A DNA stretch of 64,000 nucleotides from sequence record MT596505.1; one strand, given 5' to 3'. The notes below the pieces were generated by a model. It had not been told where the DNA came from. It was given only the letters and a program-made list of their open reading frames with translations, and searched no databases. Position 1 is the first letter of the stretch; the number at the start of each line of letters is the position of its first letter. Both the position numbers and the translations under genes were made by a program. This document shows positions 1 to 64,000 of this stretch, piece after piece. Source of the DNA: Staphylococcus phage vB_SepM_BE08.

Positions 1-180
1 ATAATTAAAGAAGATACCAGTAATTATGAAAGCATATATAATGTCATGTTACTTGATACTAACTCAAAAAAGCCTGAATTATATTTCTCTGAGCCTATAA
101 CACTAGAAGAAATAGAAGAGTTTGGATTTAATCTAGTAAGTAAAAAAGGTAACTATAATATTAAGATAGAATACAGTTAA
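1..180 (+). CDS. 3' end (59 codons) of a plus-strand gene, convergent with the minus-strand array; hypothetical
   Basis: Frame 1 is open from base 1 to a TAA at 178-180. A terminator follows at 254-288. Confidence 0.4.
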   Translation: MIKEDTSNYESIYNVMLLDTNSKKPELYFSEPITLEEIEEFGFNLVSKKGNYNIKIEYS

Positions 181-253
181 TACTACATGGACTATACATT
201 AGAATAGTTTAACTATATATTAGAACAATTGAATAGTATATCAGAATAGTTGA

Positions 254-288
254 GTACCGCTTCAGTAATATAGAAGCGGTACTTTTTT
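254..288 (+). terminator. Rho-independent terminator
   Basis: Perfect 10-bp stem gtaccgcttc/gaagcggtac, 9-nt loop, then a T6 run. GC-rich hairpin in AT-rich DNA. Confidence 0.75.
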
Positions 289-362
289 GTTTATTATTAA
301 GTTGTATACAATAGTAATGTAATGTTTAAATATACTATAGTAGTAATATAAATAAATTATAG

Positions 363-387
363 TAAACAGGTAACGTCAAAACAGGTC
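363..387. repeat. Two direct AAACAGGT repeats 15 bp apart (iteron-like)
   Basis: aaacaggtaa at 363-372 and aaacaggtca at 378-387, inside the non-coding tract. Confidence 0.5.
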
Positions 388-558
388 AAGACAACGAATA
401 GGACAGACAAAAAAATCCTAGGGTAATTGGTTTACTTTTTTCTTTTTTTCTATATACTTTTAATTTTTCCTTATTTATACTATATGGTTTTCTTCTCTCC
501 TTTTATCTCCTCTCTTCTACTTTTTTAAATAACTCTACCTACATATCTATTTTTTTAT

Positions 559-584
559 CTATATATATATATATATATATATAT
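559..584. repeat. (TA)13 dinucleotide microsatellite
   Basis: atatatatatatatatatatatatat read directly. Confidence 0.95.
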
Positions 585-730
585 GTCTATATACTTTATT
601 CCTCCCTTTTAATAATCAAAGAGTAATAATACAAAGAATAGGAGTTTTATTTATATATTAATAAGTAATAAGTAATTAGTTTCTTTTTTCCTTGGTTTTC
701 TTTTTTTTTCTTATTTTATTTAAAGTCAAC

Positions 731-749
731 ATTATTATTATTATTATTA
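731..749. repeat. (ATT)6 trinucleotide repeat
   Basis: attattattattattatt read directly, within the pyrimidine-rich non-coding tract. Confidence 0.9.
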
Positions 750-903
750 CTATACCTCATCCCTATTTCTTCTATATTACTTTATTAATAAAACCCCTAT
801 ATATACTACTTATACATAAGGGTCTTTACTTATATTATTCTTATTCTACTTGTACATACTTACTTAACTGATAAATAATTTTTTTATGTTATTCTATTCA
901 TAA

Positions 904-1062
904 TTATTTACTATATAATTTAGCTAAAGTTTCAAGCGGTAATTCAATTAATTCCCCACTAAATAATAAATCTTTTACTTTTTTAGGTACAGATACATGA
1001 TAATCTAAGTTTAAACTATTTATGATTTCACTAGCTTTCCAGTTTAATTCAATTTTATACAT
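904..1062 (-). CDS. Small hypothetical ORF (52 aa)
   Basis: ATG at 1062 to TAA at 904. Weak RBS. Below the ORF-track length threshold. Confidence 0.25.
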   Translation of the reverse strand: MYKIELNWKASEIINSLNLDYHVSVPKKVKDLLFSGELIELPLETLAKLYSK

Positions 1063-1149
1063 AGAATTTTCTCTAACCTTTTGATGTAACTTTTTAATAA
1101 GTTCTGGTTTATGAGTTAAATGTTGAAACTATGCCTAATGATTTTAATT

Positions 1150-1392
1150 TCATTTATTAATCCTCCTTCTAATTTTAGCATAATCCCACAGCTGTTTATA
1201 TTCTGGAATAACAGGTAATAAATAATACTTATCTGTACTATTCTTATTTAGTTTCTTCAAAACTCTTTTTGCTTTCTTTTTATTAGGGAATATTCTTGGC
1301 GTTATCTTAGTTAAAATAGTAAAATCTTTATACTTCTTATCATAAAAAGCAATTGAGTGTTCAAGTTCTGTAGCTATAACATATTTAGTCAT
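1150..1392 (-). CDS. Hypothetical protein (80 aa)
   Basis: ORF in the co-directional tightly packed array. Confidence 0.5.
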   Translation of the reverse strand: MTKYVIATELEHSIAFYDKKYKDFTILTKITPRIFPNKKKAKRVLKKLNKNSTDKYYLLPVIPEYKQLWDYAKIRRRINK

Positions 1393-1487
1393 TATTAATC
1401 CTCCTTATTAAATTTACCTTTATTATACAACAAAACCTCAACTATGTCAATAGCTTAAGTTTTTTTATAATAATCACAGCTCCTTTT

Positions 1488-1880
1488 TTAACTATCTATA
1501 AAGTTATTCAATTTTATTTCTCTATCTCTAGCTTCTATTCTTTCTTTTCTATCTCTTTCTTTCTCACGTTTTTCAATTCTTTTTTGAGTATCTAAATGTT
1601 CTTTTAGGCAATAATGTAAAAAATCCATTAACGTTTCACAATGTTTATATTTTTCATAATCAGTATTCATTTTATGACTAAGAACACCTGCATAATGACC
1701 ATGTGTGATAAATGCAATAACCTCACCTTTATAGAGGACATTAATCCCAGAGGGGAGTATGTCACCTAGCTGGCAATCTCGATATTTAATTTTAAATCCT
1801 TGTTCACGCATTGTTTCAGTTTGTATATTACCTAACTCTTTAACCTTATCTACTAAAGCGTCAAACACTTTAAATTCCAT
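1488..1880 (-). CDS. Hypothetical protein (130 aa) with a charged Arg/Glu-rich C-terminus
   Basis: ORF in the array. C-terminal KRIEKREKERDRKERIEARDREIK. Confidence 0.55.
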   Translation of the reverse strand: MEFKVFDALVDKVKELGNIQTETMREQGFKIKYRDCQLGDILPSGINVLYKGEVIAFITHGHYAGVLSHKMNTDYEKYKHCETLMDFLHYCLKEHLDTQKRIEKREKERDRKERIEARDREIKLNNFIDS

Positions 1881-1893
1881 TACTACCTCTCCT

Positions 1894-2337
1894 TTAGCTT
1901 AAATACATACCAATCTTAGGTTCTGATAGTTTATTTCTATATTCTAGGAAACTAAGACTTATATGTTCTATATTATATTCATGATGTTTTACTTTAAAGA
2001 AAAGGTAAAAGGCATCTGCAATATCGTTATCGTAATTTGAAAAGAAATCTTCAATTTCAAAAGTTGCACCATCTATGTTTATAGACATAATAGTACTTAT
2101 ATCAGACTTGTTAAACAAATGTAATCTCTCTACTAATGCTTTATACTTCTGAATTAAATGCTTATCATTAATAGTTGCACGAAGTATATTAGTAAAACTA
2201 TAGCTGTAATCATTATTTTTCAACGTTTCACGTATACTAAAATCTAAATCTGACACAAATAGAGATAATAGTTCTCTTGTATGCTCTAATTCTTCCTTTT
2301 TGTTTTTATTTATTAATTCTTTAATATCAATAGTCAT
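1894..2337 (-). CDS. Hypothetical protein (147 aa)
   Basis: ORF in the array. Confidence 0.55.
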   Translation of the reverse strand: MTIDIKELINKNKKEELEHTRELLSLFVSDLDFSIRETLKNNDYSYSFTNILRATINDKHLIQKYKALVERLHLFNKSDISTIMSINIDGATFEIEDFFSNYDNDIADAFYLFFKVKHHEYNIEHISLSFLEYRNKLSEPKIGMYLS

Positions 2338-2357
2338 TATCCATTCTCCTTTACTTT

Positions 2358-2696
2358 TTATCTATTTGCCACTTTAATCAGTTCATCTATTAAATTGCTT
2401 ACTTTTTTAATTTCTTCTAAACCAGAAAATTCAAGACAAATTCTTTCAAATTCTCTATGGTTTACGATAGGTTCTGCATTATTATAAACCACATCTCTAC
2501 TATTCTCATATCCATTTTCAATGATAAGTGCTAAATAACCATCTTCAGTTTTTGCTGTTTTAAGTATATTCTTATTTTTTTCTATGATGATAGAAGAAGT
2601 CATTACATCATCATATTTAATTATTTTTTTATTATCTTCCTTTGCTTCATCTTCAGTTAAAGTATCGTAAATAACTTCTTTCCAAACATTAGTCAT
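2358..2696 (-). CDS. Hypothetical protein (112 aa)
   Basis: ORF in the array. Confidence 0.55.
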   Translation of the reverse strand: MTNVWKEVIYDTLTEDEAKEDNKKIIKYDDVMTSSIIIEKNKNILKTAKTEDGYLALIIENGYENSRDVVYNNAEPIVNHREFERICLEFSGLEEIKKVSNLIDELIKVANR

Positions 2697-2714
2697 TATT
2701 CATTCTCCTTTATG

Positions 2715-3170
2715 TTACTTCCTTTTATTTTTTACATAATCCATTTGTTTTTGGTATAACCCATCGTCTTTTTCTTTTTCCATTAATAAAGGTAATACAG
2801 TATTATAAGCATAATCATTTATTTTTCTTCTATTTTTAGATAATTTAATTCTATTGCCTACACTATTACCATATTTTACTCTTAAATCATCACATTTATC
2901 AGCTAAAAATTCAAAAGGTGCTGTTATAATACTAAAAATAAAGTAAACACCTTCTAATATATACTCAGGAATTTTTAAAAAGAAAGCTTTAATACTATGA
3001 ATACATCTTTCTCTCTTCCATTTTTTAATTAGCTTTTTTAAATAAGGTCTATGTTCTTTAGCAATTTCTAATTGTTCTTCGTTTAAGAAATCAGAATTAT
3101 CATTAACGATATACTCTCCAAAAGCACTATAAACTTCATTTTTAATTCTTTTTACCATAATACTATTCAC
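2715..3170 (-). CDS. Hypothetical protein (151 aa), possible membrane segment
   Basis: ORF in the array. Hydrophobic stretch VYFIFSIITAPFEFL. Confidence 0.55.
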   Translation of the reverse strand: MNSIMVKRIKNEVYSAFGEYIVNDNSDFLNEEQLEIAKEHRPYLKKLIKKWKRERCIHSIKAFFLKIPEYILEGVYFIFSIITAPFEFLADKCDDLRVKYGNSVGNRIKLSKNRRKINDYAYNTVLPLLMEKEKDDGLYQKQMDYVKNKRK

Positions 3171-3173
3171 TCC

Positions 3174-3410
3174 TTAGTTTTTATCATCTCCAACAGTAGC
3201 AAACGCAATTCTTAAAGCTAATCTTTCCATAATATGTGATAGTGATTTATCTAGAAATTTGTCAAATTCATCTCTATATTCTTCTATTACATCTAAAACT
3301 TCTTCATCTTCTTTACTATCAAACTCAGTCATAATATCCCAAATATTTATATCATACTTACTATTTTTTAATACTTGCATAACTTTATCATAATCAATTC
3401 TATTACTCAT
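3174..3410 (-). CDS. Hypothetical protein (78 aa), acidic
   Basis: ORF in the array. Confidence 0.5.
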   Translation of the reverse strand: MSNRIDYDKVMQVLKNSKYDINIWDIMTEFDSKEDEEVLDVIEEYRDEFDKFLDKSLSHIMERLALRIAFATVGDDKN

Positions 3411-3412
3411 AA

Positions 3413-3832
3413 CTACTTCTCCTCCTCTTTTATATTAATAATTAATTCGTCAAAACCATGTATATAGGTATATGATTGATAATTATTATTATCATCACCA
3501 TATCCCTCTTCATAAGGAACAGCTATTGTTTGTCTTGATTCGTCAGAATATACTAATGTAACATGAGCAATATCATCAAATTCAGTAAGTCTATTGAATA
3601 TTACTTCCTCATTTTCAAAATTAAAAGGGTTATATCGTAATTTTGTCGATTTTTTTACAATAAAGTAAATATCTTGTGCACTTTTATACGTTTCTACTTC
3701 CTCGTCTTCATAATTTAAATGTTCAATACTATCAGAAATACCTTTAATATGAAGACCTCTAATATATTTTGATTGTATTTCCATACTATCGCAATTTTCA
3801 AATGTTAAAATAATACTTTTTAATTTACTCAT
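3413..3832 (-). CDS. Hypothetical protein (139 aa)
   Basis: ORF in the array. Confidence 0.55.
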   Translation of the reverse strand: MSKLKSIILTFENCDSMEIQSKYIRGLHIKGISDSIEHLNYEDEEVETYKSAQDIYFIVKKSTKLRYNPFNFENEEVIFNRLTEFDDIAHVTLVYSDESRQTIAVPYEEGYGDDNNNYQSYTYIHGFDELIINIKEEEK

Positions 3833-3863
3833 ACTATATTCTCCTTAATTTTTTAAATATCAA

Positions 3864-4064
3864 CTAAATTATTTTATTAGCTTTCTCTAATGCTAACATT
3901 AGTTCAGTCATTACATCCCTTTTTTCAGAATTAGAAACGGGTAAATCAAGATACTCTTTAATAATTTTATGTGCCTGAACATAACTTAAGTCATCAATAT
4001 TTTCTGATTTACTTACTACTTTATTTGCTTTATCATGTAAATTTTTAATTTGTTTATTATTCAT
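3864..4064 (-). CDS. Hypothetical protein (66 aa)
   Basis: ORF in the array. Confidence 0.45.
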   Translation of the reverse strand: MNNKQIKNLHDKANKVVSKSENIDDLSYVQAHKIIKEYLDLPVSNSEKRDVMTELMLALEKANKII

Positions 4065-4076
4065 AATTACCTCTCC

Positions 4077-4523
4077 TTAATTTATATTAACATATCTACG
4101 AACGAATTTCTTAATATTTACTTTTGTAGAATGTTTATACCATTTCTTTAAATGAATGTCATAACCTTGAAGTATAAAGTACTTAATACCATTTCCTAAA
4201 TGTATTTCTGTTTCAATAGCCTGGTCTTTAAACCTTGACTTTGCATAACCATTTTTAATACTAAATATTCTAGTCGTGTCTTGCCAACGTTTAGGAGTTT
4301 CTTCAAACATGTATTCTAAGATAGGATAATGGTTTTTATTATCAAAACTTAAAGTGTTTTTATATAAATATGCTTTCCTATTCTCAATTTCTATTGGAAT
4401 AGGGTTTTGAGAAAACCAAGCACACTTATCATTATTCTCTTTTTTAATAACAAGAACACCATAATCTAAACTAGCCATTCTAATCACCTTTTCCTTTATA
4501 TTAAGTATATTTATAATATACAC
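4077..4523 (-). CDS. Hypothetical protein (148 aa)
   Basis: ORF with AAGGTGA RBS. Consensus promoter immediately upstream. Confidence 0.6.
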   Translation of the reverse strand: MYIINILNIKEKVIRMASLDYGVLVIKKENNDKCAWFSQNPIPIEIENRKAYLYKNTLSFDNKNHYPILEYMFEETPKRWQDTTRIFSIKNGYAKSRFKDQAIETEIHLGNGIKYFILQGYDIHLKKWYKHSTKVNIKKFVRRYVNIN

Positions 4524-4543
4524 TATATTTATACAGTTGTCAA
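4515..4543 (-). promoter_or_regulatory. Sigma-A-like promoter (TTGACA-17-TATATT) for the 4077..4523 gene
   Basis: On the minus strand: -35 TTGACA (plus 4538-4543), 17-nt spacer, -10 TATATT (plus 4515-4520). Confidence 0.55.
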
Positions 4544-4663
4544 TAGTTATTTTTAAGTGTTTTTAGAGCTTTATAGTGTTGTTTTATTATTTAGGTACAT
4601 TTATACCTAAAATTTATTAGATATTCTGTATGCTTCTTATATAAGCTTTGTGTAGGTATAAAA

Positions 4664-4691
4664 ATAACCTTTACATATTAGTAAAGGTTAT
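4664..4691 (-). terminator. Intrinsic terminator after the 4710..5114 gene
   Basis: 11-bp perfect inverted repeat ataacctttac/gtaaaggttat with a 6-nt loop, followed by a T-run on the minus strand. Confidence 0.6.
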
Positions 4692-4709
4692 TTGTTATTT
4701 AAACATTAT

Positions 4710-5114
4710 TTATTTTACCAATTCTCCATCTTTCCAAATGAGTGTCATTGTGTCATCTTCATTAACTAAATATATACATTTAGTAACAATACGGTTAGAA
4801 GTGTACCCTAGAATATCATTAATACTTACAGATTTATGAATATCCGGAAATTTTGATTTTGTGTAATCTAAATTTGTATATATTTCTAAGACAGAATCTA
4901 GTTTTGTTTTTTCTGTAATTTCTTCTTCAACTTCAACTGTGAAAGTTTCATCTTTATTAATTGGGTCATCTATAAATACTGTTTGAAAACGATTAAACCT
5001 CACACAACTATTATCAAGGTTGCTATAAAATGTTTTTTCTTTAATATTGTTCTTCCAAACATATTCAATCAATTCTGGTAATGCCATTTCTATTTTTCTT
5101 TTAATTTTAACCAT
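4710..5114 (-). CDS. Hypothetical protein (134 aa); paralog of the 5385..5801 product
   Basis: Shared M-KIK-KI-M-L-ELI..NNI..VE-EEEITE-TKL..LE-Y..IH-S-SIN-I..KC-YLV-ED pattern. Confidence 0.6.
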   Translation of the reverse strand: MVKIKRKIEMALPELIEYVWKNNIKEKTFYSNLDNSCVRFNRFQTVFIDDPINKDETFTVEVEEEITEKTKLDSVLEIYTNLDYTKSKFPDIHKSVSINDILGYTSNRIVTKCIYLVNEDDTMTLIWKDGELVK

Positions 5115-5125
5115 AATATCTCTCC

Positions 5126-5392
5126 TTAGTCTATAAAATCATACGTTTGTTTAAAAATATATGGTTTAACCGCATAAAACTCACCTTGTACACCTTTCAC
5201 AACATAGTCTCCTTCAGATACTCCTAGAGTTCCTTCTAATGTATCAATACCGAAAAGAATATCAAAATTAACCTCATCATAAAAAGGATGAGCTTTACCA
5301 TTAGTCCAGTCACAAATTTCTTGTTTGTTTTCATCTCCATTATACTGAATATATTCAACTTCTACTGGTTTCTTTTTTGCTTTTTTAATCAT
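5126..5392 (-). CDS. Hypothetical protein (88 aa)
   Basis: ORF between the two paralogs. Confidence 0.5.
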   Translation of the reverse strand: MIKKAKKKPVEVEYIQYNGDENKQEICDWTNGKAHPFYDEVNFDILFGIDTLEGTLGVSEGDYVVKGVQGEFYAVKPYIFKQTYDFID

Positions 5393-5801
5393 TGTTTATA
5401 TCTCCTTTACTATCACATACATTCATGTAAATCAATGACATTGACATATCTTCTTGTACTAAATACAAACATTTAGTCTTAAATTCATCTTGGTTATTTG
5501 TAATAATTTCATTAATACTTTTACTACGGTGTATAGTAGAACAAACTTCTCCTGAATAAGTATTATAATATAATTCTAATATAACTTCTAACTTTGTTCC
5601 TTCAGTAATTTCTTCTTCAATCTCTACAGATATGTTACTATCTATATTAAAGCAACCACTAACTGATATGTCTCCAAACATATCAAAACTAACTATATCT
5701 CCAAAATTATTTTTATAATCTTTTGAAGTTATATTATTTTCTTTTGCCCATTTAATTAGTTCATCTAAACTCATTGTAATTTCTTTTTTAATTTTTATCA
5801 C
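5385..5801 (-). CDS. Hypothetical protein (138 aa); paralog of the 4710..5114 product; GTG start
   Basis: GTG start at 5801 with an AGGAGG RBS 8 nt upstream. Sequence similarity to 4710..5114. Confidence 0.6.
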   Translation of the reverse strand: MIKIKKEITMSLDELIKWAKENNITSKDYKNNFGDIVSFDMFGDISVSGCFNIDSNISVEIEEEITEGTKLEVILELYYNTYSGEVCSTIHRSKSINEIITNNQDEFKTKCLYLVQEDMSMSLIYMNVCDSKGDINND

Positions 5802-5901
5802 GAGTTATACCTCCTATATTTTTTATTACCAACTTACTCTTTCTAATCGTTTTTGATAATATGGTAACTCATCATAGAATTCTCTAGCTTCTGTCTTCCT
5901 T

Positions 5902-6105
5902 TTAATCCTTCTTTTTAAACTTTAAAGTCACTACATCTCTAAAATGTTTATTTCTTGTATGCGTTTCTGAAAGTTTATAATTAGTTATCATTTCAATAAC
6001 TTCATAGTCTACTAGGTTCAGACGAGATATATGAATATTAGTTTCATCTTTTCCGTCAAATAATCTTTTTAATATTTTTATTGTTGGTTGCTCAAAGTTT
6101 TTCAT
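5902..6105 (-). CDS. Hypothetical protein (67 aa)
   Basis: ORF in the array. Confidence 0.45.
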   Translation of the reverse strand: MKNFEQPTIKILKRLFDGKDETNIHISRLNLVDYEVIEMITNYKLSETHTRNKHFRDVVTLKFKKKD

Positions 6106-6137
6106 TTTTTAACCCCTTTTGATTAAGTATTGTCTCA

Positions 6138-6536
6138 TTAATGTTTCACCACTGGATAATGAATATCTTTTATTTTTAACGAACATATGCTGTAATAAAA
6201 ATCACCGTTACCTGCATCTGCATAACATTCACCCTGTGCTATAGGGTTTTGGTTATGATATAAAACAACAGTAGCCAAACTTTCTGATTCAGCACTCCAT
6301 GTATCAAACTTTTGTTGTTCTCTCTCATTCTCTATTTTAACATTTGTAATAACTGCATCTAGTTTTACATTAGTCCATTCTCCACCAGCACTTGCACAAC
6401 AATCTTGTTCACTTTCCACTATTTCTACAAGAGTGCCATCATCTAAAGTCAATGTTTTATCAGTCCATTCCTTGACTTTTTTATATAACAATTGTTTTTT
6501 TATTTCCTTAAATTCTTTATAATTAATTTTATACAT
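6138..6536 (-). CDS. Hypothetical protein (132 aa)
   Basis: ORF in the array. Confidence 0.55.
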   Translation of the reverse strand: MYKINYKEFKEIKKQLLYKKVKEWTDKTLTLDDGTLVEIVESEQDCCASAGGEWTNVKLDAVITNVKIENEREQQKFDTWSAESESLATVVLYHNQNPIAQGECYADAGNGDFYYSICSLKIKDIHYPVVKH

Positions 6537-6564
6537 TTATATTCACTCCATACTTAGTATTTAT

Positions 6565-6918
6565 TTAGTGTTCTTCTATTTTTTCACTCATTGATTGAAT
6601 AATGTGTAATACCATAGTTGCTAAATCGTTTTTTACATCATCACCAGTATAAACATTAGCTAGTGTGTCGCAAAGCGGACATGTACCATAAAAATCCGAT
6701 GTCGTTATATCCGGAACACCATCTACTTTAGATTTAAAAGTACAAAATATTTGTCCTTGATAATCTCCTAAATATCTAACAATAGGTGTAGTATTATGTG
6801 TATCTTTTAAAACCAGTTCTCCTGCTAATTGATGTAAATCTTCATAAAAATAATGATTATTAGTATCTATGTGCTTTTTAATTTCTTTTGTAGTGATTCC
6901 TTTAGCATTTTCAATCAT
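6565..6918 (-). CDS. Hypothetical protein (117 aa)
   Basis: ORF in the array. Confidence 0.55.
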   Translation of the reverse strand: MIENAKGITTKEIKKHIDTNNHYFYEDLHQLAGELVLKDTHNTTPIVRYLGDYQGQIFCTFKSKVDGVPDITTSDFYGTCPLCDTLANVYTGDDVKNDLATMVLHIIQSMSEKIEEH

Positions 6919-6921
6919 TTA

Positions 6922-7140
6922 TTATTCCTCCATGTTTTTTATAATATTAATTATATCTAAGTACATATTAATATATTTATCCATTAATTTTAATTGTTTT
7001 TGGTATAAATCTGTATCTATAGTTGAATCTATACTACAACATTGAGCTATAAAATCTTCTTTATAATTAACAATATTGGAAAGTTCCTTAAGTAATACTT
7101 CTATCGGTTCTCTTACATACGTTAATTTACTTTCGACCAT
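6922..7140 (-). CDS. Hypothetical protein (72 aa)
   Basis: ORF in the array. Confidence 0.45.
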   Translation of the reverse strand: MVESKLTYVREPIEVLLKELSNIVNYKEDFIAQCCSIDSTIDTDLYQKQLKLMDKYINMYLDIINIIKNMEE

Positions 7141-7160
7141 AATTGTGTTACTAACACTCC

Positions 7161-7454
7161 TTATTCAACTTCAAATCCATTTTTAACTAGTTCTTTTCTG
7201 AAATACTTAACTGCTTCTACTGCTTCATTATAAGTATTTATATGTTCTTCCATTTCTTCTAATGCAAGAACACCAGGACTACTTGTTCCAATTTTGAAAT
7301 ATGTTTCTACACCCATATCACTTTTACCATAACCGTGAATATCTGTATGAGGTTTTGTTCTATCAATAGGTGTTACTTTAAGAATTCTAATATACTCACT
7401 CCCTAATACTGTTAATTTATAGTTACCAAATTCCGTTTCAAATTGTTTTTCCAT
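7161..7454 (-). CDS. Hypothetical protein (97 aa)
   Basis: ORF in the array. Confidence 0.5.
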   Translation of the reverse strand: MEKQFETEFGNYKLTVLGSEYIRILKVTPIDRTKPHTDIHGYGKSDMGVETYFKIGTSSPGVLALEEMEEHINTYNEAVEAVKYFRKELVKNGFEVE

Positions 7455-7544
7455 AATATCAATCTCCTTTTTACTTGTTAAATCAATCTTAACATATAAA
7501 AATTATAATGTCAACAGCTAAATAAAAAAAAGGAGTAAGTTTCC

Positions 7545-8045
7545 CTACTTCTTTATTATACTAATATCTAAAAAATCATTATCTCTTATTTTATGGTTTT
7601 TAATATTAATATTTTTATTATTTTCAAGACTAATTTTATCTCCTGATTCTATGTTTTTACTGTGTCTAGAATTAATAACATACAATTCATTTTTTGCATC
7701 TTTAAAGTATATTTTTTGCTCTATTGCATCTCTATCATCTACTTTTGGTTCAAAGTTTTCTACTTCTGTTACTTTAGTATAACCTTTTGTTTCATAAATT
7801 TTATCTTTTACAAGTAAATAATTCATTGTTAAACCAAAGATAATAACACCAAATACTAATGGAGGTACAACTATAGAATGAAGTATAAAAGATGAAGATA
7901 ATTTTATTTTTTCTACACTTAAAAAGAATATTGAAAAAACAATAATAGCAAATATAGATATAGTAATACCTTCTACAATAAGGTCAGTATTAAAGTTTTC
8001 TTTTAAAAACTCAAAATAACCTATATCTACTTTATTTATATCCAT
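7545..8045 (-). CDS. Hypothetical membrane protein (166 aa, two N-terminal TM segments)
   Basis: Hydrophobic stretches ITISIFAIIVFSIFFL and VVPPLVFGVIIFGLTM. Confidence 0.55.
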   Translation of the reverse strand: MDINKVDIGYFEFLKENFNTDLIVEGITISIFAIIVFSIFFLSVEKIKLSSSFILHSIVVPPLVFGVIIFGLTMNYLLVKDKIYETKGYTKVTEVENFEPKVDDRDAIEQKIYFKDAKNELYVINSRHSKNIESGDKISLENNKNINIKNHKIRDNDFLDISIIKK

Positions 8046-8046
8046 A

Positions 8047-8529
8047 TTAAATCCTCCTTATACTTTTTAGTAACTCATTATACTCATAAACATATCCTTT
8101 AACTTTTGAATGTTCTAATAACGATACAATATAATTTGAACTAGACTCACTTTCAAAGTCTTCTGTTGAAACATCTGTATGATTAATTCTAAAATCAGAT
8201 AAATAGATGCGTTCTTTTCCCCCTACTAAATCAACATTAACTACAGCTCTATTAATAATACTTGAAGCACTCTCTGAATCATTTATATTTAAAAGTACTT
8301 CATCTTCAAATTCAATAATTGCTTTATCATAAATTTCTTTATTATCTATATCGTTAACACCACTATAAAATAAAATATTTACATGGTCTGTAACATCTGC
8401 AATCATACCTGATTCTTCATCATAATTTAAATCTCCAGCAAGTACAGTACCATTAGGAAGTAAGCAAACATCACAGTAATCAATGAATTCTTTGTTCATT
8501 GTATTCCAAACTATATATTTAAAAGTCAT
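8047..8529 (-). CDS. Hypothetical protein (160 aa)
   Basis: ORF in the array. Confidence 0.55.
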   Translation of the reverse strand: MTFKYIVWNTMNKEFIDYCDVCLLPNGTVLAGDLNYDEESGMIADVTDHVNILFYSGVNDIDNKEIYDKAIIEFEDEVLLNINDSESASSIINRAVVNVDLVGGKERIYLSDFRINHTDVSTEDFESESSSNYIVSLLEHSKVKGYVYEYNELLKSIRRI

Positions 8530-8553
8530 TTATATTTAACTCCTTTTTAATTA

Positions 8554-8754
8554 TTACTGATTAGGTAAACCAGCTTCTAGACATTCATTATATGCTCTTT
8601 CGTTATCAATTTCTGTTCTATAATAATCAATAATTTGTCCGATTTCAAGATGTGTCATTTTGTTAATTTCACTAGCTTTATATATTTCATCATCTTTTAA
8701 TCCGTATTCTTTTTGTAATCCTTGCACATATTTAATTTGTTTCTTTGTAGCCAT
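8554..8754 (-). CDS. Hypothetical protein (66 aa)
   Basis: ORF in the array. Confidence 0.45.
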   Translation of the reverse strand: MATKKQIKYVQGLQKEYGLKDDEIYKASEINKMTHLEIGQIIDYYRTEIDNERAYNECLEAGLPNQ

Positions 8755-8760
8755 TATAGG

Positions 8761-8928
8761 TCATCCTTCTTTTTTAGTTTTGAATTCTTTATGCATTTTA
8801 TCCCAAGATTCTGCTTTTCTATACACTTCTTCTATTTCTTTATCTATATCATCACTATAAGAACCATATATTATATCTAAGACATCTTGTTTTTCTTTAT
8901 AGTTAATATCATAAATGTTATATGACAT
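8761..8928 (-). CDS. Small hypothetical protein (55 aa); not in the ORF track
   Basis: ATG at 8928 preceded by a GGAGGA RBS. Fills the gap between 8754 and 8944. Confidence 0.45.
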   Translation of the reverse strand: MSYNIYDINYKEKQDVLDIIYGSYSDDIDKEIEEVYRKAESWDKMHKEFKTKKEG

Positions 8929-8943
8929 TACTAAGTTCCTCCT

Positions 8944-9231
8944 TTATTTAAAGTATAAATTAGATAAAAGTGCTAATTCCTTAATCTCTTTTCTACTAGT
9001 TAAACTTAAGTGTTTCTTTTTATTGCCTTTTATAATATCTATCTCGTATAACCAACCATCAAAGTATGGCTTGCTTAAATGCTTCATTAATTCTCTTTCT
9101 AAATAAATAGGGTGGTCTGCTTTAATGTATACACACTTAGAACTAGGTAAATACATTGAATACCTAAGTTGTTGTTGCTCAATCTTTTTTTCTGGGATAT
9201 CGTTAAACCAATCCATAATACGATGCCACAT
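8944..9231 (-). CDS. Hypothetical protein (95 aa)
   Basis: ORF in the array. Confidence 0.5.
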   Translation of the reverse strand: MWHRIMDWFNDIPEKKIEQQQLRYSMYLPSSKCVYIKADHPIYLERELMKHLSKPYFDGWLYEIDIIKGNKKKHLSLTSRKEIKELALLSNLYFK

Positions 9232-9651
9232 TTAATCTTTCCCCTCCTTTATTGTTTTAATTATTATTACTATAACACCTATCACAATAATTGTCAATAT
9301 AATATATAAAAATAATATTGGATGAATAAAACATAATGCTAATATTGAAAATATACAACCACCTAATATACCACAGAACAATAACTTATACCATTTAACT
9401 TTTTCTTCTTGATTAAAATCATCAAGAAAAAGAATAACTATACTAAATACAGAAAAAAACCAAATAATAGCTGGTATGGTTAAAAAATATGACTGAATAT
9501 TGAAATGATTTAATATTAAACTAGGAAGTATTGCAATAAAAGATATTACACCGAGTATAATAACAATTCCAGCCAAAACTAATAACACTAATATTACAGG
9601 TAATAGTAAATATTCCCACAAATTTTTAAATAATCTTTTAATAAAATTCAT
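9232..9651 (-). CDS. Hypothetical polytopic membrane protein (139 aa)
   Basis: Four hydrophobic helices. Confidence 0.55.
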   Translation of the reverse strand: MNFIKRLFKNLWEYLLLPVILVLLVLAGIVIILGVISFIAILPSLILNHFNIQSYFLTIPAIIWFFSVFSIVILFLDDFNQEEKVKWYKLLFCGILGGCIFSILALCFIHPILFLYIILTIIVIGVIVIIIKTIKEGKD

Positions 9652-9669
9652 ATTTTCCTCCTTTTTAAA

Positions 9670-9888
9670 CTACTTTAAGTAGTCTGTAAATTCATTTATT
9701 ATTGTATCCTTATTACTGATATACAACATGTTGTCGTACTTAACATCATATATTTCAATAAACTCAAATGAATCCAAATCATCTTTTTTATTTAATAAAT
9801 CAGACAAATTATTAAACTTAAGTACTACATCATCCATCCCTCCTGCTGGGTAATATTCAGAATAACTAAATAGTAAAAATCTATACAT
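9670..9888 (-). CDS. Hypothetical protein (72 aa)
   Basis: ORF in the array. Confidence 0.45.
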   Translation of the reverse strand: MYRFLLFSYSEYYPAGGMDDVVLKFNNLSDLLNKKDDLDSFEFIEIYDVKYDNMLYISNKDTIINEFTDYLK

Positions 9889-9933
9889 AATATTTCCTCC
9901 TATAAAAATGATTTTTTTAAAATTTATTTAATA

Positions 9934-10149
9934 TTATAAAATTTTTAAAATATTATCTGATTCATCTACTACTAATATATTTTCGTGTTTTATAGGTACA
10001 TAAACACCGTCTATTTTTACAACAGGTTCATATGTAAAATAACTACCTAATGAACTCTCTCCTGTATCACAATCTACAGTTTTAATCATTGGATAAGCAA
10101 GACTTCTTTCGTATATCCATTTTTCTATATCTACTTTAATTTCTCTCAT
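9934..10149 (-). CDS. Hypothetical protein (71 aa)
   Basis: ORF in the array. Confidence 0.45.
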   Translation of the reverse strand: MREIKVDIEKWIYERSLAYPMIKTVDCDTGESSLGSYFTYEPVVKIDGVYVPIKHENILVVDESDNILKIL

Positions 10150-10177
10150 TATAATTTCTCCTTATAAAATGTATATT

Positions 10178-10687
10178 TTAAATCCTTTCAATTGTATCAG
10201 TGTTTAAATTCAAATAATACTTTACCTTTTTATTTAATCCTCCTTTAGTAAAACCTTCAGATGTTCCTTGCCCTTGCATATAAAAATACTTAAACAGTTC
10301 ATTATTGTATCGTAAGTATATATCCATACCGAAATATGTTTCAATATAAAATGGAGGATATTCCATCACATTATCATTGTAAAAGTTATTGATATACTTA
10401 CAAATAGATTCTAACTTTTGATGCATAAACTCTTCACTTGAATATAGATGTTTATACTTATCTTTATAGAGATACAGAATATCTTCTGTTGAGATACTTC
10501 CGAGTATCTCAATTGTCTCAGTAAACATTTTATTTAAATCAAAATCTTTGTTTTTGGCTTTCTTTAAAATTAAATTTCTTCTATTTTCTTTTTCTTTTAA
10601 TCCATTATTAATGCTTTCTATTTGTTCATCAGTCATATTTGATATATTTTTCAATATTTTATCAAATTTGTCATCTATATTACTCAT
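10178..10687 (-). CDS. Hypothetical protein (169 aa)
   Basis: ORF in the array. Confidence 0.55.
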   Translation of the reverse strand: MSNIDDKFDKILKNISNMTDEQIESINNGLKEKENRRNLILKKAKNKDFDLNKMFTETIEILGSISTEDILYLYKDKYKHLYSSEEFMHQKLESICKYINNFYNDNVMEYPPFYIETYFGMDIYLRYNNELFKYFYMQGQGTSEGFTKGGLNKKVKYYLNLNTDTIERI

Positions 10688-10719
10688 ATAGTATCGCTCC
10701 TTATAAAATGATTCTTTTA

Positions 10720-10914
10720 TTACCTCATATATTTATTCCTATTTACTGTACTTGGTTTTGGTAGCTTATCAATGTCATATTGCTTTACATCTTCATGCAT
10801 ATATGTTTTTAATAATTTATCATTCTTTATAATGTATTTGCTATAATCTTTACTACTATTAAATTCTAAATGGCTTTTATCTTTTAAATTTTCTTTTTTC
10901 TTACCTTTTTCCAT
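10720..10914 (-). CDS. Hypothetical basic protein (64 aa)
   Basis: ORF in the array. Confidence 0.4.
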   Translation of the reverse strand: MEKGKKKENLKDKSHLEFNSSKDYSKYIIKNDKLLKTYMHEDVKQYDIDKLPKPSTVNRNKYMR

Positions 10915-10954
10915 ATTTAAAACTCCTTTACTTTATTGTAGTCTAAGTATATAA

Positions 10955-10984
10955 CAAAAAACACCCAGTGTCAAGGGTGTTTTT
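10955..10984 (-). terminator. Intrinsic (bidirectional-type) terminator after the 10990..12099 gene
   Basis: Stem acaccc/gggtgt with an 8-nt loop, flanked by an A-run and a T-run. Confidence 0.6.
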
Positions 10985-10989
10985 ATAAT

Positions 10990-12099
10990 TTATTCAATAT
11001 ATTCAATATTATCTTTAGTTTCTAATATACCTTTTGCTGTATTATATACTAACTCAGGTTTATCTTCGACATCAAATGGAACAATGTTTTTACTTTTATC
11101 AAGTTCAAACTTTATTTTACTCATTAAGTCTTTAAAACCTACAAAATAACCTTTTCTTTCATCTAGATTATTCTTTTGATACGTGTATGTTCTATCAAAA
11201 GGTTTAACAAAGAATCTATAAGTATTTCTGCCTTTAACATAGTTAAATGATATTGCGTGACTTTCATAATATCTAATACTTGTTTCTTGTAAGATATAAC
11301 CATTAATAGGTATTTTTGTAATACTATCAAAAGCATCTTGGAAATCAGATAAATCATATAATAAGTCATTTGTATAAGATTTAATAGTTTCTAATACATT
11401 ATTTTCAGTAACAAATACGTATTTTAAATCACGAGTAGTAAAACTAGGAATACATATAGCTTCTTTAACATCTCTAAAATTCCCTTTAGAAGATAATATT
11501 ATTTCATTTATTTTTTGTTCTCTATCAGGAACTAATCCTATAATTAAAGGTATATTATTATATTTCAATTCTACATTAATACTCTGACTTTCTATAATAT
11601 ATGGTTTAACTATTTCTTTAATTTTTTGAAAACTTTTGATTTTATTCTCTACAGAAGTTATATTATAGTTTATTTCTTTAAAAATAGAACTTAATGCTTT
11701 ATGTGCTTTATAACCATCTAAAGTATAATCCAAATCATAAATACTCATTAAAAAATAAGATAAAACTTTTTTGTTTAAGCTATTATAAATTTCTAGATTT
11801 AAACTAGGATTTTTATACGAACAATCTAGTTTTAGTAAAAATTTAAAATTTTCATGTCCGTATTTACGTGTACGTTCAAGACTATACTTAGAGTAGTCAC
11901 TAACTTCTACTAAATCAAAGTCCAAATCTTCTTTGATTTTATTTACTAAACTTTTAGCAATATCATACTTGGAAAATAGGAACATATCATCTTTTTTCTT
12001 TATTGTTGGTTCTGGTTTAGACTCGAGAAATGCAAAAATTACACTAAAAATAACTAAAAAAACTACGAAAACTATCATCATACCTAATACAATTTTCAT
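10990..12099 (-). CDS. Hypothetical membrane-anchored protein (369 aa; N-terminal signal anchor)
   Basis: N-terminal IVLGMMIVFVVFLVIFSVIFAFL followed by a large soluble domain. Confidence 0.6.
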   Translation of the reverse strand: MKIVLGMMIVFVVFLVIFSVIFAFLESKPEPTIKKKDDMFLFSKYDIAKSLVNKIKEDLDFDLVEVSDYSKYSLERTRKYGHENFKFLLKLDCSYKNPSLNLEIYNSLNKKVLSYFLMSIYDLDYTLDGYKAHKALSSIFKEINYNITSVENKIKSFQKIKEIVKPYIIESQSINVELKYNNIPLIIGLVPDREQKINEIILSSKGNFRDVKEAICIPSFTTRDLKYVFVTENNVLETIKSYTNDLLYDLSDFQDAFDSITKIPINGYILQETSIRYYESHAISFNYVKGRNTYRFFVKPFDRTYTYQKNNLDERKGYFVGFKDLMSKIKFELDKSKNIVPFDVEDKPELVYNTAKGILETKDNIEYIE

Positions 12100-12152
12100 T
12101 ATTTATACACTCCTTTGTAATTATTTTCATTAGTATCTTCTCCTTTTATTTT

Positions 12153-12662
12153 TTATGAAAATACATCTTTCATTTTGTTATAAGCATCTAATAGTTTATT
12201 ATATTCTTGTTTAGAAATAGTTACTTTTTCTTGTATACTTGATTTTTTAAAATGTTCTTCATAATCTCGTTTACAAGGTCTAACAATATAATCAATTTGT
12301 TTCTTTGGAAAGAGGTGTTTTTCTACGGGTTTATTTCCTTTACCATCTCTATTTTGAGTAATAACAGCTACGTTATCAAAATTATGGTTGTAAACAATGA
12401 TACCATTGAATCCAAATATAGATATTTTTTCTGATACAAATATATCCCCTTCTCTATAATCGTCAGTTTTTAATAATTCTTTGGACTTAATGATTTTCCA
12501 AGAATTAGGTAATTTCTCGTATTTCATTCTACTAGCATTTAACTTAGTTGTATATTTATTTAAAGTTAATCGTTTTACATAATTAGATACTAGATTTGTG
12601 GATTGGTACCCATTAATATTGTTACTTTTTATAAATTTTCCTACGTAATCATTTAAATACAT
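12153..12662 (-). CDS. Hypothetical protein (169 aa)
   Basis: ORF in the array. Confidence 0.55.
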   Translation of the reverse strand: MYLNDYVGKFIKSNNINGYQSTNLVSNYVKRLTLNKYTTKLNASRMKYEKLPNSWKIIKSKELLKTDDYREGDIFVSEKISIFGFNGIIVYNHNFDNVAVITQNRDGKGNKPVEKHLFPKKQIDYIVRPCKRDYEEHFKKSSIQEKVTISKQEYNKLLDAYNKMKDVFS

Positions 12663-12676
12663 GTTTTATTTTCTCC

Positions 12677-12853
12677 TTTATAAATTTTCTAAATGGTATT
12701 TGTAAGAACGTTTTACTTTGTTTAGCTCTTCTAATGCTTTATTTAAACATACAGTATTGATAAGACCATTAGTGTCTAATTTTAAGTACTCTACATCAGT
12801 AATAATTCTTTCTAAAGAATTCACATACTCCTTTAATTGCTCTTCACTTTCCA
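12677..12853 (-). CDS. Small hypothetical protein (58 aa); not in the ORF track
   Basis: ATG at 12853 preceded by an AAAGGAG RBS; TAA at 12677. Confidence 0.45.
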
Positions 12854-13086
12854 TTATATAACTCCTTTCTATATACCTAATGCTATTAAGATAAGGCTTA
12901 CTAAGATAAGCACTACCATAATTAACATTATTAATAGAGGTATGGCTTCTTCTTTATTTCCATCTTTAAATAGTTTAATTACTTCTACTAAAACACTAAA
13001 ACAAATAGCTAAGTAAAATAAAGCTAATACACTTGCTAAAATAATAAAACCTATAACTTTTACTCCTCCTTATTTATTATATATAA

Positions 13087-13115
13087 ACTATAACATAAAA
13101 AAAGACCCCTGTCAA
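13087..13115 (-). promoter_or_regulatory. Sigma-A-like promoter (TTGACA-17-TATAGT); its -35 lies in the loop of the adjacent terminator
   Basis: On the minus strand: ATTGACA inside the hairpin at 13104-13123, 17-nt spacer, -10 TATAGT. Confidence 0.4.
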
Positions 13116-13123
13116 TAGGGGTC
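13097..13123 (-). terminator. Intrinsic terminator after the SPFH gene
   Basis: Stem gacccct/aggggtc with a 6-nt loop, then T7 on the minus strand. Confidence 0.65.
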
Positions 13124-13174
13124 AGTAAAAAATTTTAATACTATTTTAGATTAACAATCGGTTCTTTATCTATA

Positions 13175-13987
13175 TTATTTATGTCTCATATCTAATATAG
13201 CATTTCCTGAATCTGGTAATGTGATAGGTGTATCACCTTTCCATTTTTCGATAAGTTGTTTTTGTAGTAACTCATCTGTTAATGATTCTTCTACAATTTC
13301 ATTTGCTTTCTTAGTACCTTTTGCTTCAATTTCTTTACGTTCAGCTTCTTCTTTAGCAATTTGTTTGTCAACTTTCTTTCTCTCTAATTCTTGATTTGCT
13401 TTAACACGACTGTCAATTGCTTTTTGAGTATTTTTATCTGCTTTTGGAGAACTTAAAGCAATATCTTCAACAATAAAACCTTGACCTTTAAGATTTTCTT
13501 CAAGTTTATCTAAAGTAGATTTTTTAATTTCACTTGTTTTAACACCGAAAGCATCAATTACTGAGTATTTAGAAACAGATTGACGTACGTTATCTTGTAC
13601 TCTTGAACGTAAATAACCTTTTTCTAGCTGTTCAATATCTGCACTACCAAAACGATTAAATAATTCAACTGCTTTTGAGCTATCAACTTTATAGTTTACA
13701 TCAATATCTAAATTAAGGTTTTTACCATCTGACGTTGATACATTCATATCTTTGTAGCTGATAGTTTGTGTTCTTGTAGGATATTCATTTACTCTGTTCA
13801 TAGGTGCTACTAAGTGCCAGCCAGGACTTAGAGTATTATCCTTAACACCTTTAGGTGAGTATACAACACCTACTGTTCCTTGCGGTACTCTTTCAATACT
13901 TAGAAACGCAATTATAATTGCTACAATAATAATAATACCGCCTATAGTTAATCCTAAACCTGCTTTTACTTTACTTTCCATAATCAT
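13175..13987 (-). CDS. SPFH/band-7 (prohibitin/stomatin-like) membrane protein (270 aa)
   Basis: N-terminal TM helix, then RVPQGTVGVVYSPKGV, typical of the start of an SPFH domain. Lys/Glu-rich coiled-coil C-terminus. Confidence 0.65.
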   Translation of the reverse strand: MIMESKVKAGLGLTIGGIIIIVAIIIAFLSIERVPQGTVGVVYSPKGVKDNTLSPGWHLVAPMNRVNEYPTRTQTISYKDMNVSTSDGKNLNLDIDVNYKVDSSKAVELFNRFGSADIEQLEKGYLRSRVQDNVRQSVSKYSVIDAFGVKTSEIKKSTLDKLEENLKGQGFIVEDIALSSPKADKNTQKAIDSRVKANQELERKKVDKQIAKEEAERKEIEAKGTKKANEIVEESLTDELLQKQLIEKWKGDTPITLPDSGNAILDMRHK

Positions 13988-14256
13988 TCTCCTTTTTTAA
14001 TATCTTTATGAAGTTTTTTTAACTCTGATATTTCTTCTTCAAGTTCTTTAATTTGAGATACACTCGATGTTGATGATTCTAATGCTTCTTTTTCATGGTT
14101 TTTTAATTCAATCTCATAGTCAACCATTTTTAATCTCTTATTAATTTCTCTTTTCTCTATTTCTTTCCTTACATACTCAAATAGCTTAGTTGCTCCAATA
14201 ATTATACCTAGTATGATTACTACAAAAATTAAAGCAACTAATAGTAACCAAGCCAT
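13984..14256 (-). CDS. Small membrane/coiled-coil protein (90 aa)
   Basis: N-terminal TM helix LLLVALIFVVIILGIIIGA followed by coiled-coil repeats. Start overlaps the SPFH gene by 4 nt. Confidence 0.55.
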   Translation of the reverse strand: MAWLLLVALIFVVIILGIIIGATKLFEYVRKEIEKREINKRLKMVDYEIELKNHEKEALESSTSSVSQIKELEEEISELKKLHKDIKKGE

Positions 14257-14326
14257 ATATACCTAACCTACTTTCTTCTCTTTAACTATTCTTGTTTAAG
14301 TTTATCTTTTTGTTCAGGTGTTAACA

Positions 14327-16663
14327 TTAACTATCTCTCCAAACTTGATTTATTTCATTATGAGTTCTTCCTGTTTCATTTTTTGCAAATTCTTCTTGCA
14401 TTTTTCTTAAAGTGATAATATCTGTATTCTTAAGTTCTTTTCTAGTTAAATTAGAATAATCACGAACCCAGTAATAAAAAGCTCTTAAACTTTCGTTTTC
14501 TTGTAAAATTCTTTGAATAGGTCGTCTATCATTACCTTTAGCTAAGCTTTCTACGATACCTCTCATGTATTTCCAGTCATTATAGTACTTAGATTTATAC
14601 TTAAACATAAAACCATTTGAATCTTCAAATACATATCCTTCATGTTTAATATCTAAAGAATTATGATTATTCTTATACCAATCATAAAACTCTACCCAAG
14701 TATCGAACATAAGAGACCATGATTTAAAAGGTACTCCGATAGATAAAGCAAATGTATAAGTATTGGAATAACTTTCTTTTTTGAATTCTAAAGTATTATG
14801 AATAATATCTAATAAAACGATATGACTTTTATCATATTCAATGATATGTGGGTCGTTTTCAATATCAATAACTTCAAACACTAAAGTTCTATCATGTTCT
14901 TTAAGATACTTAACGATTGTTTCTACTTGAATATCATCAAACTGCTTATCAAATAAATCTTTAAACCATAGAGCATAATCATTATTATGCTTACTTAAAT
15001 GTGTTTTTGATTTACTACAAAAGACTAAATCATCAATGTTAGAATCAAAGTAAACTAAACCTAAATAACCATTCTCTTTTTTATAACCATATAACGGAAA
15101 TTTAATAATATCAGGTAATGCATCTAATTTTGTCTCAGGTCTTTCATTAATATTGAAAAATTTATTATAACCTCTACCTAAAATTTTATTTACTAGAGTA
15201 TCAATAAATAATCCTCTAGCACTTACTGTTAATTGGTTCCATCTTTTTTTATCAAATGCTTTTTTAGTAAAGTTAACAGATACTACATAATTGTACTGTT
15301 CAATGACTTTGATAGATTTTTTCTCTTCTTTAGCTAAACTTAAATATTTATCTACTGTTAAATCTTTATCAATTGATTTTAAATAGTCTTCATTAACTAA
15401 GAACTTATGATTAAATTTTTCATTTTTAATTAATACGGGGTCAATAGAGTTGTCACTATTAATCGTTACTGCTCTTAAGTAACCACCTTTTTCAACTCTA
15501 CCTTCTAAGTTGATAGAATTTTTTGTTAAATCTAAACGTTCACGATATAAATTTCTATGACCGTGAATCTGAATAACTGAACTATCTTTCCATTTACTGT
15601 CTACATCAAATTCATAACTACCTACACCATTAATAAGTTGATGTGTTGATACTTTATTTAAATTATCTAACATATTAGGTAAGATACCACCATGATTAAT
15701 AACATAGTACTGTCCTCTATAATTAAAGTATAGAACTTGTTGTAAGTTTCTTAAAATAGCACGTACTCGTTTAGGTGTAATACCATTATCAAGGAAAGAT
15801 TTTAACGTGTACACAAAACCTCTAGCTTTAAATACATCTAAGGCTAATTTAAATAGTTTAGTTTTATCATCACTAACTTCATGGAGCTCTTTATACGTAT
15901 CTGTATCTAAGTGAGCATACCTACGTAAATGTCTTTCATGATTACCTTCTAATAATTCTACATTGTCTAAGTTATGGATAAGTTCTAAATAATCAAAAGT
16001 TTCTTTAGGTTCTAAACCTCTATCAAAGTAATCTCCTACAAAAATGAATAATTCGTTAGGGTGGTCTACAATGTAGTTATAACTAGCAAATTCATTTAAA
16101 GCTGTGAAACAAGAATGTACATCACCGATAACATGAATTTTATCATAATGATTTACTTCCATAAAATCTTTATCCCACTCAAGAGAATCTAATACTTCTT
16201 CAGGTTTTAATTCTTTTGCAACGCTAGGAATATGCTCATGTTGTAGTCTTTCATAAATATTCTCAATAACTTCTACAGGAACTTGTTTTAATTTTTCCCT
16301 TTGGTTATTACGTTCAATTAATGTGTCTAAGTCTTCTTCTAAGGTTACTACATAAACACGATAACCATATACTTTAGCTAACTTCTCATATCGTTTAATT
16401 AATTTACCTGTAGAGTGTGTAGCATCAATTACAGTAAATTCACCATTACTCATACGATTCTCTAAAATTTCAAATAATGTTTTCCAAACTAGATTATCTT
16501 TATCTTGAGTAATCGCTATTCTACCTTCTTCATTATAGATAGGTGAACCGAATTGTAATCTTAAAGTGTCTGGACTTAATGTGTAATTTTCTAGTCCTTT
16601 CTCTTTAATAAAAGTAGATTTACCTACACCTGGTACACCTCTCATTAATAATAATTGTTTCAT
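14327..16663 (-). CDS. Trifunctional Pnkp-like protein: P-loop polynucleotide-kinase-like domain, calcineurin-type metallophosphoesterase, and a C-terminal ligase-like nucleotidyltransferase (778 aa)
   Basis: Walker A GVPGVGKST. Phosphoesterase motifs GDVHS, GDYFDRG, GNHE and HGH. Candidate ligase motif I KENG, motif IV EGYVF and motif V FKYKSK in the C-terminal third. Confidence 0.7.
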   Translation of the reverse strand: MKQLLLMRGVPGVGKSTFIKEKGLENYTLSPDTLRLQFGSPIYNEEGRIAITQDKDNLVWKTLFEILENRMSNGEFTVIDATHSTGKLIKRYEKLAKVYGYRVYVVTLEEDLDTLIERNNQREKLKQVPVEVIENIYERLQHEHIPSVAKELKPEEVLDSLEWDKDFMEVNHYDKIHVIGDVHSCFTALNEFASYNYIVDHPNELFIFVGDYFDRGLEPKETFDYLELIHNLDNVELLEGNHERHLRRYAHLDTDTYKELHEVSDDKTKLFKLALDVFKARGFVYTLKSFLDNGITPKRVRAILRNLQQVLYFNYRGQYYVINHGGILPNMLDNLNKVSTHQLINGVGSYEFDVDSKWKDSSVIQIHGHRNLYRERLDLTKNSINLEGRVEKGGYLRAVTINSDNSIDPVLIKNEKFNHKFLVNEDYLKSIDKDLTVDKYLSLAKEEKKSIKVIEQYNYVVSVNFTKKAFDKKRWNQLTVSARGLFIDTLVNKILGRGYNKFFNINERPETKLDALPDIIKFPLYGYKKENGYLGLVYFDSNIDDLVFCSKSKTHLSKHNNDYALWFKDLFDKQFDDIQVETIVKYLKEHDRTLVFEVIDIENDPHIIEYDKSHIVLLDIIHNTLEFKKESYSNTYTFALSIGVPFKSWSLMFDTWVEFYDWYKNNHNSLDIKHEGYVFEDSNGFMFKYKSKYYNDWKYMRGIVESLAKGNDRRPIQRILQENESLRAFYYWVRDYSNLTRKELKNTDIITLRKMQEEFAKNETGRTHNEINQVWRDS

Positions 16664-16680
16664 AATTACCTCTCCTTTTA

Positions 16681-16944
16681 TTATTTAATACTAATAAATT
16701 CTATACTGTTTAAAGGTACCCAAACATCGTCTTCTGTTGAATTACTTGCAAAAAATAGTGAAAATGTATCAGCGTCACAGTTTTTTAACAACTTAATAAG
16801 ACTATCTCTCTCTTCAATTGAAACATTAATATCCATATATTTCCCACTTTTTAGAGCTACTGTGACTTTATATTGTTTTTCTTCTTTAAAATTTTCCATA
16901 TTATTCATTGAAATATCTCCTTTATTTTTTGATATATACATCAT
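16681..16944 (-). CDS. Hypothetical protein (87 aa)
   Basis: ORF in the array. Confidence 0.5.
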   Translation of the reverse strand: MMYISKNKGDISMNNMENFKEEKQYKVTVALKSGKYMDINVSIEERDSLIKLLKNCDADTFSLFFASNSTEDDVWVPLNSIEFISIK

Positions 16945-17269
16945 ATTTAGTGTCTAATTCTCTATTACCTGTTATGAAATAAATTTTACTTTTCTTTGAT
17001 ACTGTATATGTTGTTTTCTTTATATAACTTTTATTACTCTCATGTGCTTTTACGTCAACAGAAGATACTGATGCTATTTCATTGAATTGTTCTGCTGAAA
17101 TTACTGATACATTTTTATCTTTTAAAGCTACTTCTTTAGGTAAAATAATAGTTACTCCTATTAGTAAAATACCTATAAATCCTAAAAATTCAAAACTTTT
17201 TTTTCTCTTTTTTATCCCTACGTACCATGATACTACTGTTAGAATTAAAATAATAAAATAAAAAATCAT
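16922..17269 (-). CDS. Hypothetical membrane-anchored protein (115 aa)
   Basis: N-terminal TM helix. Confidence 0.5.
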   Translation of the reverse strand: MIFYFIILILTVVSWYVGIKKRKKSFEFLGFIGILLIGVTIILPKEVALKDKNVSVISAEQFNEIASVSSVDVKAHESNKSYIKKTTYTVSKKSKIYFITGNRELDTKYDVYIKK

Positions 17270-17322
17270 AATATACCTCCTTTAACTTAACTATAAACTA
17301 TAATAACTTTTTTGTCAAGTAC

Positions 17323-17892
17323 TTATTTAAACTCAATTAAATCTTTATGTACATCTTCAGGTTCTAAATAATACTTTTTAGCGGTTTTAGTTATGCCTAT
17401 TAGTTTATCATTTGTGTTATCCTTATCTACAATCAAACTATTAATTTGCTCTTGTATAATATTTTTCGTATTAGGGTTCTTTGTTTTAATTTTACTTATT
17501 TCTTTTTCATAAATTTTAATTTGAATATCATTACGTTTTTTGATTAAAGGTCTAACTTCTTTATTTAACTTACGTTTAATAAAATCACTAATATCATCTC
17601 TAGTATCCTTTATAGATTCCCAATCAGCTTCATTATCACTCATAATAGTAATAATATTTAAGTGTTTATCAATAACAAGTTTATGCTCTTTAAATACATA
17701 AACTTCTCGACCCTTTTCTTGTTGTGTAACATAAGTAGCTTTATTTAAAGCTTGAGCTACCCACTCTTTTGCTTTCTCTCTTGATGAGTTTTCTACACGC
17801 ATTAAAAATCTTTCATATGCATGGTTTGTTATATTTACGTGTTTACTTAAAATAGGTTTTTTTCTTTCCACTATATTTAGCATGTTTAACAT
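17323..17892 (-). CDS. Hypothetical protein (189 aa)
   Basis: ORF in the array. Confidence 0.55.
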   Translation of the reverse strand: MLNMLNIVERKKPILSKHVNITNHAYERFLMRVENSSREKAKEWVAQALNKATYVTQQEKGREVYVFKEHKLVIDKHLNIITIMSDNEADWESIKDTRDDISDFIKRKLNKEVRPLIKKRNDIQIKIYEKEISKIKTKNPNTKNIIQEQINSLIVDKDNTNDKLIGITKTAKKYYLEPEDVHKDLIEFK

Positions 17893-17952
17893 CTCCTTAT
17901 TTGTTATGTCTTAATGATACTATAATTTATATTAGATGTCAATACTTTTTAT

Positions 17953-17984
17953 AAAAAAAGAAGTGTAGTTTTATACTACACTTC
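17953..17984 (-). terminator. Intrinsic terminator overlapping the 3' end of the 17976..18299 gene
   Basis: 10-bp perfect stem gaagtgtagt/actacacttc with a 5-nt loop, then T7 on the minus strand. Confidence 0.65.
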
Positions 17985-18299
17985 ATCCACTACATTTTGT
18001 GCTTCTTTAAACATTGTATCTTCTAAGTTATAAATCTCACTTAAAGTAAATTGCAATGCGTCACTAATTCTAGATAGTGCAATTCTTTCAGTAACTTTAA
18101 TATTTAATTTAGTAAAGTGTTGTTTTACTAGTCCGTTATCTGTTTCTAATACCGTATCTCCATTAACTTTAATTACAAATTCGTTATTATCTTTGAGTAG
18201 TCGTAATGAACCTACATCAAAAGATTCTAACAATTTAACAATACTATTTAAAATACTTAACTCTGATTCTTTTAATACTGATAATTTTTCATTATTCAT
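17976..18299 (-). CDS. Hypothetical protein (107 aa)
   Basis: ORF in the array. Confidence 0.55.
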   Translation of the reverse strand: MNNEKLSVLKESELSILNSIVKLLESFDVGSLRLLKDNNEFVIKVNGDTVLETDNGLVKQHFTKLNIKVTERIALSRISDALQFTLSEIYNLEDTMFKEAQNVVDEV

Positions 18300-18302
18300 A
18301 TA

Positions 18303-18803
18303 TTAATTCACTCCTTCTTTGTAATGAATTGAATAGCCTTCTACTTGAGATAATAAGAATTCTAAATCTACAGTTGAGTCATGTTCTTTAAACTCGATTA
18401 AAAATGTATTATTTCTATCACTTTTAAATGCATGTTTGAATTTATTAATCTCATTTTCTAAACTATAAACATCATTTTTATTTACTTTAATAACTTTACC
18501 ACTCTTCAAGTTGATAACGAGTTCGGTTGGTCTTTTAATGATGTCAGCATATGTTTCTAGTTCTCTCTTTTGTTTTTCGTGATACTGAATTACTAACGTT
18601 AAATCAGAACCTTTTAGACCTTCTTTATTAAAGTTAGCATTTAAGTCATTACCATTAGATAGTGTGACATGGTTGTCTAGTTTTCTACTTTCTCTAATAA
18701 TTAAGTCCTCATCTTGTAAATGAATAATGATACTTCCTTTACGTACTTCATAATTATATCCATACTGGCTTAACTTATCTTCAATTAAATCTTGATATAA
18801 CAT
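18303..18803 (-). CDS. Hypothetical protein (166 aa)
   Basis: ORF in the array. Confidence 0.55.
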   Translation of the reverse strand: MLYQDLIEDKLSQYGYNYEVRKGSIIIHLQDEDLIIRESRKLDNHVTLSNGNDLNANFNKEGLKGSDLTLVIQYHEKQKRELETYADIIKRPTELVINLKSGKVIKVNKNDVYSLENEINKFKHAFKSDRNNTFLIEFKEHDSTVDLEFLLSQVEGYSIHYKEGVN

Positions 18804-19156
18804 TATTTTTCCACCTTTTTCTTTATTAAATTATCTATATCAGGTTCATTAAATGATTTAATAATATATCTACCTTTCTTATTAAAAATAACATCAAAGA
18901 AACCATCATCTTGTAACCTAATAACTGCTTCAATATTAAACTGCTTTAACTTTTTAAATATTTCTGTTGTCATAGGTGATTCAAAAACAAAAACAACATC
19001 TTTATTTTTTTGTTTATTAACATGTTTTTTATTGAAGTTTGTAATACTACCATAACATAATTTATTTTTCTTGTCAATACCTTTAAAGTATTTTTTCATA
19101 GAATCATTTAAGTATGGTTCTTCTTGTTTTTTATACGGAAATGCTACTATAATCAT
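18803..19156 (-). CDS. Hypothetical protein (117 aa)
   Basis: ORF in the array. Confidence 0.55.
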   Translation of the reverse strand: MIIVAFPYKKQEEPYLNDSMKKYFKGIDKKNKLCYGSITNFNKKHVNKQKNKDVVFVFESPMTTEIFKKLKQFNIEAVIRLQDDGFFDVIFNKKGRYIIKSFNEPDIDNLIKKKVEK

Positions 19157-19434
19157 CTTCTATATCCTTTCAAATATAATATCTTATGAAAATACTCTAT
19201 TGCTCTGTGTGCTTTAGCTATTGTTGTAGCGTACTCTAATAATTCATTTTCTGATAGAGGTTTTTCTGTATCTCTTTTTATATCTGCTACTAAGTTTACT
19301 TTATCTAAACCATCATCATAAATAACAGGAGCATATTCTAAATCACAATCTACTGTAGCTATTATTTGCTCTCCTGCTTTTTCTACTTTCAATCTAAACT
19401 CTCTATAGTAATCTTCAAACACAACTTCACTCAT
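19153..19434 (-). CDS. Hypothetical protein (93 aa)
   Basis: ORF in the array. Confidence 0.5.
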   Translation of the reverse strand: MSEVVFEDYYREFRLKVEKAGEQIIATVDCDLEYAPVIYDDGLDKVNLVADIKRDTEKPLSENELLEYATTIAKAHRAIEYFHKILYLKGYRR

Positions 19435-19609
19435 CTGTATACCTTCTCCCTAAATCAATATATCCTGACTTTTCTCTAATATGTTTTAATCGTTGTAGTT
19501 TCTGTTCTCTTGTCAGGTTAGACCTATACGGTTCTGCTTTTTTGTTTTTAAATCTTTTTTTAGTATTCGTATCTTTACTTTCTTGTTGCATCTTTTCTAA
19601 AAAATTCAT
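19427..19609 (-). CDS. Hypothetical basic protein (60 aa)
   Basis: ORF in the array. Confidence 0.4.
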   Translation of the reverse strand: MNFLEKMQQESKDTNTKKRFKNKKAEPYRSNLTREQKLQRLKHIREKSGYIDLGRRYTDE

Positions 19610-19745
19610 AACAAACCTCCTCTTTTATTATAGTAACATAAAAGCAAAAAACAGTCAATACTTTTTAGTATCGACTGCTTAAAAAAAGGATGATTCCTAT
19701 AGCTATGAATACAACTACTACCAAAAAACTCACGGTATCCCTCCT

Positions 19746-20129
19746 CTATTTTACTTTTTCTCCTTTAGGTACAAATCTATATATGTGTACTCGGTTACCA
19801 TCATCATCTTTTGAGTATACTCTAATGAGTGTAAATTTTTTAGCCTCTTTAAACTTACTAGTTTTAAATACAGTTGTATCTACACTATTATTTGTTGTTC
19901 TTCCAGGAATATAAGTAGGTAAGTTTTCTGTAAAATAAATTTTATTATCACTTATATGGTCTTTTGTGAAATTACCTACTTTTTCTACTTTCTCTCCTTT
20001 AACTTCTGATGATTGTTTTGTAAAATGTTCAGTGTCTTTTCCTTGGATATTTACTGTTGTAATGTAAATACTCATAGAAAGAATTAAAATAATAATAGCT
20101 ACAATATAACCTTTATTTAATCTATCCAT
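19746..20129 (-). CDS. Hypothetical membrane-anchored protein (127 aa)
   Basis: N-terminal TM helix YIVAIIILILSMSIYI. Confidence 0.55.
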   Translation of the reverse strand: MDRLNKGYIVAIIILILSMSIYITTVNIQGKDTEHFTKQSSEVKGEKVEKVGNFTKDHISDNKIYFTENLPTYIPGRTTNNSVDTTVFKTSKFKEAKKFTLIRVYSKDDDGNRVHIYRFVPKGEKVK

Positions 20130-20193
20130 TTCTACTTATTCCCTTCTATAATAAAATAGCTTTCTCTTATGTAATATAAGAGAAAGCATAAAA

Positions 20194-20895
20194 TTAAATA
20201 CTATTCATAATAAATACACATTTATCTACAAGAGGACAATAAACCATACTCTCAGAATCATCTAACATATCTTTTAATTTAAGATAATGCTTGAGATAGC
20301 TATCAGGATTAGCTAAATCTTTATACCTAACTAAGCAATCATCAATTTTAAGTTCTATATCTTTTTTACTTACGATTTCTAATTGAGTTACTTCTTCACT
20401 AGAAGTTAATATATAACCTTTCTCTATAACCTCATCTGATACATCTTCAACTTTTACATTATTTTTAATATCTTCCACTAATTGATACTGGTCGTAATTG
20501 TAATCATCAGATTTAATTCTAAATAAAGGCTCTATTACTCTAGCTCTTTCAAGAATACTAATTGGTGCACTGTTTTTATGCTTATTATATAGGTACTCAT
20601 TTTCTGTTATTCTTTCTTTTGATAACCCAATATAATGACCTGCTGGTGTTCCAAATTTCTCTTCTAAATCTGGAGTTACAGTAGCAATCATAAGCGTATC
20701 ATAATTAACTTCAGTACCTATTACTTTGTAATTACTTACTACATTTTCTAAACCTTCTAAATCTAATAAGGAATGTTTAAGCTCTTCTAATGTATAACCT
20801 GATTCTATATTCTTTATTTGTGTATTTTCTTCATTATTAGGAGAACCATAATGTTCTTTATTCCTCATCTCATTTAATTTATCTGAAAAACTCAT
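20194..20895 (-). CDS. Hypothetical protein (233 aa)
   Basis: ORF in the array. Confidence 0.55.
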   Translation of the reverse strand: MSFSDKLNEMRNKEHYGSPNNEENTQIKNIESGYTLEELKHSLLDLEGLENVVSNYKVIGTEVNYDTLMIATVTPDLEEKFGTPAGHYIGLSKERITENEYLYNKHKNSAPISILERARVIEPLFRIKSDDYNYDQYQLVEDIKNNVKVEDVSDEVIEKGYILTSSEEVTQLEIVSKKDIELKIDDCLVRYKDLANPDSYLKHYLKLKDMLDDSESMVYCPLVDKCVFIMNSI

Positions 20896-20927
20896 ATGTT
20901 ACACACCTACAATTCTACTACAATTTC

Positions 20928-21368
20928 TTATTCCTCTTGTTCATCATTAAGTACTTCTTCTTTAGAACCTGTTTTTCTCTCTACATTATATAAGTCTAAA
21001 ATATAGTACAAACCATTTTTATGAATATTATACTTCTTATAAATATCTTCTACATTCATAAAATGATAATCTTTGATAAGTTGTTTTGTCTTTTCTACAT
21101 CATTTAATACGTGAGCTACTCTCTCAGAAACTCTAGATTTCTTGTTTCTTTTCTCTACTTTATAACTGTTAATTACTGAGTAAATCATACCTGTACTTAC
21201 TTTAACTGCTTTTGAGATTTCTTTAAACGGTGCTCCTTCTTCATATAAAGTAACGATTTGTTGCTCTTTAATTGTGTTGAATCTTTTATCTTTCTTTAAA
21301 GGTGTAAATTCTTTTTTATTTTCTGTACCTAAAATCTTCTCTTCTTCTTTATTTAATGAAATAAACAT
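20928..21368 (-). CDS. Hypothetical protein (146 aa), possible helix-turn-helix DNA-binding
   Basis: Segments resembling HTH (EEGAPFKEISKAVKVSTGMIYSVI) read by eye only. Confidence 0.45.
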   Translation of the reverse strand: MFISLNKEEEKILGTENKKEFTPLKKDKRFNTIKEQQIVTLYEEGAPFKEISKAVKVSTGMIYSVINSYKVEKRNKKSRVSERVAHVLNDVEKTKQLIKDYHFMNVEDIYKKYNIHKNGLYYILDLYNVERKTGSKEEVLNDEQEE

Positions 21369-21410
21369 ATAAAAAACTCCTTTTGTTTTGATACTTATAT
21401 CATACTACAC

Positions 21411-21899
21411 TTAATCATTCTTGTCAATATCTTTTACTAAAGTTAACTCACTTTCTTTAAATACCTTATCGTATTCACCTGTTAGCTTATAAAAGTAATT
21501 GTTGTTATCAGTTAGTACTTCTGTAATCCTAGCAACATCTTTACTTGAATTTTCATTTAATAGATTAAATCGTTCATACTCTACAATGTCATTAACTTTA
21601 AATTTATTGTCTGTTACATTAAATTCTTCATCTAAGTAAACATTAAATGTAATAAGAGCATTAATAGAAATATTATAAGGCACCCAATACCTATTATAAA
21701 AAGTTGTTTCTTTTCTAATATCTCTTGATATTTCTGTCATCTGGTGTTTACCAGGATTAAGTCTTACAAGGATTGTTCCTTGGTCTCCTTGTTCTAGTCT
21801 TAATACTTTACCATCTACTAGGTAATGAATAATATCTGTTAAACTTTCAATTGGTAATGCTTCTTTTACTGGTTGTATATTAATCGGATTGACTTCCAT
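21411..21899 (-). CDS. Hypothetical protein (162 aa)
   Basis: ORF in the array. Confidence 0.55.
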   Translation of the reverse strand: MEVNPINIQPVKEALPIESLTDIIHYLVDGKVLRLEQGDQGTILVRLNPGKHQMTEISRDIRKETTFYNRYWVPYNISINALITFNVYLDEEFNVTDNKFKVNDIVEYERFNLLNENSSKDVARITEVLTDNNNYFYKLTGEYDKVFKESELTLVKDIDKND

Positions 21900-21923
21900 A
21901 ATTTACCTCACTCACTTTACACA

Positions 21924-22649
21924 TTAAATAGATATTCCAGCTTGTTCCATAGCTTCTTTAAATCTTTTGTCTTCTTCATTTAAATCTAGACTTTGATAGA
22001 ATTCTTTTTCCTTTTCTTCTAATCTTTGTAGTACCTGTTCGTGTTGCTCTTCAGGAATAAATTCTAATAATACTTCTGTCATAGCTGATTCTCTAGCTGT
22101 TTGTTTAAGCATAAGCTCTTTTAACCCAATATAACTTAAACCTTTTAATTCCCCATTAGTTATCTTATTCTTTGTTTCTATTGCTCTTATCATTAAAGCT
22201 GGGTCTAATGTATCTACCCATTTTAAACCTTCTCTACCTTTATAAATAATTTCATCTAATATCTGAGCGTCATTATATATTTTCTCAGTATAACTTTTAG
22301 CTTCTTCAAAACTAGGTGCAATTTCTTGACCTTTATAACTCACCTCTTTATCAGATATATCATCTACAGAGGTTTTCTTTCTCTTATCTATAAGCTCTCC
22401 TAAATCCCAACCATTTTGAATAGCTTCTCTTCTTTTGTTTTTATATCTTGATAAAGATGGTTTAGATATGTCTAAGTCATACTCTTTACATATATCTATA
22501 ATATCATCGAAACTCATATCTTCATCTAAAGCATTATCTACTTTAGTTCTTAATAATTTATTGTGATATAGCTTAGAGAGTATACTCTCTTTTTTTTCAA
22601 CAACTTTAATAGTGTCTTTTTTATTTTTTAAATTTTTCTTTCTAGCCAT
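21924..22649 (-). CDS. Hypothetical protein (241 aa), basic N-terminus; first gene after the largest intergenic gap
   Basis: ORF in the array, preceded by a 337-bp non-coding region. Confidence 0.55.
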   Translation of the reverse strand: MARKKNLKNKKDTIKVVEKKESILSKLYHNKLLRTKVDNALDEDMSFDDIIDICKEYDLDISKPSLSRYKNKRREAIQNGWDLGELIDKRKKTSVDDISDKEVSYKGQEIAPSFEEAKSYTEKIYNDAQILDEIIYKGREGLKWVDTLDPALMIRAIETKNKITNGELKGLSYIGLKELMLKQTARESAMTEVLLEFIPEEQHEQVLQRLEEKEKEFYQSLDLNEEDKRFKEAMEQAGISI

Positions 22650-22893
22650 AATATAATATTTCCTTTCTAATGTAAAAGTATGTAATTAGTTACATATATG
22701 AAACGTAGTTACAATTAATAAAACAATCCCTTTACATCAACTTATTTCAGTCCACATTATATAATATATCACAATTTCTGTTATTATTTTATATCATTAT
22801 AAGTATTTATAAAAAATATATACAATTTTGTAGTAAATTTTATTTGTAAAACACTTTAATTTAGCTATATTTAATTGAAATACAGAGTTGTTT

Positions 22894-22916
22894 TTCATAA
22901 AAATTCATTTTATGAA
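22894..22916. promoter_or_regulatory. AT-only perfect palindrome TTCATAAAA-N5-TTTTATGAA in the 337-bp intergenic region
   Basis: 9-bp arms read directly. It overlaps a plus-strand TTGAAA-17-TAAAAT promoter-like element at 22874-22902. Confidence 0.4.
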
Positions 22917-22986
22917 TATTATTTACCTGCATTTTTTACTACTACTTACTTTACTTTTTAATAAAAGAAACTATTTAAATATACAC

Positions 22987-23487
22987 TTATTCTGCATAAA
23001 TTCTCTCTGCTTCTGCTTTCATTTCCTCTACAAATGAATCATCTTCATAAGCTTCTTTAGTAAAGAAAACGATTGGCTCTTCAGCTACACCATTTTGATA
23101 TTCATAAACATCATCCATAGCTACTTTAGAATACTTTTGATAGTAGTTAACCATGAATGTAGGTAAGTTAGCTAAAACATTATCTCCAAATAGACCAAAT
23201 AAAACTACAATAAGACTATTCCCTAATAAAGGAAAAGCAAAAATTAAATTATAAAGTGCGTAAATAAATACAAAAAACCCAATAACTCTAAGGAATGGAA
23301 TACTAAATACAATTCCTGAAATCATAAACCAGTTAATAAATCTTACTCCTGCATCTACTGAAGCTGTTCTCAATGCTTCAGTTCCTTCAAACGCTTCTTT
23401 ACCATTTAACATTAATGAATCTAATACTCTTAATCCTTTAATGACTAAAAACCAAATTACTCCTAAAATAATAATTCCTAATAACAT
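22987..23487 (-). CDS. Hypothetical polytopic membrane protein (166 aa)
   Basis: Multiple hydrophobic helices. Confidence 0.55.
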   Translation of the reverse strand: MLLGIIILGVIWFLVIKGLRVLDSLMLNGKEAFEGTEALRTASVDAGVRFINWFMISGIVFSIPFLRVIGFFVFIYALYNLIFAFPLLGNSLIVVLFGLFGDNVLANLPTFMVNYYQKYSKVAMDDVYEYQNGVAEEPIVFFTKEAYEDDSFVEEMKAEAERIYAE

Positions 23488-23570
23488 AATAACAAAATCC
23501 CTTCTCTTTTTTTATTTATTGTTTCTATAGTTATACTATAATACAAAGAGAGGGGATTGTCAACAGTTTT

Positions 23571-24416
23571 TTAGAAAAAAATTGATAATTTTTTATTATT
23601 TTTTAAGGTAATTTCAAAAGTGTACCTGTTATCTTCTTTAATAACTTTAGAATAAGATATATCATTAGTTTTAAATGATAAAAATGATTGACCGCAAGCT
23701 ATAGAATATCTACTAGTATTATCTGATACAATAAATATTCCTGTTTCATTGGTATTATATAAATTATAAGTAATAGAGCCATCATCAAAGAATACACAAG
23801 GTATTTCTTTATTGATAATTCTTCTCTCTAATAGGAAATCAAGTAGTTTTTCCGTATCTACTTTTGTTAATTTATCTTTCTTTGATAGCATACCTAATAG
23901 TGTTTGTCCTTCATACTCTTTAGGTGTTGTCAACAAGTAAACCTCGTGTTTAAAGTCTATAATTTCTTCTTCAATTTTATATAATTTTAATTTAATATCT
24001 TTAGCAAGTGTAATTGTAGCTTCTGAAATTTTAGGCTCAATAAATAAGTTCTCCACATCAATAGCTTTAACTTGACTTACTTGAGTTCCTTTTAAAATCA
24101 TATCTGTAAGAAGTCCAGGGTCTTTTACACCTTGGTCTATTTGGTCTACTTTAACACTTCCTAATCCTGAAGATTCTAATGATTTATTGTATCTAATAAT
24201 ATTAGGTTTATCGTTATCATGAACAATTAATCTATTGATAAATTCAAATCTATTACCTTTTTCAAATGTTACGTCTTCAATGTAAGGCTCAGGTATAACA
24301 CCAATAGGATAATCTTTATCATGATAAGTAATACCTAGTAGTTCAATTTCTCCGTTTTTCATTTTATTATATAATGTCTCAGGTTTAATCTTTTTAAATG
24401 TGTTGGTTGTTAACAT
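23571..24416 (-). CDS. Hypothetical protein (281 aa)
   Basis: ORF in the array. Confidence 0.55.
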   Translation of the reverse strand: MLTTNTFKKIKPETLYNKMKNGEIELLGITYHDKDYPIGVIPEPYIEDVTFEKGNRFEFINRLIVHDNDKPNIIRYNKSLESSGLGSVKVDQIDQGVKDPGLLTDMILKGTQVSQVKAIDVENLFIEPKISEATITLAKDIKLKLYKIEEEIIDFKHEVYLLTTPKEYEGQTLLGMLSKKDKLTKVDTEKLLDFLLERRIINKEIPCVFFDDGSITYNLYNTNETGIFIVSDNTSRYSIACGQSFLSFKTNDISYSKVIKEDNRYTFEITLKNNKKLSIFF

Positions 24417-24847
24417 TAATAACCCTTCCTTTTATTTGTTTGTTTTCTAATTTTAAATATAAAAATTAGATGTGTACTTTTAAATGTTCTCTGCTCTCTA
24501 ATACTTAGTTTTCCTATTAGTAAACCGCCTTTATGAACATAATAAAGCCTGTCAGTATGTGTTATTTCTTGGTTTTTATATTTCTGTTTTAAACTTAACA
24601 TATTTTCATTCACACCAATAGCTTTACTAATTAAATCAATACCATATTTTTTTTGTAATTTAACATCAGTTGAAGATATATTATTAAACTGTTTAGTAAA
24701 TAGTAATTTGTACATAGTTGTTGATTTATCTTTGTTAGGGTCTCTATGATTGTAAAACTTTGTATTCCCTGGTGATGGTGTGGGTGCAAAGTTAACTGGC
24801 ATAAGTTTTGCTTTTCTTCTTTTATTCACGTATAGATTCAACTCCAT
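24416..24847 (-). CDS. Hypothetical basic protein (143 aa)
   Basis: ORF in the array. Confidence 0.5.
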   Translation of the reverse strand: MELNLYVNKRRKAKLMPVNFAPTPSPGNTKFYNHRDPNKDKSTTMYKLLFTKQFNNISSTDVKLQKKYGIDLISKAIGVNENMLSLKQKYKNQEITHTDRLYYVHKGGLLIGKLSIREQRTFKSTHLIFIFKIRKQTNKRKGY

Positions 24848-25571
24848 TTTTTACTACATTAAAGAAGTCTTCTTCAATAACTTTCCATCTATCATTATAA
24901 CCATAAATAACTACCCTTGTAAATAATTTATAGGTATTTTCTTCTCCTAAGTATTTTATTATTTGATTAATAACTGAGAATTTTTTCATTCTTTTAGATT
25001 GTGTTGTTTGAGAGAAGTTACCTGCTCCTCCTGTGTATCTACCATTCTTATTATAGTTATACCCTGAACGGAAAGTAAAAGGGTCTCTTATTTGTTTTAA
25101 CATTATTAATAAGTTATGTTTCCATAGAATATTAAGTGTATGATAAGGACTTCTATGAGGTGATATAGTTGCCTTTTTATATTTACCTACAATAGGTTTA
25201 CCTTTAACATTTATATAGCTTATAATACCTACATGGTGATGTTTATATCGTTTTAATATTTGTTCTACTTTAAGTACATGCTTATCATGACACATAACAT
25301 ATACGTATTTACATACTTGACTATAATAGTGTAGTTGTTTATTAAGTCGTTGTGTAGAATCCCTCTCTGTTTTTATCTCGATACCCATTACAGTACCGTT
25401 TCTATCTAATACTAGGCAATCAGTTCTACATTTACCTTGACAAATTACTTTTTCATTGAATATAGCAATATCCTTAACATCACTTATAATATCATCATCA
25501 TAAAAAAGGTGCTGTTTAGTTTTTATTAGGTCTTTTATATCTTTTTCATAAAATCTAACTTCAGAAGACAT
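24822..25571 (-). CDS. Putative PD-(D/E)xK-fold nuclease domain protein (249 aa)
   Basis: CLVLDRNGTVMGIEIKTERD fits the D...E-x-K restriction-endonuclease-like core. C-terminal region is unassigned. Confidence 0.45.
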   Translation of the reverse strand: MSSEVRFYEKDIKDLIKTKQHLFYDDDIISDVKDIAIFNEKVICQGKCRTDCLVLDRNGTVMGIEIKTERDSTQRLNKQLHYYSQVCKYVYVMCHDKHVLKVEQILKRYKHHHVGIISYINVKGKPIVGKYKKATISPHRSPYHTLNILWKHNLLIMLKQIRDPFTFRSGYNYNKNGRYTGGAGNFSQTTQSKRMKKFSVINQIIKYLGEENTYKLFTRVVIYGYNDRWKVIEEDFFNVVKNGVESIRE

Positions 25572-26100
25572 TTAATCTATCCTCTTTCGTTTTTTTATAA
25601 TATTCTATTACACTTTCTAAAGGTGTATATGAATTAAACCATTTAATGTTAGATAAACCAATAAAAACACCTGTATACTTACCATGCTCAACAACTATAC
25701 CATCTTTTTGTGTCATTTTTTTATTATCTGGTTGTCTTTCAAAGAAACCTTTTCCAGTCTCACCTGTTACTGTATCTCTGCCTAACGGAATCACAGTAGC
25801 TATGAATATAGGTTCTTCTTCTACTTTCTTAGGTGTAACTTTCTTAGGTAATCTGCTTTTAATAATATTACTAATTGTTGTTCCTCCAGGTATTGTTTTT
25901 CTATATTCTTCAATTCTATATTTTTTAACTGGATTATCTATATTATTAACATCATGTACATTATATACAATAACATATTCTGATAAATCTTCTTCTATGT
26001 GTTCTACTATATAAACAGGTTTACCATCAAAATAATAAGCTCCTATACTTACCCTCATTTTTATTGATGGGCTATCAAATGCACTAAAATTAAAATCCAT
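25561..26100 (-). CDS. Hypothetical protein (179 aa)
   Basis: ORF in the array. Confidence 0.55.
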   Translation of the reverse strand: MDFNFSAFDSPSIKMRVSIGAYYFDGKPVYIVEHIEEDLSEYVIVYNVHDVNNIDNPVKKYRIEEYRKTIPGGTTISNIIKSRLPKKVTPKKVEEEPIFIATVIPLGRDTVTGETGKGFFERQPDNKKMTQKDGIVVEHGKYTGVFIGLSNIKWFNSYTPLESVIEYYKKTKEDRLNVF

Positions 26101-26164
26101 TCTTCATCAGTTCCTTCTTTTCTTTTTATTATACCATATAATTAAAGTAGAAGCAAATATGCCT

Positions 26165-26503
26165 CTACTTTTTCTTAATTAACTTAGCTTGAATAAAAGA
26201 CATAATCAAGGTAGTAATTAATCCTACAATAAGGTATCCTACTATAAATATAACACAATATAGTATTAAGAACCAAATATTAGTAGGTTGAATAAAATTA
26301 TCAGAAAAAAAGCTAATTACTAATAAAAACATAAAACCAAGTAACCAATTAAGTAACGGATAGTAATAATCAAAGTTATTAAAAGCTGGATAGCCAGCTT
26401 TTACTCTTTCTTTTTCAACCGACCATTGTTGAAATAAAGTAGCGACTGTATTTATTGTAACTAATATCATAGTAGATATTAGTATAGATAAAACATAATT
26501 CAA
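26165..26503 (-). CDS. Hypothetical polytopic membrane protein (112 aa)
   Basis: Three hydrophobic helices. Confidence 0.55.
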   Translation of the reverse strand: MNYVLSILISTMILVTINTVATLFQQWSVEKERVKAGYPAFNNFDYYYPLLNWLLGFMFLLVISFFSDNFIQPTNIWFLILYCVIFIVGYLIVGLITTLIMSFIQAKLIKKK

Positions 26504-26515
26504 AATTAATCACTC

Positions 26516-27781
26516 CTAATCTAAGAACACTGTTTTAATGTCTATATTCTTAGTCCCCTCTTCTAACACTAATATTTGTTGAGAAGGTTTTGTCTTACTT
26601 AAGTGTAATTCTTTAGCATAGTTATTATAGCCCATTGGAGAGCTGGCAACAATATGAAATCTGTTATAATCTTCTTGTGTTATTCTATGATGATGTACAT
26701 GTCCTGTAATAAGCAAATCAATATGTGAATCTGTAATAAATTTAGGAATATGATTACCTTTTCCTTTAAGTCCATCACCATGATTAACTACAATTTTTTT
26801 ACCTAAAATTGTATCTCTAATATTATAAATATCTTCCCTATTATCAATAAGCTCAATATCTTTTAATACACCTTGTTGTTTTAACATAAGTAGCATATCT
26901 AGTACTACAAACGCTACATTATCATTATAAACTTTTTGATTTTTATTACCTTGCATACGGTCATGATTACCACCAATAATACCAAATGTTAATTTACCTG
27001 GTACATATTGTCTAATATTATTTAAAATATCTATAATTAATCTAGTTCCTTTAGAAATTTGTTCAGCTAAAGTAAATTCTGTCTCAAATGCTTGGTTAAC
27101 ATCTCTCATAGATATATGTTCTACTAAATCACCTACAAAGTATACTGTAACATCTGTAATATCTTTACTTTCAATATCTTCAATAACTGTCTCTAAAAAT
27201 TGGTTAAGTCTACGTTTTAGTATATTAAAGTCGTAACCACCATTAGTATAATCAGATGTCAAAGCACCAATATGAAAATCTGACAGTAAAACTACCATTG
27301 ATTTTTCTTTTTCTGTATTTACATAATTATAAAACTGACTTTCTAATAATGTATTTATAGGTTGTAAATCTCTAATTATAGATTTCTTTAAATCTTCCAT
27401 TAAGATATTAATATGTGCACCTTGTTTAGCATACTTACGAAATTCTCTTTGTTGTGATAGTGTGCGTTCATTCTCAGTAACATATGTTGAAACAGTTTTA
27501 AAGTAATCATTACCTGTAAATACTTTTCTATCATCTACACTTCTTAAGTCACCTAAACCAAGTTCTCCAGATAAAGCTGAATTTTTAAGACTGTTTAAAT
27601 ACTCATTCTCTCTAACTGTATCTACAATATCAACAAATTCTGAAGAATTTACTTTGTCTAATCCTAATTCTTTAATAATTTTATTAAATTTAGTTAAAAC
27701 TATTTTACCTTCTTCTTTTCCTAGAACTCCGATAATAATAGCATATAACTCTTCTACTGTATTAAATCTACTTTCTGTCAT
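26516..27781 (-). CDS. Calcineurin-like metallophosphoesterase (Mre11/SbcD-type fold) (421 aa)
   Basis: Motifs LSDFHIG, GDLVEH, GGNHD, NHGDG and GHVHHH in the canonical order. Confidence 0.7.
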   Translation of the reverse strand: MTESRFNTVEELYAIIIGVLGKEEGKIVLTKFNKIIKELGLDKVNSSEFVDIVDTVRENEYLNSLKNSALSGELGLGDLRSVDDRKVFTGNDYFKTVSTYVTENERTLSQQREFRKYAKQGAHINILMEDLKKSIIRDLQPINTLLESQFYNYVNTEKEKSMVVLLSDFHIGALTSDYTNGGYDFNILKRRLNQFLETVIEDIESKDITDVTVYFVGDLVEHISMRDVNQAFETEFTLAEQISKGTRLIIDILNNIRQYVPGKLTFGIIGGNHDRMQGNKNQKVYNDNVAFVVLDMLLMLKQQGVLKDIELIDNREDIYNIRDTILGKKIVVNHGDGLKGKGNHIPKFITDSHIDLLITGHVHHHRITQEDYNRFHIVASSPMGYNNYAKELHLSKTKPSQQILVLEEGTKNIDIKTVFLD

Positions 27782-27783
27782 AA

Positions 27784-28533
27784 TTAATTCCCTTCTTTAA
27801 TAAATTTCATTGTATTTTTTGCTAGTCGATTGACTGAACTAGGTATAAATAAACTAAACACATTTGTCTTATCATTATAACGTGTATCAAACACTTTTGT
27901 CAAGTAATTTTTATCAACATTTTTACAATGAAATGTTATTAAGTCACTATTTGACCGTGTTTGAGATGTTATAACAACCACACCTGTATTTCTTTTCCTT
28001 AAAATTCTATGAGCTAATACATATTTATAGATAACATCATTCTCGTTTAAGAAAAAGAAATTATTACCACCATCAACAACCCTATCTAACATCATTGAAA
28101 TATAAACTTCATCTATATTAAGTTCTTTTTCTACTTGTGTGTAATTTATTTCTTCTAAGTTAATAAAGTTAAAATAGTTAGTAAAATCTCTAGCTATACT
28201 TAACCACTTATCATCTTTTATATCTAATAAAATCATAAGTTGTTTTAACAGGCTTAAATGCTGTTCTTCTTTAGTTACAGTAATAAAATTATCAGGTAAT
28301 AACCCTATGTTACTTACATAATAGATACTACCTTTTAAGTATTGAGTATCTATATTTTTATAAATATAACCTACAAAAATAACATCTTCATCTTCTACAC
28401 TTTCAAAAGAAACACGATTTATGTCTGTTTCATACTTTATCTTACTAATACCTTGAATATTTTCTTTGAAAAACTTATCTACTATATTCTTCTCAAGTAT
28501 TAAAGGGTTAATAAAAATATACACTCTTACCAC
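27784..28533 (-). CDS. Hypothetical protein (249 aa)
   Basis: ORF in the array. Confidence 0.55.
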   Translation of the reverse strand: MVRVYIFINPLILEKNIVDKFFKENIQGISKIKYETDINRVSFESVEDEDVIFVGYIYKNIDTQYLKGSIYYVSNIGLLPDNFITVTKEEQHLSLLKQLMILLDIKDDKWLSIARDFTNYFNFINLEEINYTQVEKELNIDEVYISMMLDRVVDGGNNFFFLNENDVIYKYVLAHRILRKRNTGVVVITSQTRSNSDLITFHCKNVDKNYLTKVFDTRYNDKTNVFSLFIPSSVNRLAKNTMKFIKEGN

Positions 28534-28790
28534 TCCATTCTAGCATATAAATATCCTTTTGATTCTTTATCTAGTCCTAAATTATCTTTACCATATTCTA
28601 GTACTCTATAACCATAAATATTTAGATAGTTTTGTATTGCGTTCATTTGACTTTGCACATTAACAGTAGCTACTGAAACTGTATCAAACTTAACAGCTAC
28701 AAACTCTTCTTTATTTTCCATAAGTCTTTTTACTTTAACATGGTCGTCTGGGTTTCTAAGTAGAATAATATTCTCTTCTTTTATCATCAT
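28527..28790 (-). CDS. Hypothetical protein (87 aa)
   Basis: ORF in the array. Confidence 0.5.
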   Translation of the reverse strand: MMIKEENIILLRNPDDHVKVKRLMENKEEFVAVKFDTVSVATVNVQSQMNAIQNYLNIYGYRVLEYGKDNLGLDKESKGYLYARMEW

Positions 28791-28850
28791 TTACACCTCT
28801 CTATATTTATTACAATTAATACTATAACATATATGTATATATTTGTCAAT

Positions 28851-28879
28851 AAAAAAAGACTAGGAATTTAATCCTAGTC
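28851..28879 (-). terminator. Intrinsic terminator after the 28894..29553 gene
   Basis: 8-bp perfect stem gactagga/tcctagtc with a 6-nt loop, then T7 on the minus strand. Confidence 0.7.
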
Positions 28880-28893
28880 TAAAAAGCGGTATA

Positions 28894-29553
28894 TTATTGA
28901 GGTTTTTCTTCTGCATTAACATCTGCTGTTGTATCTTTAGGGTCTACAGATACATCTACGTCTACATCTGAACGTGACTCAGAAGGTTCTGAAGTATCTC
29001 CTTGTCCTTCACTTTGGTCGTTATGACGTACGTCTTCACGAGCATTTCCTGTTGGATAACTTGAAATTAAATCTTCGTTTGCACGACCTTTTTTATCTTC
29101 TGTTTTATCAGCGTCTGATTGTTCTACGTCTTTAACTTCAAGTACGTCTTCTTTCTCATTAGTAATAAAGACGTTATATACTCCTAAGCGGAATCTGTCT
29201 TCAATAAATGCTAAGAACGCTTGTACCAATTGTTTACCTTTATCTAAACCTTTAATGTTTTCAGTTCGGATAAATGATTGGTGGTAAGGGTCAAATAAAG
29301 TGTTCACTACAAAATGAATATTATCTCCGTCTGTGTATACAACTGGAGAATCTTTCATTACATTAATAGTACCTCTACCATCTAATTGAATAGGAAATAG
29401 GAATAATTCACCATCTTGCTCTTTACAAATGTAAGAATAAATACCTCTATGTGTACGTGTATATCCGTCTTGTTCAGTTCTTACTTGTAAGTATTTATCT
29501 TTCAATGTTACTGTATCTTGCGTTAAAACTTCTTGTAAACTTTTTTTAGCCAT
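28894..29553 (-). CDS. Hypothetical protein (219 aa) with an acidic disordered C-terminal tail
   Basis: C-terminal 70 residues are rich in D, E and S (SEPSESRSDVDVDVSVDP). Confidence 0.55.
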   Translation of the reverse strand: MAKKSLQEVLTQDTVTLKDKYLQVRTEQDGYTRTHRGIYSYICKEQDGELFLFPIQLDGRGTINVMKDSPVVYTDGDNIHFVVNTLFDPYHQSFIRTENIKGLDKGKQLVQAFLAFIEDRFRLGVYNVFITNEKEDVLEVKDVEQSDADKTEDKKGRANEDLISSYPTGNAREDVRHNDQSEGQGDTSEPSESRSDVDVDVSVDPKDTTADVNAEEKPQ

Positions 29554-29569
29554 ATTTAAAATCTCCTAA

Positions 29570-29914
29570 CTATTTTTTTATAATATCTTTAACTCTAGGT
29601 TTAGAAATAACTTGATTTGCTATTTCTTCCCTTTGTTTATCTTTTTTACTGAAACTTGTATTTTTCCATGAAGTCCATACAATAGCTACTAATGAAACAA
29701 TACCAGATATAATTAAGTAAAGTTGGTCGTCTGAAATTGGTAAAAAATCTTTACCTAATATACTTGATAATATTAAATTAATAACAGTTATAATTGAAAC
29801 TATCAACGGTACAAATTCAGAAAATTTACGTCTTACTTGTTTTGAATTAGGAATAATAACCTCAACACTATCTAAGGCATTATTAAATTTATCCTTGTCA
29901 AACTTATTTATCAT
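29570..29914 (-). CDS. Hypothetical membrane protein (114 aa, two TM helices)
   Basis: Two hydrophobic segments. Confidence 0.55.
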   Translation of the reverse strand: MINKFDKDKFNNALDSVEVIIPNSKQVRRKFSEFVPLIVSIITVINLILSSILGKDFLPISDDQLYLIISGIVSLVAIVWTSWKNTSFSKKDKQREEIANQVISKPRVKDIIKK

Positions 29915-29989
29915 GAAAATAACCTCACTACTGCTTTATTAAATTCATTCCTAATATAACAGTAGTAAGGCTTTTTTGCAAATATTTTG

Positions 29990-30664
29990 TTATTCCCAAA
30001 CATTATTTTCAGTATATACTCTGTGTGTATTACTATTTATGTGTCTATTATGCTCATGATAAGCATTAATTTTAAATTTTACATAATCTTTTAGTTCTGA
30101 CAGCTCTTTTGCTACATCTTTACGTTTAATTTGAGTGTCTTCAGATACTCTGTTAACTATATATTTTTCATCTTCCATATCTTCATTCATTAGTAGTTCT
30201 TTTAATAGAATACTTTGTAATTCTGTAAATTCTACATCATCAAACACATATCGTATTAATTCACTTTCTTCTATACCTGTAGTTAAAGCTTCAGTTAGAG
30301 ATTCTACTGTAGATTCTTTTTTACCTATCAACTCTGTACTTTTATACTTTTTATTCTTTTTAATATAACTATTACGTACTCTTAGAGTTAATTTTGCTTT
30401 AATATATCCAGGAAAATCAACTTTACTGTGTATATCATATTCTTTAACAAGTTTAATAAACTGCTCGTCTATATACTCTCGTAAATCTTCCCTTTCAGCT
30501 TCATTAGATAATATACCTGCATATTTATGGTATAGCGACCATCTTAAATTTTTATATTTATTAAGTAATTTATCTATATCTCTTTCAAAATCAATAGGTA
30601 TACCATCAGAATCAATTACATATCTATTACCGTTGTTCTTCTTCATAAGGGTTTGCTCCTTCAA
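29990..30664 (-). CDS. Phage-encoded RNA polymerase sigma factor (sigma-70 family, region 2-like)
   Basis: DLREYIDEQFIKLVKEYDIHSKVDFPGYIKAKLTLRVRNSYIK resembles sigma region 2.1-2.4. Position after the RecA-like gene as in Twort-like phages. Confidence 0.6.
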   Translation of the reverse strand: MKEQTLMKKNNGNRYVIDSDGIPIDFERDIDKLLNKYKNLRWSLYHKYAGILSNEAEREDLREYIDEQFIKLVKEYDIHSKVDFPGYIKAKLTLRVRNSYIKKNKKYKSTELIGKKESTVESLTEALTTGIEESELIRYVFDDVEFTELQSILLKELLMNEDMEDEKYIVNRVSEDTQIKRKDVAKELSELKDYVKFKINAYHEHNRHINSNTHRVYTENNVWE

Positions 30665-30995
30665 AAATAATTTTTATTTTATGATTTTTATCCCTTACAA
30701 AAATATCTGAATAATGTATTGTTCTAGGTACTTTAACTGTACTATTTTCATATCTAAGTAGTGAATAGCCTCCTACCCATCTATCCGAGACATAATTAAT
30801 ATACATTACATTAGAATCAGTGTGAGGGAAAGTACCCTCTTCAACAATTACTGATTCATTATTATCTTTTACTTTTTGAAATTTTTTAGCAATACTGATA
30901 TACTCTCTAGGTGTTGCATCTTTTGAATTTGTTTCACTTAAAGATTGTTTTACTCTATCTATATTTTGGTCTATTAAATTATAACTATTTGTCAT
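30627..30995 (-). CDS. Hypothetical protein (122 aa)
   Basis: ORF overlapping the sigma gene start by 38 nt. Confidence 0.5.
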   Translation of the reverse strand: MTNSYNLIDQNIDRVKQSLSETNSKDATPREYISIAKKFQKVKDNNESVIVEEGTFPHTDSNVMYINYVSDRWVGGYSLLRYENSTVKVPRTIHYSDIFVRDKNHKIKIIFEGANPYEEEQR

Positions 30996-32221
30996 TCTTC
31001 ATCCGTACCTTTGTTTTCAATTTCAGTACTTTTAATCTCATAAAAATCTTTAAGAGCTTGATATTCTTCAATAGTAGTAATATCCACTATTTTATTTTCT
31101 AAAGGTCGATACTTAGTAGGAAAGTTTTCAAAGTATACTCTACTAAATAATTCTAAATACAAATCATGATTATTAACAAGTGTAGGAACCCAATCTTTAT
31201 CATAGTGTTTAATTTCTTCACCATTTAAAGTTACATAGTTACGCCATGTTCCTTTAGAAATTAAACCTCGTTCTACTGCTTCCTTATAAACTGTGTGATA
31301 AGGGTCAATACCATCTAATAACATCGTATCATCTTTAGAGCCTACTTCATAACTTGATAATAAATCTGCTTCCGCTTTTTGTCCTGGTGTAACTAATTTA
31401 GATTTTTTAGTTTCAATACGCATTACATGACCTCTATAAGTAGGCTTACCTGTTGTTACATCTGTTTGTTTAAGACCTGATTCAGCACCCTTGGTTACTT
31501 TAATACGTAAACTAGCACCATGCTCAAAAGCTCTTCCACCTGTTGATTTTATAGGGTCACCATACATACCTGCGTTCATATCATCGCGAGCTTGGTTGAT
31601 GATAACTAACCCTGTATTAGTATCATTGAGTTTAGGAGTAATAGCATTGATTACTTTTTGTGTAGCTGAGGCTTTTAAACCCATTTGTTTTTCATCAATT
31701 CCTCCTTCAATTTCTTTAGCTGTTCTTGTAGCTCCTAGAGAATCCCAAATAAATAAAATAGGTACACCAGGTGCTTTTTCGTTAAAAGTATCAATCCAAT
31801 ATTCTAATTCTTTTCCTACAGTTTCTACTGATAATTCAACAGTATTTTTAAGTCTACCTTCTCCTGCTTGAATAGTAAATAATTTAGATACATCTACCCC
31901 TAGTTGCTTCATTCGTTGGTTATCTGCTGTTCCTTCAATATCAATCCAAATAGTAATAACACCTAGTTGTGTAGTTATTCTAGATAAGTGTACTGCAAAC
32001 GTGGATTTACCCGAACCTGTTAGCCCATACACTTCTGTAAGTCTTCCTAAAGGAATACCTCCCCCTAGAATTCTATCATATTGAGGAACCATAGTAGGAA
32101 TTATATTTGTAATGTCTGCTTTATTACTATCTGATAATAGAGTTAAACCCATTTCTTTACCTAAATCAATGGTATTGTAATCTTTCATATCTATTTCTTT
32201 ACCTTTTTTTGCTCTTGCCAT
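30992..32221 (-). CDS. recA: RecA/UvsX-like recombinase
   Basis: YDRILGGGIPLGRLTEVYGLTGSGKSTFAV (RecA L1/Walker A region) and IWIDIEG. Likely start at the second Met, MARAKK at 32221, with an AAAGGTGA RBS. Confidence 0.85.
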   Translation of the reverse strand: MARAKKGKEIDMKDYNTIDLGKEMGLTLLSDSNKADITNIIPTMVPQYDRILGGGIPLGRLTEVYGLTGSGKSTFAVHLSRITTQLGVITIWIDIEGTADNQRMKQLGVDVSKLFTIQAGEGRLKNTVELSVETVGKELEYWIDTFNEKAPGVPILFIWDSLGATRTAKEIEGGIDEKQMGLKASATQKVINAITPKLNDTNTGLVIINQARDDMNAGMYGDPIKSTGGRAFEHGASLRIKVTKGAESGLKQTDVTTGKPTYRGHVMRIETKKSKLVTPGQKAEADLLSSYEVGSKDDTMLLDGIDPYHTVYKEAVERGLISKGTWRNYVTLNGEEIKHYDKDWVPTLVNNHDLYLELFSRVYFENFPTKYRPLENKIVDITTIEEYQALKDFYEIKSTEIENKGTDEE

Positions 32222-32256
32222 TATCTTATCACCTTTCAATTAAAAAATCAAATAAA

Positions 32257-32274
32257 AGAGTGCTTAAGCACTCT
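32257..32274 (-). terminator. Palindromic hairpin / weak terminator between the Gln-rich gene and recA
   Basis: agagtgcttaagcactct is an 18-bp perfect palindrome, followed by a T/A-rich run on the minus strand. Confidence 0.45.
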
Positions 32275-32278
32275 AATA

Positions 32279-33523
32279 TTACATGTCTAGGTTTAAACCT
32301 TTTAGAACATCATCAACATTTTTTGGCTGTTCCATTTTAGGAGGTTCTTGATATTGCTGTTGATTTTGTTGTACGTTTTGTTGTTGAGGTGGTTGTTGCT
32401 GACTTCCAGTGTCGAAAGGTACTTGAGAGTCATTAATAGTATTCTCATCAAAATTCTCCCAAGGATTATTTCCTTGTGGCTGTTGTGGATGCTGTGGTGC
32501 TTGTTGTACCTGATTAAACTGTTGCTGTTGAGTTGGTTGTTGAGTATTCTGTTGCGATTGAGTATTAATAGTATTCCAATCATTCTGTGGTACTTGTTGT
32601 GTGTTTTGTTGTGGTTGATTACTTAAATTACCTGGTAACTGTTGTTCTACTTGTTGTTGTGTTGGCTGTGGTTGCTGTGTTTGTTGTACAGGTTGTTGTG
32701 GTTGGCTAGGTGCATCCCCTAATGTATTTGTATCTCTATTAAAAGTAAAGTTATCTGTTTCTAAAGGTGTTCCATTTACTTTATTAATTAAGAAGTTAAC
32801 AAGATTAGGGTTCACTTCTTCTGTAGGTTGTGCTAACTTATCTAAATCTGAAGATAGTTCTATCCAATTTGATGGTAGGTTACCAAATTGATATTGTGGA
32901 TTAGAGTATACTTGAACGTACCAATTTGTTTTATCATTTTCTTTTGCTTTCTTAAACATTACAGGATAAGCAATATTTTCAGAAATAAAGCTAAATTTAG
33001 CATCAGGTGAAGGGTTAAACATTTCATCTCCTAATTGACTAGCTAAAGCATTATATGCTGTAATAGGAATTTCTAAAGGTGAAATCTTAGGATTACCTGA
33101 GTTATCTACTACAGGTTGTAAAGTACCACCATTATTAATATACTCAATAACTTCAATGTAATATCTGTTAGATGGTCTGTTAGGGAATCGACTAAAAGGA
33201 ACCTTATTAGCTATCCAAGATTCAATAAATGGGTCAATAACTGACTCTCCTGATGTAGCTGGTAGTGTTAAACCTACGAATTTTTGCTCATTGTTTTTAT
33301 TGTTGAAGTTAATACCTGTGTTTCTAAATTTCTTATAAAATTCTAAAGAACCTTCTTTTTTAGGTGGTAAAATACGTACTAAAATTGAATCTTTAGTTGA
33401 ACCATCTTTTTGCTTACCTAATCGAATAACTGGATTTTTAGGTGTATAGTATTCCACCTCATTATTGTTATTATTTTGTGTTTCTTTTGCTTGTTGGTTA
33501 ATAAATTCTGTAAATGCTGACAT
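32279..33523 (-). CDS. Hypothetical protein (414 aa): globular N-terminal domain, long Gln/Pro-rich low-complexity linker, short conserved-looking C-terminal tip; candidate SSB-like replication/recombination mediator
   Basis: About 120 residues of QQ/PQ repeats, then DDVLKGLNLDM at the C-terminus. Sits between pol and recA. Confidence 0.6.
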   Translation of the reverse strand: MSAFTEFINQQAKETQNNNNNEVEYYTPKNPVIRLGKQKDGSTKDSILVRILPPKKEGSLEFYKKFRNTGINFNNKNNEQKFVGLTLPATSGESVIDPFIESWIANKVPFSRFPNRPSNRYYIEVIEYINNGGTLQPVVDNSGNPKISPLEIPITAYNALASQLGDEMFNPSPDAKFSFISENIAYPVMFKKAKENDKTNWYVQVYSNPQYQFGNLPSNWIELSSDLDKLAQPTEEVNPNLVNFLINKVNGTPLETDNFTFNRDTNTLGDAPSQPQQPVQQTQQPQPTQQQVEQQLPGNLSNQPQQNTQQVPQNDWNTINTQSQQNTQQPTQQQQFNQVQQAPQHPQQPQGNNPWENFDENTINDSQVPFDTGSQQQPPQQQNVQQNQQQYQEPPKMEQPKNVDDVLKGLNLDM

Positions 33524-33559
33524 TATTATAATTCTCTCCTTTATTTTTATTATGTTATG

Positions 33560-33588
33560 ATTGTAACATAGTTTATTCCATTTGTCAA
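33560..33588 (-). promoter_or_regulatory. Sigma-A-like promoter (TTGACA-17-TACAAT) for the 32279..33523 gene
   Basis: On the minus strand: -35 TTGACA (plus 33583-33588), 17-nt spacer, -10 TACAAT (plus 33560-33565), then an AAAGGAGAG RBS. Confidence 0.6.
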
Positions 33589-33613
33589 GTTTAAATTTAT
33601 AAGAATTTGTATT

Positions 33614-34096
33614 CTAATGTGAAAATGGATTAGTCATTCCACCATTTTTATTTGTTTGTCTTAGTTCTGCTGATAACTGTACTAACATTGTAGAACGTTG
33701 TTCCCAAGCTTTTACAATATACTGTAACTGTTTTACTTTGTAATTCCATTGTTCTACAATTTGTTGTTGCTTTTGATAACTTTCATTAAGCAAAATATCT
33801 GATTCTATAACATCTTTAGTTGGTTTAATTTTTTGCTGTGTATATCCTTGTCTTACTTGTTTATTTACAGAAGCTCCTATTTGCTCTAACTTTCTACTTT
33901 CTGCTTCTGCATAAGCTCTAACTCTCTCAAGTAAAGAGCTCCAAAAAGCATACTTACTAGACTGTGTATACATCTCTTGTTGTATAGTATATTCACTTAG
34001 TTTTAGCTCATCATGAATATTGAATGTTTTAGCTTCACCATTCATATCAACAATAGTAAGTTCTGTAAAATCTAGACTATCTACATGAATTTCCAA
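33614..34096 (-). CDS. Hypothetical protein (160 aa)
   Basis: ORF in the array. Confidence 0.55.
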   Translation of the reverse strand: MEIHVDSLDFTELTIVDMNGEAKTFNIHDELKLSEYTIQQEMYTQSSKYAFWSSLLERVRAYAEAESRKLEQIGASVNKQVRQGYTQQKIKPTKDVIESDILLNESYQKQQQIVEQWNYKVKQLQYIVKAWEQRSTMLVQLSAELRQTNKNGGMTNPFSH

Positions 34097-34116
34097 ATCA
34101 ATTCCTCCTTTGACAT

Positions 34117-34147
34117 AACTATATCATAAATAGATATAGTTTGTCAA
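34117..34147 (-). promoter_or_regulatory. Sigma-A-like promoter (TTGACA-18-TATAGT) with an embedded 9-bp inverted repeat (operator candidate)
   Basis: aactatatc-N7-gatatagtt at 34117-34141. The left arm overlaps the -10 and the right arm abuts the -35 (plus 34142-34147). Confidence 0.45.
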
Positions 34148-34149
34148 TA

Positions 34150-35139
34150 TTAAATTTTAGTAAATGCTTCTTTATTTCCTTTAATATAATTTTCTTTACT
34201 TTCTTTTTCTTCTTCAGTAATCTTACCTGATTCAAAATAATCTTGTATTTTTTGGAGTGCTAACATGTATTTAACATAACCAATAGGAGAGTTAAATTCA
34301 TTCATATGATTTTCATCATATTCTACTAAATCTCCATAGCTTGTTCCTATTTCCATATCTGCTACAATAGGATACCTAATATTCTCTCCTTCATACTCAA
34401 TGTATAAGAAATCAAAAGGTAAGTTTTGCATACAATGTAATACAACTTTAGCCATAACTTTAACTTCATCTGGGTGTGTATCAACTACAATACTATCATG
34501 TACTGTGGCAATAAGTTTAGACTTCATATTTCTAGTTTGAATAAAATCATCAATATAAGTAATTGCCATACTTGTAAACCATGAACCTAAACCTTGTATT
34601 CTAGCATTAAATGATTGTCTTAAAGCTTGATTTCTTTTTTGTTTATCATTACTTGTAGCATTACCTAAAAATCGTCTAAACCCATGTAATGTTTCTACAT
34701 AACCATGTTTTTGTGCAAACTCATGCGTGTCTTCAATCGCTTGTCCTACAGCTGGCTTATTTTTATAGTAATTATCAAATAATTCTTCTGCCTCTTCTAC
34801 AGGCATATTATTTTTACTAGCAAAAGAAAATGGAACGTCACCATACAATAATGAGAAACTTACTGTTTTTGCTTTTGTACGTTCATCAGTAGTTATCTCT
34901 TCCTCTGGTTTATTATACACTAAGCTTGCTGTATTCTTGTGTAGGTCTCCCCCGTGTAAGAAAATATTAGTCATATCTTTATCTTTTGTCATCAAACCAG
35001 TAACTCTGAGCTCTAAAGCTGAATAATCGGCTTGTAAAATTACACCATTGTTAAATCTTGAAACAAAAGAACGTTTAATAGGGTGATGATAATCAAATTT
35101 ATTGACATTAGATGTGTGTGCTACAATATTTTGTAAATT
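34150..35139 (-). CDS. polA: DNA polymerase I (family A), exon 2 (C-terminal palm/fingers: motifs A, B, C)
   Basis: The reading frame continues upstream of the track ORF to about 35139: NLQNIVAHTSNV...ILQADYSALELRV (motif A), RTKAKTVSFSLLYG (motif B), ATVHDSIVVD (motif C). Confidence 0.85.
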   Translation of the reverse strand, partial: NLQNIVAHTSNVNKFDYHHPIKRSFVSRFNNGVILQADYSALELRVTGLMTKDKDMTNIFLHGGDLHKNTASLVYNKPEEEITTDERTKAKTVSFSLLYGDVPFSFASKNNMPVEEAEELFDNYYKNKPAVGQAIEDTHEFAQKHGYVETLHGFRRFLGNATSNDKQKRNQALRQSFNARIQGLGSWFTSMAITYIDDFIQTRNMKSKLIATVHDSIVVDTHPDEVKVMAKVVLHCMQNLPFDFLYIEYEGENIRYPIVADMEIGTSYGDLVEYDENHMNEFNSPIGYVKYMLALQKIQDYFESGKITEEEKESKENYIKGNKEAFTKI

Positions 35140-36236
35140 TTACTTGTGTACAATATAATTTATTTATTATATTGTATCTATTGTCATTTAAACAATAGCT
35201 ATATATCTCTATATAGGACAGACTATATCATATATCATTTCTGTGGTAGGTTTATTGTTTATTTACTGTTTCTAAATTTATATCCTTTATACTCTACAAA
35301 GTCATCTGTTTTTCTTAATTTATCTCTCAATGTCTTATGATTATTCATGTTGAGTAGTTTCATCACCTTATTCATACTATACTTAGTATACAATAGATTA
35401 CCGTCTAAGTCAAATACATCAATTTTCATATTTTTACTTCTTTTAGACTCTTTATTTACATACTCCCACTTATAACCTTTATGTGATTTATGTCTTCCAG
35501 AAATTACTTGACTTATTTTTGATGGGCTAAAATACCCACCAGTTTCTCTTTGTGCTTGAGTGGGTGAATCCCACACCTTAACAATATTACCTTCCATATC
35601 TTTTTGATATACTGCTTTATTAGATACCTTTTTAAGTTGTTCCCTAGCACTATACGTATTTTGTCTACCTTGTTTAGCAGAGTGTAAGGTATTGCCCCTA
35701 TAATCTACCCATTCTAGGTTGTTTACGTGGTTATTCAATCTATTATTATCGATGTGGTTAACAACATTTAGATTAGGATTATTGTTAGGTATAAAAAGCT
35801 TTGCTACTAATCTATGCACTAATATGTTACCCTCAGTAACTGTAACTTGTTTGTACCCTGAATTAATAATCCATGGTTTTAATTCATGCTTAGTAATTTT
35901 ATTTATTACTCTACCTGTATTACTTACTTTATATTTATCATCATAATCTTTCCAAACTTCTTTCATATACTCTTCCTTACTATTCCCTACCACAGAAATA
36001 ATATCCTTGCTTTCGTGGGTGTGTATTGGTTGTGCTACCTCAACACCTAGTCGTTGAGCCTTCCCCATACTTCCATACACTTTCAGGGGCTTGGTTGCGG
36101 ATTCTCTTTATTCTTAACCTTTTTACTGTACCAAACACATTACTGTTTGCCCTTATATATGTTTCCATTATAAGTTAGTAGTTAAGACCTAACAAGTTTC
36201 TCCCCGCAGTTAACAAAGTTTTACAACCCCAATTTA
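35140..36236 (-). mobile_element. Intron (group I-like, about 1.1 kb) interrupting polA within the conserved TGRLASSNP|NLQNI motif; carries an HNH homing endonuclease ORF
   Basis: Exon 1 ends ...STGRLASSNP followed by an in-frame stop. Exon 2 resumes NLQNI.. about 1.1 kb downstream. GC-rich structured segments flank the HNH ORF. Confidence 0.75.
35259..35966 (-). CDS. Intron-encoded HNH homing endonuclease (NUMOD4 + HNH_3 motifs)
   Basis: KEVWKDY..YKVSNTGRV (NUMOD4-like) and VHRLVAKLFIPN...VNHIDNNRLNNHVNNLEWV (HNH). Likely start MKEVW at 35966 with an AAGGAAG RBS. Confidence 0.8.
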   Translation of the reverse strand: MKEVWKDYDDKYKVSNTGRVINKITKHELKPWIINSGYKQVTVTEGNILVHRLVAKLFIPNNNPNLNVVNHIDNNRLNNHVNNLEWVDYRGNTLHSAKQGRQNTYSAREQLKKVSNKAVYQKDMEGNIVKVWDSPTQAQRETGGYFSPSKISQVISGRHKSHKGYKWEYVNKESKRSKNMKIDVFDLDGNLLYTKYSMNKVMKLLNMNNHKTLRDKLRKTDDFVEYKGYKFRNSK

Positions 36237-38465
36237 AGGGTTACTACTGGCTAATCTTCCTGTACTTGTAGTTGTTGATGAGAAACTACCATGTAGTGTT
36301 TGTGTGTTTTTATTAACCATTCTAGGAAGCTTATGAGTAAATGAGTTTCGTTTTGTTCGTATAGAGGCGTAGTATAATAAGTCTTCTATTAGTTCTTTGT
36401 TATCTTCTGTTACTTCTAAATCAGATAATATATATCCTAGAGCTTTAGTATCTGTTTTATAGTCTTCCCAACTAATATCTTGCTCTTTCTTTTTCTCAAA
36501 AGAGGTAGCTTTAACGTAGTTCTGGTCATAAGGTAATTCAAAACCTAATATTTTATACAATAGTTCACTTTTATGGTCTCCTGACCCTATATTAAATTTC
36601 CACCCATCATCTTTATACTTATTTCTGTACTTCTCTATTTCTGGGTCTCTTTCTTTTTTAGGTTTACTAAACTCTTCTAAACCTAGTTCATATAAGTTAT
36701 ATTTTTCTTCTTCAAATTCTTTTACCGCCCAATGTTCTCTTATTTTATTTTCAATTTTAGTTAATTCTAATTCATAGGCTTTGTCATTCTTTTCCATGTA
36801 ATCTAAATCAGCATATAGACCATTACTCTCTATTCTTGCTAGGGTTCTATCTAACCTTGGATAATCTTGTTGCCATAACTTTATTGCTTTAGGTCGTTGT
36901 TGGTCTTTTAATTTTTCTAGTATATTAGAATAAATTCTACGACATACATCAACGTCACCACTAGCATAAGGGTGCATTAGTTCTAAAGGAATCCAATCAT
37001 AATTAAACTTACCACCATCAACTTCATTATATACATCTGTATGTTTTTTAAACCTATTAATTAATTCTAAAGCTGTTTTAAGTGTATATTCTTTACCTTC
37101 ATCACTTAAAGACATATACTCATCCGAAAGCTTAGCTACCTCTTCAAACTCTGAATCACCCATTAACATTGTTTTTGTTAATCGTTCTGGGTGTAAACCT
37201 AATTGAATATATTGCTTATCAGTACTATTCATTTCTGTTTTTTGCTCATATTTATCAAGCTCTACTTCTTTATCCACACTAATGTTTTCAGATAACCAAT
37301 TTTTATATTCTGTTGCTTTAATATTATGTTCTTTTTTTGCAATACTCTTATTATCTTTAATAATAGTAGACATTTTTTCTGACAAGAATTTAAGTAATTT
37401 TCTACTAAACCATTTTTTAAATTCTTCTAACGGTGTGTCATACCCACCCATATCTGTAACCTCATATGCTAAGTCAGACAGGCGTTTAGAATCTGTGGTT
37501 TCTTGTGTTACAGCTAAATACCAGCCTACAAGTGTGTCTTGATTATTTTCAAATGTGTTAAATCCTAGTGTACTCATTAGGAATTTTATATCATATTTAA
37601 TATTATGACCTACTTTTATATCCTCTTTATCAGCTAACCATTCTCTTAAGTAACTTAGTATCTCATCAATATCTTTTTGTCCGTTTTTCCAATTAAAATC
37701 AGATTTATAAATAGGTATTGTGACACCTTGTCCGTTTTTCCAACTTAAAGATACTACTAAAACTTTACTTCCTGCTCTATCTGGTTTTAGTGAATTAGTC
37801 TCTGTATCCCAAGCTGTTATATCTATACCATCATTATTATCTTTTTTTACTTCTTTAGTAAAAATCTCTCTTACTCTTTCAATATCTGTTACAAGTTCAT
37901 ATGACACTTTTTTAGGTTTAAAGGCTTCTTCTCCATTTTTTACAAATTTACCTAATAAATTAAGGTCTGTAACTACATGACGTTCAGCATTTTTATTAAC
38001 ATTAGTGTATTCAATACTATAAGTAGGTAATACCCAAACACCTTTACTTGTATTTTCAGTACTTAATGTTATTTTGTGAGGTACACCTCTTACTGAACCT
38101 AATTTTGTAACGTTTAGTAAAAATTTAATACCTAGTTTACCTAAAGGAACAATAATATCATAATTATTATCAATAATTCGTTTAGTTAATTCTGAGTAAT
38201 AAGGTTTAACTTCTGTTTGCTTTACATCTTGGTATTTAACAATCTTACCGTAATTATTTGTTACAGGTGTTGGTATAGCCTTATACACAAAATCAATATC
38301 ATAATCTTTTCTAGAATTATCTCTTACTAAACCTGAACATCTCTCTAATAACATTTTTAAAGTTTTACCATTTTGAGTATTAAAAAGATTTAATCTTGTT
38401 TTATTATCATCTGTAACTTTAAAATGTTCTTCTCTTATGTGGTCGTATAAAATTAAAGCTTTCAT
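36234..38465 (-). CDS. polA: DNA polymerase I (family A), exon 1 (3'-5' exonuclease and N-terminal polymerase region)
   Basis: Exo I motif ITAWDTETNSL. Ends ...HGSFSSTTTSTGRLASSNP. Likely start MKALILYD at 38465 with an AAGGAGAAG RBS. Confidence 0.85.
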   Translation of the reverse strand: MKALILYDHIREEHFKVTDDNKTRLNLFNTQNGKTLKMLLERCSGLVRDNSRKDYDIDFVYKAIPTPVTNNYGKIVKYQDVKQTEVKPYYSELTKRIIDNNYDIIVPLGKLGIKFLLNVTKLGSVRGVPHKITLSTENTSKGVWVLPTYSIEYTNVNKNAERHVVTDLNLLGKFVKNGEEAFKPKKVSYELVTDIERVREIFTKEVKKDNNDGIDITAWDTETNSLKPDRAGSKVLVVSLSWKNGQGVTIPIYKSDFNWKNGQKDIDEILSYLREWLADKEDIKVGHNIKYDIKFLMSTLGFNTFENNQDTLVGWYLAVTQETTDSKRLSDLAYEVTDMGGYDTPLEEFKKWFSRKLLKFLSEKMSTIIKDNKSIAKKEHNIKATEYKNWLSENISVDKEVELDKYEQKTEMNSTDKQYIQLGLHPERLTKTMLMGDSEFEEVAKLSDEYMSLSDEGKEYTLKTALELINRFKKHTDVYNEVDGGKFNYDWIPLELMHPYASGDVDVCRRIYSNILEKLKDQQRPKAIKLWQQDYPRLDRTLARIESNGLYADLDYMEKNDKAYELELTKIENKIREHWAVKEFEEEKYNLYELGLEEFSKPKKERDPEIEKYRNKYKDDGWKFNIGSGDHKSELLYKILGFELPYDQNYVKATSFEKKKEQDISWEDYKTDTKALGYILSDLEVTEDNKELIEDLLYYASIRTKRNSFTHKLPRMVNKNTQTLHGSFSSTTTSTGRLASSNP

Positions 38466-38496
38466 ATTTATCTTCTCCTTACACTTGTTTAAATAT

Positions 38497-38525
38497 ATGA
38501 TACCATAGAATATCTTTAATGTCAA
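38497..38525 (-). promoter_or_regulatory. Sigma-A-like promoter (TTGACA-17-TGgTATCAT) for polA
   Basis: On the minus strand: -35 TTGACA (plus 38520-38525) directly after the terminator T-run, 17-nt spacer, extended -10 (plus 38497-38502). Confidence 0.6.
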
Positions 38526-38558
38526 TAAAAAAAGAGACAAATTTTTTAATCTGTCTCT
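38526..38558 (-). terminator. Intrinsic terminator overlapping the stop of the HU-like gene
   Basis: Stem agagaca/tgtctct with a 12-nt loop, then T7 on the minus strand. Confidence 0.5.
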
Positions 38559-38845
38559 CTAAGTCTTTCATTTGCTTCTTCTAAGTATTTCATAGGTTTA
38601 ATCTTAAGTACTTTCTTACTAGGTATAGTATAGTACTTCTTATCTAATCCATTCCATGCTCTTTTTTCTGGTTTTTCAATTACTTCTATTTGATATAATT
38701 TATGATTTTTTATTTTTTCTTGCCCTTCGTCAATGAAATCAACGATAGCTTTTGATTCTGCTTCTAATATTTCTTCTATATCCTGTATGTAGTATCCTGT
38801 TTCCTCTGATATTCTTCTAGCTATATCTTTTCTATTTACTGTCAT
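38546..38845 (-). CDS. HU/IHF-family DNA-binding protein (99 aa)
   Basis: N-terminal NRKDIARRISEETG and C-terminal arm KPEKRAWNGLDKKYYTIPSKKVLKIKP match the HU fold pattern. Confidence 0.8.
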   Translation of the reverse strand: MTVNRKDIARRISEETGYYIQDIEEILEAESKAIVDFIDEGQEKIKNHKLYQIEVIEKPEKRAWNGLDKKYYTIPSKKVLKIKPMKYLEEANERLRETD

Positions 38846-38853
38846 TATTATAC

Positions 38854-39579
38854 CTACAGTTTAACATTCTTTTGTTTTTTTAATTTAGTTATCTCATTTG
38901 TAACATCTTGGTGGTCTTCTTCACTAGTAAGGATATAGATATACATTTTCCATACAGATAGAGATACTCTAATTCTTTCAGCAAAATCAATTTTATATTC
39001 AGGTTTTAGTACGTAACCTTCACCATCAAAATCATAAAATTTTTTTTGTTTTTCTTCAATTGTTCTTAGCTTAGGGAATGTTAAATGAACCTCATCAACA
39101 TTAGTTTTAATTGGATGTAAATTTCTAATAATTTCATAAGGATTTACATAAGGAAGTACTATTGAAATATCAATTATTACTTTAGTTCCCATAAAGGATA
39201 ATGCTATATTATCAATTTCTTTATCTGAAAAACGCTCACGCATTTTATAAACAACTGCTGAATTTTGGTTTGTAGATAAGTCTTTAAATACATAATAAGG
39301 TATAATAGAATCTGTATAATAGTAAACACCGCCTCCATGTTTACATACTTTCTCAATAAGCCTATCGTTATTATACTTCTCATTAAATAACATATAAGTA
39401 TTATCATCTTTGAGTATATATCTACTAGACTTAGTAGCTACCTTATCTAGATTTTTTTCTATATCCTCTTCATTTGCATGTGTTATTTTTATTGATTTAC
39501 TTATTTCTTTTTTATCTTTAGTATGAATATTGAAATATCTATCACTATTATATATAGTTAGTGTTTTATTTTTTGCCAT
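38854..39579 (-). CDS. Hypothetical protein (241 aa)
   Basis: ORF in the array. Promoter embedded in an inverted repeat upstream. Confidence 0.55.
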   Translation of the reverse strand: MAKNKTLTIYNSDRYFNIHTKDKKEISKSIKITHANEEDIEKNLDKVATKSSRYILKDDNTYMLFNEKYNNDRLIEKVCKHGGGVYYYTDSIIPYYVFKDLSTNQNSAVVYKMRERFSDKEIDNIALSFMGTKVIIDISIVLPYVNPYEIIRNLHPIKTNVDEVHLTFPKLRTIEEKQKKFYDFDGEGYVLKPEYKIDFAERIRVSLSVWKMYIYILTSEEDHQDVTNEITKLKKQKNVKL

Positions 39580-39587
39580 AAAAAAAC

Positions 39588-39636
39588 CTCACTTCTTTGT
39601 ATAAATTAATTATACCATAAAAGTGAGATTTATCAA
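39588..39636 (-). promoter_or_regulatory. Sigma-A-like promoter (TTGATA-16-TATAAT) embedded in a 7-bp inverted repeat followed by a T-run (terminator/promoter overlap)
   Basis: Arms ctcactt (39588-39594) and aagtgag (39621-39627). -10 at plus 39609-39614, -35 at plus 39631-39636. Confidence 0.45.
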
Positions 39637-39644
39637 AATTAAAT

Positions 39645-39968
39645 TTAAATATTTTCTAAATCTTTAAATTTCATAGGGTTTACATCGTCACCTTCTAAAG
39701 TAACTTTAAGTTCTCCGTTTTTAAAACAAAGTAACAAAGGAGTACTCATAACATTAAATTTCTCGATAGCTAACTCTCTATCCACATCTTCATCATCTAA
39801 ATTTAATGAGAAAATAGGTTTTGTAATATCTCCAGTATTTTCAAATTCAGGTAAGATATTTTTTAAAATCTCACATTTAGCACATCCGTCTTGTGAAATT
39901 AATACAATAGCGTCATCATTGTATGAGATTTTTGTATTTAAGTCTACTAAGCTTTCTAATTTTTCCAT
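39645..39968 (-). CDS. Thioredoxin-like protein (CxxC)
   Basis: CAKC active-site-like motif in ISQDGCAKCEILKNI. 107 aa. Position next to the nrd genes. Confidence 0.7.
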   Translation of the reverse strand: MEKLESLVDLNTKISYNDDAIVLISQDGCAKCEILKNILPEFENTGDITKPIFSLNLDDEDVDRELAIEKFNVMSTPLLLCFKNGELKVTLEGDDVNPMKFKDLENI

Positions 39969-40161
39969 ATTTATTCTTCATCCGTTGTCAAAAACTTATA
40001 AAACTTTATAAATCTTATTCCTTTTTCAATGTACCCTCTTTTGAGTATTTCATATACATAGATTACTTCTTATTACTCTACTTGAGTTTGTATGATACTC
40101 CAAAGGCTTAAATTCCCGTACAACGAACGGTACATATATTTAGTATCTTGTTTTTGATATT

Positions 40162-41271
40162 CTAAATATTGTAGTTAGCTAAATTAATACTTGCATTGAG
40201 GTCTCTATCAAGACTAAAACCACATTCACAGTTAAATATTCTATCTGATAGTTTTAGGTTTTGATTAATAGTTCCACAGTTAGAACAAGTTTTACTAGAA
40301 GGATAAAATCTGTCTGCTAGTATAACTTCAATACCCTTTCTTTTACACTTATACTCTAACTGTCTTCTAAACTCGTAGAAACCTTGTTTTTGTATTGCTT
40401 TAGCTAAATGCCTATTCTTCATCATACCACTTACATTTAAATCTTCTATAACAATTCTTCTAGGTTTGGTTTTCACGATAGAAGTTGTTGTTTGATGTAA
40501 ATGGTTTTTACGAATGTTAGACAATCTTCGTTGTAGGAGTTTAATTTGTTTTTCAAGTTTTATAATATTGCAAGTTTTGACAAACTTTCCTCCTTCTTTA
40601 TTTTTTTGATATTTACGAGATACCTTACGTTGCAATCTACGTAATCGTTTTTCTAGTTTTTTAACTTTTACTGTTTTATTTATGTTTCCATAAATAGTTC
40701 CATCAGAACATATTACTAATTCTTTTATTCCTAAATCAATACCTAGTGATTCATCAGTTAGTTCTTCGTAGATGTTTTCTTCTTCAATAGAAACACTTAT
40801 ATACCAATATTTACCATCAAAAGTAATTCTAGGATTATAATACTTAGTATTCGTTGGTAGTTGTTCTGATGTTTTAACCCAACCTATTCTTTGTAACAAT
40901 ACTAAATTTTCTTTTACTCTTAATCTATGTGTATCATTATAAAAACTAGGTTTTGTTTTCTTCTTATATTTAAACTTAGGAAATTTAGCTTGTCCTTTAA
41001 AGAAACGCTTATAAGAAATACAAGCATCTTTAACTGCTTGTTTAGGAATATTGTTACTAACTTCTTTTAGCCATTTATACTCTTCTGTTTTCTTTAACTG
41101 AGTAATTTCTTTACGTAAAACAGAATCTTGTATAAACTTTTTTCCTTGTTTATAATTTTCTTGTTGTTTTGCTAAAGTCCAGTTGTATATAAATCTTGCT
41201 GTTCCTGCTGATTTATATAATTGTAGCTCTTGTTGTTTAGTAGGTCTAAGCCTAACTTTTTTAGTTATCAT
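40162..41271 (-). CDS. tnpB: TnpB (IS605 OrfB) RNA-guided endonuclease homolog (369 aa), apparently intact
   Basis: RuvC-I GIDLGIKELV, RuvC-II IVIEDLNVSGMMKN, zinc ribbon CSNCG...CECG, RuvC-III DRDLNASINL. N-terminal LRPTKQQELQL..RFIYNWTL. Confidence 0.9.
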   Translation of the reverse strand: MITKKVRLRPTKQQELQLYKSAGTARFIYNWTLAKQQENYKQGKKFIQDSVLRKEITQLKKTEEYKWLKEVSNNIPKQAVKDACISYKRFFKGQAKFPKFKYKKKTKPSFYNDTHRLRVKENLVLLQRIGWVKTSEQLPTNTKYYNPRITFDGKYWYISVSIEEENIYEELTDESLGIDLGIKELVICSDGTIYGNINKTVKVKKLEKRLRRLQRKVSRKYQKNKEGGKFVKTCNIIKLEKQIKLLQRRLSNIRKNHLHQTTTSIVKTKPRRIVIEDLNVSGMMKNRHLAKAIQKQGFYEFRRQLEYKCKRKGIEVILADRFYPSSKTCSNCGTINQNLKLSDRIFNCECGFSLDRDLNASINLANYNI

Positions 41272-41311
41272 TATTTAGCCCACCTTAAGATATGTTATCA
41301 CCTCTACAAGT

Positions 41312-41340
41312 ATTATAACATATCTTAGGTAAAAATGCAA
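41312..41340 (-). promoter_or_regulatory. Sigma-A-like promoter (TTGCAT-17-TATAAT) upstream of tnpB; its -10 lies in the loop of a 13-bp inverted repeat
   Basis: -35 at plus 41335-41340, -10 at plus 41312-41317. Inverted repeat taagatatgttat/ataacatatctta. AAGGTGG RBS 8 nt before the ATG. Confidence 0.55.
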
Positions 41341-41374
41341 CTTAATTTATAAAAAAGTTATAAATTTATATTAA

Positions 41375-41686
41375 TTATCTTTCATCCTTTTCTAATAAAT
41401 TAATTACTTCTTCAAAGCTATTTACATTATAAACTATTGGATGTTCTAATCCTTGTGACTTATCTATAACTGTGAGTGCACTGTTATTATACCCTAAAAT
41501 ATAATTAGTACTCTTATAACTAAATTCTAATTGAAAAGAAGTAGACTCTGAATCAGGTCTAGTATCTTCTTTCTGATTAAGTATTTTAATAGGGTCGTAT
41601 AAGTCTTCTACATATTTGAAATCATCATACTTTTTAAACAAAGTCTCTGCTTTATTCATAAGTACTAATGCTTCTTTTCTATCCAT
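41375..41686 (-). CDS. Hypothetical protein (103 aa)
   Basis: ORF in the array. Confidence 0.55.
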   Translation of the reverse strand: MDRKEALVLMNKAETLFKKYDDFKYVEDLYDPIKILNQKEDTRPDSESTSFQLEFSYKSTNYILGYNNSALTVIDKSQGLEHPIVYNVNSFEEVINLLEKDER

Positions 41687-41725
41687 AATAACTTTCCTTT
41701 CTTATGTTATACTATAAAAAGGTTA

Positions 41726-42772
41726 TCATAAAAATTTATCTACTAAATCACTTTCATTATCTTCGATATTAAAATCATCATCTTTAATATCTTTAATATT
41801 AGTAGATTTTTCATAATCTGCTTTCCCACTAAAGAAATCTACGTGTCTCATTCTACCTACATCAATTTGATTATTAACAATAGCATTAAAAGGTTCTGGA
41901 TGAAAATAATCTTCTTTACCTAAATTAGATAAGGCTCTATTAAAATTATATTCTACATATCTAATTACATCTTCAGTTAATCCTAAGTCATCATATAACA
42001 TATGTGTATATGATACTTCATTATCATATAATATGTCAAGTAATTTATACATTAATTTATCAGCTTTTTCTTTTTCCGTATCTGTTAATTGTTCATAATC
42101 ATATTGTGCTGTCAACCCTACTGCTGAACCATGATATGATTCATCTTGAGTTATTTTAAATATAACAGCTCCTGATTGTGTCATACGACCTTGACCTGCT
42201 AAAAGTAAAGGGTAATAGAACCCGGAGTAGAATAAGGCACTCTCTAAAAACGCACTGGCAACTTTTGCCATATATCTATCAAAAGTAGTAGGCTCTGGGT
42301 TTAGTAACTTTTTGTAAAAATAACCAATAAATTGAGCTTTTTTAATTAAGTGGCTTTCTTCTCTTACCCACTCATCTAATAAATAATTAGTTTCTTTATT
42401 ATTTAAAATAGTTGTAAATATATGAGAGTATGAACGTTCATGTACAAACTCCATCATACCCATATATCCAAAAACAGCTTTATAATGTCTTCTAGGTTCT
42501 TGATATGAAATAAGGTTCATACCTTCTCCGCCTTGTTTAGCATCTAAACCAGTTAACCCTGCTAAAACTTTTTTATAAGTTTCTCTCTCAATGTCAGAGA
42601 GTTCATTCCAAGAATTTAAATCCCTGGAAATATCGAACTCTTCAGGAAACCAGATTTGATTAACACCTTGGTTCCAATAAATCTCAGACATACCGTCTGA
42701 TTGTTTATTCCAATTAATTGGTTCTAATTTATCTTCTTTATTATTTAATTCTACTGCTTTTCTTAGTGACAT
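41726..42772 (-). CDS. nrdF: Ribonucleotide reductase class Ib beta subunit
   Basis: Ferritin-like di-iron motifs (MMEFVHERSYSHI; ITQDESYHGS). Likely start MSLRK at 42772 after an AAGGAAGG RBS, just downstream of the nrdE stop. Confidence 0.85.
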   Translation of the reverse strand: MSLRKAVELNNKEDKLEPINWNKQSDGMSEIYWNQGVNQIWFPEEFDISRDLNSWNELSDIERETYKKVLAGLTGLDAKQGGEGMNLISYQEPRRHYKAVFGYMGMMEFVHERSYSHIFTTILNNKETNYLLDEWVREESHLIKKAQFIGYFYKKLLNPEPTTFDRYMAKVASAFLESALFYSGFYYPLLLAGQGRMTQSGAVIFKITQDESYHGSAVGLTAQYDYEQLTDTEKEKADKLMYKLLDILYDNEVSYTHMLYDDLGLTEDVIRYVEYNFNRALSNLGKEDYFHPEPFNAIVNNQIDVGRMRHVDFFSGKADYEKSTNIKDIKDDDFNIEDNESDLVDKFL

Positions 42773-42786
42773 TTGTTTTCCTTCCT

Positions 42787-44904
42787 TTATACCGAACATG
42801 TTTCACATTCAATTACCTCTAACTTACGTGAACGTGTATAATATAATGATTTTAATCCTTTAGACCATGCATAGTAGTATAAACTTACTAGTTTATTTGT
42901 AGGTATTTCTGATTCAACATATAAAATTGTAGAAACTGCTTGGTCTGTATGCTTCTGAACCACAGCACCTGTATTTATGATTTTTTTATTATCTAATTTA
43001 TATGCTGTTTCATTATCGTAAAAGAATTGAGTAATAGGACTCAAGAAAGGCATAGGGTAATATGTTTCCATATCTCCATATTGTCTATTCTCAATCGCAC
43101 TAGGTACAGGCATAATGCTTGCTGTAGCATTTTGAACATATGAAATAGATTGTGTTGGAGCTTCCGCTCTTCTGTAAGCATTATATAAACCGTATCTTTT
43201 AACATCTTTAGCTAATTGTTCCCAATCATCTTGACTAGGGATATACACTTTTTCTAAAACTTCTTTAGCTTTTTGTGTTGTTGGTTCATTAGATTTATTA
43301 ATGTATGGTTTGAAATAATTACCATTAGCATACTCGGATTTTTCAAACCCTTTAAATGACTTACCTTTTTCTTTAGCAATGTGCATACTAGATTTAATAG
43401 AGTTATAGTTTATTGCACTATACAAGCTGTTAATGAGGTCTAAAGCTTCTAATGAACCATAACTAATCATATTTTTAGCTAAGAGTCCATGTAAATTAAG
43501 TGAACCTAAACCTACTGCATGTAATTCATCATTAGCTTTATTTACACTAGGTAAAAATGGTAGATACATCATATCAGTAACATTTGACAAAGAACGCATA
43601 CCCATATCAACTGACTCTTCAAGTAAACCTTTCTCTACAACATTTACTAAGTTTAATGATGCTAGTGTACAAATAACATCCCTACCGATATTATCTTTAT
43701 CAGATTCCATATAAGGATGTATATCTGATACTTCTTGTAATTGTGCTATTTCTGTACACAAATTACTAGCTCTAACTTTACCTATACCTTTTAGTGGGTG
43801 ATTATCATTTGCATTATCAATATAGAAAACGTAAGGATAACCACTCTCTAATTGAGTTTTAGCAATATCAGTCATTAAATCTCTTGCATTTAATTTTTTC
43901 TTCTTAATGTTATCATTTTTAATTAAATTTTCATACTCTTCATTAAAATCAATCTCATCTAAATGTTTACCTGTTACTTCATATAAATTAGAAGTATCAA
44001 AAGTGTATAATGGTCTATCATCTTTTACTAATTCCATGAACTTATTAGGAATTGTAACACCTAAAGATAAAGTATCTAACCTAACTTTCTCACTAGCATT
44101 AATTTTCTTAGAACTTAAAAAGTCTTCAATATCTTGATGAAATACATTTAAATAAACTACAGCTGAACCTTGACGCATACCTGCTTGGTTAAAGTGGCTT
44201 ACACCTTGTTCAATATTTTTAGCAAAAGGAATAACTCCCTGACTAGCGTTAGGGTTGCCTTGTACTGTAGCTCCTTTAGGTCTTATTCTAGACGCTTCTA
44301 CGGATACTCCACCACTATTTTTACTTGCATTTCGTACCGAGTTAGCTACAAAGTTAATAGATTCTATTGTATCATCTACAACAAAAATATAACAAGAACT
44401 TAATTCCCCTCTATTACCTTTACCTGAATGTAAATAAGTAGGTGTAGCTGGTTGTAATGTTTGTTCCATTAATTGAATAAGCATATCTCTAGCTTTAGCA
44501 TAATCATCTTGGAATAAATATAATGCTACTCTAACATTATGCTGTTCATAATCCTCTACAAATACTACGTTATCATCTTTATCATATTGAACCACTGCAT
44601 AGGATTCATAAAACTTTTGACAAGCCATAAAACTTTGGAATTTAAAATTAAAGCTATATGCTAATTCTGTCATCTCTTTAATAATAGTATCAGGCACGTT
44701 ATCTAATACTTTATCATAAGAGCCTTCTTTTGTCAATACTCTAACTCTATCTACTTCATTATCAAACTCTCTTGTATTAGACTTAACATAATCTTCATAC
44801 TCTTTTAGAGCTTCTTTATCTTTATATAATTTATTTTTACCATACTCATCCAGCTGGGTAATTTCGTTATTTAATTCAATCCATTTTCCATAATTCTTTG
44901 CCAT
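42787..44904 (-). CDS. nrdE: Ribonucleotide reductase class Ib alpha subunit (705 aa, uninterrupted)
   Basis: Active-site NLCTEIAQL. Length and order nrdI-nrdE-nrdF. Confidence 0.9.
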   Translation of the reverse strand: MAKNYGKWIELNNEITQLDEYGKNKLYKDKEALKEYEDYVKSNTREFDNEVDRVRVLTKEGSYDKVLDNVPDTIIKEMTELAYSFNFKFQSFMACQKFYESYAVVQYDKDDNVVFVEDYEQHNVRVALYLFQDDYAKARDMLIQLMEQTLQPATPTYLHSGKGNRGELSSCYIFVVDDTIESINFVANSVRNASKNSGGVSVEASRIRPKGATVQGNPNASQGVIPFAKNIEQGVSHFNQAGMRQGSAVVYLNVFHQDIEDFLSSKKINASEKVRLDTLSLGVTIPNKFMELVKDDRPLYTFDTSNLYEVTGKHLDEIDFNEEYENLIKNDNIKKKKLNARDLMTDIAKTQLESGYPYVFYIDNANDNHPLKGIGKVRASNLCTEIAQLQEVSDIHPYMESDKDNIGRDVICTLASLNLVNVVEKGLLEESVDMGMRSLSNVTDMMYLPFLPSVNKANDELHAVGLGSLNLHGLLAKNMISYGSLEALDLINSLYSAINYNSIKSSMHIAKEKGKSFKGFEKSEYANGNYFKPYINKSNEPTTQKAKEVLEKVYIPSQDDWEQLAKDVKRYGLYNAYRRAEAPTQSISYVQNATASIMPVPSAIENRQYGDMETYYPMPFLSPITQFFYDNETAYKLDNKKIINTGAVVQKHTDQAVSTILYVESEIPTNKLVSLYYYAWSKGLKSLYYTRSRKLEVIECETCSV

Positions 44905-44908
44905 TTAT

Positions 44909-45307
44909 CTATGCTCCAATCACTTTATAATTTTCTTTAAAGTAATTTAATATATTTTCTACTTCATTAAAATGTCCTGATTGCTCAACTTTAGCAATTA
45001 GAGGTATATTAAACATGTTAGAAATTGTTCTTCCTGCTCCACAGAAAAATTTACCCCATTGTTTATTTCCTGTTCCAATAACTTCTTTAGGGGGATGGTT
45101 ATTATTAATTAATTTTTTTATCTGTACAGGCATTTCACCTTTCATATATGTTGGTGTAATTAATATATAATCTCTATTAATAACTTCTTTACCTGTTTTA
45201 ACTCTTAATGTCTCAAATGAGTTATCAGGATTTATTTTATTTACTAACTTTTCTGTTTGACCTGTTCCTGAAAAGTAAACTATTAATGGTCTTTCTTTGC
45301 TTGTCAT
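44909..45307 (-). CDS. nrdI: NrdI flavodoxin-like protein
   Basis: 132 aa with a flavodoxin-like N-terminus LIVYFSGTGQTEKLV. Sits immediately upstream of nrdE. Confidence 0.8.
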   Translation of the reverse strand: MTSKERPLIVYFSGTGQTEKLVNKINPDNSFETLRVKTGKEVINRDYILITPTYMKGEMPVQIKKLINNNHPPKEVIGTGNKQWGKFFCGAGRTISNMFNIPLIAKVEQSGHFNEVENILNYFKENYKVIGA

Positions 45308-45324
45308 ATTGTATCTCTTCCTTC

Positions 45325-45936
45325 TTAAATATTATCAAGAAGGTTGTCTATCAACTTATCTTCATCTTTATTACTTGTTTCAGTTACCTTAGAATCAACC
45401 TTCTTATATGGAATTGTCTCAAATTCCGAATAGTGATTAATAATATAGCAAGGTTTAAATCCAGTCAACCCGTCTATCGTGGTTATTAAAACATCGTAAT
45501 AAAATTTATCTTCACGTATATTTTTGATAATAAAATCAGTTCTCATAACAGGATATTCTTCTTCTCTTAAGTCGTTATAAACTTCTTCAATATATGGTAA
45601 AGCAACATAAGTAGAAGCCCTATTTCTAGTAAAAATAAGACAAGGTACTTTTCCTACCTCGTCACTATCATTTACTACTTGTTGCCACCATGTATGTGGT
45701 TCTTTATTATTAAGCAATACGTTATCAATTAACCAATTTTCACGATGTTTACATTCTATAACAAGAGGAAAGTTAGAGCCTGCTGGAGTAACAATATCAC
45801 CTACTGCGTTATTATCGCTAGCCCAACTTGCTCCTCCTGATTGTGGAGAGCGGTTAAATTTCTCACCCCACCACTCCCCTAGAATTTTGGCTGTCTTTCT
45901 CTCAAACGCATCGCCTTTCTTTTTAGAGTTAGTCAT
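45325..45936 (-). CDS. Hjc-type (archaeal-like) Holliday junction resolvase / PD-(D/E)xK nuclease
   Basis: KGDAFERKTAKILGE...GDIVTP...FPLVIECKHRE matches the Hjc E..D..E-x-K arrangement. Confidence 0.7.
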   Translation of the reverse strand: MTNSKKKGDAFERKTAKILGEWWGEKFNRSPQSGGASWASDNNAVGDIVTPAGSNFPLVIECKHRENWLIDNVLLNNKEPHTWWQQVVNDSDEVGKVPCLIFTRNRASTYVALPYIEEVYNDLREEEYPVMRTDFIIKNIREDKFYYDVLITTIDGLTGFKPCYIINHYSEFETIPYKKVDSKVTETSNKDEDKLIDNLLDNI

Positions 45937-46363
45937 TTTTAGGTGTCATTTTAACGACTTTCTCAGAATCTTCCTGTTTATCTGGTTCTTTATCTGGCTC
46001 AAAACTATCTTCTTGTTGTTTTTTAAACTCTTCTTGTTTATTTTGTAAGAATTCTTCACGTTTTTTATTTACTTTCTCAGATGCTTTTTTAGCTTGTTCA
46101 TCTGTAATACCTACTTCAGATTCTAATAAAACTAAAATTAAATCAATATAGTTCCATGCATTATCAATAATACCTAATAGTTCTCGTTGGTTTTGTTCAG
46201 AAATTCTTTGAGCAATTACAGTAGCTGTCTCTAAGTCTACTTGTTTTTTACCAATCTCTTGTAATTCTTTTTGTTGTTTTTGTGTAATTTCTGAACCTTC
46301 TGCTTTTGCTTTTAATAAAGTTGTTAACCATGTTTTTAATTCTGTTTCTGTTACTTTAGTCAT
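45929..46363 (-). CDS. Hypothetical coiled-coil protein (144 aa)
   Basis: ORF in the array. Confidence 0.55.
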   Translation of the reverse strand: MTKVTETELKTWLTTLLKAKAEGSEITQKQQKELQEIGKKQVDLETATVIAQRISEQNQRELLGIIDNAWNYIDLILVLLESEVGITDEQAKKASEKVNKKREEFLQNKQEEFKKQQEDSFEPDKEPDKQEDSEKVVKMTPKND

Positions 46364-46674
46364 TATTCATTCTCCTCTTCTTCTTTATCAATTTCTTCTA
46401 ATTTTTCTTGAATAAAATCAATCACATCATCATTAATCATATCAGCTTGTCTTAAAGCATCAATTAGGATATTGAGGTTCATATTATAACTTTCTTCAAT
46501 ATCATCTAACTGTTTAGATACTCCCATAGTTAAGTTAGTAATTGCTTTAGCTAAGTCTGTATAAGAAGCTGTTTTATCTTTTCCTTCTTCTTCTAATTGG
46601 TTAGCTCTTTGGTAGTTTTCTGTTGATTGAGCTGTAATATACGAATCAATAAACTTTAAAATATCTTTTTCCAA
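46363..46674 (-). CDS. Hypothetical protein (103 aa); TTG start
   Basis: TTG at 46674 preceded by AAAAGGAGG. Consensus promoter upstream. Confidence 0.55.
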   Translation of the reverse strand: MEKDILKFIDSYITAQSTENYQRANQLEEEGKDKTASYTDLAKAITNLTMGVSKQLDDIEESYNMNLNILIDALRQADMINDDVIDFIQEKLEEIDKEEEENE

Positions 46675-46703
46675 ATTGTTTCCTCCTTTTAATTCTTAAT
46701 TAT

Positions 46704-46732
46704 TATTATACCACAAATAATAATATTATGCA
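46704..46732 (-). promoter_or_regulatory. Sigma-A-like promoter (TTGCAT-17-TGgTATAAT) after the primase gene
   Basis: -35 at plus 46727-46732, extended -10 at plus 46704-46709. Confidence 0.6.
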
Positions 46733-46735
46733 AGT

Positions 46736-47791
46736 CTATTTGTAAAATTTTTGTTGTAATTTGTACCTAGAAATACCTTCTGGTGTAGCTAGTATTTTAT
46801 TATTTTTAATAATCTCTATAGCTTTCTTAACACCTAAACCATTAGCATCTTGTTTTCCATGAGGTACTACAAAAACATTTTTATGTGTTGTATATAATTT
46901 AGAAGCCAGTGATACATTTTGTGTTATAGTATCACTATCTAAAAATATAAATATTGGTGTCTCTTCATCTATATTTAACTTAAGTAGTCTTATTTGCTCT
47001 TCTGATACATGTTTACCTAATGTTGCTACACCGTATTTTCCGAATGTTAAAGCATCAAATACACCTTCAGTAATAATTACAAAAGACTGATTTTTAGCAA
47101 TGTTTAAGTTAAATACAATATCTTTTTTTCCTATATCATATTCATCTCCAGGTGCATTAAGTGTTTTAATATAAGGATTTTTTTCTATACTTCTAGTATT
47201 CCAATATTGATATTTGCCTTCGTTATCATAAGTAAAAAATATAACACTGTTTGTAAGTTTTATTTTCTCTCCCTTGTTAGCCTTCCAACACCATCCTTCT
47301 ATTATATAACCGATATTATAATTAACAATTTGATTATATGTTATACCTCTACTGTAAAGGTAGTCAAAGAATGGTTTAGCCTCAGTATTATTTACGTTAT
47401 CTTTTAAATATTTAAACCCAGTAGGTAATTCTGGAGGTTTGATACTTACTTGTTTTTTAGTAGTATCTACACCCCTCATCATTAAAATAAGTCGTTCACT
47501 TGTTGTTAGAGTATCGTCACCATAATCAACAATATTAAAATTATCTAATTCTATATCGTGACCTTCTAATATATCCTTAGCACCTTTACTACTAACGTTA
47601 AAATATGCTTTCATAAAAGTAAATGGATTACCTACACGTTCACATTTAAAACATATATATTGCCCTGTCTCTTCATGTACATAAAACTTATACTTTTTCT
47701 CCCCACAAAAAGGACAACAATATCTTTTTTCTCCTATTGTATTTTCTTTAGGTCTTCCTATTTCAGAAGTTAAAAAGTCTGTAAATTCCAT
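46736..47791 (-). CDS. DNA primase (zinc-ribbon + TOPRIM)
   Basis: CPFCGEKKYKFYVHEETGQYICFKC zinc ribbon. TOPRIM-like ITEGVFDALT and IFLDSD. Confidence 0.85.
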   Translation of the reverse strand: MEFTDFLTSEIGRPKENTIGEKRYCCPFCGEKKYKFYVHEETGQYICFKCERVGNPFTFMKAYFNVSSKGAKDILEGHDIELDNFNIVDYGDDTLTTSERLILMMRGVDTTKKQVSIKPPELPTGFKYLKDNVNNTEAKPFFDYLYSRGITYNQIVNYNIGYIIEGWCWKANKGEKIKLTNSVIFFTYDNEGKYQYWNTRSIEKNPYIKTLNAPGDEYDIGKKDIVFNLNIAKNQSFVIITEGVFDALTFGKYGVATLGKHVSEEQIRLLKLNIDEETPIFIFLDSDTITQNVSLASKLYTTHKNVFVVPHGKQDANGLGVKKAIEIIKNNKILATPEGISRYKLQQKFYK

Positions 47792-47802
47792 ACTACCATA
47801 AC

Positions 47803-48402
47803 CTATCTTACTTTAATTATTTTTTTCATAATAACTAACATATTATAAATCTTACCTAACATATCATAAGTGTAATCTGTTGAAGCATCTGTATGTTGTA
47901 ATGCTTCTGATACTTGTGTATCTTTACTTTTTAGATTAAACTTCTTAAGATACCTATCAGACAATGATTTCTTGTATCTTTCCAAAGAAACATCTTTCAT
48001 TGTATTTAACATAACTCCTACAATATCGAAACCTTCATCAACATCTTCTTGTGTAAATTTATCTTTAATTGTAGTAATACCATATTCTTCAGCTTTTTTA
48101 ATTACTTTCATATTATATTTTTCTACAATAGGATTATACCATGTATTTAAATTACATCTGTAACCCTCTTCTTTTTTTAATGAAGAATTGTTATCACTAA
48201 TACCATAAGATGTTGGTAAATAAGACCGTAATCTTTTTAATTCTAAAAAGTTTTTATCTTTTGCTAATTTATAATCATAAGAATTAGATAATGGATACCA
48301 ATTAATTATAGATTCAATAGGTGATTTAAATTTTACATATGAATCTTTTTTATGGTATACCATAACTTCTACTTCTTGTTTATCTTTAAATACTAATTTC
48401 AT
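47803..48402 (-). CDS. Hypothetical protein (199 aa)
   Basis: ORF in the array. Confidence 0.55.
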   Translation of the reverse strand: MKLVFKDKQEVEVMVYHKKDSYVKFKSPIESIINWYPLSNSYDYKLAKDKNFLELKRLRSYLPTSYGISDNNSSLKKEEGYRCNLNTWYNPIVEKYNMKVIKKAEEYGITTIKDKFTQEDVDEGFDIVGVMLNTMKDVSLERYKKSLSDRYLKKFNLKSKDTQVSEALQHTDASTDYTYDMLGKIYNMLVIMKKIIKVR

Positions 48403-48408
48403 ATTTTC

Positions 48409-50322
48409 TTATCCCTTCTCTAGTCTTGATACTCCATCTTCTTTAACCATTGTAATTACATTCTCAAACAATGGTTTAAGAGATTCTGAATGAGTAATAA
48501 CAAAAATAGTACTTACAGTTTTAAGTCTATCTTTTAATAGCTTAACTACGTTCTCACAACCTATAGTATCTAAACCATCAAAGCACTCATCATATAAAGC
48601 AATATTAGTAGAAATATCATCTTTAGACATGATTAAATCTTGAATTGCAAAACTAATTGATAAATCAATTCTTTTTTGTTCTCCTGCTGAGTTAGCTTTG
48701 TAAGATTCTCCACCATTACTATTTTTAACAATTACATCAAACTTATCTTTAAGTTCTCCTTTTGAATTCTTAACTTGTGTTTGGAATTCAATTTCAATAT
48801 CGGAGCCTGATAATGTTTGTAAATACTCATTAGCTCTTTCATTTAAGAATGGTGTAATGAAATCTAGTACTACAGAACGTATACCTTTATTACCAAACGC
48901 ATCTACTGCATTACTGTATTTGTTTTTCTTCGTCTCTAATTGTACCACTTTATCTTTATGTTTGTCAATAGCTTTATCAATATCATTTTGTTCTTTTTTG
49001 TATAATTTTTCATCAGGTTTTTCAATATATGAGTAATCATTAAGTGTTGGTTTTTGTAAACCTGATTTACTATTTTCTAATTGACTAATATTGTTATACA
49101 CTTCTTGTTGTTGTTGATATTGTTTTTGTATTTCTCTATCGTGATTTTGTTTTTGTAAATCTTCTTCTTTCATCATTTGTTCTAATTGGTTAATCTTAGT
49201 TTCTAATTCTCTTTTTTTATCTTCTATTTTTTGTTTATTTTCTTTATGTTGTTTTAACTTTTCTTGTTCTTGTGATATTTGTGTCTCCATATTTTCTTTT
49301 TCTTTTACTTTGTGTGAATTATCAATTGGAGAACCACAAACAGGGCAATGGTCGTTTGTATCTAGTTGATTAATCTTAGATTGGATACTTCTAATTTCTT
49401 GGTCTACTACTCGTTCAGACAATTCTTCTTGATTCCAAACGGGCATTAACTTATCATTTATATTGTTTTTAATAAGTTCAATACCTTCTTTTGCTTTATT
49501 ATAGTTATCACTGAAAATAAACTCTGTATTTTCAATTTCAGGTATATTTTGTTTTAATGTGTTAATTTGTTCATCTAATTCTTTAACTTTGTTATTATAT
49601 TCTTCTTGTCTTTGTTTGAAAGTTTCTTCCTCTTGTTTCTTTTGTTCCATTACTTGGTTATACTTAGACACTTCTTTATCAAACTGTTCTTGTTTTAGTT
49701 CTTTTTGGTATCCTAGTTTTTCAATTTCTTGCTGTTCTTTATTTTGTTGTTCTTCTACTTCTTTTACTTTTTCCTTAGCTACATCTTGTGCTTTTTTATA
49801 GACTTCTACTTTTGTAATTGATTCTAAAATCTCTTTTTTACCTTTATCTGTTGCTTGTGAAAACATAGGAATATCTCCCTGTCCGTAAATAATGGCATTG
49901 ACATAGGTATTAAAATCAATTCCAAATAAATCTTGTATTTGTTTATCTGTCACATCATTTGTAGAGCCTGTAATTTCTTTATCATTACAAAATAATTTAA
50001 CTTTGTTTTTAAATTCCTTATGTTTTCTATATCGTTCAACTCTATAATTATCTTCTCCAATATTAAAAGATAAAATAACTGATGTATTTTTCTTTTCATA
50101 CTTGTTAACTACATCATCTGCTTTTAATCCTTTTTCTGTTTTACCATATAAAGCATAAGTAATAGATGACACTAAAGTAGATTTTGAACTACCATTAGAA
50201 TCAAAAGAATCATTAGTTTTATTTACCCCTTCAATCAAAATTAATCCTTGGTTATCTAACTCTAATTCTGCTTCTTTAATTGCCATAAAATTATTCATTT
50301 TAACATACTTAAATTTAACCAT
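48409..50322 (-). CDS. sbcC: SbcC/Rad50-like ATPase (recombination/repair nuclease subunit)
   Basis: N-terminal Walker A SNGSSKST, long coiled coil with a zinc-hook CPVCG, signature NSAGEQKR, Walker B ALYDECFDGLD. Confidence 0.85.
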   Translation of the reverse strand: MVKFKYVKMNNFMAIKEAELELDNQGLILIEGVNKTNDSFDSNGSSKSTLVSSITYALYGKTEKGLKADDVVNKYEKKNTSVILSFNIGEDNYRVERYRKHKEFKNKVKLFCNDKEITGSTNDVTDKQIQDLFGIDFNTYVNAIIYGQGDIPMFSQATDKGKKEILESITKVEVYKKAQDVAKEKVKEVEEQQNKEQQEIEKLGYQKELKQEQFDKEVSKYNQVMEQKKQEEETFKQRQEEYNNKVKELDEQINTLKQNIPEIENTEFIFSDNYNKAKEGIELIKNNINDKLMPVWNQEELSERVVDQEIRSIQSKINQLDTNDHCPVCGSPIDNSHKVKEKENMETQISQEQEKLKQHKENKQKIEDKKRELETKINQLEQMMKEEDLQKQNHDREIQKQYQQQQEVYNNISQLENSKSGLQKPTLNDYSYIEKPDEKLYKKEQNDIDKAIDKHKDKVVQLETKKNKYSNAVDAFGNKGIRSVVLDFITPFLNERANEYLQTLSGSDIEIEFQTQVKNSKGELKDKFDVIVKNSNGGESYKANSAGEQKRIDLSISFAIQDLIMSKDDISTNIALYDECFDGLDTIGCENVVKLLKDRLKTVSTIFVITHSESLKPLFENVITMVKEDGVSRLEKG

Positions 50323-50704
50323 TATTTATATCTCCTTTCGTAACTCTAAAGAAACAATGATGAGAACCGTAATCAATCCAATAGTATTCATCATGTTCTA
50401 TAATTCTATTATAGTAATGTTTTTCAAAATTACTGTCGTCAAAAATCTTTTTTATTTTAGATAAACCATCTTCTAAACCTTCAACATTACAAATGTTTTC
50501 TATTACATTATCTGAATCTTCAAACTGTAATATTGGTTTACTTTTATCTAAATCTTTACTTACCACATTACTTATATCTAATGTATTGATTTTAGGTTTC
50601 ATATCTTTAAGCACTTCCCATAAATCATCTACTACTCTATTCCAATCTTCAGCTAAATTCTCTTCATCACTTATATCTAAATAATTCTTATATCGTTTCA
50701 ACAT
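50315..50704 (-). CDS. Hypothetical protein (129 aa)
   Basis: ORF preceded by promoter module A. Confidence 0.55.
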   Translation of the reverse strand: MLKRYKNYLDISDEENLAEDWNRVVDDLWEVLKDMKPKINTLDISNVVSKDLDKSKPILQFEDSDNVIENICNVEGLEDGLSKIKKIFDDSNFEKHYYNRIIEHDEYYWIDYGSHHCFFRVTKGDINNG

Positions 50705-50734
50705 TTGATTAACTCCTTTTTTTTATTATATATA

Positions 50735-50768
50735 AATTATACCACTTAACTTTTAATAAGTCAAGTGG
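50735..50768 (-). promoter_or_regulatory. Promoter module A: TTGACT-17-TATAAT with a 10-bp inverted repeat spanning the -35 and spacer; near-identical copy at 52716..52749
   Basis: About 62-bp direct repeat (one substitution, one T-run length difference). Arms accacttgac/gttaagtggt form a perfect stem with one G-U pair only in minus-strand RNA. Confidence 0.6.
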
Positions 50769-50782
50769 TATTTTTATTTTAC

Positions 50783-51817
50783 TTAATTTATTTGTGCTTC
50801 TTTTAAACACTCTAATAACTCATCTTTTGAACCAGGGTAATACTTATCTGCAAAACTAGATACTATCTCAGAAGGACTGTCAGAAACATCTGAATCAATT
50901 CTCTTTTCTATTGTGTACTCTTTTTGCATTTGTACTTGTACATTTTTATCTTCCATACCTTTATCCAGTTCAAATACTTTAGCCTGTTCTGGTGTTCCGA
51001 TAAATCTAATAAAATGATTTTTATTGATTAGTTCCTCTAATTCTTCTGGTGGATTATCTCCTTGTATAGTAATAAATTTTCTAGTATCTAAAGGTATAAA
51101 CTCTGTTGTTAATTTATCCGTATCAATTAAATGTACCCCGTTAGCTTCTTGTTCATCACTAAATGATTGTTGCATTAAGCTCCCACCGTACATATGATTT
51201 GTATTTTTAAAATACTGTCTTCTATGGTAATGTCCTAGTAAAATAAAATCATATTCATTAGGCATCAAATCTTGATAACCAAAAGCACCCTCTAGTCTAT
51301 GTGACCCTTTACCTGTTAAGCTACCTTCTACACCTAAATGACCTACTAAAATATTAACTTTACCTTCTACATAAGAGTTTTTAATAAACTCTTTAATTTC
51401 TTCAGTCTCATCACCATAAGCACACATTGTAAGTTGTACTTTACTACTCAACGGTTCTGTTCTTAAAGACTTTGTAACCTCTACATTAGGTAATGTTTCA
51501 AATATATCAATACTTGAAGAAGTGTACAAACTATTAGATACTGCATCATGATTTCCTCTAACCATATATACTTTAACATCTTGATTGTTAACAAATACTT
51601 CAAATACTTTATTATATACTCTAGTGTCTACAGCATTTCTTTTATGGAATAAATCCCCTCCAAAAATAACTTTAGCCTTATTTTCTCTTGCAATATCAAA
51701 AACTTTCTGTAGTGTTTCTATTTGTTCTCTAAATCTATCATTTGTAAATTCCTCATCTGGTTTACTATAGTTTGTAAATAAATGAAAATGACTGTCAGTA
51801 AAAAATATAAATTTCAT
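50783..51817 (-). CDS. sbcD: SbcD/Mre11-like nuclease
   Basis: FFTDSHFH, GGDLFH, RGNHD, GHLG, LLGHYHRRQ phosphoesterase motifs in order. Confidence 0.85.
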   Translation of the reverse strand: MKFIFFTDSHFHLFTNYSKPDEEFTNDRFREQIETLQKVFDIARENKAKVIFGGDLFHKRNAVDTRVYNKVFEVFVNNQDVKVYMVRGNHDAVSNSLYTSSSIDIFETLPNVEVTKSLRTEPLSSKVQLTMCAYGDETEEIKEFIKNSYVEGKVNILVGHLGVEGSLTGKGSHRLEGAFGYQDLMPNEYDFILLGHYHRRQYFKNTNHMYGGSLMQQSFSDEQEANGVHLIDTDKLTTEFIPLDTRKFITIQGDNPPEELEELINKNHFIRFIGTPEQAKVFELDKGMEDKNVQVQMQKEYTIEKRIDSDVSDSPSEIVSSFADKYYPGSKDELLECLKEAQIN

Positions 51818-52380
51818 TATTTATTATCCCCCATCAATTCAAGTAAGTATCCTACTAAATCATCAATAGTATCATATATAAGTGTATTAGTTAAACTATT
51901 TCCATAATTAGGTCTTAGATAAGTTATAGAAGTACCTTGTATACTAACTAATTTTACATACCTTTCGTTTATAAATTCTACTATAACTGATTCCGTTATA
52001 AAATTTTTGTATACTTGTACCTCATTCCATATATTCTTAACAATGTAATCTTTAGGAACTTTATTTTTAATATATTTATAAATATCTTGTGTAGTCAAAG
52101 GCTCTATCTTAACTTCCTTTTCAAATATATCTAAATATAAATAATCTAATGCTTCATCAGGTATACTATCGCTTTTATTTTCTTTTTTAAAATATCTAGT
52201 TACACCTCTTTTATTATTATCCACCCTAACTATATTATCAAAATTATATACTGTTAGTAATGTAGTTTTACTGTTTCTTAATATTGTCTCACAGTATCCT
52301 AAATAAAAGTATTGCTCTATTATAAAGTCATCAGGCTTTACAATTATTAAGTTAATCTTTAGTTGTTTATTAGTAAGCAT
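51817..52380 (-). CDS. Hypothetical protein (187 aa)
   Basis: ORF in the array. Confidence 0.55.
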   Translation of the reverse strand: MLTNKQLKINLIIVKPDDFIIEQYFYLGYCETILRNSKTTLLTVYNFDNIVRVDNNKRGVTRYFKKENKSDSIPDEALDYLYLDIFEKEVKIEPLTTQDIYKYIKNKVPKDYIVKNIWNEVQVYKNFITESVIVEFINERYVKLVSIQGTSITYLRPNYGNSLTNTLIYDTIDDLVGYLLELMGDNK

Positions 52381-52685
52381 TACTCAACCTCCAAGTCTAC
52401 TGTATCATGGTCTGACCACTCATCAAGCGTTAAATGTAATGGTTCAGTATCCAAATATAGTGATAACGTGCTCTCTATATATTCATTAATTTCAACACAA
52501 ATATCATCAATTACAGATTTTTTATTACCTTTTTTTATTGTATCTCCTACAGTTTCTTTAATTATCTTTTTTAATTCTTCTTCGTCTGCTAAGTAGTTTA
52601 CCATATCTTCTTTTGTGGTTTTACTTAACTTTGAGTATTTTAAAAAATTTGTTTTATCTTGTAGTTCTCTAATTGTTAATTTCAT
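52380..52685 (-). CDS. Hypothetical protein (101 aa)
   Basis: ORF preceded by promoter module B. Confidence 0.55.
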   Translation of the reverse strand: MKLTIRELQDKTNFLKYSKLSKTTKEDMVNYLADEEELKKIIKETVGDTIKKGNKKSVIDDICVEINEYIESTLSLYLDTEPLHLTLDEWSDHDTVDLEVE

Positions 52686-52715
52686 CTAACCTACTCCTTT
52701 TTTTATTATACATAA

Positions 52716-52749
52716 ATTATACCACTTAACTTTTAATAAGTCAAGTGGT
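52716..52749 (-). promoter_or_regulatory. Promoter module B (copy of module A): TTGACT-17-TATAAT with the same inverted repeat
   Basis: -35 at plus 52739-52744, -10 at plus 52716-52721. Same accacttaac/gtcaagtggt arms. Confidence 0.6.
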
Positions 52750-52756
52750 ATTTTTA

Positions 52757-54196
52757 CTAAATTTCAATTCCTCCAAAATTATTATTTATAGTTTCTATCT
52801 TACTTTGTTTTTTATCAAAAGTATTAGGTCTATCTTTACCATTATCTGATAATAATTGTTTATGCTCTGCTTCTTCTTCAGGTGTCTCATCTCTTACACG
52901 CATTTTACTTGGTTCTACTTTTAAGTGAACAAATCTTTCACCTGTATTTGAACTATTTCGTATTTTATCTAAATAAAGTCTTAAGTAACCGTTTTTAAAT
53001 TCTTCATCTTTTTGGTTTACTGCAAGTGCTACTTCCACAGCATTTAATATTTTTCTAGAACCTTCTACATGCTCACTTGTAATAACATCAGCACCGTATG
53101 CTGTTCTATTAGTTTGAGCTAAAGTCCAGCATACAAACTGGTATTGTTGTGCTAATCTTCGAATCTCTTCAAATAATTTACCTCCAGCATCTGATTCTGA
53201 ATAATTTCTTGCATAAGGGTTACGCATCAAATGTGGGTAGTCAATAATTACAACATCAATACGTTTATCATACTTTATTCTTGTATTTACGATTAACTGT
53301 TCTAAGTCATTAGGAGATACTTGCTGTGGCATGTGTTTAGATAAAAAGTACTCACCAAAGAAAGGTCTATTTTCTTCATATTTCTTTTGTAAAGCTTTAT
53401 ATACATCTTCATTTAATTGCATATTCTCATCAATTAAATGCTTTTTCTCTACACCTAACATTTGTTGCTCTGCTCTTAAAATCATTCTATCCATGTTCTC
53501 CTCTAATGCTACGTATAGAACATTTAAACCAGAACGTACATAATTCTTAGCTAGATTAGAAGCCATCAATGACTTACCTCTACCTGTAGGAGCCATAACT
53601 AATCCTACTTCACCTCTAGCAATTCCTCCTTCTATTTGCTCATCAATAGAAGCAAACCCTGTAGAAAATTTATTTTTAGCAATATGCTTTAACTCATGTA
53701 ATTTTTTATCAGTATCTGAAAAGAAATCAATAAACTCACCACTAGTACCAGCAATATCTTTTACTTCTATTTCTTTTAATTTTTCTACAAGTTCTGTTAA
53801 ATTATCAGAATCTTCTTGTTTATTTTCTATAATAAATTTAGTCAAAACATTTTTAGACATCTCTGTTTTAACATATTTATTTATTTCACTATTTATAGAA
53901 TCATCTTCATTATCTAACTTAACTTTTGTTAAGTTATCCATATATTGTATTGTATTAGTAATAGCATCTTCTTCACATTTATTTTTTGTCATTATATCTT
54001 CTATTTTAATAGCTAATGACTCTGTAGATATATGTTCTGAAGTATGTGATTTTCTTTTTATTGCTGTATAAATATATTTCATTTCCTCAGATTCATCTGA
54101 GAATAGATGCTTAGGTAGGTTAGTTAAAACCTCTCTAGCAAAATTAATATCATTCATTGATTTATGAAGGATGACTTCCTTTATTCGTTTACTCAA
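52757..54196 (-). CDS. DnaB-like replicative helicase (RecA-fold C-terminal domain)
   Basis: Walker A GLVMAPTGRGKS and Walker B VVIIDYPHLM in the C-terminal half. Confidence 0.7.
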   Translation of the reverse strand: MSKRIKEVILHKSMNDINFAREVLTNLPKHLFSDESEEMKYIYTAIKRKSHTSEHISTESLAIKIEDIMTKNKCEEDAITNTIQYMDNLTKVKLDNEDDSINSEINKYVKTEMSKNVLTKFIIENKQEDSDNLTELVEKLKEIEVKDIAGTSGEFIDFFSDTDKKLHELKHIAKNKFSTGFASIDEQIEGGIARGEVGLVMAPTGRGKSLMASNLAKNYVRSGLNVLYVALEENMDRMILRAEQQMLGVEKKHLIDENMQLNEDVYKALQKKYEENRPFFGEYFLSKHMPQQVSPNDLEQLIVNTRIKYDKRIDVVIIDYPHLMRNPYARNYSESDAGGKLFEEIRRLAQQYQFVCWTLAQTNRTAYGADVITSEHVEGSRKILNAVEVALAVNQKDEEFKNGYLRLYLDKIRNSSNTGERFVHLKVEPSKMRVRDETPEEEAEHKQLLSDNGKDRPNTFDKKQSKIETINNNFGGIEI

Positions 54197-55806
54197 ATCT
54201 TCTCACTCTCTCTTTTCAATCTATTATAATCTAGCATACCATAAGAAGTTAATGGAATCAAGTCCTCTAAGTTATATTTAGTTAAAATATGTTTAACATC
54301 TCTTATATTTACTTCATAACCCATGAAGTCAGCAAACATTCTCAAAACATAATAAGTAGAACTATTCTTACTAAGTACAAGGTAGTCATAAGCTACTGAA
54401 GTGAGATTTGAAATATCTTGCTTAGTTAAATTTCTTAAGTCTGCATTATCAGATACTAATCCTATATTAATTAGATTATCTTTTAATGGTATATTATTAA
54501 GTTCTAATTCTGATATTATATGGTGTCTTTGCATAGGGAATAAAGAAGTACGTACATTACTTGAAAAACTAGTTGGTGCATACTCATTAATAATAAGTTG
54601 CTTAACAAATTTATTAATTACTTTTGCTTCTTCTTTTTCCATATCTTTAATTGCTTTATCTACTTTATCACTAAAGTTTAATAAAGTCAAGTGTTTATTA
54701 TCTCTTACAAAACCGAATTCTAAATCCTCTAAATCTAATGCTTTTTCAAACATTGTGTCAATATCATGTATTTCATCATTTAATTTTGACATATACATTT
54801 GCTGTAACTGATTTAATGCTGGATTATTCTTATATATAGTTGAATCTACTAATAACTCAGTATCTCCTAAATGTCTCTGTGTGTTATTTACATTTTTCTT
54901 TATAGTATCTATATATTTATAGTATTGCTCAAAATATTTATCAGAGTTAAAATAATTAGGCATAGGAATATTTATACTAGAATTTGTATTTTCATACACA
55001 TAAGATACATTATTAAATACATTTTGCATATAAAGAAAAACATTAAAATTATTTAAATCTTTTATTTTATTATAAAAATTATAGAAAGTGTTAAATGTTT
55101 TACTACCAAAGAAATTATCGGATACACTATTTTTAGATAAGAATACAACTAATTGATTTTTATAAAACTCTATATACTTTTTATGATGTTTTACTTGGTA
55201 TGGTTCTAAGTCATTTTTTTCTATTCTTCTTTCATGAAAATCTCGTCTAGCGTTCATGTGTGCTATACAATACGTATCATAGAGTTTGCATAATATATAA
55301 GCTTTATAAAACCCTTCAGGGTCATAAGACATATTAAATACTTCTTTAGAAGGATAATTCATATTGCTTAGCTCTAAATTCATATCTAGTATAATACGTC
55401 TATTCTTATCTTTGATAGCCTTATATTTTGCCATCTCTTGTTTAGTTCGTCTTCTATTTTCTTTTCTTTGATAAGTATATGTAGGGAAGTGTTTATCTCT
55501 TAAATCTTCAGCATATTTCTGTGCTGATTGTATAATATTATCGTTACTCTTATTAAATTCTACAAGGTCTTCTGTATTAAATCTCTCTTTAATAAGTGTA
55601 ATAACAATACCACCGTTGTGACCTTTTTTAGTAGCTACTGCTATTTTATTCTCTTCTTCTAATTTTTTAAGATTGTTATTAATAGTTGATACAGATACAC
55701 CTACTGATTCAGCTATTTTTTTCTTTGTTGATATAGTAAATATATTGTCTTTAGAATTAGATTCTAAATAGTCTAGTAGTTTTCTTTTTGTCTTAACACT
55801 TCCCAT
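54193..55806 (-). CDS. Rep-like replication protein with an N-terminal winged-helix DNA-binding domain (537 aa)
   Basis: N-terminal VGVSVSTINNNLKKLEEENKIAVATKKGHNGG (wHTH-like). Position between the two helicases. Confidence 0.5.
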   Translation of the reverse strand: MGSVKTKRKLLDYLESNSKDNIFTISTKKKIAESVGVSVSTINNNLKKLEEENKIAVATKKGHNGGIVITLIKERFNTEDLVEFNKSNDNIIQSAQKYAEDLRDKHFPTYTYQRKENRRRTKQEMAKYKAIKDKNRRIILDMNLELSNMNYPSKEVFNMSYDPEGFYKAYILCKLYDTYCIAHMNARRDFHERRIEKNDLEPYQVKHHKKYIEFYKNQLVVFLSKNSVSDNFFGSKTFNTFYNFYNKIKDLNNFNVFLYMQNVFNNVSYVYENTNSSINIPMPNYFNSDKYFEQYYKYIDTIKKNVNNTQRHLGDTELLVDSTIYKNNPALNQLQQMYMSKLNDEIHDIDTMFEKALDLEDLEFGFVRDNKHLTLLNFSDKVDKAIKDMEKEEAKVINKFVKQLIINEYAPTSFSSNVRTSLFPMQRHHIISELELNNIPLKDNLINIGLVSDNADLRNLTKQDISNLTSVAYDYLVLSKNSSTYYVLRMFADFMGYEVNIRDVKHILTKYNLEDLIPLTSYGMLDYNRLKRESEKI

Positions 55807-55821
55807 AATACTTATCCTTCC

Positions 55822-58818
55822 TTACATTTTTCTAATTTCAAATTCTTCTTCCCTATATATTTTTTCACGTTCTTTTGAATGGTGGAATAAAAATCTATTA
55901 GTCATATCTGCAAAATCATAAATTTGTGTTGTATTGTCATCTTTCTTTTTACGTAAAGCACGACCTACACGTTGTAATACTTGTCTTAATGATTTACCTC
56001 CTGCCCCTAGTATAAGTGAGTTAATGCCTGAAATGTCTACACCCTCATCTATTAAGCTTGTAGCAATCATTACTTTCAACTTACCACTACGCATATCATT
56101 TAGTTTTTGTTTACGTATCTCAGAATCGACTTCACCATGTAAAAAATAATGTTCTACATTTAAACCATCGAGTAATTCTGATATATTATTTCCATGGTCT
56201 ATAAAGTTTACTATAATAAGTATCCCTTTGTCCTCATTATACCACTTCTCTGTTAATTTTGCAATAAGTTTATTCCTAAAATTATTATTTATTATACCTT
56301 TCTCATAAGCAACTCGATACTCATCTATATTATCAATATCATTAGGGTTGGCTATAGGTATAATATTTATTGTAGGTTTAGCTGAATGACCTTCTTCTAT
56401 AAGTTGTTTATTCGTTACTCTAGATATAACATCTCCGAATAAACCTTGCATACGCATCCACAAAAGCTCATCTTTTTTATCAATGGAGCCTGTTAAAGCT
56501 ATTCTATATAACGCATTTTCACAAGTCATTAAATTGTTATACCAAGTATCTGATTTTGAGTGATGTGCTTCATCTACAATCATAACCGTTATAGTATCTA
56601 AAAACTCACGCATACGATGATACTTATCATATTTTTTCTTATTCTTATTTCTTACTATATTTTGAAAGTTAGCGTTATGATTTTTTAATCTCATAAGAAC
56701 TTCATTGTCATTCTTACAAGATTTATAAATACCGATAAGTTCATCTTTAACCGTTTGTTCTACTTTGGTTTTTGGTATAAAATTATCTAATAACATACCT
56801 AGTAATTTCTTCTGATTTGTACCTCCTTCAAACTTAGGTAAAAACTCAGTAGCAATCTTCTTACTTATATTTTGTTTAGGTGTTAGTTTAACGCCTTGTG
56901 TAGGGTCTTTAAGGTTAGCGTTAAGTGTAGGTACCATAACAACTGTTACTTGTTGTATGTTAAATTGACCTGCTCCTACTTTACCTACAGGTATATTTAA
57001 TCTTTGCTTTAACCTATCTGCTGACTGATGAAAAATTTCTGTAGAACCTGTAAAGAAAGCTATTCTTTCTCCTCTTTCTAATTGAGGTAATAGTTGGTCT
57101 ATAATACCACTAGCAATCTCTGTATTATGATTAACAATAGAATTAGAAATAAAACTATGTGTCTTAGGCATACATACGTCAAAAGTAGGTATTACTTCCC
57201 CTTCTTCTACACTTTCAACTTTTTGGTAAACTACATTAATATCTGCTAATCTTTTAAGAGTATTTTCTCCTTCTCCCCCTGGGTACAATTCCAATATTTC
57301 TCTTAATCTATCAATACTTATAGAATCTCTTTGAATATATTTAGAGAACTCTTTTTTATTAATGTGTAAGGAATTTCTATAATTTTTAAGTGTATCTCTA
57401 AATCCTTCTATTTTGTTTCCATATTGTGATTTGTATTCTTTATCAAGTATATTCCCTTTTTGTTTTTTTCTTTGTTCTGTTTTGAATTCTAACATACTAA
57501 GTAAATACTTTAATTCTCTTGTTTTTACTCTTAATCTCCCATAATAATTTTGTTCATATCCTTTAACTGTTTTCTGCGTTAAAGAATTATCTACTCCTAA
57601 GTTAAAGAGCATAAGTTGTATTTGTTTTAAAAGCTCTCTAGATGCACTTGTAACTTCCATATCTCTTCCATCTTCTCTTATAGAACTTTCACATTCTAGA
57701 TAACCACTTAGAAAAGATAGTTGTATATCCTTAGGTGATTTTAAAATACATTTAGGAACTTTTTTATCTTTTGCTACCCCTAATTCTATATCATATTTAT
57801 TATAAAAATCTTTAGTAGCTTTCTTATCATGTAAGTGTATTGTTATACCTTTAGACTTTTTATGTGTGTCATAATAAGTTTCTTTACTACTAATAGTAGA
57901 CCAATAATCAGAAACAGCTTTAAGTAATTCTTCCTTGTCATTAGAAAAAGAAAGTCTATGGTCTACTCCCATATAGCTGTCTGCTATCATACACCCTAAC
58001 ACATAAGCCTCTTCAGTACTAACTATCGTTTTGTCTGTACCAAACTGATTATCACCTTTTCTAGATACTAATATATCTCCTTCCTTAATGTCTTCAGTAT
58101 TTTTCCATACAAAGTTGTGTCCTTCTCGTACTAATAAAGGATGGTTATAAGTATTAACAACTTCTATACCTCTATCTGTTTTTATCTTTTTAGTTTTTCT
58201 AAGACCATTTTTAGTAAAATAACTTGTATATTCTACTTCACCATATCTATTTATTAGAGGATATTTAATTGGTACTACTTCTTCTTTATTATCTAAACTT
58301 ATTCCTTTTTCATTAAATATCTCTTCTAAAGTTTTATATCCTTCTGTAGTTAAAATTACAGAGTCTTTAGAAATACATTTACCTCCGTTTGTACTTATAT
58401 GAAGTATACCATTAAAGTAAGTTAAACTATTGAATACAGCATCGTATTGGTAATCTCTTAAAGTTATTTGACCTACATTATCATCTAGTAAATTAATTTC
58501 CTTATCTATGTCTTCTTCAGCTAAGAAACTCTCATCACGTTCATCAGTTATTCCATATTGAAAATTATATCTAGACTGTAGCTCTCCTAGTAACTCTTGT
58601 ACTTTAAATAATAGACCTGTAGGAAATCTATCTCTATCATACTCATAGAAATCTATATAACCATCCCACTGACCTCTTTTGTATGCTGGACTATATTGGA
58701 ATCCTTCTTGTCTTGCACCTAACGTTGTGTGCATCCTTTTTAAAATAATATCCTTTAAATAACTATCTCCCTCCTCAAACTCTATATAAGTATATAAGTT
58801 TTTAACATGTAATTTCAT
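55822..58818 (-). CDS. SF2 (DEAH-type) DNA helicase precursor containing an intein (extein about 580 aa)
   Basis: Walker A is split: ISTNGGK|C....HN|TEIASG. DEAH motif MIVDEAHH. Motif VI QVLQRVGRALR. Confidence 0.85.
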   Translation of the reverse strand: MKLHVKNLYTYIEFEEGDSYLKDIILKRMHTTLGARQEGFQYSPAYKRGQWDGYIDFYEYDRDRFPTGLLFKVQELLGELQSRYNFQYGITDERDESFLAEEDIDKEINLLDDNVGQITLRDYQYDAVFNSLTYFNGILHISTNGGKCISKDSVILTTEGYKTLEEIFNEKGISLDNKEEVVPIKYPLINRYGEVEYTSYFTKNGLRKTKKIKTDRGIEVVNTYNHPLLVREGHNFVWKNTEDIKEGDILVSRKGDNQFGTDKTIVSTEEAYVLGCMIADSYMGVDHRLSFSNDKEELLKAVSDYWSTISSKETYYDTHKKSKGITIHLHDKKATKDFYNKYDIELGVAKDKKVPKCILKSPKDIQLSFLSGYLECESSIREDGRDMEVTSASRELLKQIQLMLFNLGVDNSLTQKTVKGYEQNYYGRLRVKTRELKYLLSMLEFKTEQRKKQKGNILDKEYKSQYGNKIEGFRDTLKNYRNSLHINKKEFSKYIQRDSISIDRLREILELYPGGEGENTLKRLADINVVYQKVESVEEGEVIPTFDVCMPKTHSFISNSIVNHNTEIASGIIDQLLPQLERGERIAFFTGSTEIFHQSADRLKQRLNIPVGKVGAGQFNIQQVTVVMVPTLNANLKDPTQGVKLTPKQNISKKIATEFLPKFEGGTNQKKLLGMLLDNFIPKTKVEQTVKDELIGIYKSCKNDNEVLMRLKNHNANFQNIVRNKNKKKYDKYHRMREFLDTITVMIVDEAHHSKSDTWYNNLMTCENALYRIALTGSIDKKDELLWMRMQGLFGDVISRVTNKQLIEEGHSAKPTINIIPIANPNDIDNIDEYRVAYEKGIINNNFRNKLIAKLTEKWYNEDKGILIIVNFIDHGNNISELLDGLNVEHYFLHGEVDSEIRKQKLNDMRSGKLKVMIATSLIDEGVDISGINSLILGAGGKSLRQVLQRVGRALRKKKDDNTTQIYDFADMTNRFLFHHSKEREKIYREEEFEIRKM
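57124..58377 (-). mobile_element. Intein (418 aa) with a LAGLIDADG homing endonuclease, inserted in the helicase P-loop
   Basis: Block A CISKDSVILTTEGY, block B TYNHPLLV, LAGLIDADG-like LGCMIADSYMG and FLSGYLECES, block G SIVNHN followed by extein Thr. Intein spans residues 148-565. Confidence 0.8.
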
Positions 58819-58850
58819 ATTAATCTCCTCACATACCTTACACTTTTTTT

Positions 58851-58879
58851 ATTATACCATATATAATAAAAAAATACAA
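58851..58879 (-). promoter_or_regulatory. Sigma-A-like promoter (TTGTAT-17-TGgTATAAT) for the helicase operon
   Basis: Extended -10 at plus 58851-58856, -35 at plus 58874-58879. GAGGAG RBS before the ATG. Confidence 0.55.
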
Positions 58880-58881
58880 CT

Positions 58882-58910
58882 AAAAAAAGACTAAGTTTTT
58901 AACTTAGTCT
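58882..58910 (-). terminator. Intrinsic terminator after the 58910..60280 gene
   Basis: 10-bp perfect stem agactaagtt/aacttagtct with a 3-nt loop, then a T-run on the minus strand. Confidence 0.7.
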
Positions 58911-60280
58911 TAAATAGATAAACCAACTACTCGTTTAATGTATTGATTTTTATTATTATTTACTGCACTATCTTTAATAGTCCAAGTATCTCCTGAAATA
59001 GTTAATGTTACTCTGTAGTATTCTACACCTATTCTATCAGGGTCTCCCGATACATAAGAGCCTGAGCATACATAAATACCGTCACCATCGACATAAAACT
59101 TGTGGCAAAGTGTTCCTGTTTTATCCGTACCTTTTGTGTTCTGTAATGCTCTGTATCGAGTATATATCTCTACATAGTTATAGTTGTCAATACTATCTGT
59201 CATTTGTTCTTTTTTATTTGTGTCTTTAAAATTATGTGTTCCAGTCCATAGCTCTTTCATTATAGGATACTTTTGAGATTCATTCCAACTACTATTCGTT
59301 ACAGTACCTGTATATAACCTTCCACCATTAGATATAGCATAATATACACCATATCCAAAATCATCTTCTGAAGCACTAGAAATAAATAACCCTCTACAAG
59401 AATCTGACCCCGCAGGGTTTCCTACTACGCCACCTTGACAATAAAATGTTAAAACATGCTGATTAGTTCTTGTTACGTAATCTTGTATAAAGTTACCAAA
59501 AGATTTATTATCTGATACTTTAATACCTATGTTAGTACCTTTAACAGCTAAGTTATCATCTACATCGGACAGTAAAAAAGGTTTTAAATCTTTTACTTCT
59601 ATTTGTGATTTCCAATTTAATGTACCTGAACCGTTACTATTACTAGTATATATCTTATTAGTTTCATTGTCAACATAAATAAATACTTTTCCATAATATT
59701 CTGATGATACAACTGATATTAAACCAGAACCAGCTCTTACAGGTAAATTAGAGCCTCTGAATATAAAATGTGTTCCTGGTGTATTAATATCTAATACATC
59801 CATGTTAGCGTATGTTCTACTTTTGTTTCCTGGGAGTAACACATTATGTTGCCAGTTAGAAGCTGTTGTATTATTAACATATCTATACACCGAACTTAAT
59901 TCTGTATCAGAGAAACTAATAGTATATAACTGCTGTACAATTACAGCTGTACCTGTTGTATATACTGGGTATACAACTAAAAGTGCATCACGAGGTGCTA
60001 CTGTAGGTCTGTCAGGAACTCTTTGTAGTACACTTTGATGGATATAATAATATCCAGGTTCTTTAATATCATGAAGGAAACTAATACTATTAGGTCTTTT
60101 AGCTCCACCTGAATCATTAGTTAATTTAACTTTCTGTGACTTATTAATGTCTGTGGTTAAGTCATCAGTTACTTCAAATATATTGTCTGACTTAGTTAAC
60201 TCAAGCCCAATATTATTAACTTGAGTTGTTAAGTCTTTCAATGTATGTTTATCTGTTATTTGTGTAAATTGTAAGGACAT
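58910..60280 (-). CDS. Putative tail fibre / receptor-binding protein (456 aa)
   Basis: The N-terminal about 35 aa resemble the N-terminus of the 60694..62622 product. Sits at the end of the structural module. Confidence 0.5.
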   Translation of the reverse strand: MSLQFTQITDKHTLKDLTTQVNNIGLELTKSDNIFEVTDDLTTDINKSQKVKLTNDSGGAKRPNSISFLHDIKEPGYYYIHQSVLQRVPDRPTVAPRDALLVVYPVYTTGTAVIVQQLYTISFSDTELSSVYRYVNNTTASNWQHNVLLPGNKSRTYANMDVLDINTPGTHFIFRGSNLPVRAGSGLISVVSSEYYGKVFIYVDNETNKIYTSNSNGSGTLNWKSQIEVKDLKPFLLSDVDDNLAVKGTNIGIKVSDNKSFGNFIQDYVTRTNQHVLTFYCQGGVVGNPAGSDSCRGLFISSASEDDFGYGVYYAISNGGRLYTGTVTNSSWNESQKYPIMKELWTGTHNFKDTNKKEQMTDSIDNYNYVEIYTRYRALQNTKGTDKTGTLCHKFYVDGDGIYVCSGSYVSGDPDRIGVEYYRVTLTISGDTWTIKDSAVNNNKNQYIKRVVGLSI

Positions 60281-60286
60281 TATTAT

Positions 60287-60691
60287 CTACCCTTTCTGTC
60301 CTAATAATTGTTTTAATAACTCTAATGTTTGTTCTTGTGTTTTCTTAATCTCATCTAATTGACTTTTTAACTCTTCATAATCTTTTCTAGGAACATAACC
60401 ATTAGGTACTGAACTATAAGAGTCCCCGTCATCATCATCTTCTACATTTCTTTTTACTGGAACATAATCAGGGTTATACTCTACCTTATCTGTATCTCTA
60501 TAATATGCAAACCTGCCTGAAGAGAATTCATTAAAGAAGTTTTCTGGTAATTGACTTCGTTTTAAAAGAGCATTGTTAATGCTGGAAGGGTCATACCCTC
60601 CTTCTAAAGTATAAGCTAAAACCACATCTCCTTTTAAATGTAAAACTATTTCTTCACTATTAATAATGTAAATTCCCATATGCTTTTTCAC
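60287..60691 (-). CDS. Hypothetical protein (134 aa), possibly a fibre assembly/chaperone protein
   Basis: Small gene between the two fibre-like genes. C-terminal coiled coil. Confidence 0.4.
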   Translation of the reverse strand: MKKHMGIYIINSEEIVLHLKGDVVLAYTLEGGYDPSSINNALLKRSQLPENFFNEFSSGRFAYYRDTDKVEYNPDYVPVKRNVEDDDDGDSYSSVPNGYVPRKDYEELKSQLDEIKKTQEQTLELLKQLLGQKG

Positions 60692-60693
60692 TC

Positions 60694-62622
60694 CTATAAT
60701 TTTTTAATACCTACAATATTGTAAACAATCATATGTCCTTTTGTATTAAAACCTTCTACGGAAGATTGACCGTCTCTTATTTTAATTTTTTTAGACATTG
60801 CTGGTTTAGCCATAGTGTCTGAAACTAAGTCGATTTCTCCTTCATAAAAGTCAATACTTGTTGATGTAGAACTATTAGCTAAATTCATACCTCTAATATA
60901 GAAATTTGATAATCCTGGAACAGTAAGGTCTAGTCTCTCTGTAGTATAAGACCCTGACGCATCAAAGTAAAATGTTATCTCTACATAATCATAATTTTTA
61001 ATTGAATCTTTAAAAGTCATATTAATACTAGAATCTGATAAGTCTGCTTCCCCAGTCCACAGTAAGAAGCTGTTTTCTGTTCCTAGTGGTACATTCCATG
61101 TAGTACCATTAAAAGTTAACTTATAAGTCCTACCTGACAAAGTAGTGAAAGTAGACACTACTTGTTTATTAGTACCTGTAATATCACCTTTACTATAATC
61201 TACTAATACTGTACCTCTTAATGATTCTGTTCCTGGTAAATCTGTAATTCCATTCTGAGCATACACTGTATGAAAACCTTGAGGTAGTGATAATAGTAAA
61301 TCCTTAAATGAAGTATCTCCTACTTCATTTTTCCAAAATCTATACTTAAAGTAGCTATCTTTACCAGTGTCTATGGTTGTATAATTGTTAAGTTCACCTT
61401 TAGGTAAAATTTCATTCCAATTAGTCCATATTTCATCATATTGTTTAACATCTTTAGTATGAGTTATAAATGGTGTTGCTTTATTGCCTTTTTCTATTTT
61501 AGGCATAGCATAATAAACAATCGCACCATTATTATTTCCTGATGTTTTACAATCCATACGTAATAGTAAAGAAACATAATTTGTTTTAACACCTGAAGCA
61601 CCTTGTGTGTATTCTGGAATACTAAAAGTGAATGAGTATCTTTTCCATTCTGTAGACAATTCATCTGCTTTTATTTCTCTTCTACCGCCTGTATAAGGAT
61701 TTAAAGTCATGTCTACTTTATCATAACCTGCTAATTCAAAGAAAGCGTAGTTATTTTTAAGTAAAGAAGTGTCATTCACTCTAGCATACACAGATACTGT
61801 TACTGTATCCCCTACAGAAAACTGTTCTCCTATTTTAAATCTATTAGACATAATTGTAGGGTAAGTATAAAAGGTATCGTCTAGTTGAACCGTATTTTCT
61901 CCTCTAAATTTAACACTTGATTTTTTAGTCCCTGATGAGTAACCCCAAAAAGGAGGTGTTTCCCAATTATCCGTTCTTATATTGCCATACGCTGTTTCTG
62001 GGTGAACAAATAAACTATCTCTTAAGAAGTTAGGATTTTGCTCTTGTTCAGGTAATCTTCTCATTTTTGTAAAAGTTGAAGTAGAGTTTATAGGATTAAA
62101 TTCTATTATAGAAGATTTACCCTCTCTACTTTCTTTATAGTCTACCCAACCTGTGTTTAACTCTTCTTTAGGTGGATTTAAAAGTGTTGCAAATTGTGTT
62201 GTTGATTTATCTAATCTTTTAATATCTAGTGTATTACCTTCATCGTATAAACCATCACCAGCTATTAAAAATTTAGACCACTTAGACAAAGAACCATTAT
62301 TACAAGTTTTTATATATAGTTCACTTGTATTATAAGGAGAAAAATAAATTTTGTAAAAATTTGCATTTCTTATAGATAAAACAACATAACCATTATACTT
62401 TACATCTTCAGGTTGATTAGTTGTTCTAGTAAAGTAATAAGTACCACTTTTACTAACTTTACTTGTAACATTATTAAAATCAACACTATCATAAGTTTCT
62501 ATGTTACCAGTTCCTTCTATATTCTCTTCTAATCCTATTAAATAATGTCCTATATCATTTACTTTAGGATAAAGGTCTTTTAATCTATCTGTTTCTTTCA
62601 AGTCTGTATAAGAAAAAGCCAT
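60694..62622 (-). CDS. Putative tail fibre / receptor-binding protein (642 aa)
   Basis: N-terminal pattern shared with the 58910..60280 product (T-x-x-x-D-x-x-x-LKDL...VN-IG). Large beta-rich protein. Confidence 0.5.
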   Translation of the reverse strand: MAFSYTDLKETDRLKDLYPKVNDIGHYLIGLEENIEGTGNIETYDSVDFNNVTSKVSKSGTYYFTRTTNQPEDVKYNGYVVLSIRNANFYKIYFSPYNTSELYIKTCNNGSLSKWSKFLIAGDGLYDEGNTLDIKRLDKSTTQFATLLNPPKEELNTGWVDYKESREGKSSIIEFNPINSTSTFTKMRRLPEQEQNPNFLRDSLFVHPETAYGNIRTDNWETPPFWGYSSGTKKSSVKFRGENTVQLDDTFYTYPTIMSNRFKIGEQFSVGDTVTVSVYARVNDTSLLKNNYAFFELAGYDKVDMTLNPYTGGRREIKADELSTEWKRYSFTFSIPEYTQGASGVKTNYVSLLLRMDCKTSGNNNGAIVYYAMPKIEKGNKATPFITHTKDVKQYDEIWTNWNEILPKGELNNYTTIDTGKDSYFKYRFWKNEVGDTSFKDLLLSLPQGFHTVYAQNGITDLPGTESLRGTVLVDYSKGDITGTNKQVVSTFTTLSGRTYKLTFNGTTWNVPLGTENSFLLWTGEADLSDSSINMTFKDSIKNYDYVEITFYFDASGSYTTERLDLTVPGLSNFYIRGMNLANSSTSTSIDFYEGEIDLVSDTMAKPAMSKKIKIRDGQSSVEGFNTKGHMIVYNIVGIKKL

Positions 62623-62627
62623 TTAAT

Positions 62628-62771
62628 TTAATTTCCTTTCTCTTGTAGTTTAGTTAATAAAATATCTGCTTTTTTTAATTTCTCTTCTAATTCTTTTTCT
62701 AAAGATTTAATTCTAATCTCTTCATGTGTAGGTACAAATATTTTAGCCTGTGAATAAGGGTCTCTGTATTC
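62628..62771 (-). CDS. Small hypothetical ORF (about 48 aa, GTG start), coiled-coil
   Basis: Open frame in the 220-bp gap between the structural genes. Not in the ORF track. Confidence 0.25.
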   Translation of the reverse strand, partial: EYRDPYSQAKIFVPTHEEIRIKSLEKELEEKLKKADILLTKLQEKGN

Positions 62772-62841
62772 TTTAGGCACTATAACCACTTCCCTTTTTT
62801 TATATGTATATAAAGGAAGGTTTTACCCCTCCTTTTATAAA

Positions 62842-64000
62842 TTACTCATTTCTAGTTGTAACCATTAATCGTCTAACTCTAGGTCTTAAGAAGCTATTCT
62901 CTGTTGATAAATCTAATCTTACTTGTAACTGTGTATTAGTACCTGTGTCTTTTACTTTCTCATCTATTGTATATCTATAGAATTCGTTATTACTTTGTTT
63001 GACTTGAGGTCGGCTACTGAAAGTTTTCCATGTTTTACCGTTATCACTAGAGTATTTAGGTACTACTTTTGTTCCTTTAGGTAAGAACGCTTCATAACTA
63101 AATCTCATAGTATTATAAGGTGCTTCTGACATATCAATAGCTCTACCAATATATGAACCTGATAATTGTGTTAAGAAAGTAGTGAATGTTAAGTCACTTA
63201 CTGTCATAAATGGTGAGATATATTTATTTGAATCAAATGTAGCTTTAAGTTTTACTTCTCTAGCTACTGCTGATAAATCTATATCTTGATAGTTTCCTAT
63301 AGGTTGCCATTGTAAGCTATCAAATGTTACATCATTACTCATATTATCGAAAATGATTTTACATTCCCAACTACAACCTGTATTGTCTGGAGTTAAGTAA
63401 GTTGACATTAGTACAATACGGTCACCTTTAACCTTTTTAATAGGGTCAAATTCAATTGTTGCTGTTTTATTAAACTTAGCTGTGTAAACATTGAATTTAA
63501 GGTCTGAGTTTTGATGTGGAGTCCACGTACTAGCATTTGATGAACTAAATAGAACGCCTTGTACATAAGGGTTACCAGAAATTACTTCATTAGGTTTATC
63601 TATTTTAGGTTTTGTTCTAGTACCTACCCACATTGTATAGTCACTATTTTCAGTAATGATAACAATTGCATACTCTTTACCTGCTTCAGCCATCATAGGG
63701 TCTTCAAAGTATACTCTAGTTTCAGCACTTGCATTATTTGATACTCTAATATCATCAGCGTTAAGTACTGTTTCAGCATAAACTGTTTTATTAGGGAAAC
63801 CTTGGTCTCCCATTCCTCTGATTTGAACAACTACATTTGAATTTCTATCACCTTTACTTGCAAAGTGTAATCCTACAGATGTAATTGTTCTATTCTCATC
63901 GTATTGGAATGATTGTGCTAAAGGGTCTACTAAGTTAACAGTTACTCGTGTTTTAAATATAATCTCAGTTGTTGTTTTCTTACGACCATGTGCTGAATAA
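62842..64000 (-). CDS. Structural (tail/baseplate) protein, 5'-partial. The frame stays open upstream of the track Met to the window edge
   Basis: No in-frame stop between 63813 and 63999 (..YSAHGRKKTTTEIIFKTRV..). Beta-rich composition. Confidence 0.6.
   Translation of the reverse strand, partial: YSAHGRKKTTTEIIFKTRVTVNLVDPLAQSFQYDENRTITSVGLHFASKGDRNSNVVVQIRGMGDQGFPNKTVYAETVLNADDIRVSNNASAETRVYFEDPMMAEAGKEYAIVIITENSDYTMWVGTRTKPKIDKPNEVISGNPYVQGVLFSSSNASTWTPHQNSDLKFNVYTAKFNKTATIEFDPIKKVKGDRIVLMSTYLTPDNTGCSWECKIIFDNMSNDVTFDSLQWQPIGNYQDIDLSAVAREVKLKATFDSNKYISPFMTVSDLTFTTFLTQLSGSYIGRAIDMSEAPYNTMRFSYEAFLPKGTKVVPKYSSDNGKTWKTFSSRPQVKQSNNEFYRYTIDEKVKDTGTNTQLQVRLDLSTENSFLRPRVRRLMVTTRNE

Follow-up and report, generated by a model that had tools for sequence, protein, structure and literature searches.

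The stretch of DNA analyzed here (the window) comprises 64,000 nucleotides of Staphylococcus phage vB_SepM_BE08 (MT596505.1). Near its start lies a repeat-rich tract of about 600 nucleotides (300-900) for which the initial annotation had offered three explanations, namely a replication origin, a packaging site, or the boundary of a terminal repeat. The question raised by this locus is which of these, if any, the tract represents.

The first 3 kb of the window matched only myophages of Staphylococcus epidermidis belonging to the genus Sepunavirus (Herelleviridae, Twortvirinae). The matches included phiIPLA-C1C, phiIBB-SEP1, 110, BE05, BE25, Quidividi, Twillingate, and Terranova, in each case with alignment to the minus strand of the record, and the replication-gene core was 99.0-99.4% identical between the window and these phages. 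Every non-nested ORF of at least 100 aa, from 1488 to 63813, was found on the minus strand of the window, as were all genes of 900-64000. From the strand of the matches and the one-strand distribution of the ORFs, the window was deduced to contain the long replication/early module in reverse of its usual orientation. The tract is positioned at the end of this module, after its last gene. The minus-strand ORF that immediately precedes the tract (904..1111) is a truncated remnant consisting of the C-terminal ~69 codons (including a 52-aa ORF at 904-1062). The corresponding gene is intact in phage Alsa_1, where it encodes 126 aa (Alsa1_CDS0112; 92% nucleotide identity over 207 nt), and the remnant marks a rearrangement scar beside the junction described below. 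On the other side of the tract, the plus strand carries at 1..180 the 3′ end of a gene homologous to SEP1_131 and Quidividi_001 (stop codon TAA at 178-180), proposed here to be the first gene within a long terminal repeat (LTR). A 267-bp CDS is annotated at this position in IPLA-C1C, SEP1, BE05, 110, 80A, and Quidividi.

Transcription had been suggested to converge at the tract, and this was borne out by two facing terminator hairpins. The intrinsic terminator of the plus-strand gene, which would be encoded by the LTR, occupies 252..291 and has a 12-bp stem, a 9-nt loop, and a T-run. Its hairpin (252-284, with the T-run extending to 290) folded at −19.1 kcal/mol (z = −5.07 versus shuffles), and an equivalent terminator is annotated in SEP1 and Quidividi. 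The intrinsic terminator ending the long minus-strand (replication/early) module, at 790..826, formed a hairpin running from 826 to 790 with −17.9 kcal/mol (z = −4.21 versus shuffles), and the equivalent hairpin was present in all relatives. Both were revealed by folding, having been missed by a terminator scan with preset stem and loop criteria. It was from this pair of terminators, one on each strand, that convergent transcription on the tract was deduced.

The view that the tract contains no convincing ORFs also held. In 300-900, no minus-strand ORF of 30 aa or more was present. The two plus-strand ORFs in this interval (427-528 and 692-871) yield poly-Phe/Leu/Ile translations from pyrimidine runs and overlap repeats that change in copy among the relatives by 2, 7, and other non-multiples of 3. 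A coding role for either was rejected on the basis of the low-complexity translation and the non-triplet length variation, and both were deemed artifacts of the pyrimidine runs. A search of Rfam at gathering and E-value thresholds gave no RNA family matching the tract.

All of the repeat elements listed in the initial annotation were recovered, either exactly where they had been placed or within a few bases. The two direct repeats AAACAGGT[AC]A are located on the plus strand at 364-373 and 379-388, 15 nt apart, within a GC-richer island (361-410; 40% GC versus about 21% in the surroundings), as had been described. Only one further exact copy was found in the 64 kb, at 45189. These repeats were near-invariant among the relatives and lie 30-55 nt inside the proposed LTR end, and they may be recognition elements. 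The term "iteron-like" is appropriate insofar as direct repeats are present, but the copies number only two. Farther from the proposed end, between the stop codon and the terminator, three tandem 21-bp repeats (191..253; consensus ACTATATATTAGAATAGTTGA) fall inside the putative LTR. They were conserved in every Sepunavirus sequence compared, and extra copies elsewhere in the window occurred at chance level only.

The remaining repeats are contained in a hypervariable, low-complexity, pyrimidine-rich spacer at 421..789, at what would be the end of the unit genome. In order, these are T6-7C units (436-451), a (TA)12 array (~560-585) that had been counted as (TA)13, 3.1 copies of TAATAAG (659-680), T-rich 10/19-nt repeats (684-721), a single AAGTCAACA (723-731), and (ATT)6 (732-749). 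Of the 68 TRF arrays detected across the 64 kb, eight fall within 191-753 (~13 times the average density), among them the sole period-2 and period-3 arrays of the window. The polypyrimidine runs reported at 420-530 were confirmed by a pyrimidine share of 76.6%. The strand asymmetry of the tract is likewise real, but to call it extreme was an overstatement. The pyrimidine content of 420-900 was 0.66 versus a window mean of 0.583 (sd, 0.032), which ranks among the highest 1.2% of windows; the maximum, found near 49.4 kb, is higher (0.69-0.71). The bias has the same direction as in the flanking coding strand. The G content of the tract (4.4-5.4%) was the minimum of the window. Since the GC content of the whole genome is ~25%, the AT-richness of the tract is not distinctive. 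The single-strand DNA structure of the spacer and the (TA)n did not differ from shuffles (z = −1.7, 0.07, and −0.1).

The most informative data were obtained from an alignment of 13 sequences, consisting of the window, IPLA-C1C, SEP1, BE05, 110, PG-2021_23, PG-2021_1, 80A, BE25, Quidividi, Twillingate, and two IMG/VR contigs. For window positions 168-420 (stop codon to CCTA), the mean pairwise identity was 96.4% and the minimum was 92.5%. Identity persisted through GGGT to 424 and broke at 424|425, the following 200 nt having a mean of 54% and a minimum of 30%. The conserved left part is non-coding DNA ending at CCTAGGGT (417-424), and the segment 364-424, which holds the AAACAGGT repeats and CCTAGGGT, was near-invariant in the 13 sequences. 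Sharp conservation breaks are frequent in mosaic phage genomes.

Beyond 424, the spacers belonged to at least four mutually unalignable types, with 30-45% identity between types. The first type is that of the window, SEP1, Twillingate, IPLA-C1C, BE05, and 110; the second is that of PG-2021_23, PG-2021_1, and 80A and is matched by the Terranova spacer; the third was found in BE25; and the fourth, which is short, was found in Quidividi. The distance from the motif to the terminator hairpin ranged from 84 nt (Quidividi) to 625 nt (IPLA-C1C) and is 366 nt in the window. Copy numbers among the relatives ranged from 3 to 12 for (TA)n, from 0 to 6 for (TTTTTTC)n, and from 0 to 6 for (ATT)n. IPLA-C1C carries a 316-bp tandem duplication in which the motif is flanked by ~55 nt from the end of the conserved side and ~260 nt of spacer. 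Logan assemblies with the spacer type of the window, representing seven near-identical strains from independent sequencing runs, differed mainly by the copy number of every repeat, namely (TA)n, the TAATAAG/TAATTAG heptamer, the T-run, (ATT)n, and the terminator-adjacent (TA)n, and additionally by a handful of point substitutions. From the copy-number drift together with the spacer replacement, it was concluded that the repeats are hypermutable slippage loci in a dispensable segment; judged by sequence, the spacer microsatellites look like slippage products, not conserved signals. The functional architecture that had been read into the polypyrimidine runs, (TA)n, TAATAAG, and (ATT)n was not upheld, as these elements are located in the hypervariable spacer, of which Quidividi retains very little.

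The conserved part ends in a boundary motif, CCTAGGGTAATT, at 417..428 (reverse complement, AATTACCC|TAGG), which contains an AvrII site at 417-422 and the proposed junction of LTR and unique DNA at 420|421. This assignment is supported by the following data. The Quidividi and Twillingate records start with TAGGAC, and position 1 of Terranova maps to the same point. The ends of the Quidividi, Terranova, and Twillingate records read, as a set, AATTACCT, AATCACCC, and ACTAACCC (ACCT or ACCC). From these starts and ends, it was deduced that all three GenBank records were opened at window position 420|421 despite having three different spacer types. The paper on these phages is silent on how the records were opened, and one decision may account for all three.

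The second LTR edge falls outside the 64-kb window and was examined in the relatives. Quidividi has a convergent intergenic region at 10,788-11,107, of which ~10,865-11,058 was about 70% identical to 114 Kayvirus-type records, and in these the matches fall at the annotated right end of the left LTR. At this edge, CCTCAGGTACCTTA of Quidividi aligns with CCCAGGTACTTA of phage K, and directly after it the Sepunavirus sequences split into two types. The distance between the two proposed edges is ~10.95 kb in Quidividi and was estimated to be ~11 kb in SEP1. With regard to gene content, Quidividi_015, 016, 017, and 022 are homologues of K LTR genes, and the first gene outside the K LTR, BofL, has its homologue in Quidividi_028. 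Quidividi_002, which is inside the putative LTR, weakly matched (E = 8e-4) a gene from the unique region of K. In SEP1, gp142-154 are very-early Tre homologues (PMC11265418). The record openings, the conservation break, the second edge, and the gene content together point to an LTR of ~11 kb between 420|421 and the K-homologous right edge.

Of the three explanations originally offered, the terminal-repeat boundary was the best supported, given the openings at 420|421, the drop in identity from 96% to 30-54%, and the K-homologous second edge. It is considered probable, with fair confidence, that 420|421 is the left LTR boundary, that it is also a physical end of the virion DNA, and that the spacer corresponds to the variable 35-bp repeat of Kayvirus. 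The placement of the tract at the start of a long terminal repeat was correct in this reading, but the accompanying phrase "right genome end" was imprecise because the end at 420|421 would be the left virion end. The spacer itself would be located ~11 kb inside the right virion end.

Several observations bear on how firmly this boundary can be placed. In Kayvirus, LTR and non-redundant DNA are separated by the 12-bp inverted repeats TAAGTACCTGGG / CCCAGGTACTTA (PMC4111496, PMC6022877, and PMC7596081), and no match to these with two or fewer mismatches was found at the site. A likeness of AATTACCC|TAGGATTTTTTT to K TAAGTACCTG|GGAATTCTTTT (14/21, or 16/24 with flanks) was dropped as equal or better matches occur elsewhere in the window. 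In unbiased sliding scans of the 64 kb, 408-431 was the top match neither for the K left-boundary probe nor for the Sepunavirus right-boundary probe. Since the site is outranked in these scans, motif resemblance alone was not taken as evidence. The right-edge motif of Sepunavirus and the window site were also compared as a possible inverted or direct repeat, with no significant result. The pattern TACCTNAGG occurs within 21 kb of Quidividi only at the two proposed LTR edges, in a form derived after the sites had been seen. RNA-seq of SEP1 showed early expression of genes on either side of the tract, and the edge could thus not be placed by expression class. It was on account of the absent 12-bp repeat, the chance-level motif, the post hoc derivation of TACCTNAGG, the possibly single opening decision, and the RNA-seq data that confidence was held at the level stated. 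Among the IMG/VR and Logan contigs, the long ones read through the junction and the short ones are interrupted in low-complexity sequence (around window positions 449 and 550 and at the (TA)n runs); no contig ended at 420|421. A literature search for Sepunavirus termini or LTR edges found no report among the papers that could be searched.

The mechanism that we propose is as follows. The tract would be the junction at which the non-redundant unit genome, at its right end, meets a Sepunavirus LTR of ~11 kb, displayed in reverse in the window. Positions up to 420 would represent the first 420 nt of the LTR, consisting of the conserved non-coding leader with its AAACAGGT repeats, the terminator, and the end of the first LTR gene. 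The edge, marked by CCTAGGGT at 417-424, would form the left terminus of the molecule in virion DNA and would also be where the right LTR copy begins. By analogy to phages of the T7, T5, SPO1, and K types, replicating concatemers would hold a single LTR copy between unit genomes, a packaging nuclease would make site-specific cuts at both LTR edges, and the LTR would then be duplicated via strand-displacement synthesis so that each packaged molecule has a copy at either end. If this LTR-edge reading is true, virion molecules would begin with 5′-TAGGA(T/C)TTTTTTGTCTG and contain the spacer once, ~11 kb from the right end.

The arrangement at the junction is a simple one, in which two terminators insulate it and a conserved ~240-nt leader ends at CCTAGGGT, followed by the hypervariable spacer. 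The conserved segment 364-424, with two AAACAGGT[AC]A repeats and CCTAGGGT, is the best candidate for the recognition or cleavage site as far as sequence can indicate. The spacer (425-790) would be a non-essential filler that evolves by replication slippage, tandem duplication, and module replacement, and it is most likely without a sequence-specific role. Its variability fits replication slippage and recombination-prone genome ends. Among Kayvirus hybrids obtained by breeding, the recombination sites are concentrated in the LTRs.

The alternative that survived best assigns the function to the spacer itself. Here, 425-790 would be the packaging signal, either a pacB-like site for terminase or a border protein, or a non-B-DNA element, such as a (TA)n cruciform or a purine/pyrimidine tract, that primes duplication of the repeat. 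Such a role would agree with the location of the spacer directly outside the proposed LTR edge, as for T7-type cis elements, and with the richness of one and the same strand in pyrimidines in all four spacer types, most of which contain a (TA)n run. It would also agree with the occurrence of a single AAGTCAACA 250-300 nt from the left edge in 7 of 14 sequences, in inverted orientation relative to the 1 to 5 copies outside the other LTR edge in Sepunavirus and Kayvirus; apart from these places, the motif was absent from the loci examined. However, the spacer types cannot be aligned with one another (30-45% identity), Quidividi manages with 84 nt that include neither a (TA)n above 3 nor AAGTCAACA, and half of the relatives lack AAGTCAACA. 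Furthermore, copy numbers drift freely among near-identical strains, and no significant single-strand structure was detected. A packaging signal in the spacer was therefore judged unlikely.

The AAGTCAACA copies are also part of a speculative proposal that goes beyond the LTR-edge reading, and to which we would assign a small chance of being correct. An undescribed border-specific cis element may bracket the LTR of Twort-like staphylococcal phages and act as a docking point for the edge-cutting nuclease or terminase, with boundary duplications arising as error-prone by-products. Kayvirus and Sepunavirus alike have 1 to 5 direct copies of AAGTCAACA immediately beyond the right LTR edge, and at the place equivalent to window 723-731 phage K has TGTTGACTA. 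Short repeats related to the boundary core (AAACAGGTAA, AAACAGGTCA, and CCTAGGGTAA) were present just inside the left edge. The tandem duplications across the boundary (316 bp in IPLA-C1C and 35 bp in K/812) would then be by-products of error-prone regeneration of the ends. A literature search on the AAGTCAACA motif gave unrelated primer matches only.

A second alternative, that the tract is ordinary decayed intergenic DNA between convergent units, was considered quite improbable. The LTR edge would then be elsewhere, for instance nearer the very-early module, and the record openings would be arbitrary or guided by homology. This would be in line with the resemblance to the K motif being within chance, with the lack of any report of Sepunavirus termini in the literature search, with the general decay indicated by the neighboring gene remnant and the indels, and with the confinement of the very-early genes of SEP1 to the distal half of the putative LTR. 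It is less easily reconciled with three records that have different spacers and yet are cut at the identical base in a conserved motif, or with the 96% conservation of 240 nt of non-coding DNA on the LTR side, a level not usual in decaying sequence. In addition, the position fits the order in Kayvirus (last gene, variable repeats, LTR), and no other TACCTNAGG-type site occurs up to the well-supported right edge.

A replication origin, with the AAACAGGT repeats as iterons and the AT-rich (TA)n as a DNA-unwinding element, is very improbable: the tract is indeed AT-rich, repeat-rich, untranscribed, and placed between convergent terminators, with two conserved 10-nt direct repeats 15 nt apart, but the repeat copies are only two, no DnaA box with one or fewer mismatches was found in 1-15,000, no initiator-like gene is annotated beside the tract in the relatives, and the putative unwinding part, like most of the tract, is unconserved, having been exchanged for unrelated sequence or almost lost in relatives with 99% identity in the replication genes.

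The preferred reading, that of an LTR edge at 420|421, provides a testable coordinate for the genome ends of Sepunavirus and for a terminal redundancy of ~11 kb. As no report of a Sepunavirus LTR edge was found in the literature search, the coordinate and the ~11-kb estimate are useful. Sepunavirus phages are candidates for S. epidermidis therapy. Known ends would aid the correct representation of their genomes, current records having been opened at no fewer than four different places, and the true packaged size is estimated to be about 151-153 kb. Gene calls such as Terranova_208 and BE25_0226, which are spurious and fall in the spacer, become avoidable, the spacer explains the breaks of metagenome assemblies at this locus, and the microsatellite array is a ready marker for strain typing. 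Current views on the workings of Sepunavirus and Twort-like phages are unchanged, the locus being as a specialist would expect from phage K. It was mildly surprising that the K-type 12-bp repeat is unconserved and that both genera have AAGTCAACA repeats at their LTR borders. Given that not all Twort-like phages have the K-type 12-bp inverted repeat, recognition is unlikely to depend on this repeat as its entire signal.

The closest known system is that of Kayvirus. The unit genome of phage 812 has a 35-bp tandem repeat that varies from 2 to more than 20 copies within populations and ends just before the right LTR, and it is missing in 812h1 (PMC6445280). In Team1, "repetitive non coding" insertions relative to G1 and ISP were described at that junction (PMC4111496). 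From the repeats of 812 and Team1 and the Sepunavirus spacer, a variable repeat locus at the left LTR edge was deduced to be common to both genera; in both, variable tandem repeats are found directly outside this edge. The position is the same in K, G1, 812, Fi200W, and Team1, namely between the small gene that closes the long rightward module and the host-takeover genes of the LTR. The boundary motif is included in a tandem duplication in both cases, the K repeat unit, which contains most of the motif, holding TAAGTACCT and the 316-bp duplication of IPLA-C1C holding CCTAGGGTAAT. The LTR of K and its relatives also ends in a convergent intergenic region, and the other LTR edge is homologous in DNA and followed by AAGTCAACA repeats.

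The two genera differ in several respects. The 12-bp inverted repeats of Kayvirus are missing at the site described here, and only a degenerate core, ACC[CT]-T-N-AGG, is common to both, without statistical support. The first LTR genes of Sepunavirus point towards the boundary, opposite to treA of K, from which it follows that a terminator, rather than promoters, adjoins the edge. The Kayvirus LTR is 7.6-8.5 kb, whereas that proposed here is ~11 kb, and the Kayvirus spacer is made of one 35-bp unit, whereas several micro- and minisatellites and replaceable modules were found here. The Kayvirus edges have been mapped experimentally, unlike those of Sepunavirus, which we infer.

Among more distant systems, SPO1 and the Listeria phages of the A511/P100 type have linear genomes with multi-kilobase direct terminal repeats coding for early host-takeover genes under host-type promoters. 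No sequence similarity to these phages was found, the edge sequences being outside this comparison. By analogy, the proposed logic would be shared with the concatemer junction of the T7 type, with one repeat copy at each junction, which is cut site-specifically at its two edges and then synthesized anew. In T7 itself, the repeat measures 160 bp and the cis elements have been defined experimentally, and in T7-type phages cis-acting packaging elements are located directly outside the repeat edge. As a comparable junction with variable repeats had already been described in the phage K group, the present finding is regarded as real but fairly ordinary.

The 9-mer AAGTCAACA was found only once in the 64-kb window, at 723-731 within the non-coding tract (300-900), and across all fetched loci it was confined to the LTR borders, which in the Sepunaviruses are inferred. 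Four copies lie directly beyond the right edge of the left LTR in K (8531-8627 of its locus, L004) and Fi200W, and one to three copies were observed at the equivalent position, beyond the inferred right LTR edge, in six Sepunaviruses. Sites were recorded at 10990-11050 of the Quidividi locus (L006) and also in loci L007 and L015-L019. At the other border, one inverted AAGTCAACA was present 250 to 300 nt beyond the inferred left LTR edge in half of the Sepunavirus sequences (7/14), and K carries TGTTGACTA approximately 110 nt ahead of its left LTR edge. A literature search on AAGTCAACA returned unrelated matches only.

On the LTR side of the inferred left edge (420|421), the 21-bp unit ACTATATATTAGAATAGTTGA is repeated three times in tandem at 191-253, in the interval that separates the first LTR gene's stop codon from its terminator. 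These tandem repeats were kept in every Sepunavirus sequence compared, while extra copies sought across the rest of the window were at chance level. The boundary motif (417-424 in the window) is itself doubled in phiIPLA-C1C, where a 316-bp tandem duplication (copies at 4366-4681 and 4682-4997 of locus L002) extends from ~55 nt inside the inferred LTR end, across the motif, to ~260 nt into the spacer, with the result that CCTAGGGTAAT is present twice. This duplication may be genuine, or it may have arisen during assembly.

Assemblies break at the tract. Five of the 10 public metagenome contigs with the adjacent 80-aa gene terminated within the tract or just short of it (L032-L036, Logan/ENA), and four of these five broke at low-complexity runs, i.e., at (TA)n, at T-runs, or beside T6-7C units. 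None of the public metagenome contigs carrying this gene ended at the inferred LTR edge. The junction is included in the IMG/VR contig IMGVR_UViG_3300006456_000001 (L025), and since its length of 226,865 bp is far above that of a 140-kb unit genome, the contig is possibly concatenated or chimeric.

Two small proteins are annotated in GenBank within the spacer, namely the "putative membrane protein" Terranova_208 (595-777 of the Terranova locus, L023) and BE25_0226 (1782-1880 of the BE25 locus, L014). Both are probably spurious translations of low-complexity, pyrimidine-rich DNA. The last ORF before the tract (904-1111, minus strand) is a C-terminal fragment left over from a gene of 126 aa, and phage Alsa_1 (unclassified Twortvirinae) has this gene intact. 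The 92% nucleotide identity to the Alsa_1 gene over 207 nt, with unrelated flanks, suggests recent exchange followed by truncation. The gene at this position differs in relatives, being SEP1_130 (337 aa) or Quidividi_206 (137 aa). Upstream of the 80-aa ORF at 1150-1392, a predicted sigma-70 promoter matching the consensus perfectly (1422-1450, minus strand; TTGACA, 17 nt, TATAAT; 12/12) agrees with the early expression of the tract-flanking genes in SEP1 RNA-seq data. Elsewhere in the window, flanked by replication-module genes, 40018-40106 (minus strand) matched the RAGATH-18 RNA (RF03064) at 61 bits, above the gathering score of 44.9 (E = 1.2e-9).

Immediately inside the right LTR edge, ~100 nt (L006, ~10865-10960; L004, ~8400-8486) share ~70% identity between Sepunavirus and Kayvirus despite being non-protein-coding, and contain a small GGG-N9-10-CCC hairpin. 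This segment may be a conserved cis element belonging to the LTR's other end, its K version having the G-runs GGGGG..GGGG..GGGGG..GGG and its Sepunavirus version C4/G5 runs.

Follow-up and report, generated by a model that had tools for sequence, protein, structure and literature searches.

The 64,000-nt stretch of Staphylococcus phage vB_SepM_BE08 DNA analysed here (MT596505.1; hereafter the window) is part of a Sepunavirus genome of the SEP1 / phiIPLA-C1C type, and over the 1.6 kb queried vB_SepM_BE04, phiIPLA-C1C, SEP1, Twillingate and others were 99-100% identical to it. Its polA gene lies on the minus strand in two exons (Table 1). Exon 1, whose start agrees with the phiIPLA-C1C annotation, finishes with GGA AGA TTA GCC AGT AGT AAC CCT (CCT at 36239-36237) and runs directly into TAA at 36236-36234; direct reading therefore upheld the initial annotation, in which this exon ended in TGRLASSNP plus a stop. 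Exon 2 opens with AAT TTA CAA AAT ATT GTA at 35139, and its stop codon is at 34152-34150. The interruption had been placed inside the motif SSNP/NLQNI (a slash marks the exon junction or intron end here and below), and its coordinates, 36236..35140, were found to be exact, giving an intervening sequence of 1097 nt. It had also been claimed that the open reading frame listed at 34150..34995 is only part of exon 2, and this frame does begin at the first in-frame start codon of exon 2, a TTG at 34995.

Joining 38465..36237 to 35139..34150 gives a protein of 1072 aa, which aligned with the Klenow fragment (residues 303-584, E = 3.7e-52) without a gap at the join (TGRLASSNPNLQNI vs TGRLSSTDPNLQNI). 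Once the exons are joined, the palm and fingers of a family A DNA polymerase are continuous and both NLQNI and DYSxxELR are present. The SEP1 and Twillingate records carry a 2-piece polA annotated as 'interrupted by intron', and other Sepunavirus records carry two separate DNA polymerase CDSs. The intron and its endonuclease are already annotated in public Sepunavirus records and belong to a known lineage.

Table 1. Position of the polA exons, the intron and its elements in the window (all on the minus strand).
Feature	Position	Strand	Description
polA exon 1	36237..38465	-	743 codons, MKALILYD...TGRLASSNP; from the open reading frame list and its translation
polA exon 2	34150..35139	-	329 codons and stop; NLQNIVAHTS...DYSALELR...
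Group I intron, IA2-like	35140..36236	-	1097 nt; ortholog of phage K pol-I3; omega = A35140
Homing endonuclease gene	35259..35966	-	235 aa, I-HmuI-like NUMOD4 + HNH; in P8 loop
P1 hairpin	36223..36244	-	exon strand 36244-36237 (GUAACCCU) / internal guide 36230-36223 (GGGGUUGU)
P10 guide UAAAUU	36231..36236	-	first six intron bases; form P1 loop
P10 exon 2 partner AAUUUA	35134..35139	-	Asn-Leu codons; perfect 6-bp complement of the guide
P3	36218-36213 / 36010-36005	-	encloses P4, P5-P5c, P6/P6a and P7 5' strand (block 36005..36218)
P4	36208-36203 / 36101-36096	-	from Rfam alignment, RNAalifold and pair counts
P6/P6a	36094-36086 / 36066-36059	-	P6a: compensatory changes in 3 of 4 pairs
P7 5' strand GACUA	36048..36052	-	G36052 pairs with C35221
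P7.1/7.2-type hairpin	36046-36023	-	inside the P3-enclosed block
P8	35238..35998	-	13-bp stem 35998-35986 / 35250-35238; loop holds endonuclease gene
P7 3' strand UAGUC	35221..35225	-	within S element GAUAUAGUCU
P9	35216-35199	-	GAGA loop; compensatory changes in 4 of 7 pairs
P9.1	35197-35179	-	compensatory changes in 4 of 6 pairs
P9.2	35177-35149	-	by direct reading; peripheral 3' domain is 35149..35216
3' tail CACAAGUAA	35140..35148	-	last base omega = A35140

The proposal that the intervening RNA is a group I intron was borne out by matches to the Rfam family RF00028 and by covariation. The 5' half of the intron matched RF00028 with 17.8 bits (E = 0.019), aligning P3-P4-P5-P6 and the R element, and an ORF-less ortholog from IMG/VR (L028) matched it over its full length, from P1 to P9, with 42.5 bits (E = 1.2e-9); neither score reaches the gathering score of 50 bits. 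An Rfam search over 34000-37500 (3.5 kb) at E <= 1 gave no match, and at the gathering threshold the whole window gave RAGATH-18 only and no group I intron. The shortfall of the window is explained mainly by the 0.7-kb ORF in P8, which splits the core, and also by large insertions in P5 and P7.1; at P8 the ORF-less ortholog has only a mini-hairpin.

Ten family members were therefore aligned structurally with the ORF loop swapped for GAAA. From this alignment RNAalifold recovered P1, P3, P4, P5-P5c, P6a, P8, P9 and P9.1, and P6 and P7 were added by hand. The consensus structure has 94 pairs and is 99.5% paired across the 10 sequences. Compensatory double changes were found in 18 of these pairs, compared with 0-2 in controls slid by 1-3 columns, and none of 500 column shuffles reached the observed covariation values. 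The core includes P3-P9, the P, Q, R and S elements and the P3-P7 pseudoknot. P1 consists of 8 pairs, all of them paired in all 10 sequences with one-sided changes only, and its pairing is identical across relatives. Modelling of P1, P10 and the core, as suggested in the initial annotation, accordingly found a P1 with a wobble at the 5' splice site (U36237.G36230), a 6-bp P10 and the P3-P9 core. The 'GC-rich structured segments' noted earlier hold in a relative sense for the 5' ribozyme half, with 38.9% GC vs 27.5% for the window; the 3' part, at 22.7%, does not fit that description.

The endonuclease ORF runs from an ATG at 35966 to a stop at 35261-35259, behind a Shine-Dalgarno sequence, AAGGAAG, starting at 35978. 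Longer annotated versions of this ORF extend back through ribozyme P6-P8, and the actual start is the ATG at 35966. The product matched NUMOD4 with 31.8 bits (cut-off 23.4) and, further along, HNH_3 with 22.8 bits, just under the cut-off of 24.8. It aligned with I-HmuI (PDB 1U3E) over residues 6-169 (E = 4.2e-14), including VHRLVA...NHxDxNxxNNxxxNLxW. The earlier description of a free-standing NUMOD4-HNH frame with its own ribosome-binding site is confirmed by these results. The enzyme is probably a nickase.

In Kayvirus genomes polA is annotated as a join of three pieces that includes I-KsaII and I-KsaIII. The BE08 element is the I-KsaIII (pol-I3) intron, with about 75% nucleotide identity to Kayvirus records in which polA is annotated as a join around I-KsaIII. 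The pol-I3 intron of phage K shares its insertion point with BE08 (AACCCT, intron, AATTTACAA), differs little in the first ~40 intron bases, matches in P, Q, R and S, is ~92% identical in the 5' ribozyme half, and carries in its P8 loop an HNH ORF of 235 aa, the same length as in BE08. The 3' peripheral domain (P9-P9.2), in contrast, is only ~70% identical, and the Kayvirus intron ends in ...AUUAUAG/, with a terminal G, whereas that of BE08 ends in A. Splicing of the phage K intron has reportedly been proven by RT-PCR. A more distant counterpart is the gene 31 intron of SPO1/SP82 (I-HmuI/I-HmuII), whose length in SPO1 we take to be 882 nt, a value that fits the coordinates fetched. It interrupts the same codon boundary (SSNEP/NAQQFP), and in SPO1 it also holds a homologous endonuclease gene in the P8 loop and matches in R and S; however, it has a terminal G (...UGUAG/AAC), it differs in the sequences of P1 and P10 and in its peripheral helices, and nucleotide homology to BE08 is not detectable outside the core. 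How introns are distributed in the Twortvirinae is said to be well documented (PMC11878797). For the Herelleviridae, an intron at this site with such an endonuclease is nothing unusual, in contrast to the terminal A.

In group I introns the terminal guanosine is regarded as a catalytic element that does not vary, because it fills the guanosine-binding site for exon ligation. In the initial annotation the base before the resumed frame had been read as A, and direct reading upheld this: the last intron base is A35140 (...CACAAGTAA/AATTTA) and not an omega G, with TAA as the in-frame triplet at 35142-35140. The first six intron bases and the first six bases of exon 2 form a P10 of 6 bp (UAAAUU with AAUUUA). 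In RSM-J51Sa both strands differ, the guide being CAUAUU and the start of exon 2 AAUAUG. This double compensatory change validates P10 and, with it, the location of the 3' splice site. Together, the predicted P1 U.G pair and 6-bp P10 fix the junction.

The same ending was found well beyond BE08. A 25-nt junction string (TTGTACACAAGTAAAATTTACAAAA) is identical in 13 loci, some of which are the same contig; its carriers are phiIPLA-C1C, BE05, Twillingate, SEP1, DH2 and five distinct IMG/VR or metagenome contigs. Over a 221-nt query across the junction, 11 more phage records were 100% identical, and every Sepunavirus copy checked ends in A. The S. pseudintermedius phage DH2 shares just 74-78% identity with the window across exons and endonuclease loop, and despite this divergence it has the same tail as the window and a P9 with compensatory changes. 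The introns of Alsa_2 (...UUAUAAAA/, with no G within 40 nt) and Golestan101-M (...UAUAGAAA/) also end in A. Introns with the same core and a terminal G were found in Kayvirus (UUAUAG/), EW3 (GAAUUG/), PSU6 (CUAGUG/), 184DA (ACACAAUAG/), J51Sa (ACACAAUG/) and the ORF-less metagenomic L028 (UACAAUAG/), and the A-terminated introns match their G-terminated sisters in helices P1, P3, P4, P7 and P8 and in the R and S elements.

In scans of IMG/VR and metagenomes, numerous unrelated polA genes of phages carried an intron whose end lies directly before AAYTTRCARAAY, and judging from these the polA insertion site is a widely used homing site. Unrelated introns at this site that were verified as polA all have a terminal G, the only exceptions being Sepunavirus-type contigs. 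A further IMG/VR match (L029) was considered as an extra A-terminated case and rejected, as it is a chance match in a different gene with two tandem introns. No intron-free Sepunavirus allele was found among 13 records at >= 99% identity; 87 records are intron-free at the polA site, and those listed are from S. aureus-type phages. The exons of DH2 and L028 are 99% and 95% identical, whereas their intron 3' domains are 73.5% identical, and DH2 has the endonuclease gene and the terminal A, whereas L028 has neither. Phages therefore exchange intron variants, and the A-tail variant travels with an intact endonuclease gene. Within this intron family A may have taken the place of G on at least two and probably three occasions (Sepunavirus with DH2; Golestan101-M; Alsa_2). 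Of the two explanations first offered for the ending, a shifted splice site or an unusual junction, these comparative data show the second, with the terminal A recurring across related phage lineages; judged from the sequences compared, it is a genuine, conserved and recurrent deviation.

The guanosine-binding site itself has not followed this change. The R element (CAACGACUAGG) and the S element (GAUAUAGUCU) are identical in all 10 sequences, and the P7 pair G36052-C35221 (GACUA with UAGUC) is invariant in 10/10 members whatever the omega base. This pair is presumed to be the guanosine-binding pair by analogy with G264-C311 of Tetrahymena and with T4 td, both of which share the R and S sequences. 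In the A-terminated lineages we searched the G site for a compensating change from G-C to A-U. None is present: neither P7 nor the S element varies, and P7 with its adjacent junctions held no compensating change common to all of these lineages. SEP and DH2 share two substitutions near P7, U to C in J6/7 and A to G after P7. These were rejected as compensation because they are absent from Alsa_2 and Golestan101-M, and the G after P7 is presumably also present in the G-terminated T4 td intron.

In Tetrahymena the change G414A is the same change at the same functional position as in BE08. With a wild-type G site it reportedly blocks ligation essentially completely, and it is said to be rescued by G264A:C311U; the rescue there needed the matching change in the G-binding pair, whereas the G-C pair of the BE08 family is invariant. 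Since the Tetrahymena terminal-G mutants fail in ligation, standard self-splicing would not be expected to work well here. The only natural precedent that we found is the hexacoral mitochondrial intron ND5-717, which has a terminal A and whose exons are perfectly ligated in vivo with reduced efficiency; according to one proposal, its terminal A prevents hydrolysis at the 3' site as well as circularisation (PMC6545197, PMC8146996). Like the BE08 element, ND5-717 is a natural group I intron in an essential gene with A as its last base. Unlike it, ND5-717 is organellar, strictly vertical and non-mobile, holds whole OxPhos genes in P8, belongs to another subgroup and is unrelated in sequence, whereas the BE08 intron is mobile and has close relatives that end in G. 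As ND5-717 is still classed as group I, the terminal A breaks a near-universal rule and not the group I status of the intron. Our literature search, with subscription-journal reviews outside its scope, found no mention of a terminal A in Staphylococcus phage introns and no report of a bacterial or phage intron with a terminal A.

We regard it as highly probable, from the comparisons above, that this is a mobile IA2-like group I intron with an I-HmuI-like endonuclease, spliced at an A-terminated 3' site so that SSNPNLQNI is restored. The intron separates the Pro codon from the Asn codon in the invariant SSxP/NLQNI motif, and the endonuclease encoded in the P8 loop would drive homing into intron-free polA alleles. 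In the first step, an external guanosine held at the P7 G-C pair would attack after U36237, in the P1 U.G pair, and exon 1, once freed, would remain on the guide. In the second step the 6-bp P10 (UAAAUU with AAUUUA) would align exon 2, and ligation would take place between A35140 and A35139 (...AGTAACCCT joined to AATTTACAAAAT; AGTAGTAACCCT/AATTTACAAAAT). The A would then have to occupy an unchanged guanosine site, and ligation is therefore expected to lean mainly on P10 and the structure of the tail. Relative to the introns that end in G, ligation should be slower or less efficient, and it is possibly aided by protein.

Perhaps only the first step has been retained by the ribozyme, and A-terminated ligation needs a factor in trans, supplied either by a protein of host or phage origin or by a pathway of RNA repair or ligation; the intron would then not be truly self-splicing in vitro. 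In other group I introns, mutants with an engineered G-to-A change are defective in the second step, and the combination of an unchanged G-binding pair with A at omega, as well as the inefficient splicing of ND5-717 in vivo, would agree with such a need. However, the ribozyme core shares 90-95% identity with its counterpart in the G-terminated relatives and nothing in the window suggests a maturase; the endonuclease belongs to the HNH enzymes, which are not known to act as maturases. We consider dependence on such a factor possible, though rather doubtful.

Whether the exons need to be joined at all can be judged from exon 2. It has no ATG, GTG or TTG before codon 49, and the stretch up to that codon holds both NLQNI and the catalytic-Asp motif DYSALELR. 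No Shine-Dalgarno sequence or other ribosome-binding site was found upstream of 35139. Between the window and DH2 the first 48 codons of exon 2 show 22 synonymous vs 3 nonsynonymous codon differences, a pattern of purifying selection which indicates that these codons are translated in the polA frame; since this selection acts upstream of the first start codon of exon 2, the exons would have to be joined. In a large protein collection we found no junction-spanning Sepunavirus products, only Kayvirus-type junction fragments and exon-2-only Sepunavirus-like proteins. The transcriptome study of SEP1 discussed only terminase introns (PMC11265418). From the selection on exon 2, the viability of the phages and the failure to find an intron-free Sepunavirus allele among the records searched, accurate joining of the exons at the A-terminated intron is most likely.

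These results bear on the idea that the intron is dead for splicing and that the polymerase is made as two polypeptides, or exon 2 from a non-canonical start. Exon 1 does end in a stop codon, and several public records have two separate 'DNA polymerase' CDSs. Against this, the first start comes after DYSALELR, so that neither NLQNI nor the catalytic Asp would be part of a separately started C-terminal piece, the 48 codons before that start are under strong purifying selection with no Shine-Dalgarno sequence before 35139, and conservation extends over the core, P1 and P10, with compensatory changes. This reading is in our view very improbable.

The position of the 3' splice site was also examined by enumerating every combination of a 5' site (-45 to +39) with a 3' site (-150 to +89). 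None of the frame-open G-terminated introns in this enumeration keeps NLQNI, all of them using a G at +16 or beyond, and SSNPNLQNI was reproduced only by the (0,0) and (-1,-1) variants, both of which are A-terminated. The suggestion that the splice site is shifted with a compensating frame was rejected accordingly. The polA alignment to uninterrupted relatives, also suggested at the outset, showed SSNPNLQN unbroken in intron-free alleles. JDF86, whose flanking exon is 97% identical to that of intron-bearing Golestan101-M, reads AAT AAT CCA AAT TTA CAA AAC, phiSA_BS2 reads AAC CCT AAT CTT CAA and Alsa_1 reads AAC CCT AAC ATG CAA, each giving NP/N(L or M)QN without interruption. A cryptic G-terminated 3' site with an altered polymerase junction might be sought at the closest upstream G, 4 nt away (35143, -4), or at the Gs at +16, +19 and beyond. 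Splicing at G35143, however, would give CCU UAA AAU with an in-frame stop, the other open-frame G options delete at least NLQNI, and P10 pairs exactly with AAUUUA. In Golestan101-M the G at -4 would insert a Lys that its closest intron-free relative does not have, and Alsa_2, as described above, offers no nearby G. We give this reading even less credence than that of two polypeptides. An error of sequencing or assembly as the source of the terminal A, for which its rarity alone would speak, has a negligible probability, given that separately assembled metagenomes share the junction with records whose countries of origin, where stated, are Portugal, Switzerland and the USA, and that the A is also present in the divergent phage DH2.

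Having an A at omega in the gene of the replicative polymerase, these phages are nevertheless viable. On balance, we favour the view that A took over from the 'universal' G on two or, more probably, three occasions at least, with the binding pocket unchanged, and that it has been kept so in an essential gene. If splicing is accurate, P10 and the tail alone can carry 3' site choice and ligation in these IA2-like ribozymes. The terminal A might even be selected, either because it slows polymerase production or because it suppresses 3'-site hydrolysis and circularisation, as proposed for ND5-717. For annotation, many Sepunavirus records still list polA as two genes. In our survey and literature search this was the only bacterial or phage example of an A-terminated intron found, and the family provides natural G/A pairs for comparison. 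The introns of SEP1, DH2, Golestan101-M and Alsa_2, with A, set against those of K, 184DA, J51Sa and L028, with G, represent a natural experiment that bears on the need of the second step for a terminal G, on P10 as its substitute, and on slowed ligation as a means of regulating an essential gene.

Searching for relatives of the polA intron, we found a natural copy without an open reading frame in the IMG/VR contig IMGVR_UViG_2840904412_000001 (11934-12282; 348 nt). In this copy the endonuclease loop has been entirely deleted, together with the 3' strand of the ribozyme helix P8, and only a mini-hairpin (UUUCU-GCGGU-AGGAA) remains. The exons of the contig are 95-99% identical to those of the S. 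pseudintermedius phage DH2, whereas the terminal intron base is G in the contig and A in DH2.

In the window, the frame of the NUMOD4-HNH endonuclease is open upstream of the ATG at 35966, across P6-P8 of the ribozyme and up to a GTG at 36080 (35967-36080, minus strand), and the annotated length of the endonuclease gene varies among public records (660, 810 and 822 nt). From the alignment of the NUMOD4 domain and the Shine-Dalgarno sequence, we favour the ATG at 35966 as the probable start.

Staphylococcus phage PG-2021_27 (Twort host) carries a separate group I intron at ~280-370, differing from the one at SSNP/N, with the S element GAGATATAGTCTGAAC... and a 3' end reading ...ACATACTTG. This end is located ~11 codons upstream of the SSNP/N site, and therefore at least two distinct insertion points are present in the polA region. 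A second interruption of polA was also seen in Golestan101-M (2052-3794), downstream of the HNH intron; this insert encodes an 'HTH homing endonuclease', and consequently three polymerase pieces are listed in the record. In JDF86, a closely related allele with no intron at SSNP/N, the corresponding position is occupied by an HTH endonuclease gene.

Two full-length group I introns in tandem (RF00028, 115.6 and 105.4 bits; spacing roughly 40-80 nt) were observed in the contig IMGVR_UViG_3300014204_001477 (1360-1940), near the 5' end of a gene beginning just after a 422-aa ORF. These introns are unrelated to polA and were found through a chance pattern match only.

The RAGATH-18 motif is separated by ~0.4 kb from the far end of the ORF at 38854..39579, itself two genes upstream of polA. 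A match to the motif was also obtained in an unrelated IMG/VR contig (3292-3352). The 414-aa ORF has a long, low-complexity, Gln/Pro-rich C-terminal half (QQPVQQTQQPQPTQQQ...).

Other features of the window around polA
Feature	Position	Strand	Remarks
RAGATH-18 RNA motif	40018-40106	-	Rfam, 61 bits (gathering score 44.9)
414-aa ORF	32279-33523	-	two genes downstream of polA

Between phage genera, the alignment of ten intron family members and the identity comparison gave 90-95% identity for the 5' half of the ribozyme versus 55-77% for the flanking polA exons. This higher conservation fits either of two readings: it may reflect strong constraint, or a recent horizontal spread of the intron.

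Follow-up and report, generated by a model that had tools for sequence, protein, structure and literature searches.

An IS607-type tnpB element without transposase in staphylococcal phages, and its possible spread by RNA-guided homing

The tnpB insertion and its boundaries

The locus is part of the replication module of vB_SepM_BE08, a virulent phage of Staphylococcus epidermidis, and lies within a 64,000-nucleotide stretch of its DNA (record MT596505.1) that we call the window. A tnpB gene stands there between a gene for a 103-aa hypothetical protein and a thioredoxin-like gene. A sequence-only reading had proposed that it belongs to an intact OMEGA-type TnpB element, inserted where related phages would have only a short intergenic gap. 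We aligned the locus with related phages and found support for this proposal. Nine near-identical Sepunavirus phages (at least 98.5% identity) lack tnpB, and rather than a homologue at the same position they show a sharp discontinuity, with the two neighbour genes only 2 nt apart. The coordinates originally assigned to the element (39969..41374) turned out to be those of the intergenic interval, while the insert itself, 1,404 bp in length, has the ends given in Table 1.

Table 1. Features of the tnpB insertion and their positions in the window
Feature	Position	Strand	Remarks
Insert	39982..41385		Span by IS607 convention
tnpB	40162..41271	(-)	IS607-clade RNA-guided nuclease (predicted); 369 aa ORF
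TnpB residues			RuvC D179/E276/D357; zinc ribbon C329, C332, C348, C350
reRNA scaffold, 177 nt	39982..40158	(-)	5' hairpin, RAGATH-18 core, 3' TTTATAA-repeat segment, terminal GACAACGG
RAGATH-18 core (Rfam RF03064)	40018..40106	(-)	20-nt insertion in apical loop
Terminal GG of right end	39982..39983	(-)	IS607 hallmark
Predicted 20-nt guide template	39962..39981	(-)	ATGAAGAATAAATATGGAAA; flanking phage DNA
7-bp repeat GGATGAA, right copy	39977..39983	(-)	Terminal GG and first 5 nt of guide
7-bp repeat GGATGAA, left copy	41381-41387		
Left duplicate GGATGAAAGATAA	41375..41387	(-)	Diverged copy (2 mismatches) of target GGATGAAGAATAA
Remodelled left end	41272..41385	(-)	tnpB RBS, inverted repeat, promoter, TTTATAA-type palindrome
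Promoter-like TTGCAT(41340..41335)-17-TATAAT(41317..41312)	41312..41340	(-)	Read from sequence
13-bp perfect inverted repeat	41286..41327	(-)	Arms 41286-41298 / 41315-41327; 16-nt loop

The insert is framed by a direct repeat, exact over 7 bp and reaching 13 bp if diverged positions are allowed. The left duplicate provides the final codons and stop of the upstream gene, whose product ends in ..DER* in place of ..DEE*. The Kayvirus site is a parallel case with an exact 13-bp duplicate, and element sites without an overlapping upstream gene show no target duplicate. We considered whether the empty sites could be products of deletion, and rejected this, since the terminal GG of the element is precisely where the repeats start at two independent sites. 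IS607 elements "terminate in GG" (PMC13565253). At the other end, the left flank ends in ..AAAGG and the junction reads AAAGG+ATGAAAGATAA... Alignment of the left end with Twort, Kayvirus and bacterial elements showed that the window element lacks the outer segment (AACAG) that is part of the canonical left end and that the bacterial elements and Twort keep.

The TnpB protein and its guide RNA scaffold

The full TnpB signature claimed for the 369-aa ORF was borne out by the ORF, its domains and its motifs. Pfam found HTH_OrfB_IS605 (58 bits), OrfB_IS605 (RuvC; 64.5 bits) and Cas12f1-like_TNB (87 bits) in this order from N to C terminus, each above its own cut-off, and the NCBIfam model guided_TnpB scored 328 bits (cut-off 100). 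The motifs are GIDLG (D179), IEDLN (E276), CSNC/CEC (the four cysteines in Table 1) and DRDLNAS (D357). The nearest solved structure is ISFba1 TnpB (PDB 8IAZ), which matched residues 5-365 in phmmer at 2e-85 (290 bits), compared with 154 bits for ISDra2. On careful alignment, D179, E276 and D357 stand opposite the catalytic positions of ISFba1 TnpB, D194/E290/D371; the deposited 8IAZ chain bears D371A, and its Ala is opposite phage D357 (PMC11061315). All three RuvC residues are therefore kept, as had been claimed, and the gene encodes an intact TnpB, presumably with nuclease activity. The GenBank name for this gene is merely "transposase".

Every phage copy compared (7/7, spread over four genera) has 369 codons and keeps the D/E/D motifs. 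Between the window copy and the six others, dN/dS was 0.07-0.15 at a dS of 0.3-0.8, and tnpB is thus under strong purifying selection across the four phage genera. TldR proteins have an inactivated RuvC and a truncated C-terminus; here the triad and zinc ribbon are intact, so the phage TnpB is not a TldR-type repressor. It resembles TldR systems, some of them phage-encoded, and IStrons without TnpA in that TnpB and a guide RNA are kept after transposase loss on a phage, but unlike in IStrons, no group I intron was found at the element.

An RNA scaffold had been expected in the 3' flank, and a RAGATH-18 RNA was found there, scoring 61.0 bits (E 6e-11) over the full covariance model (1-71), above the gathering score of 44.9; the record of phage 110 carries a RAGATH-18 annotation at this RNA. 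The flank had also been described as GC-rich and structured. It is structured, but its GC content is 28.8% against 27.5% for the window. The reRNA scaffold begins 4 nt past the tnpB stop codon, does not overlap the coding sequence, and has homologues at the corresponding place in 16 IS607 relatives from bacteria and in four phage copies. Compensatory changes are seen at half of its consensus pairs (13/26), GRCAACG at the 3' end is paired with the loop (CGUUGU) of the 5' hairpin, and the fold z-score of the region is -2.4. The right end GACAACGG is present in 21/21 aligned copies, GRCAACGG is invariant in the clade, and every copy diverges right after CAACGG. The RNA is thus identified and intact. 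The predicted guide, for which we borrowed a length of 20 nt from ISFba1 (PMC11061315), extends over the RBS and the start codon (ATG 39968..39966) of the thioredoxin-like gene, and has a unique match in the window.

The ISFba1 TnpB-reRNA complex (IS607, 8IAZ; Ren et al. 2024, PMC11061315) shares the domain order and RuvC triad of the phage system, as well as the RAGATH-18 core past the stop codon, the guide drawn from flank beyond the right end, and a G-rich target motif. It differs at about half of the residues. In the phage scaffold a loop carries an insertion of 20 nt and the 3' segment is shorter (~36 nt versus 64 nt in ISFba1), and the phage element resides on a virulent phage without TnpA.

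Family assignment, tnpA loss and the left end

Canonical IS607 elements carry a serine-recombinase TnpA together with TnpB and insert at GG, with neither inverted repeats nor target duplication. The phage element is like them in ending in GG, in lying at or after GG in a G-rich target, in lacking terminal inverted repeats and in having TTTATAA-type repeats near both ends, and its TnpB is accompanied by a RAGATH-18-derived reRNA. Left flanks of the bacterial elements are likewise G-rich. RAGATH-18 lies downstream of tnpB in 16/16 closest bacterial relatives, whose TnpA (205-212 aa, a MerR-like HTH and a GYCRVSS serine-recombinase core) overlaps the tnpB start, as in canonical IS607. The phage element departs from the canonical form in lacking tnpA and the outer left end, and in having a target duplicate of 7 bp exact (13 bp diverged). 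A comparison framed around IS605/IS1341 had been suggested, but the ISFba1 structure, the RAGATH-18 reRNA and the serine-recombinase relatives place the element, on sequence grounds, in IS607 instead.

For a solo tnpB of the IS200/IS605 type (IS1341-like), the omega-RNA would overlap the 3' end of the gene and a Y1 HUH TnpA would act in trans on subterminal hairpins. The Pfam and GenBank names ("OrfB_IS605", "IS605 OrfB transposase") point that way, the left end contains an inverted repeat, and the NCBIfam exception model IS200_TnpB scores 264 bits (cut-off 425) against 191 bits (cut-off 350) for IS607_TnpB. We set this ranking aside, as both models are below their cut-offs, in the wrong order, and uninformative beside synteny, RNA and the structure match. 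The element matches ISFba1 rather than ISDra2, its RNA is of a class reported solely with IS607 TnpB (PMC11061315) and starts after the stop codon, its closest relatives have a serine-recombinase TnpA of which remnants persist in phage copies, and its terminal GG lies at a G-rich target, where an IS605-type element would sit 3' of an AT-rich tetranucleotide. An IS605-type origin is, in our judgement, extremely improbable.

No tnpA encoding a serine recombinase with a MerR-like HTH was found in the window among ORFs or by Pfam, in agreement with the sequence-only reading. Remnants persist in other phage copies: Kayvirus has an ORF of 86 aa with the HTH only, Twort has 39 aa, and L198 has 51 aa in which the N- and C-terminal ends are fused; the window copy retains none. 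tnpA has decayed in at least four different ways, and tnpB never. Since tnpA is absent here and present in relatives, the window element is a non-autonomous derivative rather than a complete IS607.

A still-active IS607 transposon could nevertheless move if the host or a co-resident element supplied TnpA in trans. The right end is fully canonical with insertion at GG, at least seven different insertion sites occur in staphylococcal phages, and an intact IS607 is present on a 208-kb viral contig. Against this, the outer left-end segment is missing here. No host-supplied TnpA came to light when we searched genome contigs, plasmids and the relative from S. aureus: one-genome-per-species bacterial contigs and plasmids held no close recombinase-bearing relative (best ~66-70% identity), the S. 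aureus relative, at 70% identity, likewise has tnpB alone, and the clade at 83% identity or above is named from staphylococcal phages only. We consider mobilization in trans very unlikely. When IMG/VR was scanned for exact matches to a 14-mer of the right end (ATTTTTGACAACGG), 120 loci came back, Twort alone being genuine, and phage copies were then sought by a protein-seeded search instead.

The left end was said to hold a strong promoter with its -10 in the loop of a 13-bp perfect inverted repeat. The repeat is there, but the -10 straddles the boundary of arm and loop. The promoter-like site has an extended -10 (TATGtTATAAT), is conserved in the Twort, Kayvirus and PG copies, and coincides with a promoter annotated across the same stretch in the phiIBB-SEP1 record. 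A consensus promoter scan did not list it, because TTGCAT agrees with TTGACA at only 3/6 positions. We therefore kept the promoter as a weaker claim, on direct reading, conservation and the SEP1 annotation, with its strength resting on the extended -10. The loop of the inverted repeat holds the former tnpA RBS (GAGGTG), and the phage copies have the hairpin at the same position, its 3' arm overlying the tnpA start codon. Promoter and hairpin are a relic of the former tnpA promoter region, now upstream of tnpB, and not newly acquired. A role as RNA hairpin in the element's own transcript was thought unlikely, because transcription from this -10 would begin within the loop. More likely, read-through transcripts would have their RBS and start codon masked by the repeat, or the repeat would serve as operator for the lost HTH protein.

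Target site, distribution and proposed homing

The guide matched the empty allele perfectly in 9/9 empty phages, and TAM and protospacer were 100% conserved over 91 bp among empty alleles. The 5 nt ahead of the guide sequence are AAAGG in the empty Sepunavirus allele and AACGG in the carrier, and the carriers' own junction is always AACGG. The corresponding 5 nt at empty Kayvirus and Silviavirus sites are AGAGG and AAGGG. From these three empty sites we infer the TAM to be NNRGG (AAAGG here), unlike both experimentally defined IS607 TAMs, AGGAG or GAGGG, in which one mutation abolishes cleavage (PMC11061315). At position -3, a single base (C in self, A/G in the target) would have to carry the whole discrimination. 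Genome editing is a field that may take an interest in so compact a TnpB (369 aa), whose NNRGG TAM is possibly relaxed.

At the single Sepunavirus site, five phages are filled and nine empty (n=14). The carriers in culture collections (phiIBB-SEP1, Twillingate, BE25 and 110) are near-isogenic with the empty phages (phiIPLA-C1C, 80A/80B, BE04/05, Quidividi and Terranova). Insertion is likewise polymorphic in Kayvirus (~10/267 records, ~4%) and Silviavirus (18 filled). The element of phage 110 is identical to that of the window (0/1412 differences), whereas 20/1300 sites differ in the flank next to it, which matches the empty phages; therefore, the element has moved between genomes by recombination. 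No fixed differences between filled and empty phages were found across 8.8 kb of flank, and four-gamete violations begin 73 bp from the junction. As in homing elements, presence or absence is confined to one site, the empty recognition site is intact, and the element has a history unlike that of its flanks. The neighbouring intron homing endonuclease gene is also polymorphic. Because of this, and because these phages recombine freely, the flank haplotypes prove recombination nearby rather than its initiation by a TnpB cut. With 5/14 sampled Sepunaviruses and ~4% of Kayvirus records filled, any drive is not sweeping.

This patchiness could in principle reflect one old insertion, repeated loss and ordinary recombination, with a decaying, non-functional remnant hitch-hiking along. 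Such a remnant fits the missing tnpA, the truncated left end, the minority of genomes carrying the element, and the 7-bp flanking repeat, which could allow precise deletion. Decay is at odds, however, with the low dN/dS and constant 369 codons in four genera, with the compensatory changes in the reRNA, with the repeated loss of tnpA but never tnpB, with an identical element on flanks 1.5% apart, and with repeats that start at the terminal GG at two independent sites, which deletion endpoints leave unexplained. We regard it as improbable.

The population data suggest spread between co-infecting phages in the manner of a homing endonuclease, and the earlier idea of a role in homing or competition fits them as well as the geometry of guide and target. 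We consider it probable that a transposase-less IS607 TnpB-guide-RNA cassette spreads by RNA-guided homing during co-infection. The relic tnpA promoter would drive tnpB transcription, and the transcript would run on through the RAGATH-18-type scaffold into phage DNA, so that the first ~20 nt of flank, the RBS/start region of the thioredoxin-like gene, would become the guide. A co-infecting sister without insert would offer the same 20 nt behind purine-rich AAAGG in place of AACGG, and this difference would leave only the empty allele open to cutting by TnpB-reRNA, with the cut probably 16-22 nt inside the target. The carrier genome would then serve as template for recombinational repair, and the cassette would be copied in; this amounts to homing, or a gene drive that is natural and guided by RNA. 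The transfer is presumably driven by TnpB cleavage and not by ordinary recombination. The 7/13-bp target duplicate at the left junction is predicted neither by precise homing nor by clean IS607 insertion, and counts against the homing reading.

The same target geometry would serve a domesticated weapon or regulator acting for phage benefit, which destroys insert-free sisters without being copied, or tunes expression of the phage's own thioredoxin gene by binding its start region. Phage homing endonucleases do give a competitive advantage by killing competitors (PMC13565253), and the guide overlies both RBS and start codon of the gene downstream. Yet the identical element in a different flank haplotype shows that copying happens, and the RuvC triad is intact, unlike that of nuclease-dead TldR-type repressors. 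Moreover, each insertion site has a guide of its own, which is always identical to the local flank, and a common regulatory target is therefore lacking. We think such a role unlikely.

Beyond homing at this site, we tentatively propose, at somewhat less than even confidence, a natural RNA-guided gene drive of virulent staphylococcal Twortvirinae. IS607 TnpB-reRNA would have repeatedly shed its transposase and would spread only by cutting the insert-free Shine-Dalgarno/start region of a phage gene in co-infecting relatives, with one TAM base (AACGG versus ARRGG) marking self. Imprecise repair of a TAM-distal cut through microhomology would have left its scars in the variable target duplicates, the left-end truncations and a captured tRNA-Ser.

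TnpB homing has been demonstrated as transposon retention in bacteria and as drive in plasmids. Phage-to-phage copying has so far been only theoretical (PMC13565253), and the present element is possibly its first natural phage example. In the IS605 TnpB plasmid gene drive (PMC11870625) and in "transposon non-restorative homing" (PMC13565253), as proposed here, a replicon sharing the cell is cut by TnpB at its orthologous empty site, and the break is repaired by copying in the element without help from TnpA; the plasmid drive is experimental and of IS605, whereas the phage case is of IS607, in virulent phages, and drawn from natural variation. Free-standing homing endonuclease genes of phages (T4 SegF and the mob genes) and the intron-encoded GIY-YIG endonuclease of the neighbouring nrdE gene share with it presence or absence at a fixed site between conserved genes of near-identical lytic phages, dependence on co-infection for spread, and short co-conversion tracts. 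Unlike them, TnpB would recognize its target with a guide RNA copied from the flank, so that the carrier would be protected by the insertion and one TAM base, not by divergence of the target site. Sepunavirus, Kayvirus and Silviavirus are phage-therapy candidates, and a driving cassette in cocktails could convert or exclude sister phages. The near-isogenic carrier and empty phages are a ready natural test system, in which the predicted guide, target and protective base are explicit.

Family assignment of the element and decay of tnpA

The 369-aa ORF of the window, which comes from a Staphylococcus epidermidis Sepunavirus (family Herelleviridae, subfamily Twortvirinae), matched three TnpB Pfam domains, each above its cut-off, and the NCBIfam model guided_TnpB with 328 bits (cut-off 100). 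All the TnpB motifs listed by the sequence-only reading were found in it: GIDLG (D179), IEDLN (E276), CSNC..CEC and DRDLNAS (D357). Among solved structures, the top match was 8iaz_A (2e-85, residues 5-365), whereas ISDra2 TnpB (IS605) matched far more weakly (5e-44). The 8iaz protein is ISFba1 TnpB, an IS607-family RNA-guided DNase with RuvC residues D194/E290/D371 (PMC11061315). The chain in that entry carries D371A, and this alanine lies opposite D357 of the window protein.

All seven phage copies of tnpB keep exactly 369 codons and the catalytic motifs, with pairwise dN/dS of 0.07-0.15 at dS of 0.18-0.79. In a search of 5.8 billion proteins, the clade at ≥83% identity was tight; its named members were all staphylococcal phages and its long contigs were phage-genome-sized.

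From one-genome-per-species contigs we obtained 65 bacterial relatives with at most 67% identity, from Kurthia, Alkaliphilus, Bacillaceae and Clostridium. RAGATH-18 (Rfam RF03064) was located about 60 nt 3' of tnpB in all 16 scanned. Several relatives encode a 205-212-aa protein that overlaps the tnpB start and combines a MerR-like HTH with a GYCRVSS serine-recombinase core; this is the IS607 TnpA, and truncated versions occur in other relatives. Because RAGATH-18 lies downstream and the relatives carry IS607 TnpA, the window element belongs to the IS607 lineage, and an IS605/IS1341 assignment was rejected.

In the staphylococcal phage copies, tnpA has decayed in differing ways: Kayvirus retains an 86-aa HTH-only ORF (Pfam MerR, 6e-10; NCBIfam transpos_IS607, positions 2-51 of 187), Twort retains 39 aa, the IMG/VR locus L198 has the first six codons fused to the C-terminal tail of the recombinase, L199 is left with a shorter remnant preceded by a different promoter, and the window copy has none left. 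A Cetobacterium MAG relative (L039:2374-2520) has a 48-aa HTH-only TnpA remnant analogous to the Kayvirus ORF, a parallel that suggests a repeated origin of such derivatives, which might act as regulators. A 208-kb IMG/VR viral contig (L208:1894-3685) has a complete IS607 relative, whose 205-aa serine-recombinase TnpA, beside tnpB, is intact; autonomous copies thus occur on phage-like genomes.

The closest bacterial relative from Staphylococcus (70% identity) is likewise a solo tnpB. It was seen in S. aureus contigs (L227-L231:3001-4116) with RepA_N replication genes, plasmid-like and with no recombinase gene alongside, one of which also has an IS605-type tnpB close to a Y1 tnpA. Plasmid matches to the window TnpB included no staphylococcal plasmids; they were mostly from Campylobacter, Clostridium and Bacillus, those listed having about 68-71% identity.

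Guide RNA, ends of the insert and predicted target

The guide RNA core of IS607 TnpBs is RAGATH-18, located 3' of the stop codon with conserved 5' and 3' segments around it, and the guide of about 20 nt follows the scaffold (Ren et al., PMC11061315). RAGATH-18, already annotated in one GenBank record of the element, was the sole Rfam family found, both near tnpB and across the whole window. We aligned the sequence from the tnpB stop onward for the window copy, four further copies from phages and 16 relatives from bacteria. This region was homologous along its full length in all of them, and every copy ended in GRCAACGG, with complete divergence beyond; therefore, the scaffold ends here and 39981 is the first position of the guide template. 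The consensus fold contains 26 pairs, with compensatory changes at 13. The terminal GRCAACG pairs with the 5' hairpin loop CGUUGU, showing GC-to-AU covariation in one relative, like the pseudoknot described for ISFba1. A structured RNA in a GC-rich 3' flank had been proposed earlier; the RAGATH-18 score and the covarying fold bear out the structure, but not the composition, as the reRNA region has 28.8% GC against 27.5% for the window.

Features of the TnpB cassette, in window positions
Feature	Position	Strand or orientation	Basis
Element	41385..39982	minus	clade-wide right end ..CAACGG
GGATGAA, 7-bp repeat copies	41387..41381 and 39983..39977	element orientation	comparison with phiIPLA-C1C
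tnpB ORF, 369 aa	40162..41271	minus	ORF call
RAGATH-18 core	40018..40106	minus	Rfam, 61 bits (gathering score 44.9)
reRNA scaffold	40158..39982	minus	alignment and fold

Over 38800-42800, the window is 99.8-99.9% identical to Twillingate, phiIBB-SEP1 and BE25, and 99.4% identical to phage 110. The insert is absent from nine distinct Sepunaviruses (10 records, 98.5-99.6% identity), and comparison with these empty relatives, as the sequence-only reading had advised, placed its ends. Against phiIPLA-C1C it measures 1,404 bp, and GGATGAA, single in the empty site, is found in two copies in the window. Without the insert, the last codons of the upstream gene are GAA AAG GAT GAA GAA TAA, and 2 nt separate them from the start of the thioredoxin-like gene; in the window, the upstream gene ends in ..GAT GAA AGA TAA, taken from element-side sequence.

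The predicted guide, ATGAAGAATAAATATGGAAA, covers the start codon of the thioredoxin gene and has a single match in the window; the empty alleles are 100% identical across 91 bp around its target. Directly before the guide-matching DNA, the empty allele reads AAAGG and the carrier AACGG, the invariant element terminus. At the two other sites with known empty alleles, those alleles read AGAGG (Kayvirus) and AAGGG (Silviavirus) against AACGG in the carriers, and the left flanks of the bacterial and Twort copies are G-rich with GG at the end. We infer from these motifs that the TAM is NNRGG, and the carrier would be protected by its C at position -3. Cleavage by ISFba1 is lost with any single TAM change (PMC11061315). 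At the carrier left junction (AAAGG+ATGAAAGATAA..), the guide is mismatched at positions 6-7.

The terminal GG is followed 7-14 nt later by a start codon at each of the seven phage sites and in 12 of the 16 bacterial relatives; composition-matched shuffles gave means of 2.1 and 4.4, respectively, and 0 of 5,000 reached the observed counts. Two bacterial start codons were confirmed as ORF starts, and the annotated RBS of the thioredoxin gene in Twillingate and Quidividi is GGA beginning at the terminal GG. This spacing thus places the insertions at predicted Shine-Dalgarno sites, in agreement with the Shine-Dalgarno-like IS607 TAMs on record, AGGAG or GAGGG (PMC11061315). The RAGATH-18/IS607 clade as a whole (right ends of L012-L075; e.g. 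L015:3776-3790, L012:3771-3785) has the same spacing tendency as the phage copies.

Left end and target duplicates

The promoter-like TTGCAT-17-TATAAT has an extended -10 and is an annotated promoter in phiIBB-SEP1; we propose that it is a relic tnpA promoter. The 13-bp perfect inverted repeat claimed earlier is present. At the same position, the Twort, Kayvirus and PG-2021 copies have a hairpin with the tnpA RBS in its loop and the tnpA start codon in its 3' arm. Most simply, this hairpin would block tnpA translation of read-through transcripts or serve as an operator for the lost HTH protein, and the window repeat may be a relic adjoining the tnpB RBS. TTTATAA-type palindromic repeats, conserved in bacterial relatives, lie near both element ends (39991-40016, right, TTTATAAAGTTTTATAAG; 41344-41366, left, AATTTATAA-N5-TTATAAATT) and are plausibly where the HTH domain of the lost TnpA bound.

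The outer left-end 'AACAG' segment is conserved in the bacterial elements and Twort, and is missing in the window and Kayvirus. A target duplicate replaces it, running from GG through the upstream gene stop codon, 13 nt at both sites; it is exact in Kayvirus (GGTGTATATTTAA) and has two mismatches in the window (GGATGAAAGATAA vs GGATGAAGAATAA). No duplicate was found at phage sites without an overlapping upstream gene. Canonical IS607 elements are not expected to make target duplications, in contrast to these two. A possible explanation is that a TAM-distal TnpB cut was repaired imprecisely through microhomology; the left side would then keep the TAM and as much as 16 nt of protospacer, with selection to retain the upstream stop codon.

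In Silviavirus, the left side has a tRNA-Ser gene in place of the duplicate, and 8 bp present in the empty site (TAGAAGGG) are missing. Remus (L009:2884-2971) has a 1,466-bp insert relative to SA11 (L076), in which tRNA-Ser replaces the IS607 left end and tnpA; lying inside the insert, the tRNA gene is inherited as cassette cargo.

Transfer between phages and the proposed homing

We compared 10-12 kb around the site in all 13 related Sepunaviruses. No fixed difference separated the five carriers, including the window, from the nine empty phages over 3.6 kb of left flank and 5.2 kb of right flank, and the nearest sites at which carriers and empty phages each have both alleles lie 73 bp from the junction in one flank and 899 bp from it in the opposite flank. 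The phage 110 element differs from the window at 0 of 1412 positions, with 20 differing sites in the adjoining 1.3 kb, where it shares the haplotype of PG-2021_1, BE04 and Terranova, all of them empty; at this flank divergence, zero differences over about 1.5 kb would arise by chance with a probability of roughly e^-23 (our own calculation). An identical element on a differing flank, together with shared alleles near the junction, shows that the element was transferred between genomic backgrounds, with crossovers very near its ends. The insertion is also polymorphic in Kayvirus (about 10 of 267 matching records filled; phage K empty) and in Silviavirus (18 carriers; SA11 and others empty).

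In the proposed mechanism, tnpB would be transcribed from the relic tnpA promoter, and the reRNA would form from the 3' part of the transcript. In a co-infecting phage, the ribonucleoprotein would then cut the empty allele, at a distance of 16-22 nt from the TAM if it behaves like ISFba1, and recombinational repair would copy the cassette into the cut genome. This corresponds to 'non-restorative homing', which has been demonstrated for IS605 in plasmids (PMC11870625) and which a 2026 review calls theoretical for phages (PMC13565253). The steps visible in sequence are documented here; cleavage and drive are inferred.

The protein and RNA families were already known, the gene carrying a 'transposase' label in GenBank, and our literature search found no publication linking TnpB to staphylococcal Herelleviridae phages. 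New here are the placement of the element in IS607, the recurrent loss of tnpA with tnpB and reRNA kept under selection, the putative Shine-Dalgarno targets, an explicit predicted guide, TAM and self-protection logic, and the transfer signature in the phage population. Phage-to-phage RNA-guided homing is directly testable with phages already cultured.

The replication module is a homing-element hotspot. In Twillingate (L214:8912-9900), BE25 and phiIPLA-C1C (L214, L216, L218), nrdE is split by a group I intron that carries a GIY-YIG homing endonuclease and lies about 2.4 kb away from the TnpB cassette; the window (corresponding site inside nrdE, 42787..44904), SEP1, phage 110 and eight other phages lack it, and all four presence/absence combinations of cassette and intron were found. 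To the left of the cassette, the DNA polymerase gene is polymorphic for selfish inserts too, with an HNH-endonuclease intron in most Sepunaviruses (L214:460-1281), a different intron ORF in Quidividi (L223:2115-2600) and an uninterrupted gene in Terranova (L226:445-3666).

Follow-up and report, generated by a model that had tools for sequence, protein, structure and literature searches.

A predicted class 1 intein with a LAGLIDADG endonuclease domain interrupts the P-loop of the UvsW-like helicase of a Staphylococcus epidermidis phage

Introduction

The closest described systems are those of Staphylococcus phages Twillingate and Terranova (MH321491, MH542234; PMC6597688), in which the gene is annotated as 'intein-containing DNA helicase UvsW precursor', and the intein is already mentioned in the genome announcement (PMC6597688). 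Inteins of a second lineage (420 aa) are present in Twort ORF006, Quidividi and phiIPLA-C1C, and for the Twort helicase PMC5526547 reports a Hint domain, citing Kwan et al. 2005. Full-length homologues of the helicase intein also occur in Listeria LMTA-148, Enterococcus iF6, and Bacillus BSP10, Bp8p and phiAGATE, and several records of these herelleviruses carry the annotation 'intein containing DNA helicase'. Inteins in the P-loops of ATPases of DNA metabolism are a textbook pattern, and the yeast VMA1 intein is another ATPase P-loop intein. The Walker A motif or P-loop of NTPases is a recurrent intein site, such as DnaB site b, MCM site a and RFC-S site a (PMC4760082).

Here we analyzed a window of 64,000 nucleotides (the whole stretch of DNA considered) from Staphylococcus phage vB_SepM_BE08 (MT596505.1), which is about 99.6% identical to Terranova and about 99% identical to Twillingate (Sepunavirus, Herelleviridae). 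The gene, the insertion point and the boundaries of the intein in Twillingate and Terranova are all as in the window, the intein proteins are 99.5% identical, and the whole gene is 99.0-99.6% identical at the DNA level, with a few point differences and nothing substantial. Moreover, PG-2021_23 and vB_SepM_BE25 have intein proteins that match that of the window at 100% identity. The inteins of Twort, Quidividi and phiIPLA-C1C share the site (GGK/TE, the slash marking the insertion point) and the architecture with the window's intein, but their identity to it is 63-65% in protein and about 74% in DNA. The Listeria, Enterococcus and Bacillus inteins (424-432 aa) are 39-42% identical to the window's and have a block F His where the Staphylococcus inteins have Cys, whereas all of the splicing and endonuclease residues are conserved; the GGK/TE site was checked in LMTA-148 and iF6 and matches that of the window. 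The P-loop inteins of other ATPases have a host family other than UvsW-like SF2, and their sequence relationship to the window's intein is distant (E about 1e-10 to 1e-13).

Results

The precursor gene (55822..58818, minus strand, as are all of its features given below) is one uninterrupted ORF of 998 aa (calculated 115.6 kDa) encoding an intein-containing UvsW-like SF2 DNA helicase, and the frame is continuous across the intein segment. Pfam domains in this ORF are UvsW_N at residues 23-76 (PF21241, 29.5 bits against a cut-off of 25.3), ResIII at 677-778 and Helicase_C at 856-957, and the combination of UvsW_N with Walker A, DEAH and Helicase_C identifies the host protein as a UvsW-like SF2 helicase. 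The N-extein (residues 1-147, 58378..58818) aligns to residues 32-144 of T4 UvsW, and its last residues, STNGGK (58378-58395), form the first half of Walker A. The C-extein (residues 566-998 and the stop codon, 55822..57123) aligns to T4 UvsW 220-456 and contains the Walker B DEAH (residues 749-752). Its first residue, Thr566, is the predicted +1 nucleophile and also supplies the Thr of GKT. T4 UvsW acts in recombination and repair as a helicase for branched DNA. Among solved structures it is the closest relative of the host protein (PDB 2oca, E 8.2e-28 for the precursor and 5e-30 for the spliced form), and the two have the UvsW_N domain and the SF2 core in common (2oca, 1rif). The alignment of the spliced window protein with T4 UvsW is continuous through Walker A and gap-free across the splice junction; however, T4 UvsW has no intein, and about 100 additional aa between motifs I and II of the window protein are unaligned to it.

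The original prediction had described the host as a replicative helicase, which is wrong, given the UvsW_N domain, T4 UvsW as the best solved relative and a separate DnaB_C gene. In a Pfam profile search the intein-bearing ORF (55822-58818) had no DnaB match, by which a replicative helicase of the DnaB/gp41 type would be recognized, and the DnaB/gp41-type helicase of the phage is a separate ORF (52757-54196) with a DnaB_C match, whose counterpart in Terranova is annotated Helicase_T4gp41. A DnaB-like helicase is among the herellevirus core genes (PMC7409376). The host protein is a UvsW-like SF2 helicase and not the replicative helicase.

The intein (residues 148-565, 418 aa, calculated 48.4 kDa; 57124..58377) is composed of a class 1 splicing domain interrupted by a LAGLIDADG endonuclease domain. 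It splits the Walker A loop (TNGGK/TE) without disturbing the frame, with K147 before it and T566 after it. Its extent is given by PF14890, TIGR01445, an empty allele and the GenBank mat_peptide 'intein' of Twillingate, which maps onto window 57124-58377. The N-terminal junction reads ...HISTNGGK/CISKDSVILTTEGY... and the C-terminal junction ...SNSIVNHN/TEIASGII.... Block A (CISKDSVILTTEGY, residues 148-161, 58336..58377) starts with Cys148, the predicted first nucleophile (C1), which is invariant among 9 inteins of 41-100% identity, and block B (TxxH, here TYNH, residues 223-226, 58141..58152) contains T76 and H79 (intein numbering), also invariant in the 9 inteins. Blocks F and G (EVIPTFDVCMPKTHSFISNSIVNHN, residues 541-565, 57124..57198) align to the C-terminus of the Mxe GyrA intein and end with penultimate His564 and terminal Asn565, followed by Thr566 (...THSFISNSIVNHN/T566); T398, D400, THSFI, H417 and N418 (intein numbering) are invariant in the 9 inteins.

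Intein_splicing (Pfam PF14890) matched residues 154-565 over the entire profile (1-155/155, E 2.1e-13, 50.8 bits against a cut-off of 35.8), and the match of intein_Nterm (NCBIfam TIGR01445, 27.0 bits against a cut-off of 24.5) begins exactly at residue 148. A first-residue Cys, a TxxH block B, a terminal His-Asn with Thr at +1, a curated profile match and a restorable site together place the element among the class 1 HINT domains. Further, a profile of the 9 related inteins matched the solved inteins Mxe GyrA (4e-15), V-ATPase intein 7qss/7qsu (about 5e-13) and PI-PfuI 1dq3 (6e-12). The intein with a LAGLIDADG endonuclease that had been predicted was borne out, with Pfam and NCBIfam models above their curated cut-offs and well outside what chance would produce; both splicing profiles passed in the scan proposed with that prediction, the split of Walker A by residues 148-565 and the boundaries 57124-58377 were exact to the base, and all of the motifs quoted earlier (blocks A and B, two LAGLIDADG-like motifs, and a terminal HN followed by Thr) are present.

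The endonuclease region has the signature of a double-motif LAGLIDADG endonuclease: a curated profile match, and a conserved acid in both of its LAGLIDADG motifs. In the first motif (LGCMIADSY, residues 274-282, 57973..57999), Asp280 is the predicted catalytic acid; this position is D or E across all 9 inteins and the motif aligned to LGYLIADG of V-ATPase intein 7qss/7qsu. In the second motif (LSGYLECES, residues 370-378, 57685..57711), Glu377 is the predicted catalytic acid, and E230 (intein numbering) of this motif is invariant in the 9 inteins and aligned to the second-motif Asp of 7qss. The second motif lies within a match to LAGLIDADG_3 (Pfam PF14528, residues 365-439, 57502-57726; E 1.3e-14, 54.7 bits against a cut-off of 22.5), and the archaeal V-ATPase inteins 7qss/7qsu are the best solved relatives of the endonuclease region. 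In comparisons with 184DA, Quidividi and Twort, dN/dS was 0.14-0.15 for the splicing domain and 0.15-0.31 for the endonuclease region, and such values over the latter (about 0.15-0.3) suggest an endonuclease that is still functional.

We also observed that the first motif ends with ADS, not ADG, in the Staphylococcus lineage, a replacement that could affect activity.

Deleting residues 148-565 leaves a protein of 580 aa (calculated 67.2 kDa) with TNGGKTEIASG; the predicted splice-junction peptide is ...STNGGKTEIASG..., in which STNGGK-TEIASGIIDQLLPQLER spans the ligation point. This computed spliced sequence was compared directly with the intein-less allele SEP1_046 of the sister phage phiIBB-SEP1; a global MAFFT alignment misplaced the large gap. 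SEP1_046 has 580 aa and is 1 aa apart from the predicted spliced product, which agrees with the restored Walker A and the helicase of about 580 aa expected from the original prediction. Its sequence around the empty site is ...ACAAACGGAGGTAAA/ACCGAGATTGCTAGTGG..., and at the DNA level the 1254-bp indel between the two phages is clean, with ...GGTAAA on one side and AC(A/C)GAG... on the other. The prediction thus passed the comparison with an intein-less homologue that could have refuted it, phiIBB-SEP1 being without the 1254-bp segment and T4 UvsW gap-free at the junction. The window and SEP1 have 21 differences, clustered at gene positions 39-760 and mosaic among Sepunavirus alleles, and no link between these 21 differences and the intein could be made.

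The insert is distributed sporadically, being present at a coverage of at least 80% in only 16 of 100 related phage records. The inteins of the window and of Kayvirus S25-3 are 1 nt apart in 1254, whereas the exteins are only 76-78% identical, and identity between the two phages falls just outside the intein boundaries, within 6 nt on the upstream side and 3-7 nt on the downstream side. Because the S25-3 intein is so close while the exteins are about 77% identical, this pair points to recent horizontal transfer of the intein. In the sister phage Quidividi, by comparison, the exteins are 97-99% identical to those of the window, but the intein at the same site is 74% identical and Twort-like. 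When a co-conversion tract from a Kayvirus-like donor was sought in the flanks, no long tract was found; the flanks are Sepunavirus-like except at position +3 (ACA), where they agree with S25-3. Such a near-lack of co-converted flank relative to S25-3 is unusual for simple homing, the alleles being only 77% identical, and therefore both phages may have got the intein via unsampled intermediates.

Discussion

We consider it very probable that the element, which lies in the P-loop of the UvsW-like helicase of a Sepunavirus phage of Staphylococcus epidermidis, is a class 1 intein of the canonical kind and carries a double-motif LAGLIDADG homing endonuclease. By analogy with the class 1 pathway, translation would yield the 115.6-kDa precursor, in which an N-S acyl shift at Cys148 would form a thioester to be attacked by Thr566 (transesterification); cyclisation of Asn565 with the help of His564 would then free the 48.4-kDa intein, and an O-N shift would restore a normal peptide bond, giving the 67.2-kDa helicase with an intact TNGGKTE P-loop. 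In co-infection, the conserved sequence encoding the P-loop would be the site at which the endonuclease cleaves intein-less alleles, and repair would then copy the intein into the cut allele. We infer that splicing and endonuclease cleavage occur; in the literature searched, we found no report of experimental splicing or endonuclease cleavage of the window's intein. On sound grounds we also infer, from the position of the insert in Walker A, that helicase function would be dependent on protein splicing.

It is unlikely, in our estimate, that splicing is intact while the endonuclease is inactive, with the intein passed on by vertical inheritance or ordinary recombination and not by homing. The ADS of motif 1 in the Staphylococcus lineage would fit such a loss of activity, as would Staphylococcus phages Golestan-100 and S2G3, whose matches cover just 45-64% of the intein in several pieces and therefore suggest degenerate derivatives in the family. 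However, all 9 inteins retain both catalytic acids and the lysines of block D, the endonuclease region has the dN/dS of 0.15-0.31 against 184DA, Quidividi and Twort, and the inteins show a single nucleotide difference in 1254 across genera, with exteins about 23% divergent and a sharp switch at the boundaries. The dN/dS, this difference and the sporadic distribution lend homing indirect support. Far less credence is due to an intein co-opted as a conditional switch (redox, metal or temperature) that would delay or time the activation of the UvsW-like helicase in infection. Mycobacterial DnaB P-loop inteins splice conditionally, according to PMC7360933 and PMC8557812, and the Staphylococcus lineage has both Cys148 and a block F Cys (FDVCMP), but the relatives from Listeria, Enterococcus and Bacillus phages have His in place of the latter, and sister phages do without the intein, so a regulatory need is not apparent. 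Were such a switch real, the near-identical Kayvirus and Sepunavirus copies would reflect selection as well as homing.

Two further readings of the 418-aa segment, as a permanent extra domain of the helicase or as an insertion taken out at the RNA level, have practically no probability left. Many group I introns are present in these phages (PMC6597688), which gives an intron some background, but the frame is continuous, the HINT and LAGLIDADG profiles are above their thresholds, and exactly the 418-aa segment is missing from 99%-identical alleles. An RNA intron was rejected because a search for Rfam families in window 56900-58600 had no match, even at E up to 1, and the accessory domain or intron is refuted by the frame, the profiles, the intein-less alleles and the empty Rfam result together.

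The preferred reading, a class 1 intein with a homing endonuclease, describes an element that is already known: it is ordinary because it has been annotated and published for near-identical phages, and its value for discovery is small, the element being in GenBank and in print. The gene calling is confirmed as a single 998-aa precursor and not two genes, and the intein must be masked in helicase-based phylogeny or clustering of these phages. Further, the Sepunavirus/Kayvirus pair, with inteins 1 nt apart and exteins about 23% divergent, is a clean natural case of recent intein transfer and is usable for homing studies between therapeutic staphylococcal phages.

Intein in the UvsW-like helicase

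An intein in the UvsW-like helicase gene of vB_SepM_BE08 is confirmed. The precursor is encoded by an uninterrupted ORF of 998 aa on the minus strand (55822-58818), and its translation placed the intein at residues 148-565 (57124-58377, minus strand), exactly where the original prediction had put it. The N-side junction reads ...FNGILHISTNGGK then CISKDSVILTTEGY... and, 418 residues on, the C-side junction reads ...FISNSIVNHN then TEIASGIIDQ.... Removal of residues 148-565 in silico left 580 aa with a contiguous TNGGKTEIASG, in agreement with the anticipated restored Walker A motif and helicase of about 580 aa. The intein profile scan that had been proposed also upheld an intein with a LAGLIDADG endonuclease: Pfam Intein_splicing (PF14890) matched residues 154-565 over its entire profile (E 2.1e-13, 50.8 bits, cut-off 35.8), Pfam LAGLIDADG_3 matched residues 365-439 (E 1.3e-14, 54.7 bits, cut-off 22.5), NCBIfam intein_Nterm (TIGR01445) was above its cut-off with a match starting exactly at residue 148, and an intein-containing GyrA model aligned, by its intein portion, with the whole inserted segment. 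Among solved structures, a profile built from an alignment of nine related inteins found the Mxe GyrA intein (4e-15), the archaeal V-ATPase inteins 7qss/7qsu (about 5e-13), PI-PfuI 1dq3 (6e-12), PI-PkoII, and the DnaB and RadA mini-inteins.

The intein is already annotated and published, and is a member of a well-known kind. The helicase gene is 99.6% identical to that of Terranova and 99.0% to that of Twillingate, both Sepunavirus (Twortvirinae, Herelleviridae) with S. epidermidis as host. In GenBank, Twillingate has an 'intein-containing DNA helicase UvsW precursor' whose mat_peptide 'intein' (locus 5303-6556) corresponds to 57124-58377; Terranova has the same product name and a joined 'DNA helicase' mat_peptide, and S25-3 and S25-4 have a 'putative helicase with intein'. 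PMC5526547 cites Kwan et al. 2005 for a Hint domain in the Twort helicase, PMC7409376 describes spounavirus core genes as commonly containing introns and inteins, and the ATPase P-loop is a documented recurrent intein site (PMC4760082).

Host helicase and predicted splicing

Outside the insert, Pfam recognized UvsW_N (23-76), ResIII (677-778) and Helicase_C (856-957), the Walker B DEAH lies at precursor residues 749-752, and T4 UvsW (2oca, E 8e-28) was the best solved relative. The spliced protein aligned with T4 UvsW continuously across the junction (...ilhistnggkteiasgiidq... vs ...ilnlptsagrsliqallary...), and thus the flanks rebuild Walker A in register with a solved homologue. Judged by these domains, the host protein is an SF2 UvsW-like helicase and not the replicative helicase: of 'replicative SF2 helicase', SF2 stood and 'replicative' was dropped, because DnaB_C (E 2.9e-13) sits in a separate ORF for a DnaB/gp41-type helicase (52757-54196), annotated as Helicase_T4gp41 in Terranova. 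The helicase that PMC7409376 includes in the herellevirus core gene set is the DnaB-like one. With 'replicative' removed, the original interpretation is supported.

Splicing would follow the standard class 1 pathway, with an N-S acyl shift at Cys148, transesterification by Thr566, cyclisation of Asn565 assisted by His564, and an O-N shift, and the 115.6-kDa precursor would yield a helicase of 67.2 kDa and, as free intein, a protein of 48.4 kDa (calculated masses). Since the insert parts the Walker A Lys from the next Thr, the precursor is expected to be ATPase-dead; that splicing is conditional and thereby regulates the helicase seems very improbable.

Empty site and alternative readings

Among 100 phage records with a match to the gene, only 16 cover at least 80% of its length; others match about 57-58% of it in two pieces, which indicates that the insert is absent from those phages. 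SEP1_046 of phiIBB-SEP1 (1743 nt, 580 aa) equals in length the window gene without nt 442-1695, and the two differ at 21 of 1743 nt and one amino acid (V193I). The window junctions ...GGAGGTAAA|TGTATT... and ...AATCATAAT|ACAGAG... correspond to the empty junction ...GGAGGTAAA|ACCGAG... in SEP1. Comparison with an intein-less homologue, set beforehand as the refutation test, hence favoured the intein, as SEP1_046 is without the segment and the P-loop is reconstructed. A permanent accessory domain is ruled out by such empty alleles. Against an RNA-level intron, which is likewise excluded, stand the uninterrupted reading frame, the HINT motifs and the lack of any Rfam match in the intein region at E up to 1. 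All 21 nucleotide differences lie in gene positions 39-760 (58059-58780), around insertion site 441, and the last ~980 nt of the 1743-nt spliced gene have none; this clustering represents a mosaic among Sepunavirus alleles, and no tie to the intein was found.

Intein family

A tblastn search with the intein found 87 phage records covering at least 80% of it. Full-length matches with identity of at least about 37% came from phages of Staphylococcus, Listeria, Enterococcus and Bacillus and, where annotated, were nearly all in genes labelled as DNA helicase or UvsW. The retrieved taxonomies were all Herelleviridae except 184DA, given only as Caudoviricetes. Weaker relatives were the inteins of a Pectobacterium phage helicase (23%), ICP1 nrdA, Silviavirus DNA polymerase and SPbeta bnrdE. 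The GGK|TE insertion point is common to the window, Twillingate, S25-3, Quidividi, Twort, 184DA, LMTA-148 and iF6. Staphylococcus virus vB_SurM-PSU6 has a homologous intein (locus 2201-3466, 49% aa identity) at ATN|SGKTE, within the same P-loop but three codons further upstream, with Ser instead of Thr at +1, so the family uses two insertion points separated by 9 nt. In BSP10, the CDS annotated as 'putative intein containing DNA helicase' (locus 1760-5696; 4176 nt, about 1391 aa) is ~390 aa longer than other intein-containing helicases and may therefore hold a second insertion.

Across nine inteins (41-100% identical), the splicing residues Cys1, block B T and H, and terminal HN were conserved, as were block F T.D..MP.THSFI, block D KDK, and the endonuclease motif 1 acid (D; E in BSP10) and motif 2 Glu. 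In comparisons of the window intein with those of 184DA, Quidividi and Twort, the splicing domain gave a dN/dS of 0.14-0.15 and the endonuclease region one of 0.15-0.31, which points to purifying selection on both. An inactive endonuclease is unlikely; in its favour, the Staphylococcus lineage has ADS in place of ADG at the end of motif 1, and other Staphylococcus phages seem to have shortened derivatives. The helicase genes of vB_SsapH-Golestan-100 and S2G3 align with only 45-64% of the intein, broken into 2-3 pieces over ~800 bp, and may carry such shortened, endonuclease-degenerate forms.

Other insertions in the window

The family A DNA polymerase gene (34150-38540, minus strand), unsplit in Terranova, is divided by an insert at about 35120-36237 into an N-part ORF (36234-38540, 768 aa) and a C-part ORF (34150-34995, 281 aa), with a NUMOD4 and HNH_3 endonuclease ORF between them (35259-36080, 273 aa), all on the minus strand. 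The insert is probably a group I intron with a homing endonuclease gene; Intron_gpI matches on either side of the endonuclease ORF were weak (19.8 and 17.8 bits vs gathering score 50). A 1.4-kb insertion relative to Terranova (39998-41381, minus strand) contains an IS605 OrfB/TnpB-type ORF (40162-41271, minus strand, 369 aa; HTH_OrfB_IS605, OrfB_IS605, Cas12f1-like TNB) and, directly 3' of it, a RAGATH-18 RNA motif (RF03064, 40018-40106, 61 bits), whereas Twillingate has its 'IS605 OrfB transposase' elsewhere, with the wHTH regulator on one side and the DnaB-like helicase on the other.

Probable horizontal movement of the intein

Compared with the intein of S25-3 (Kayvirus), that of the window has 1 difference in 1254 nt. 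The exteins of the two phages are 76.4% (N) and 77.9% (C) identical, and near-identity falls to about 77% within 6 nt upstream and +3 to +7 downstream of the intein. Quidividi exteins are 96.8-99.0% identical to those of the window, and its intein (locus 2001-3260) is Twort-like, at the same site, with 73.8% nt and 64.5% aa identity to that of the window. Sepunavirus thus has two divergent lineages at an identical site, one near-identical to that of S25-3 and the other Twort-like. The near-identity to S25-3, the sharp identity switch, the different lineage in Quidividi and the sporadic distribution together bear the signature of an element that would move horizontally between co-infecting phages.
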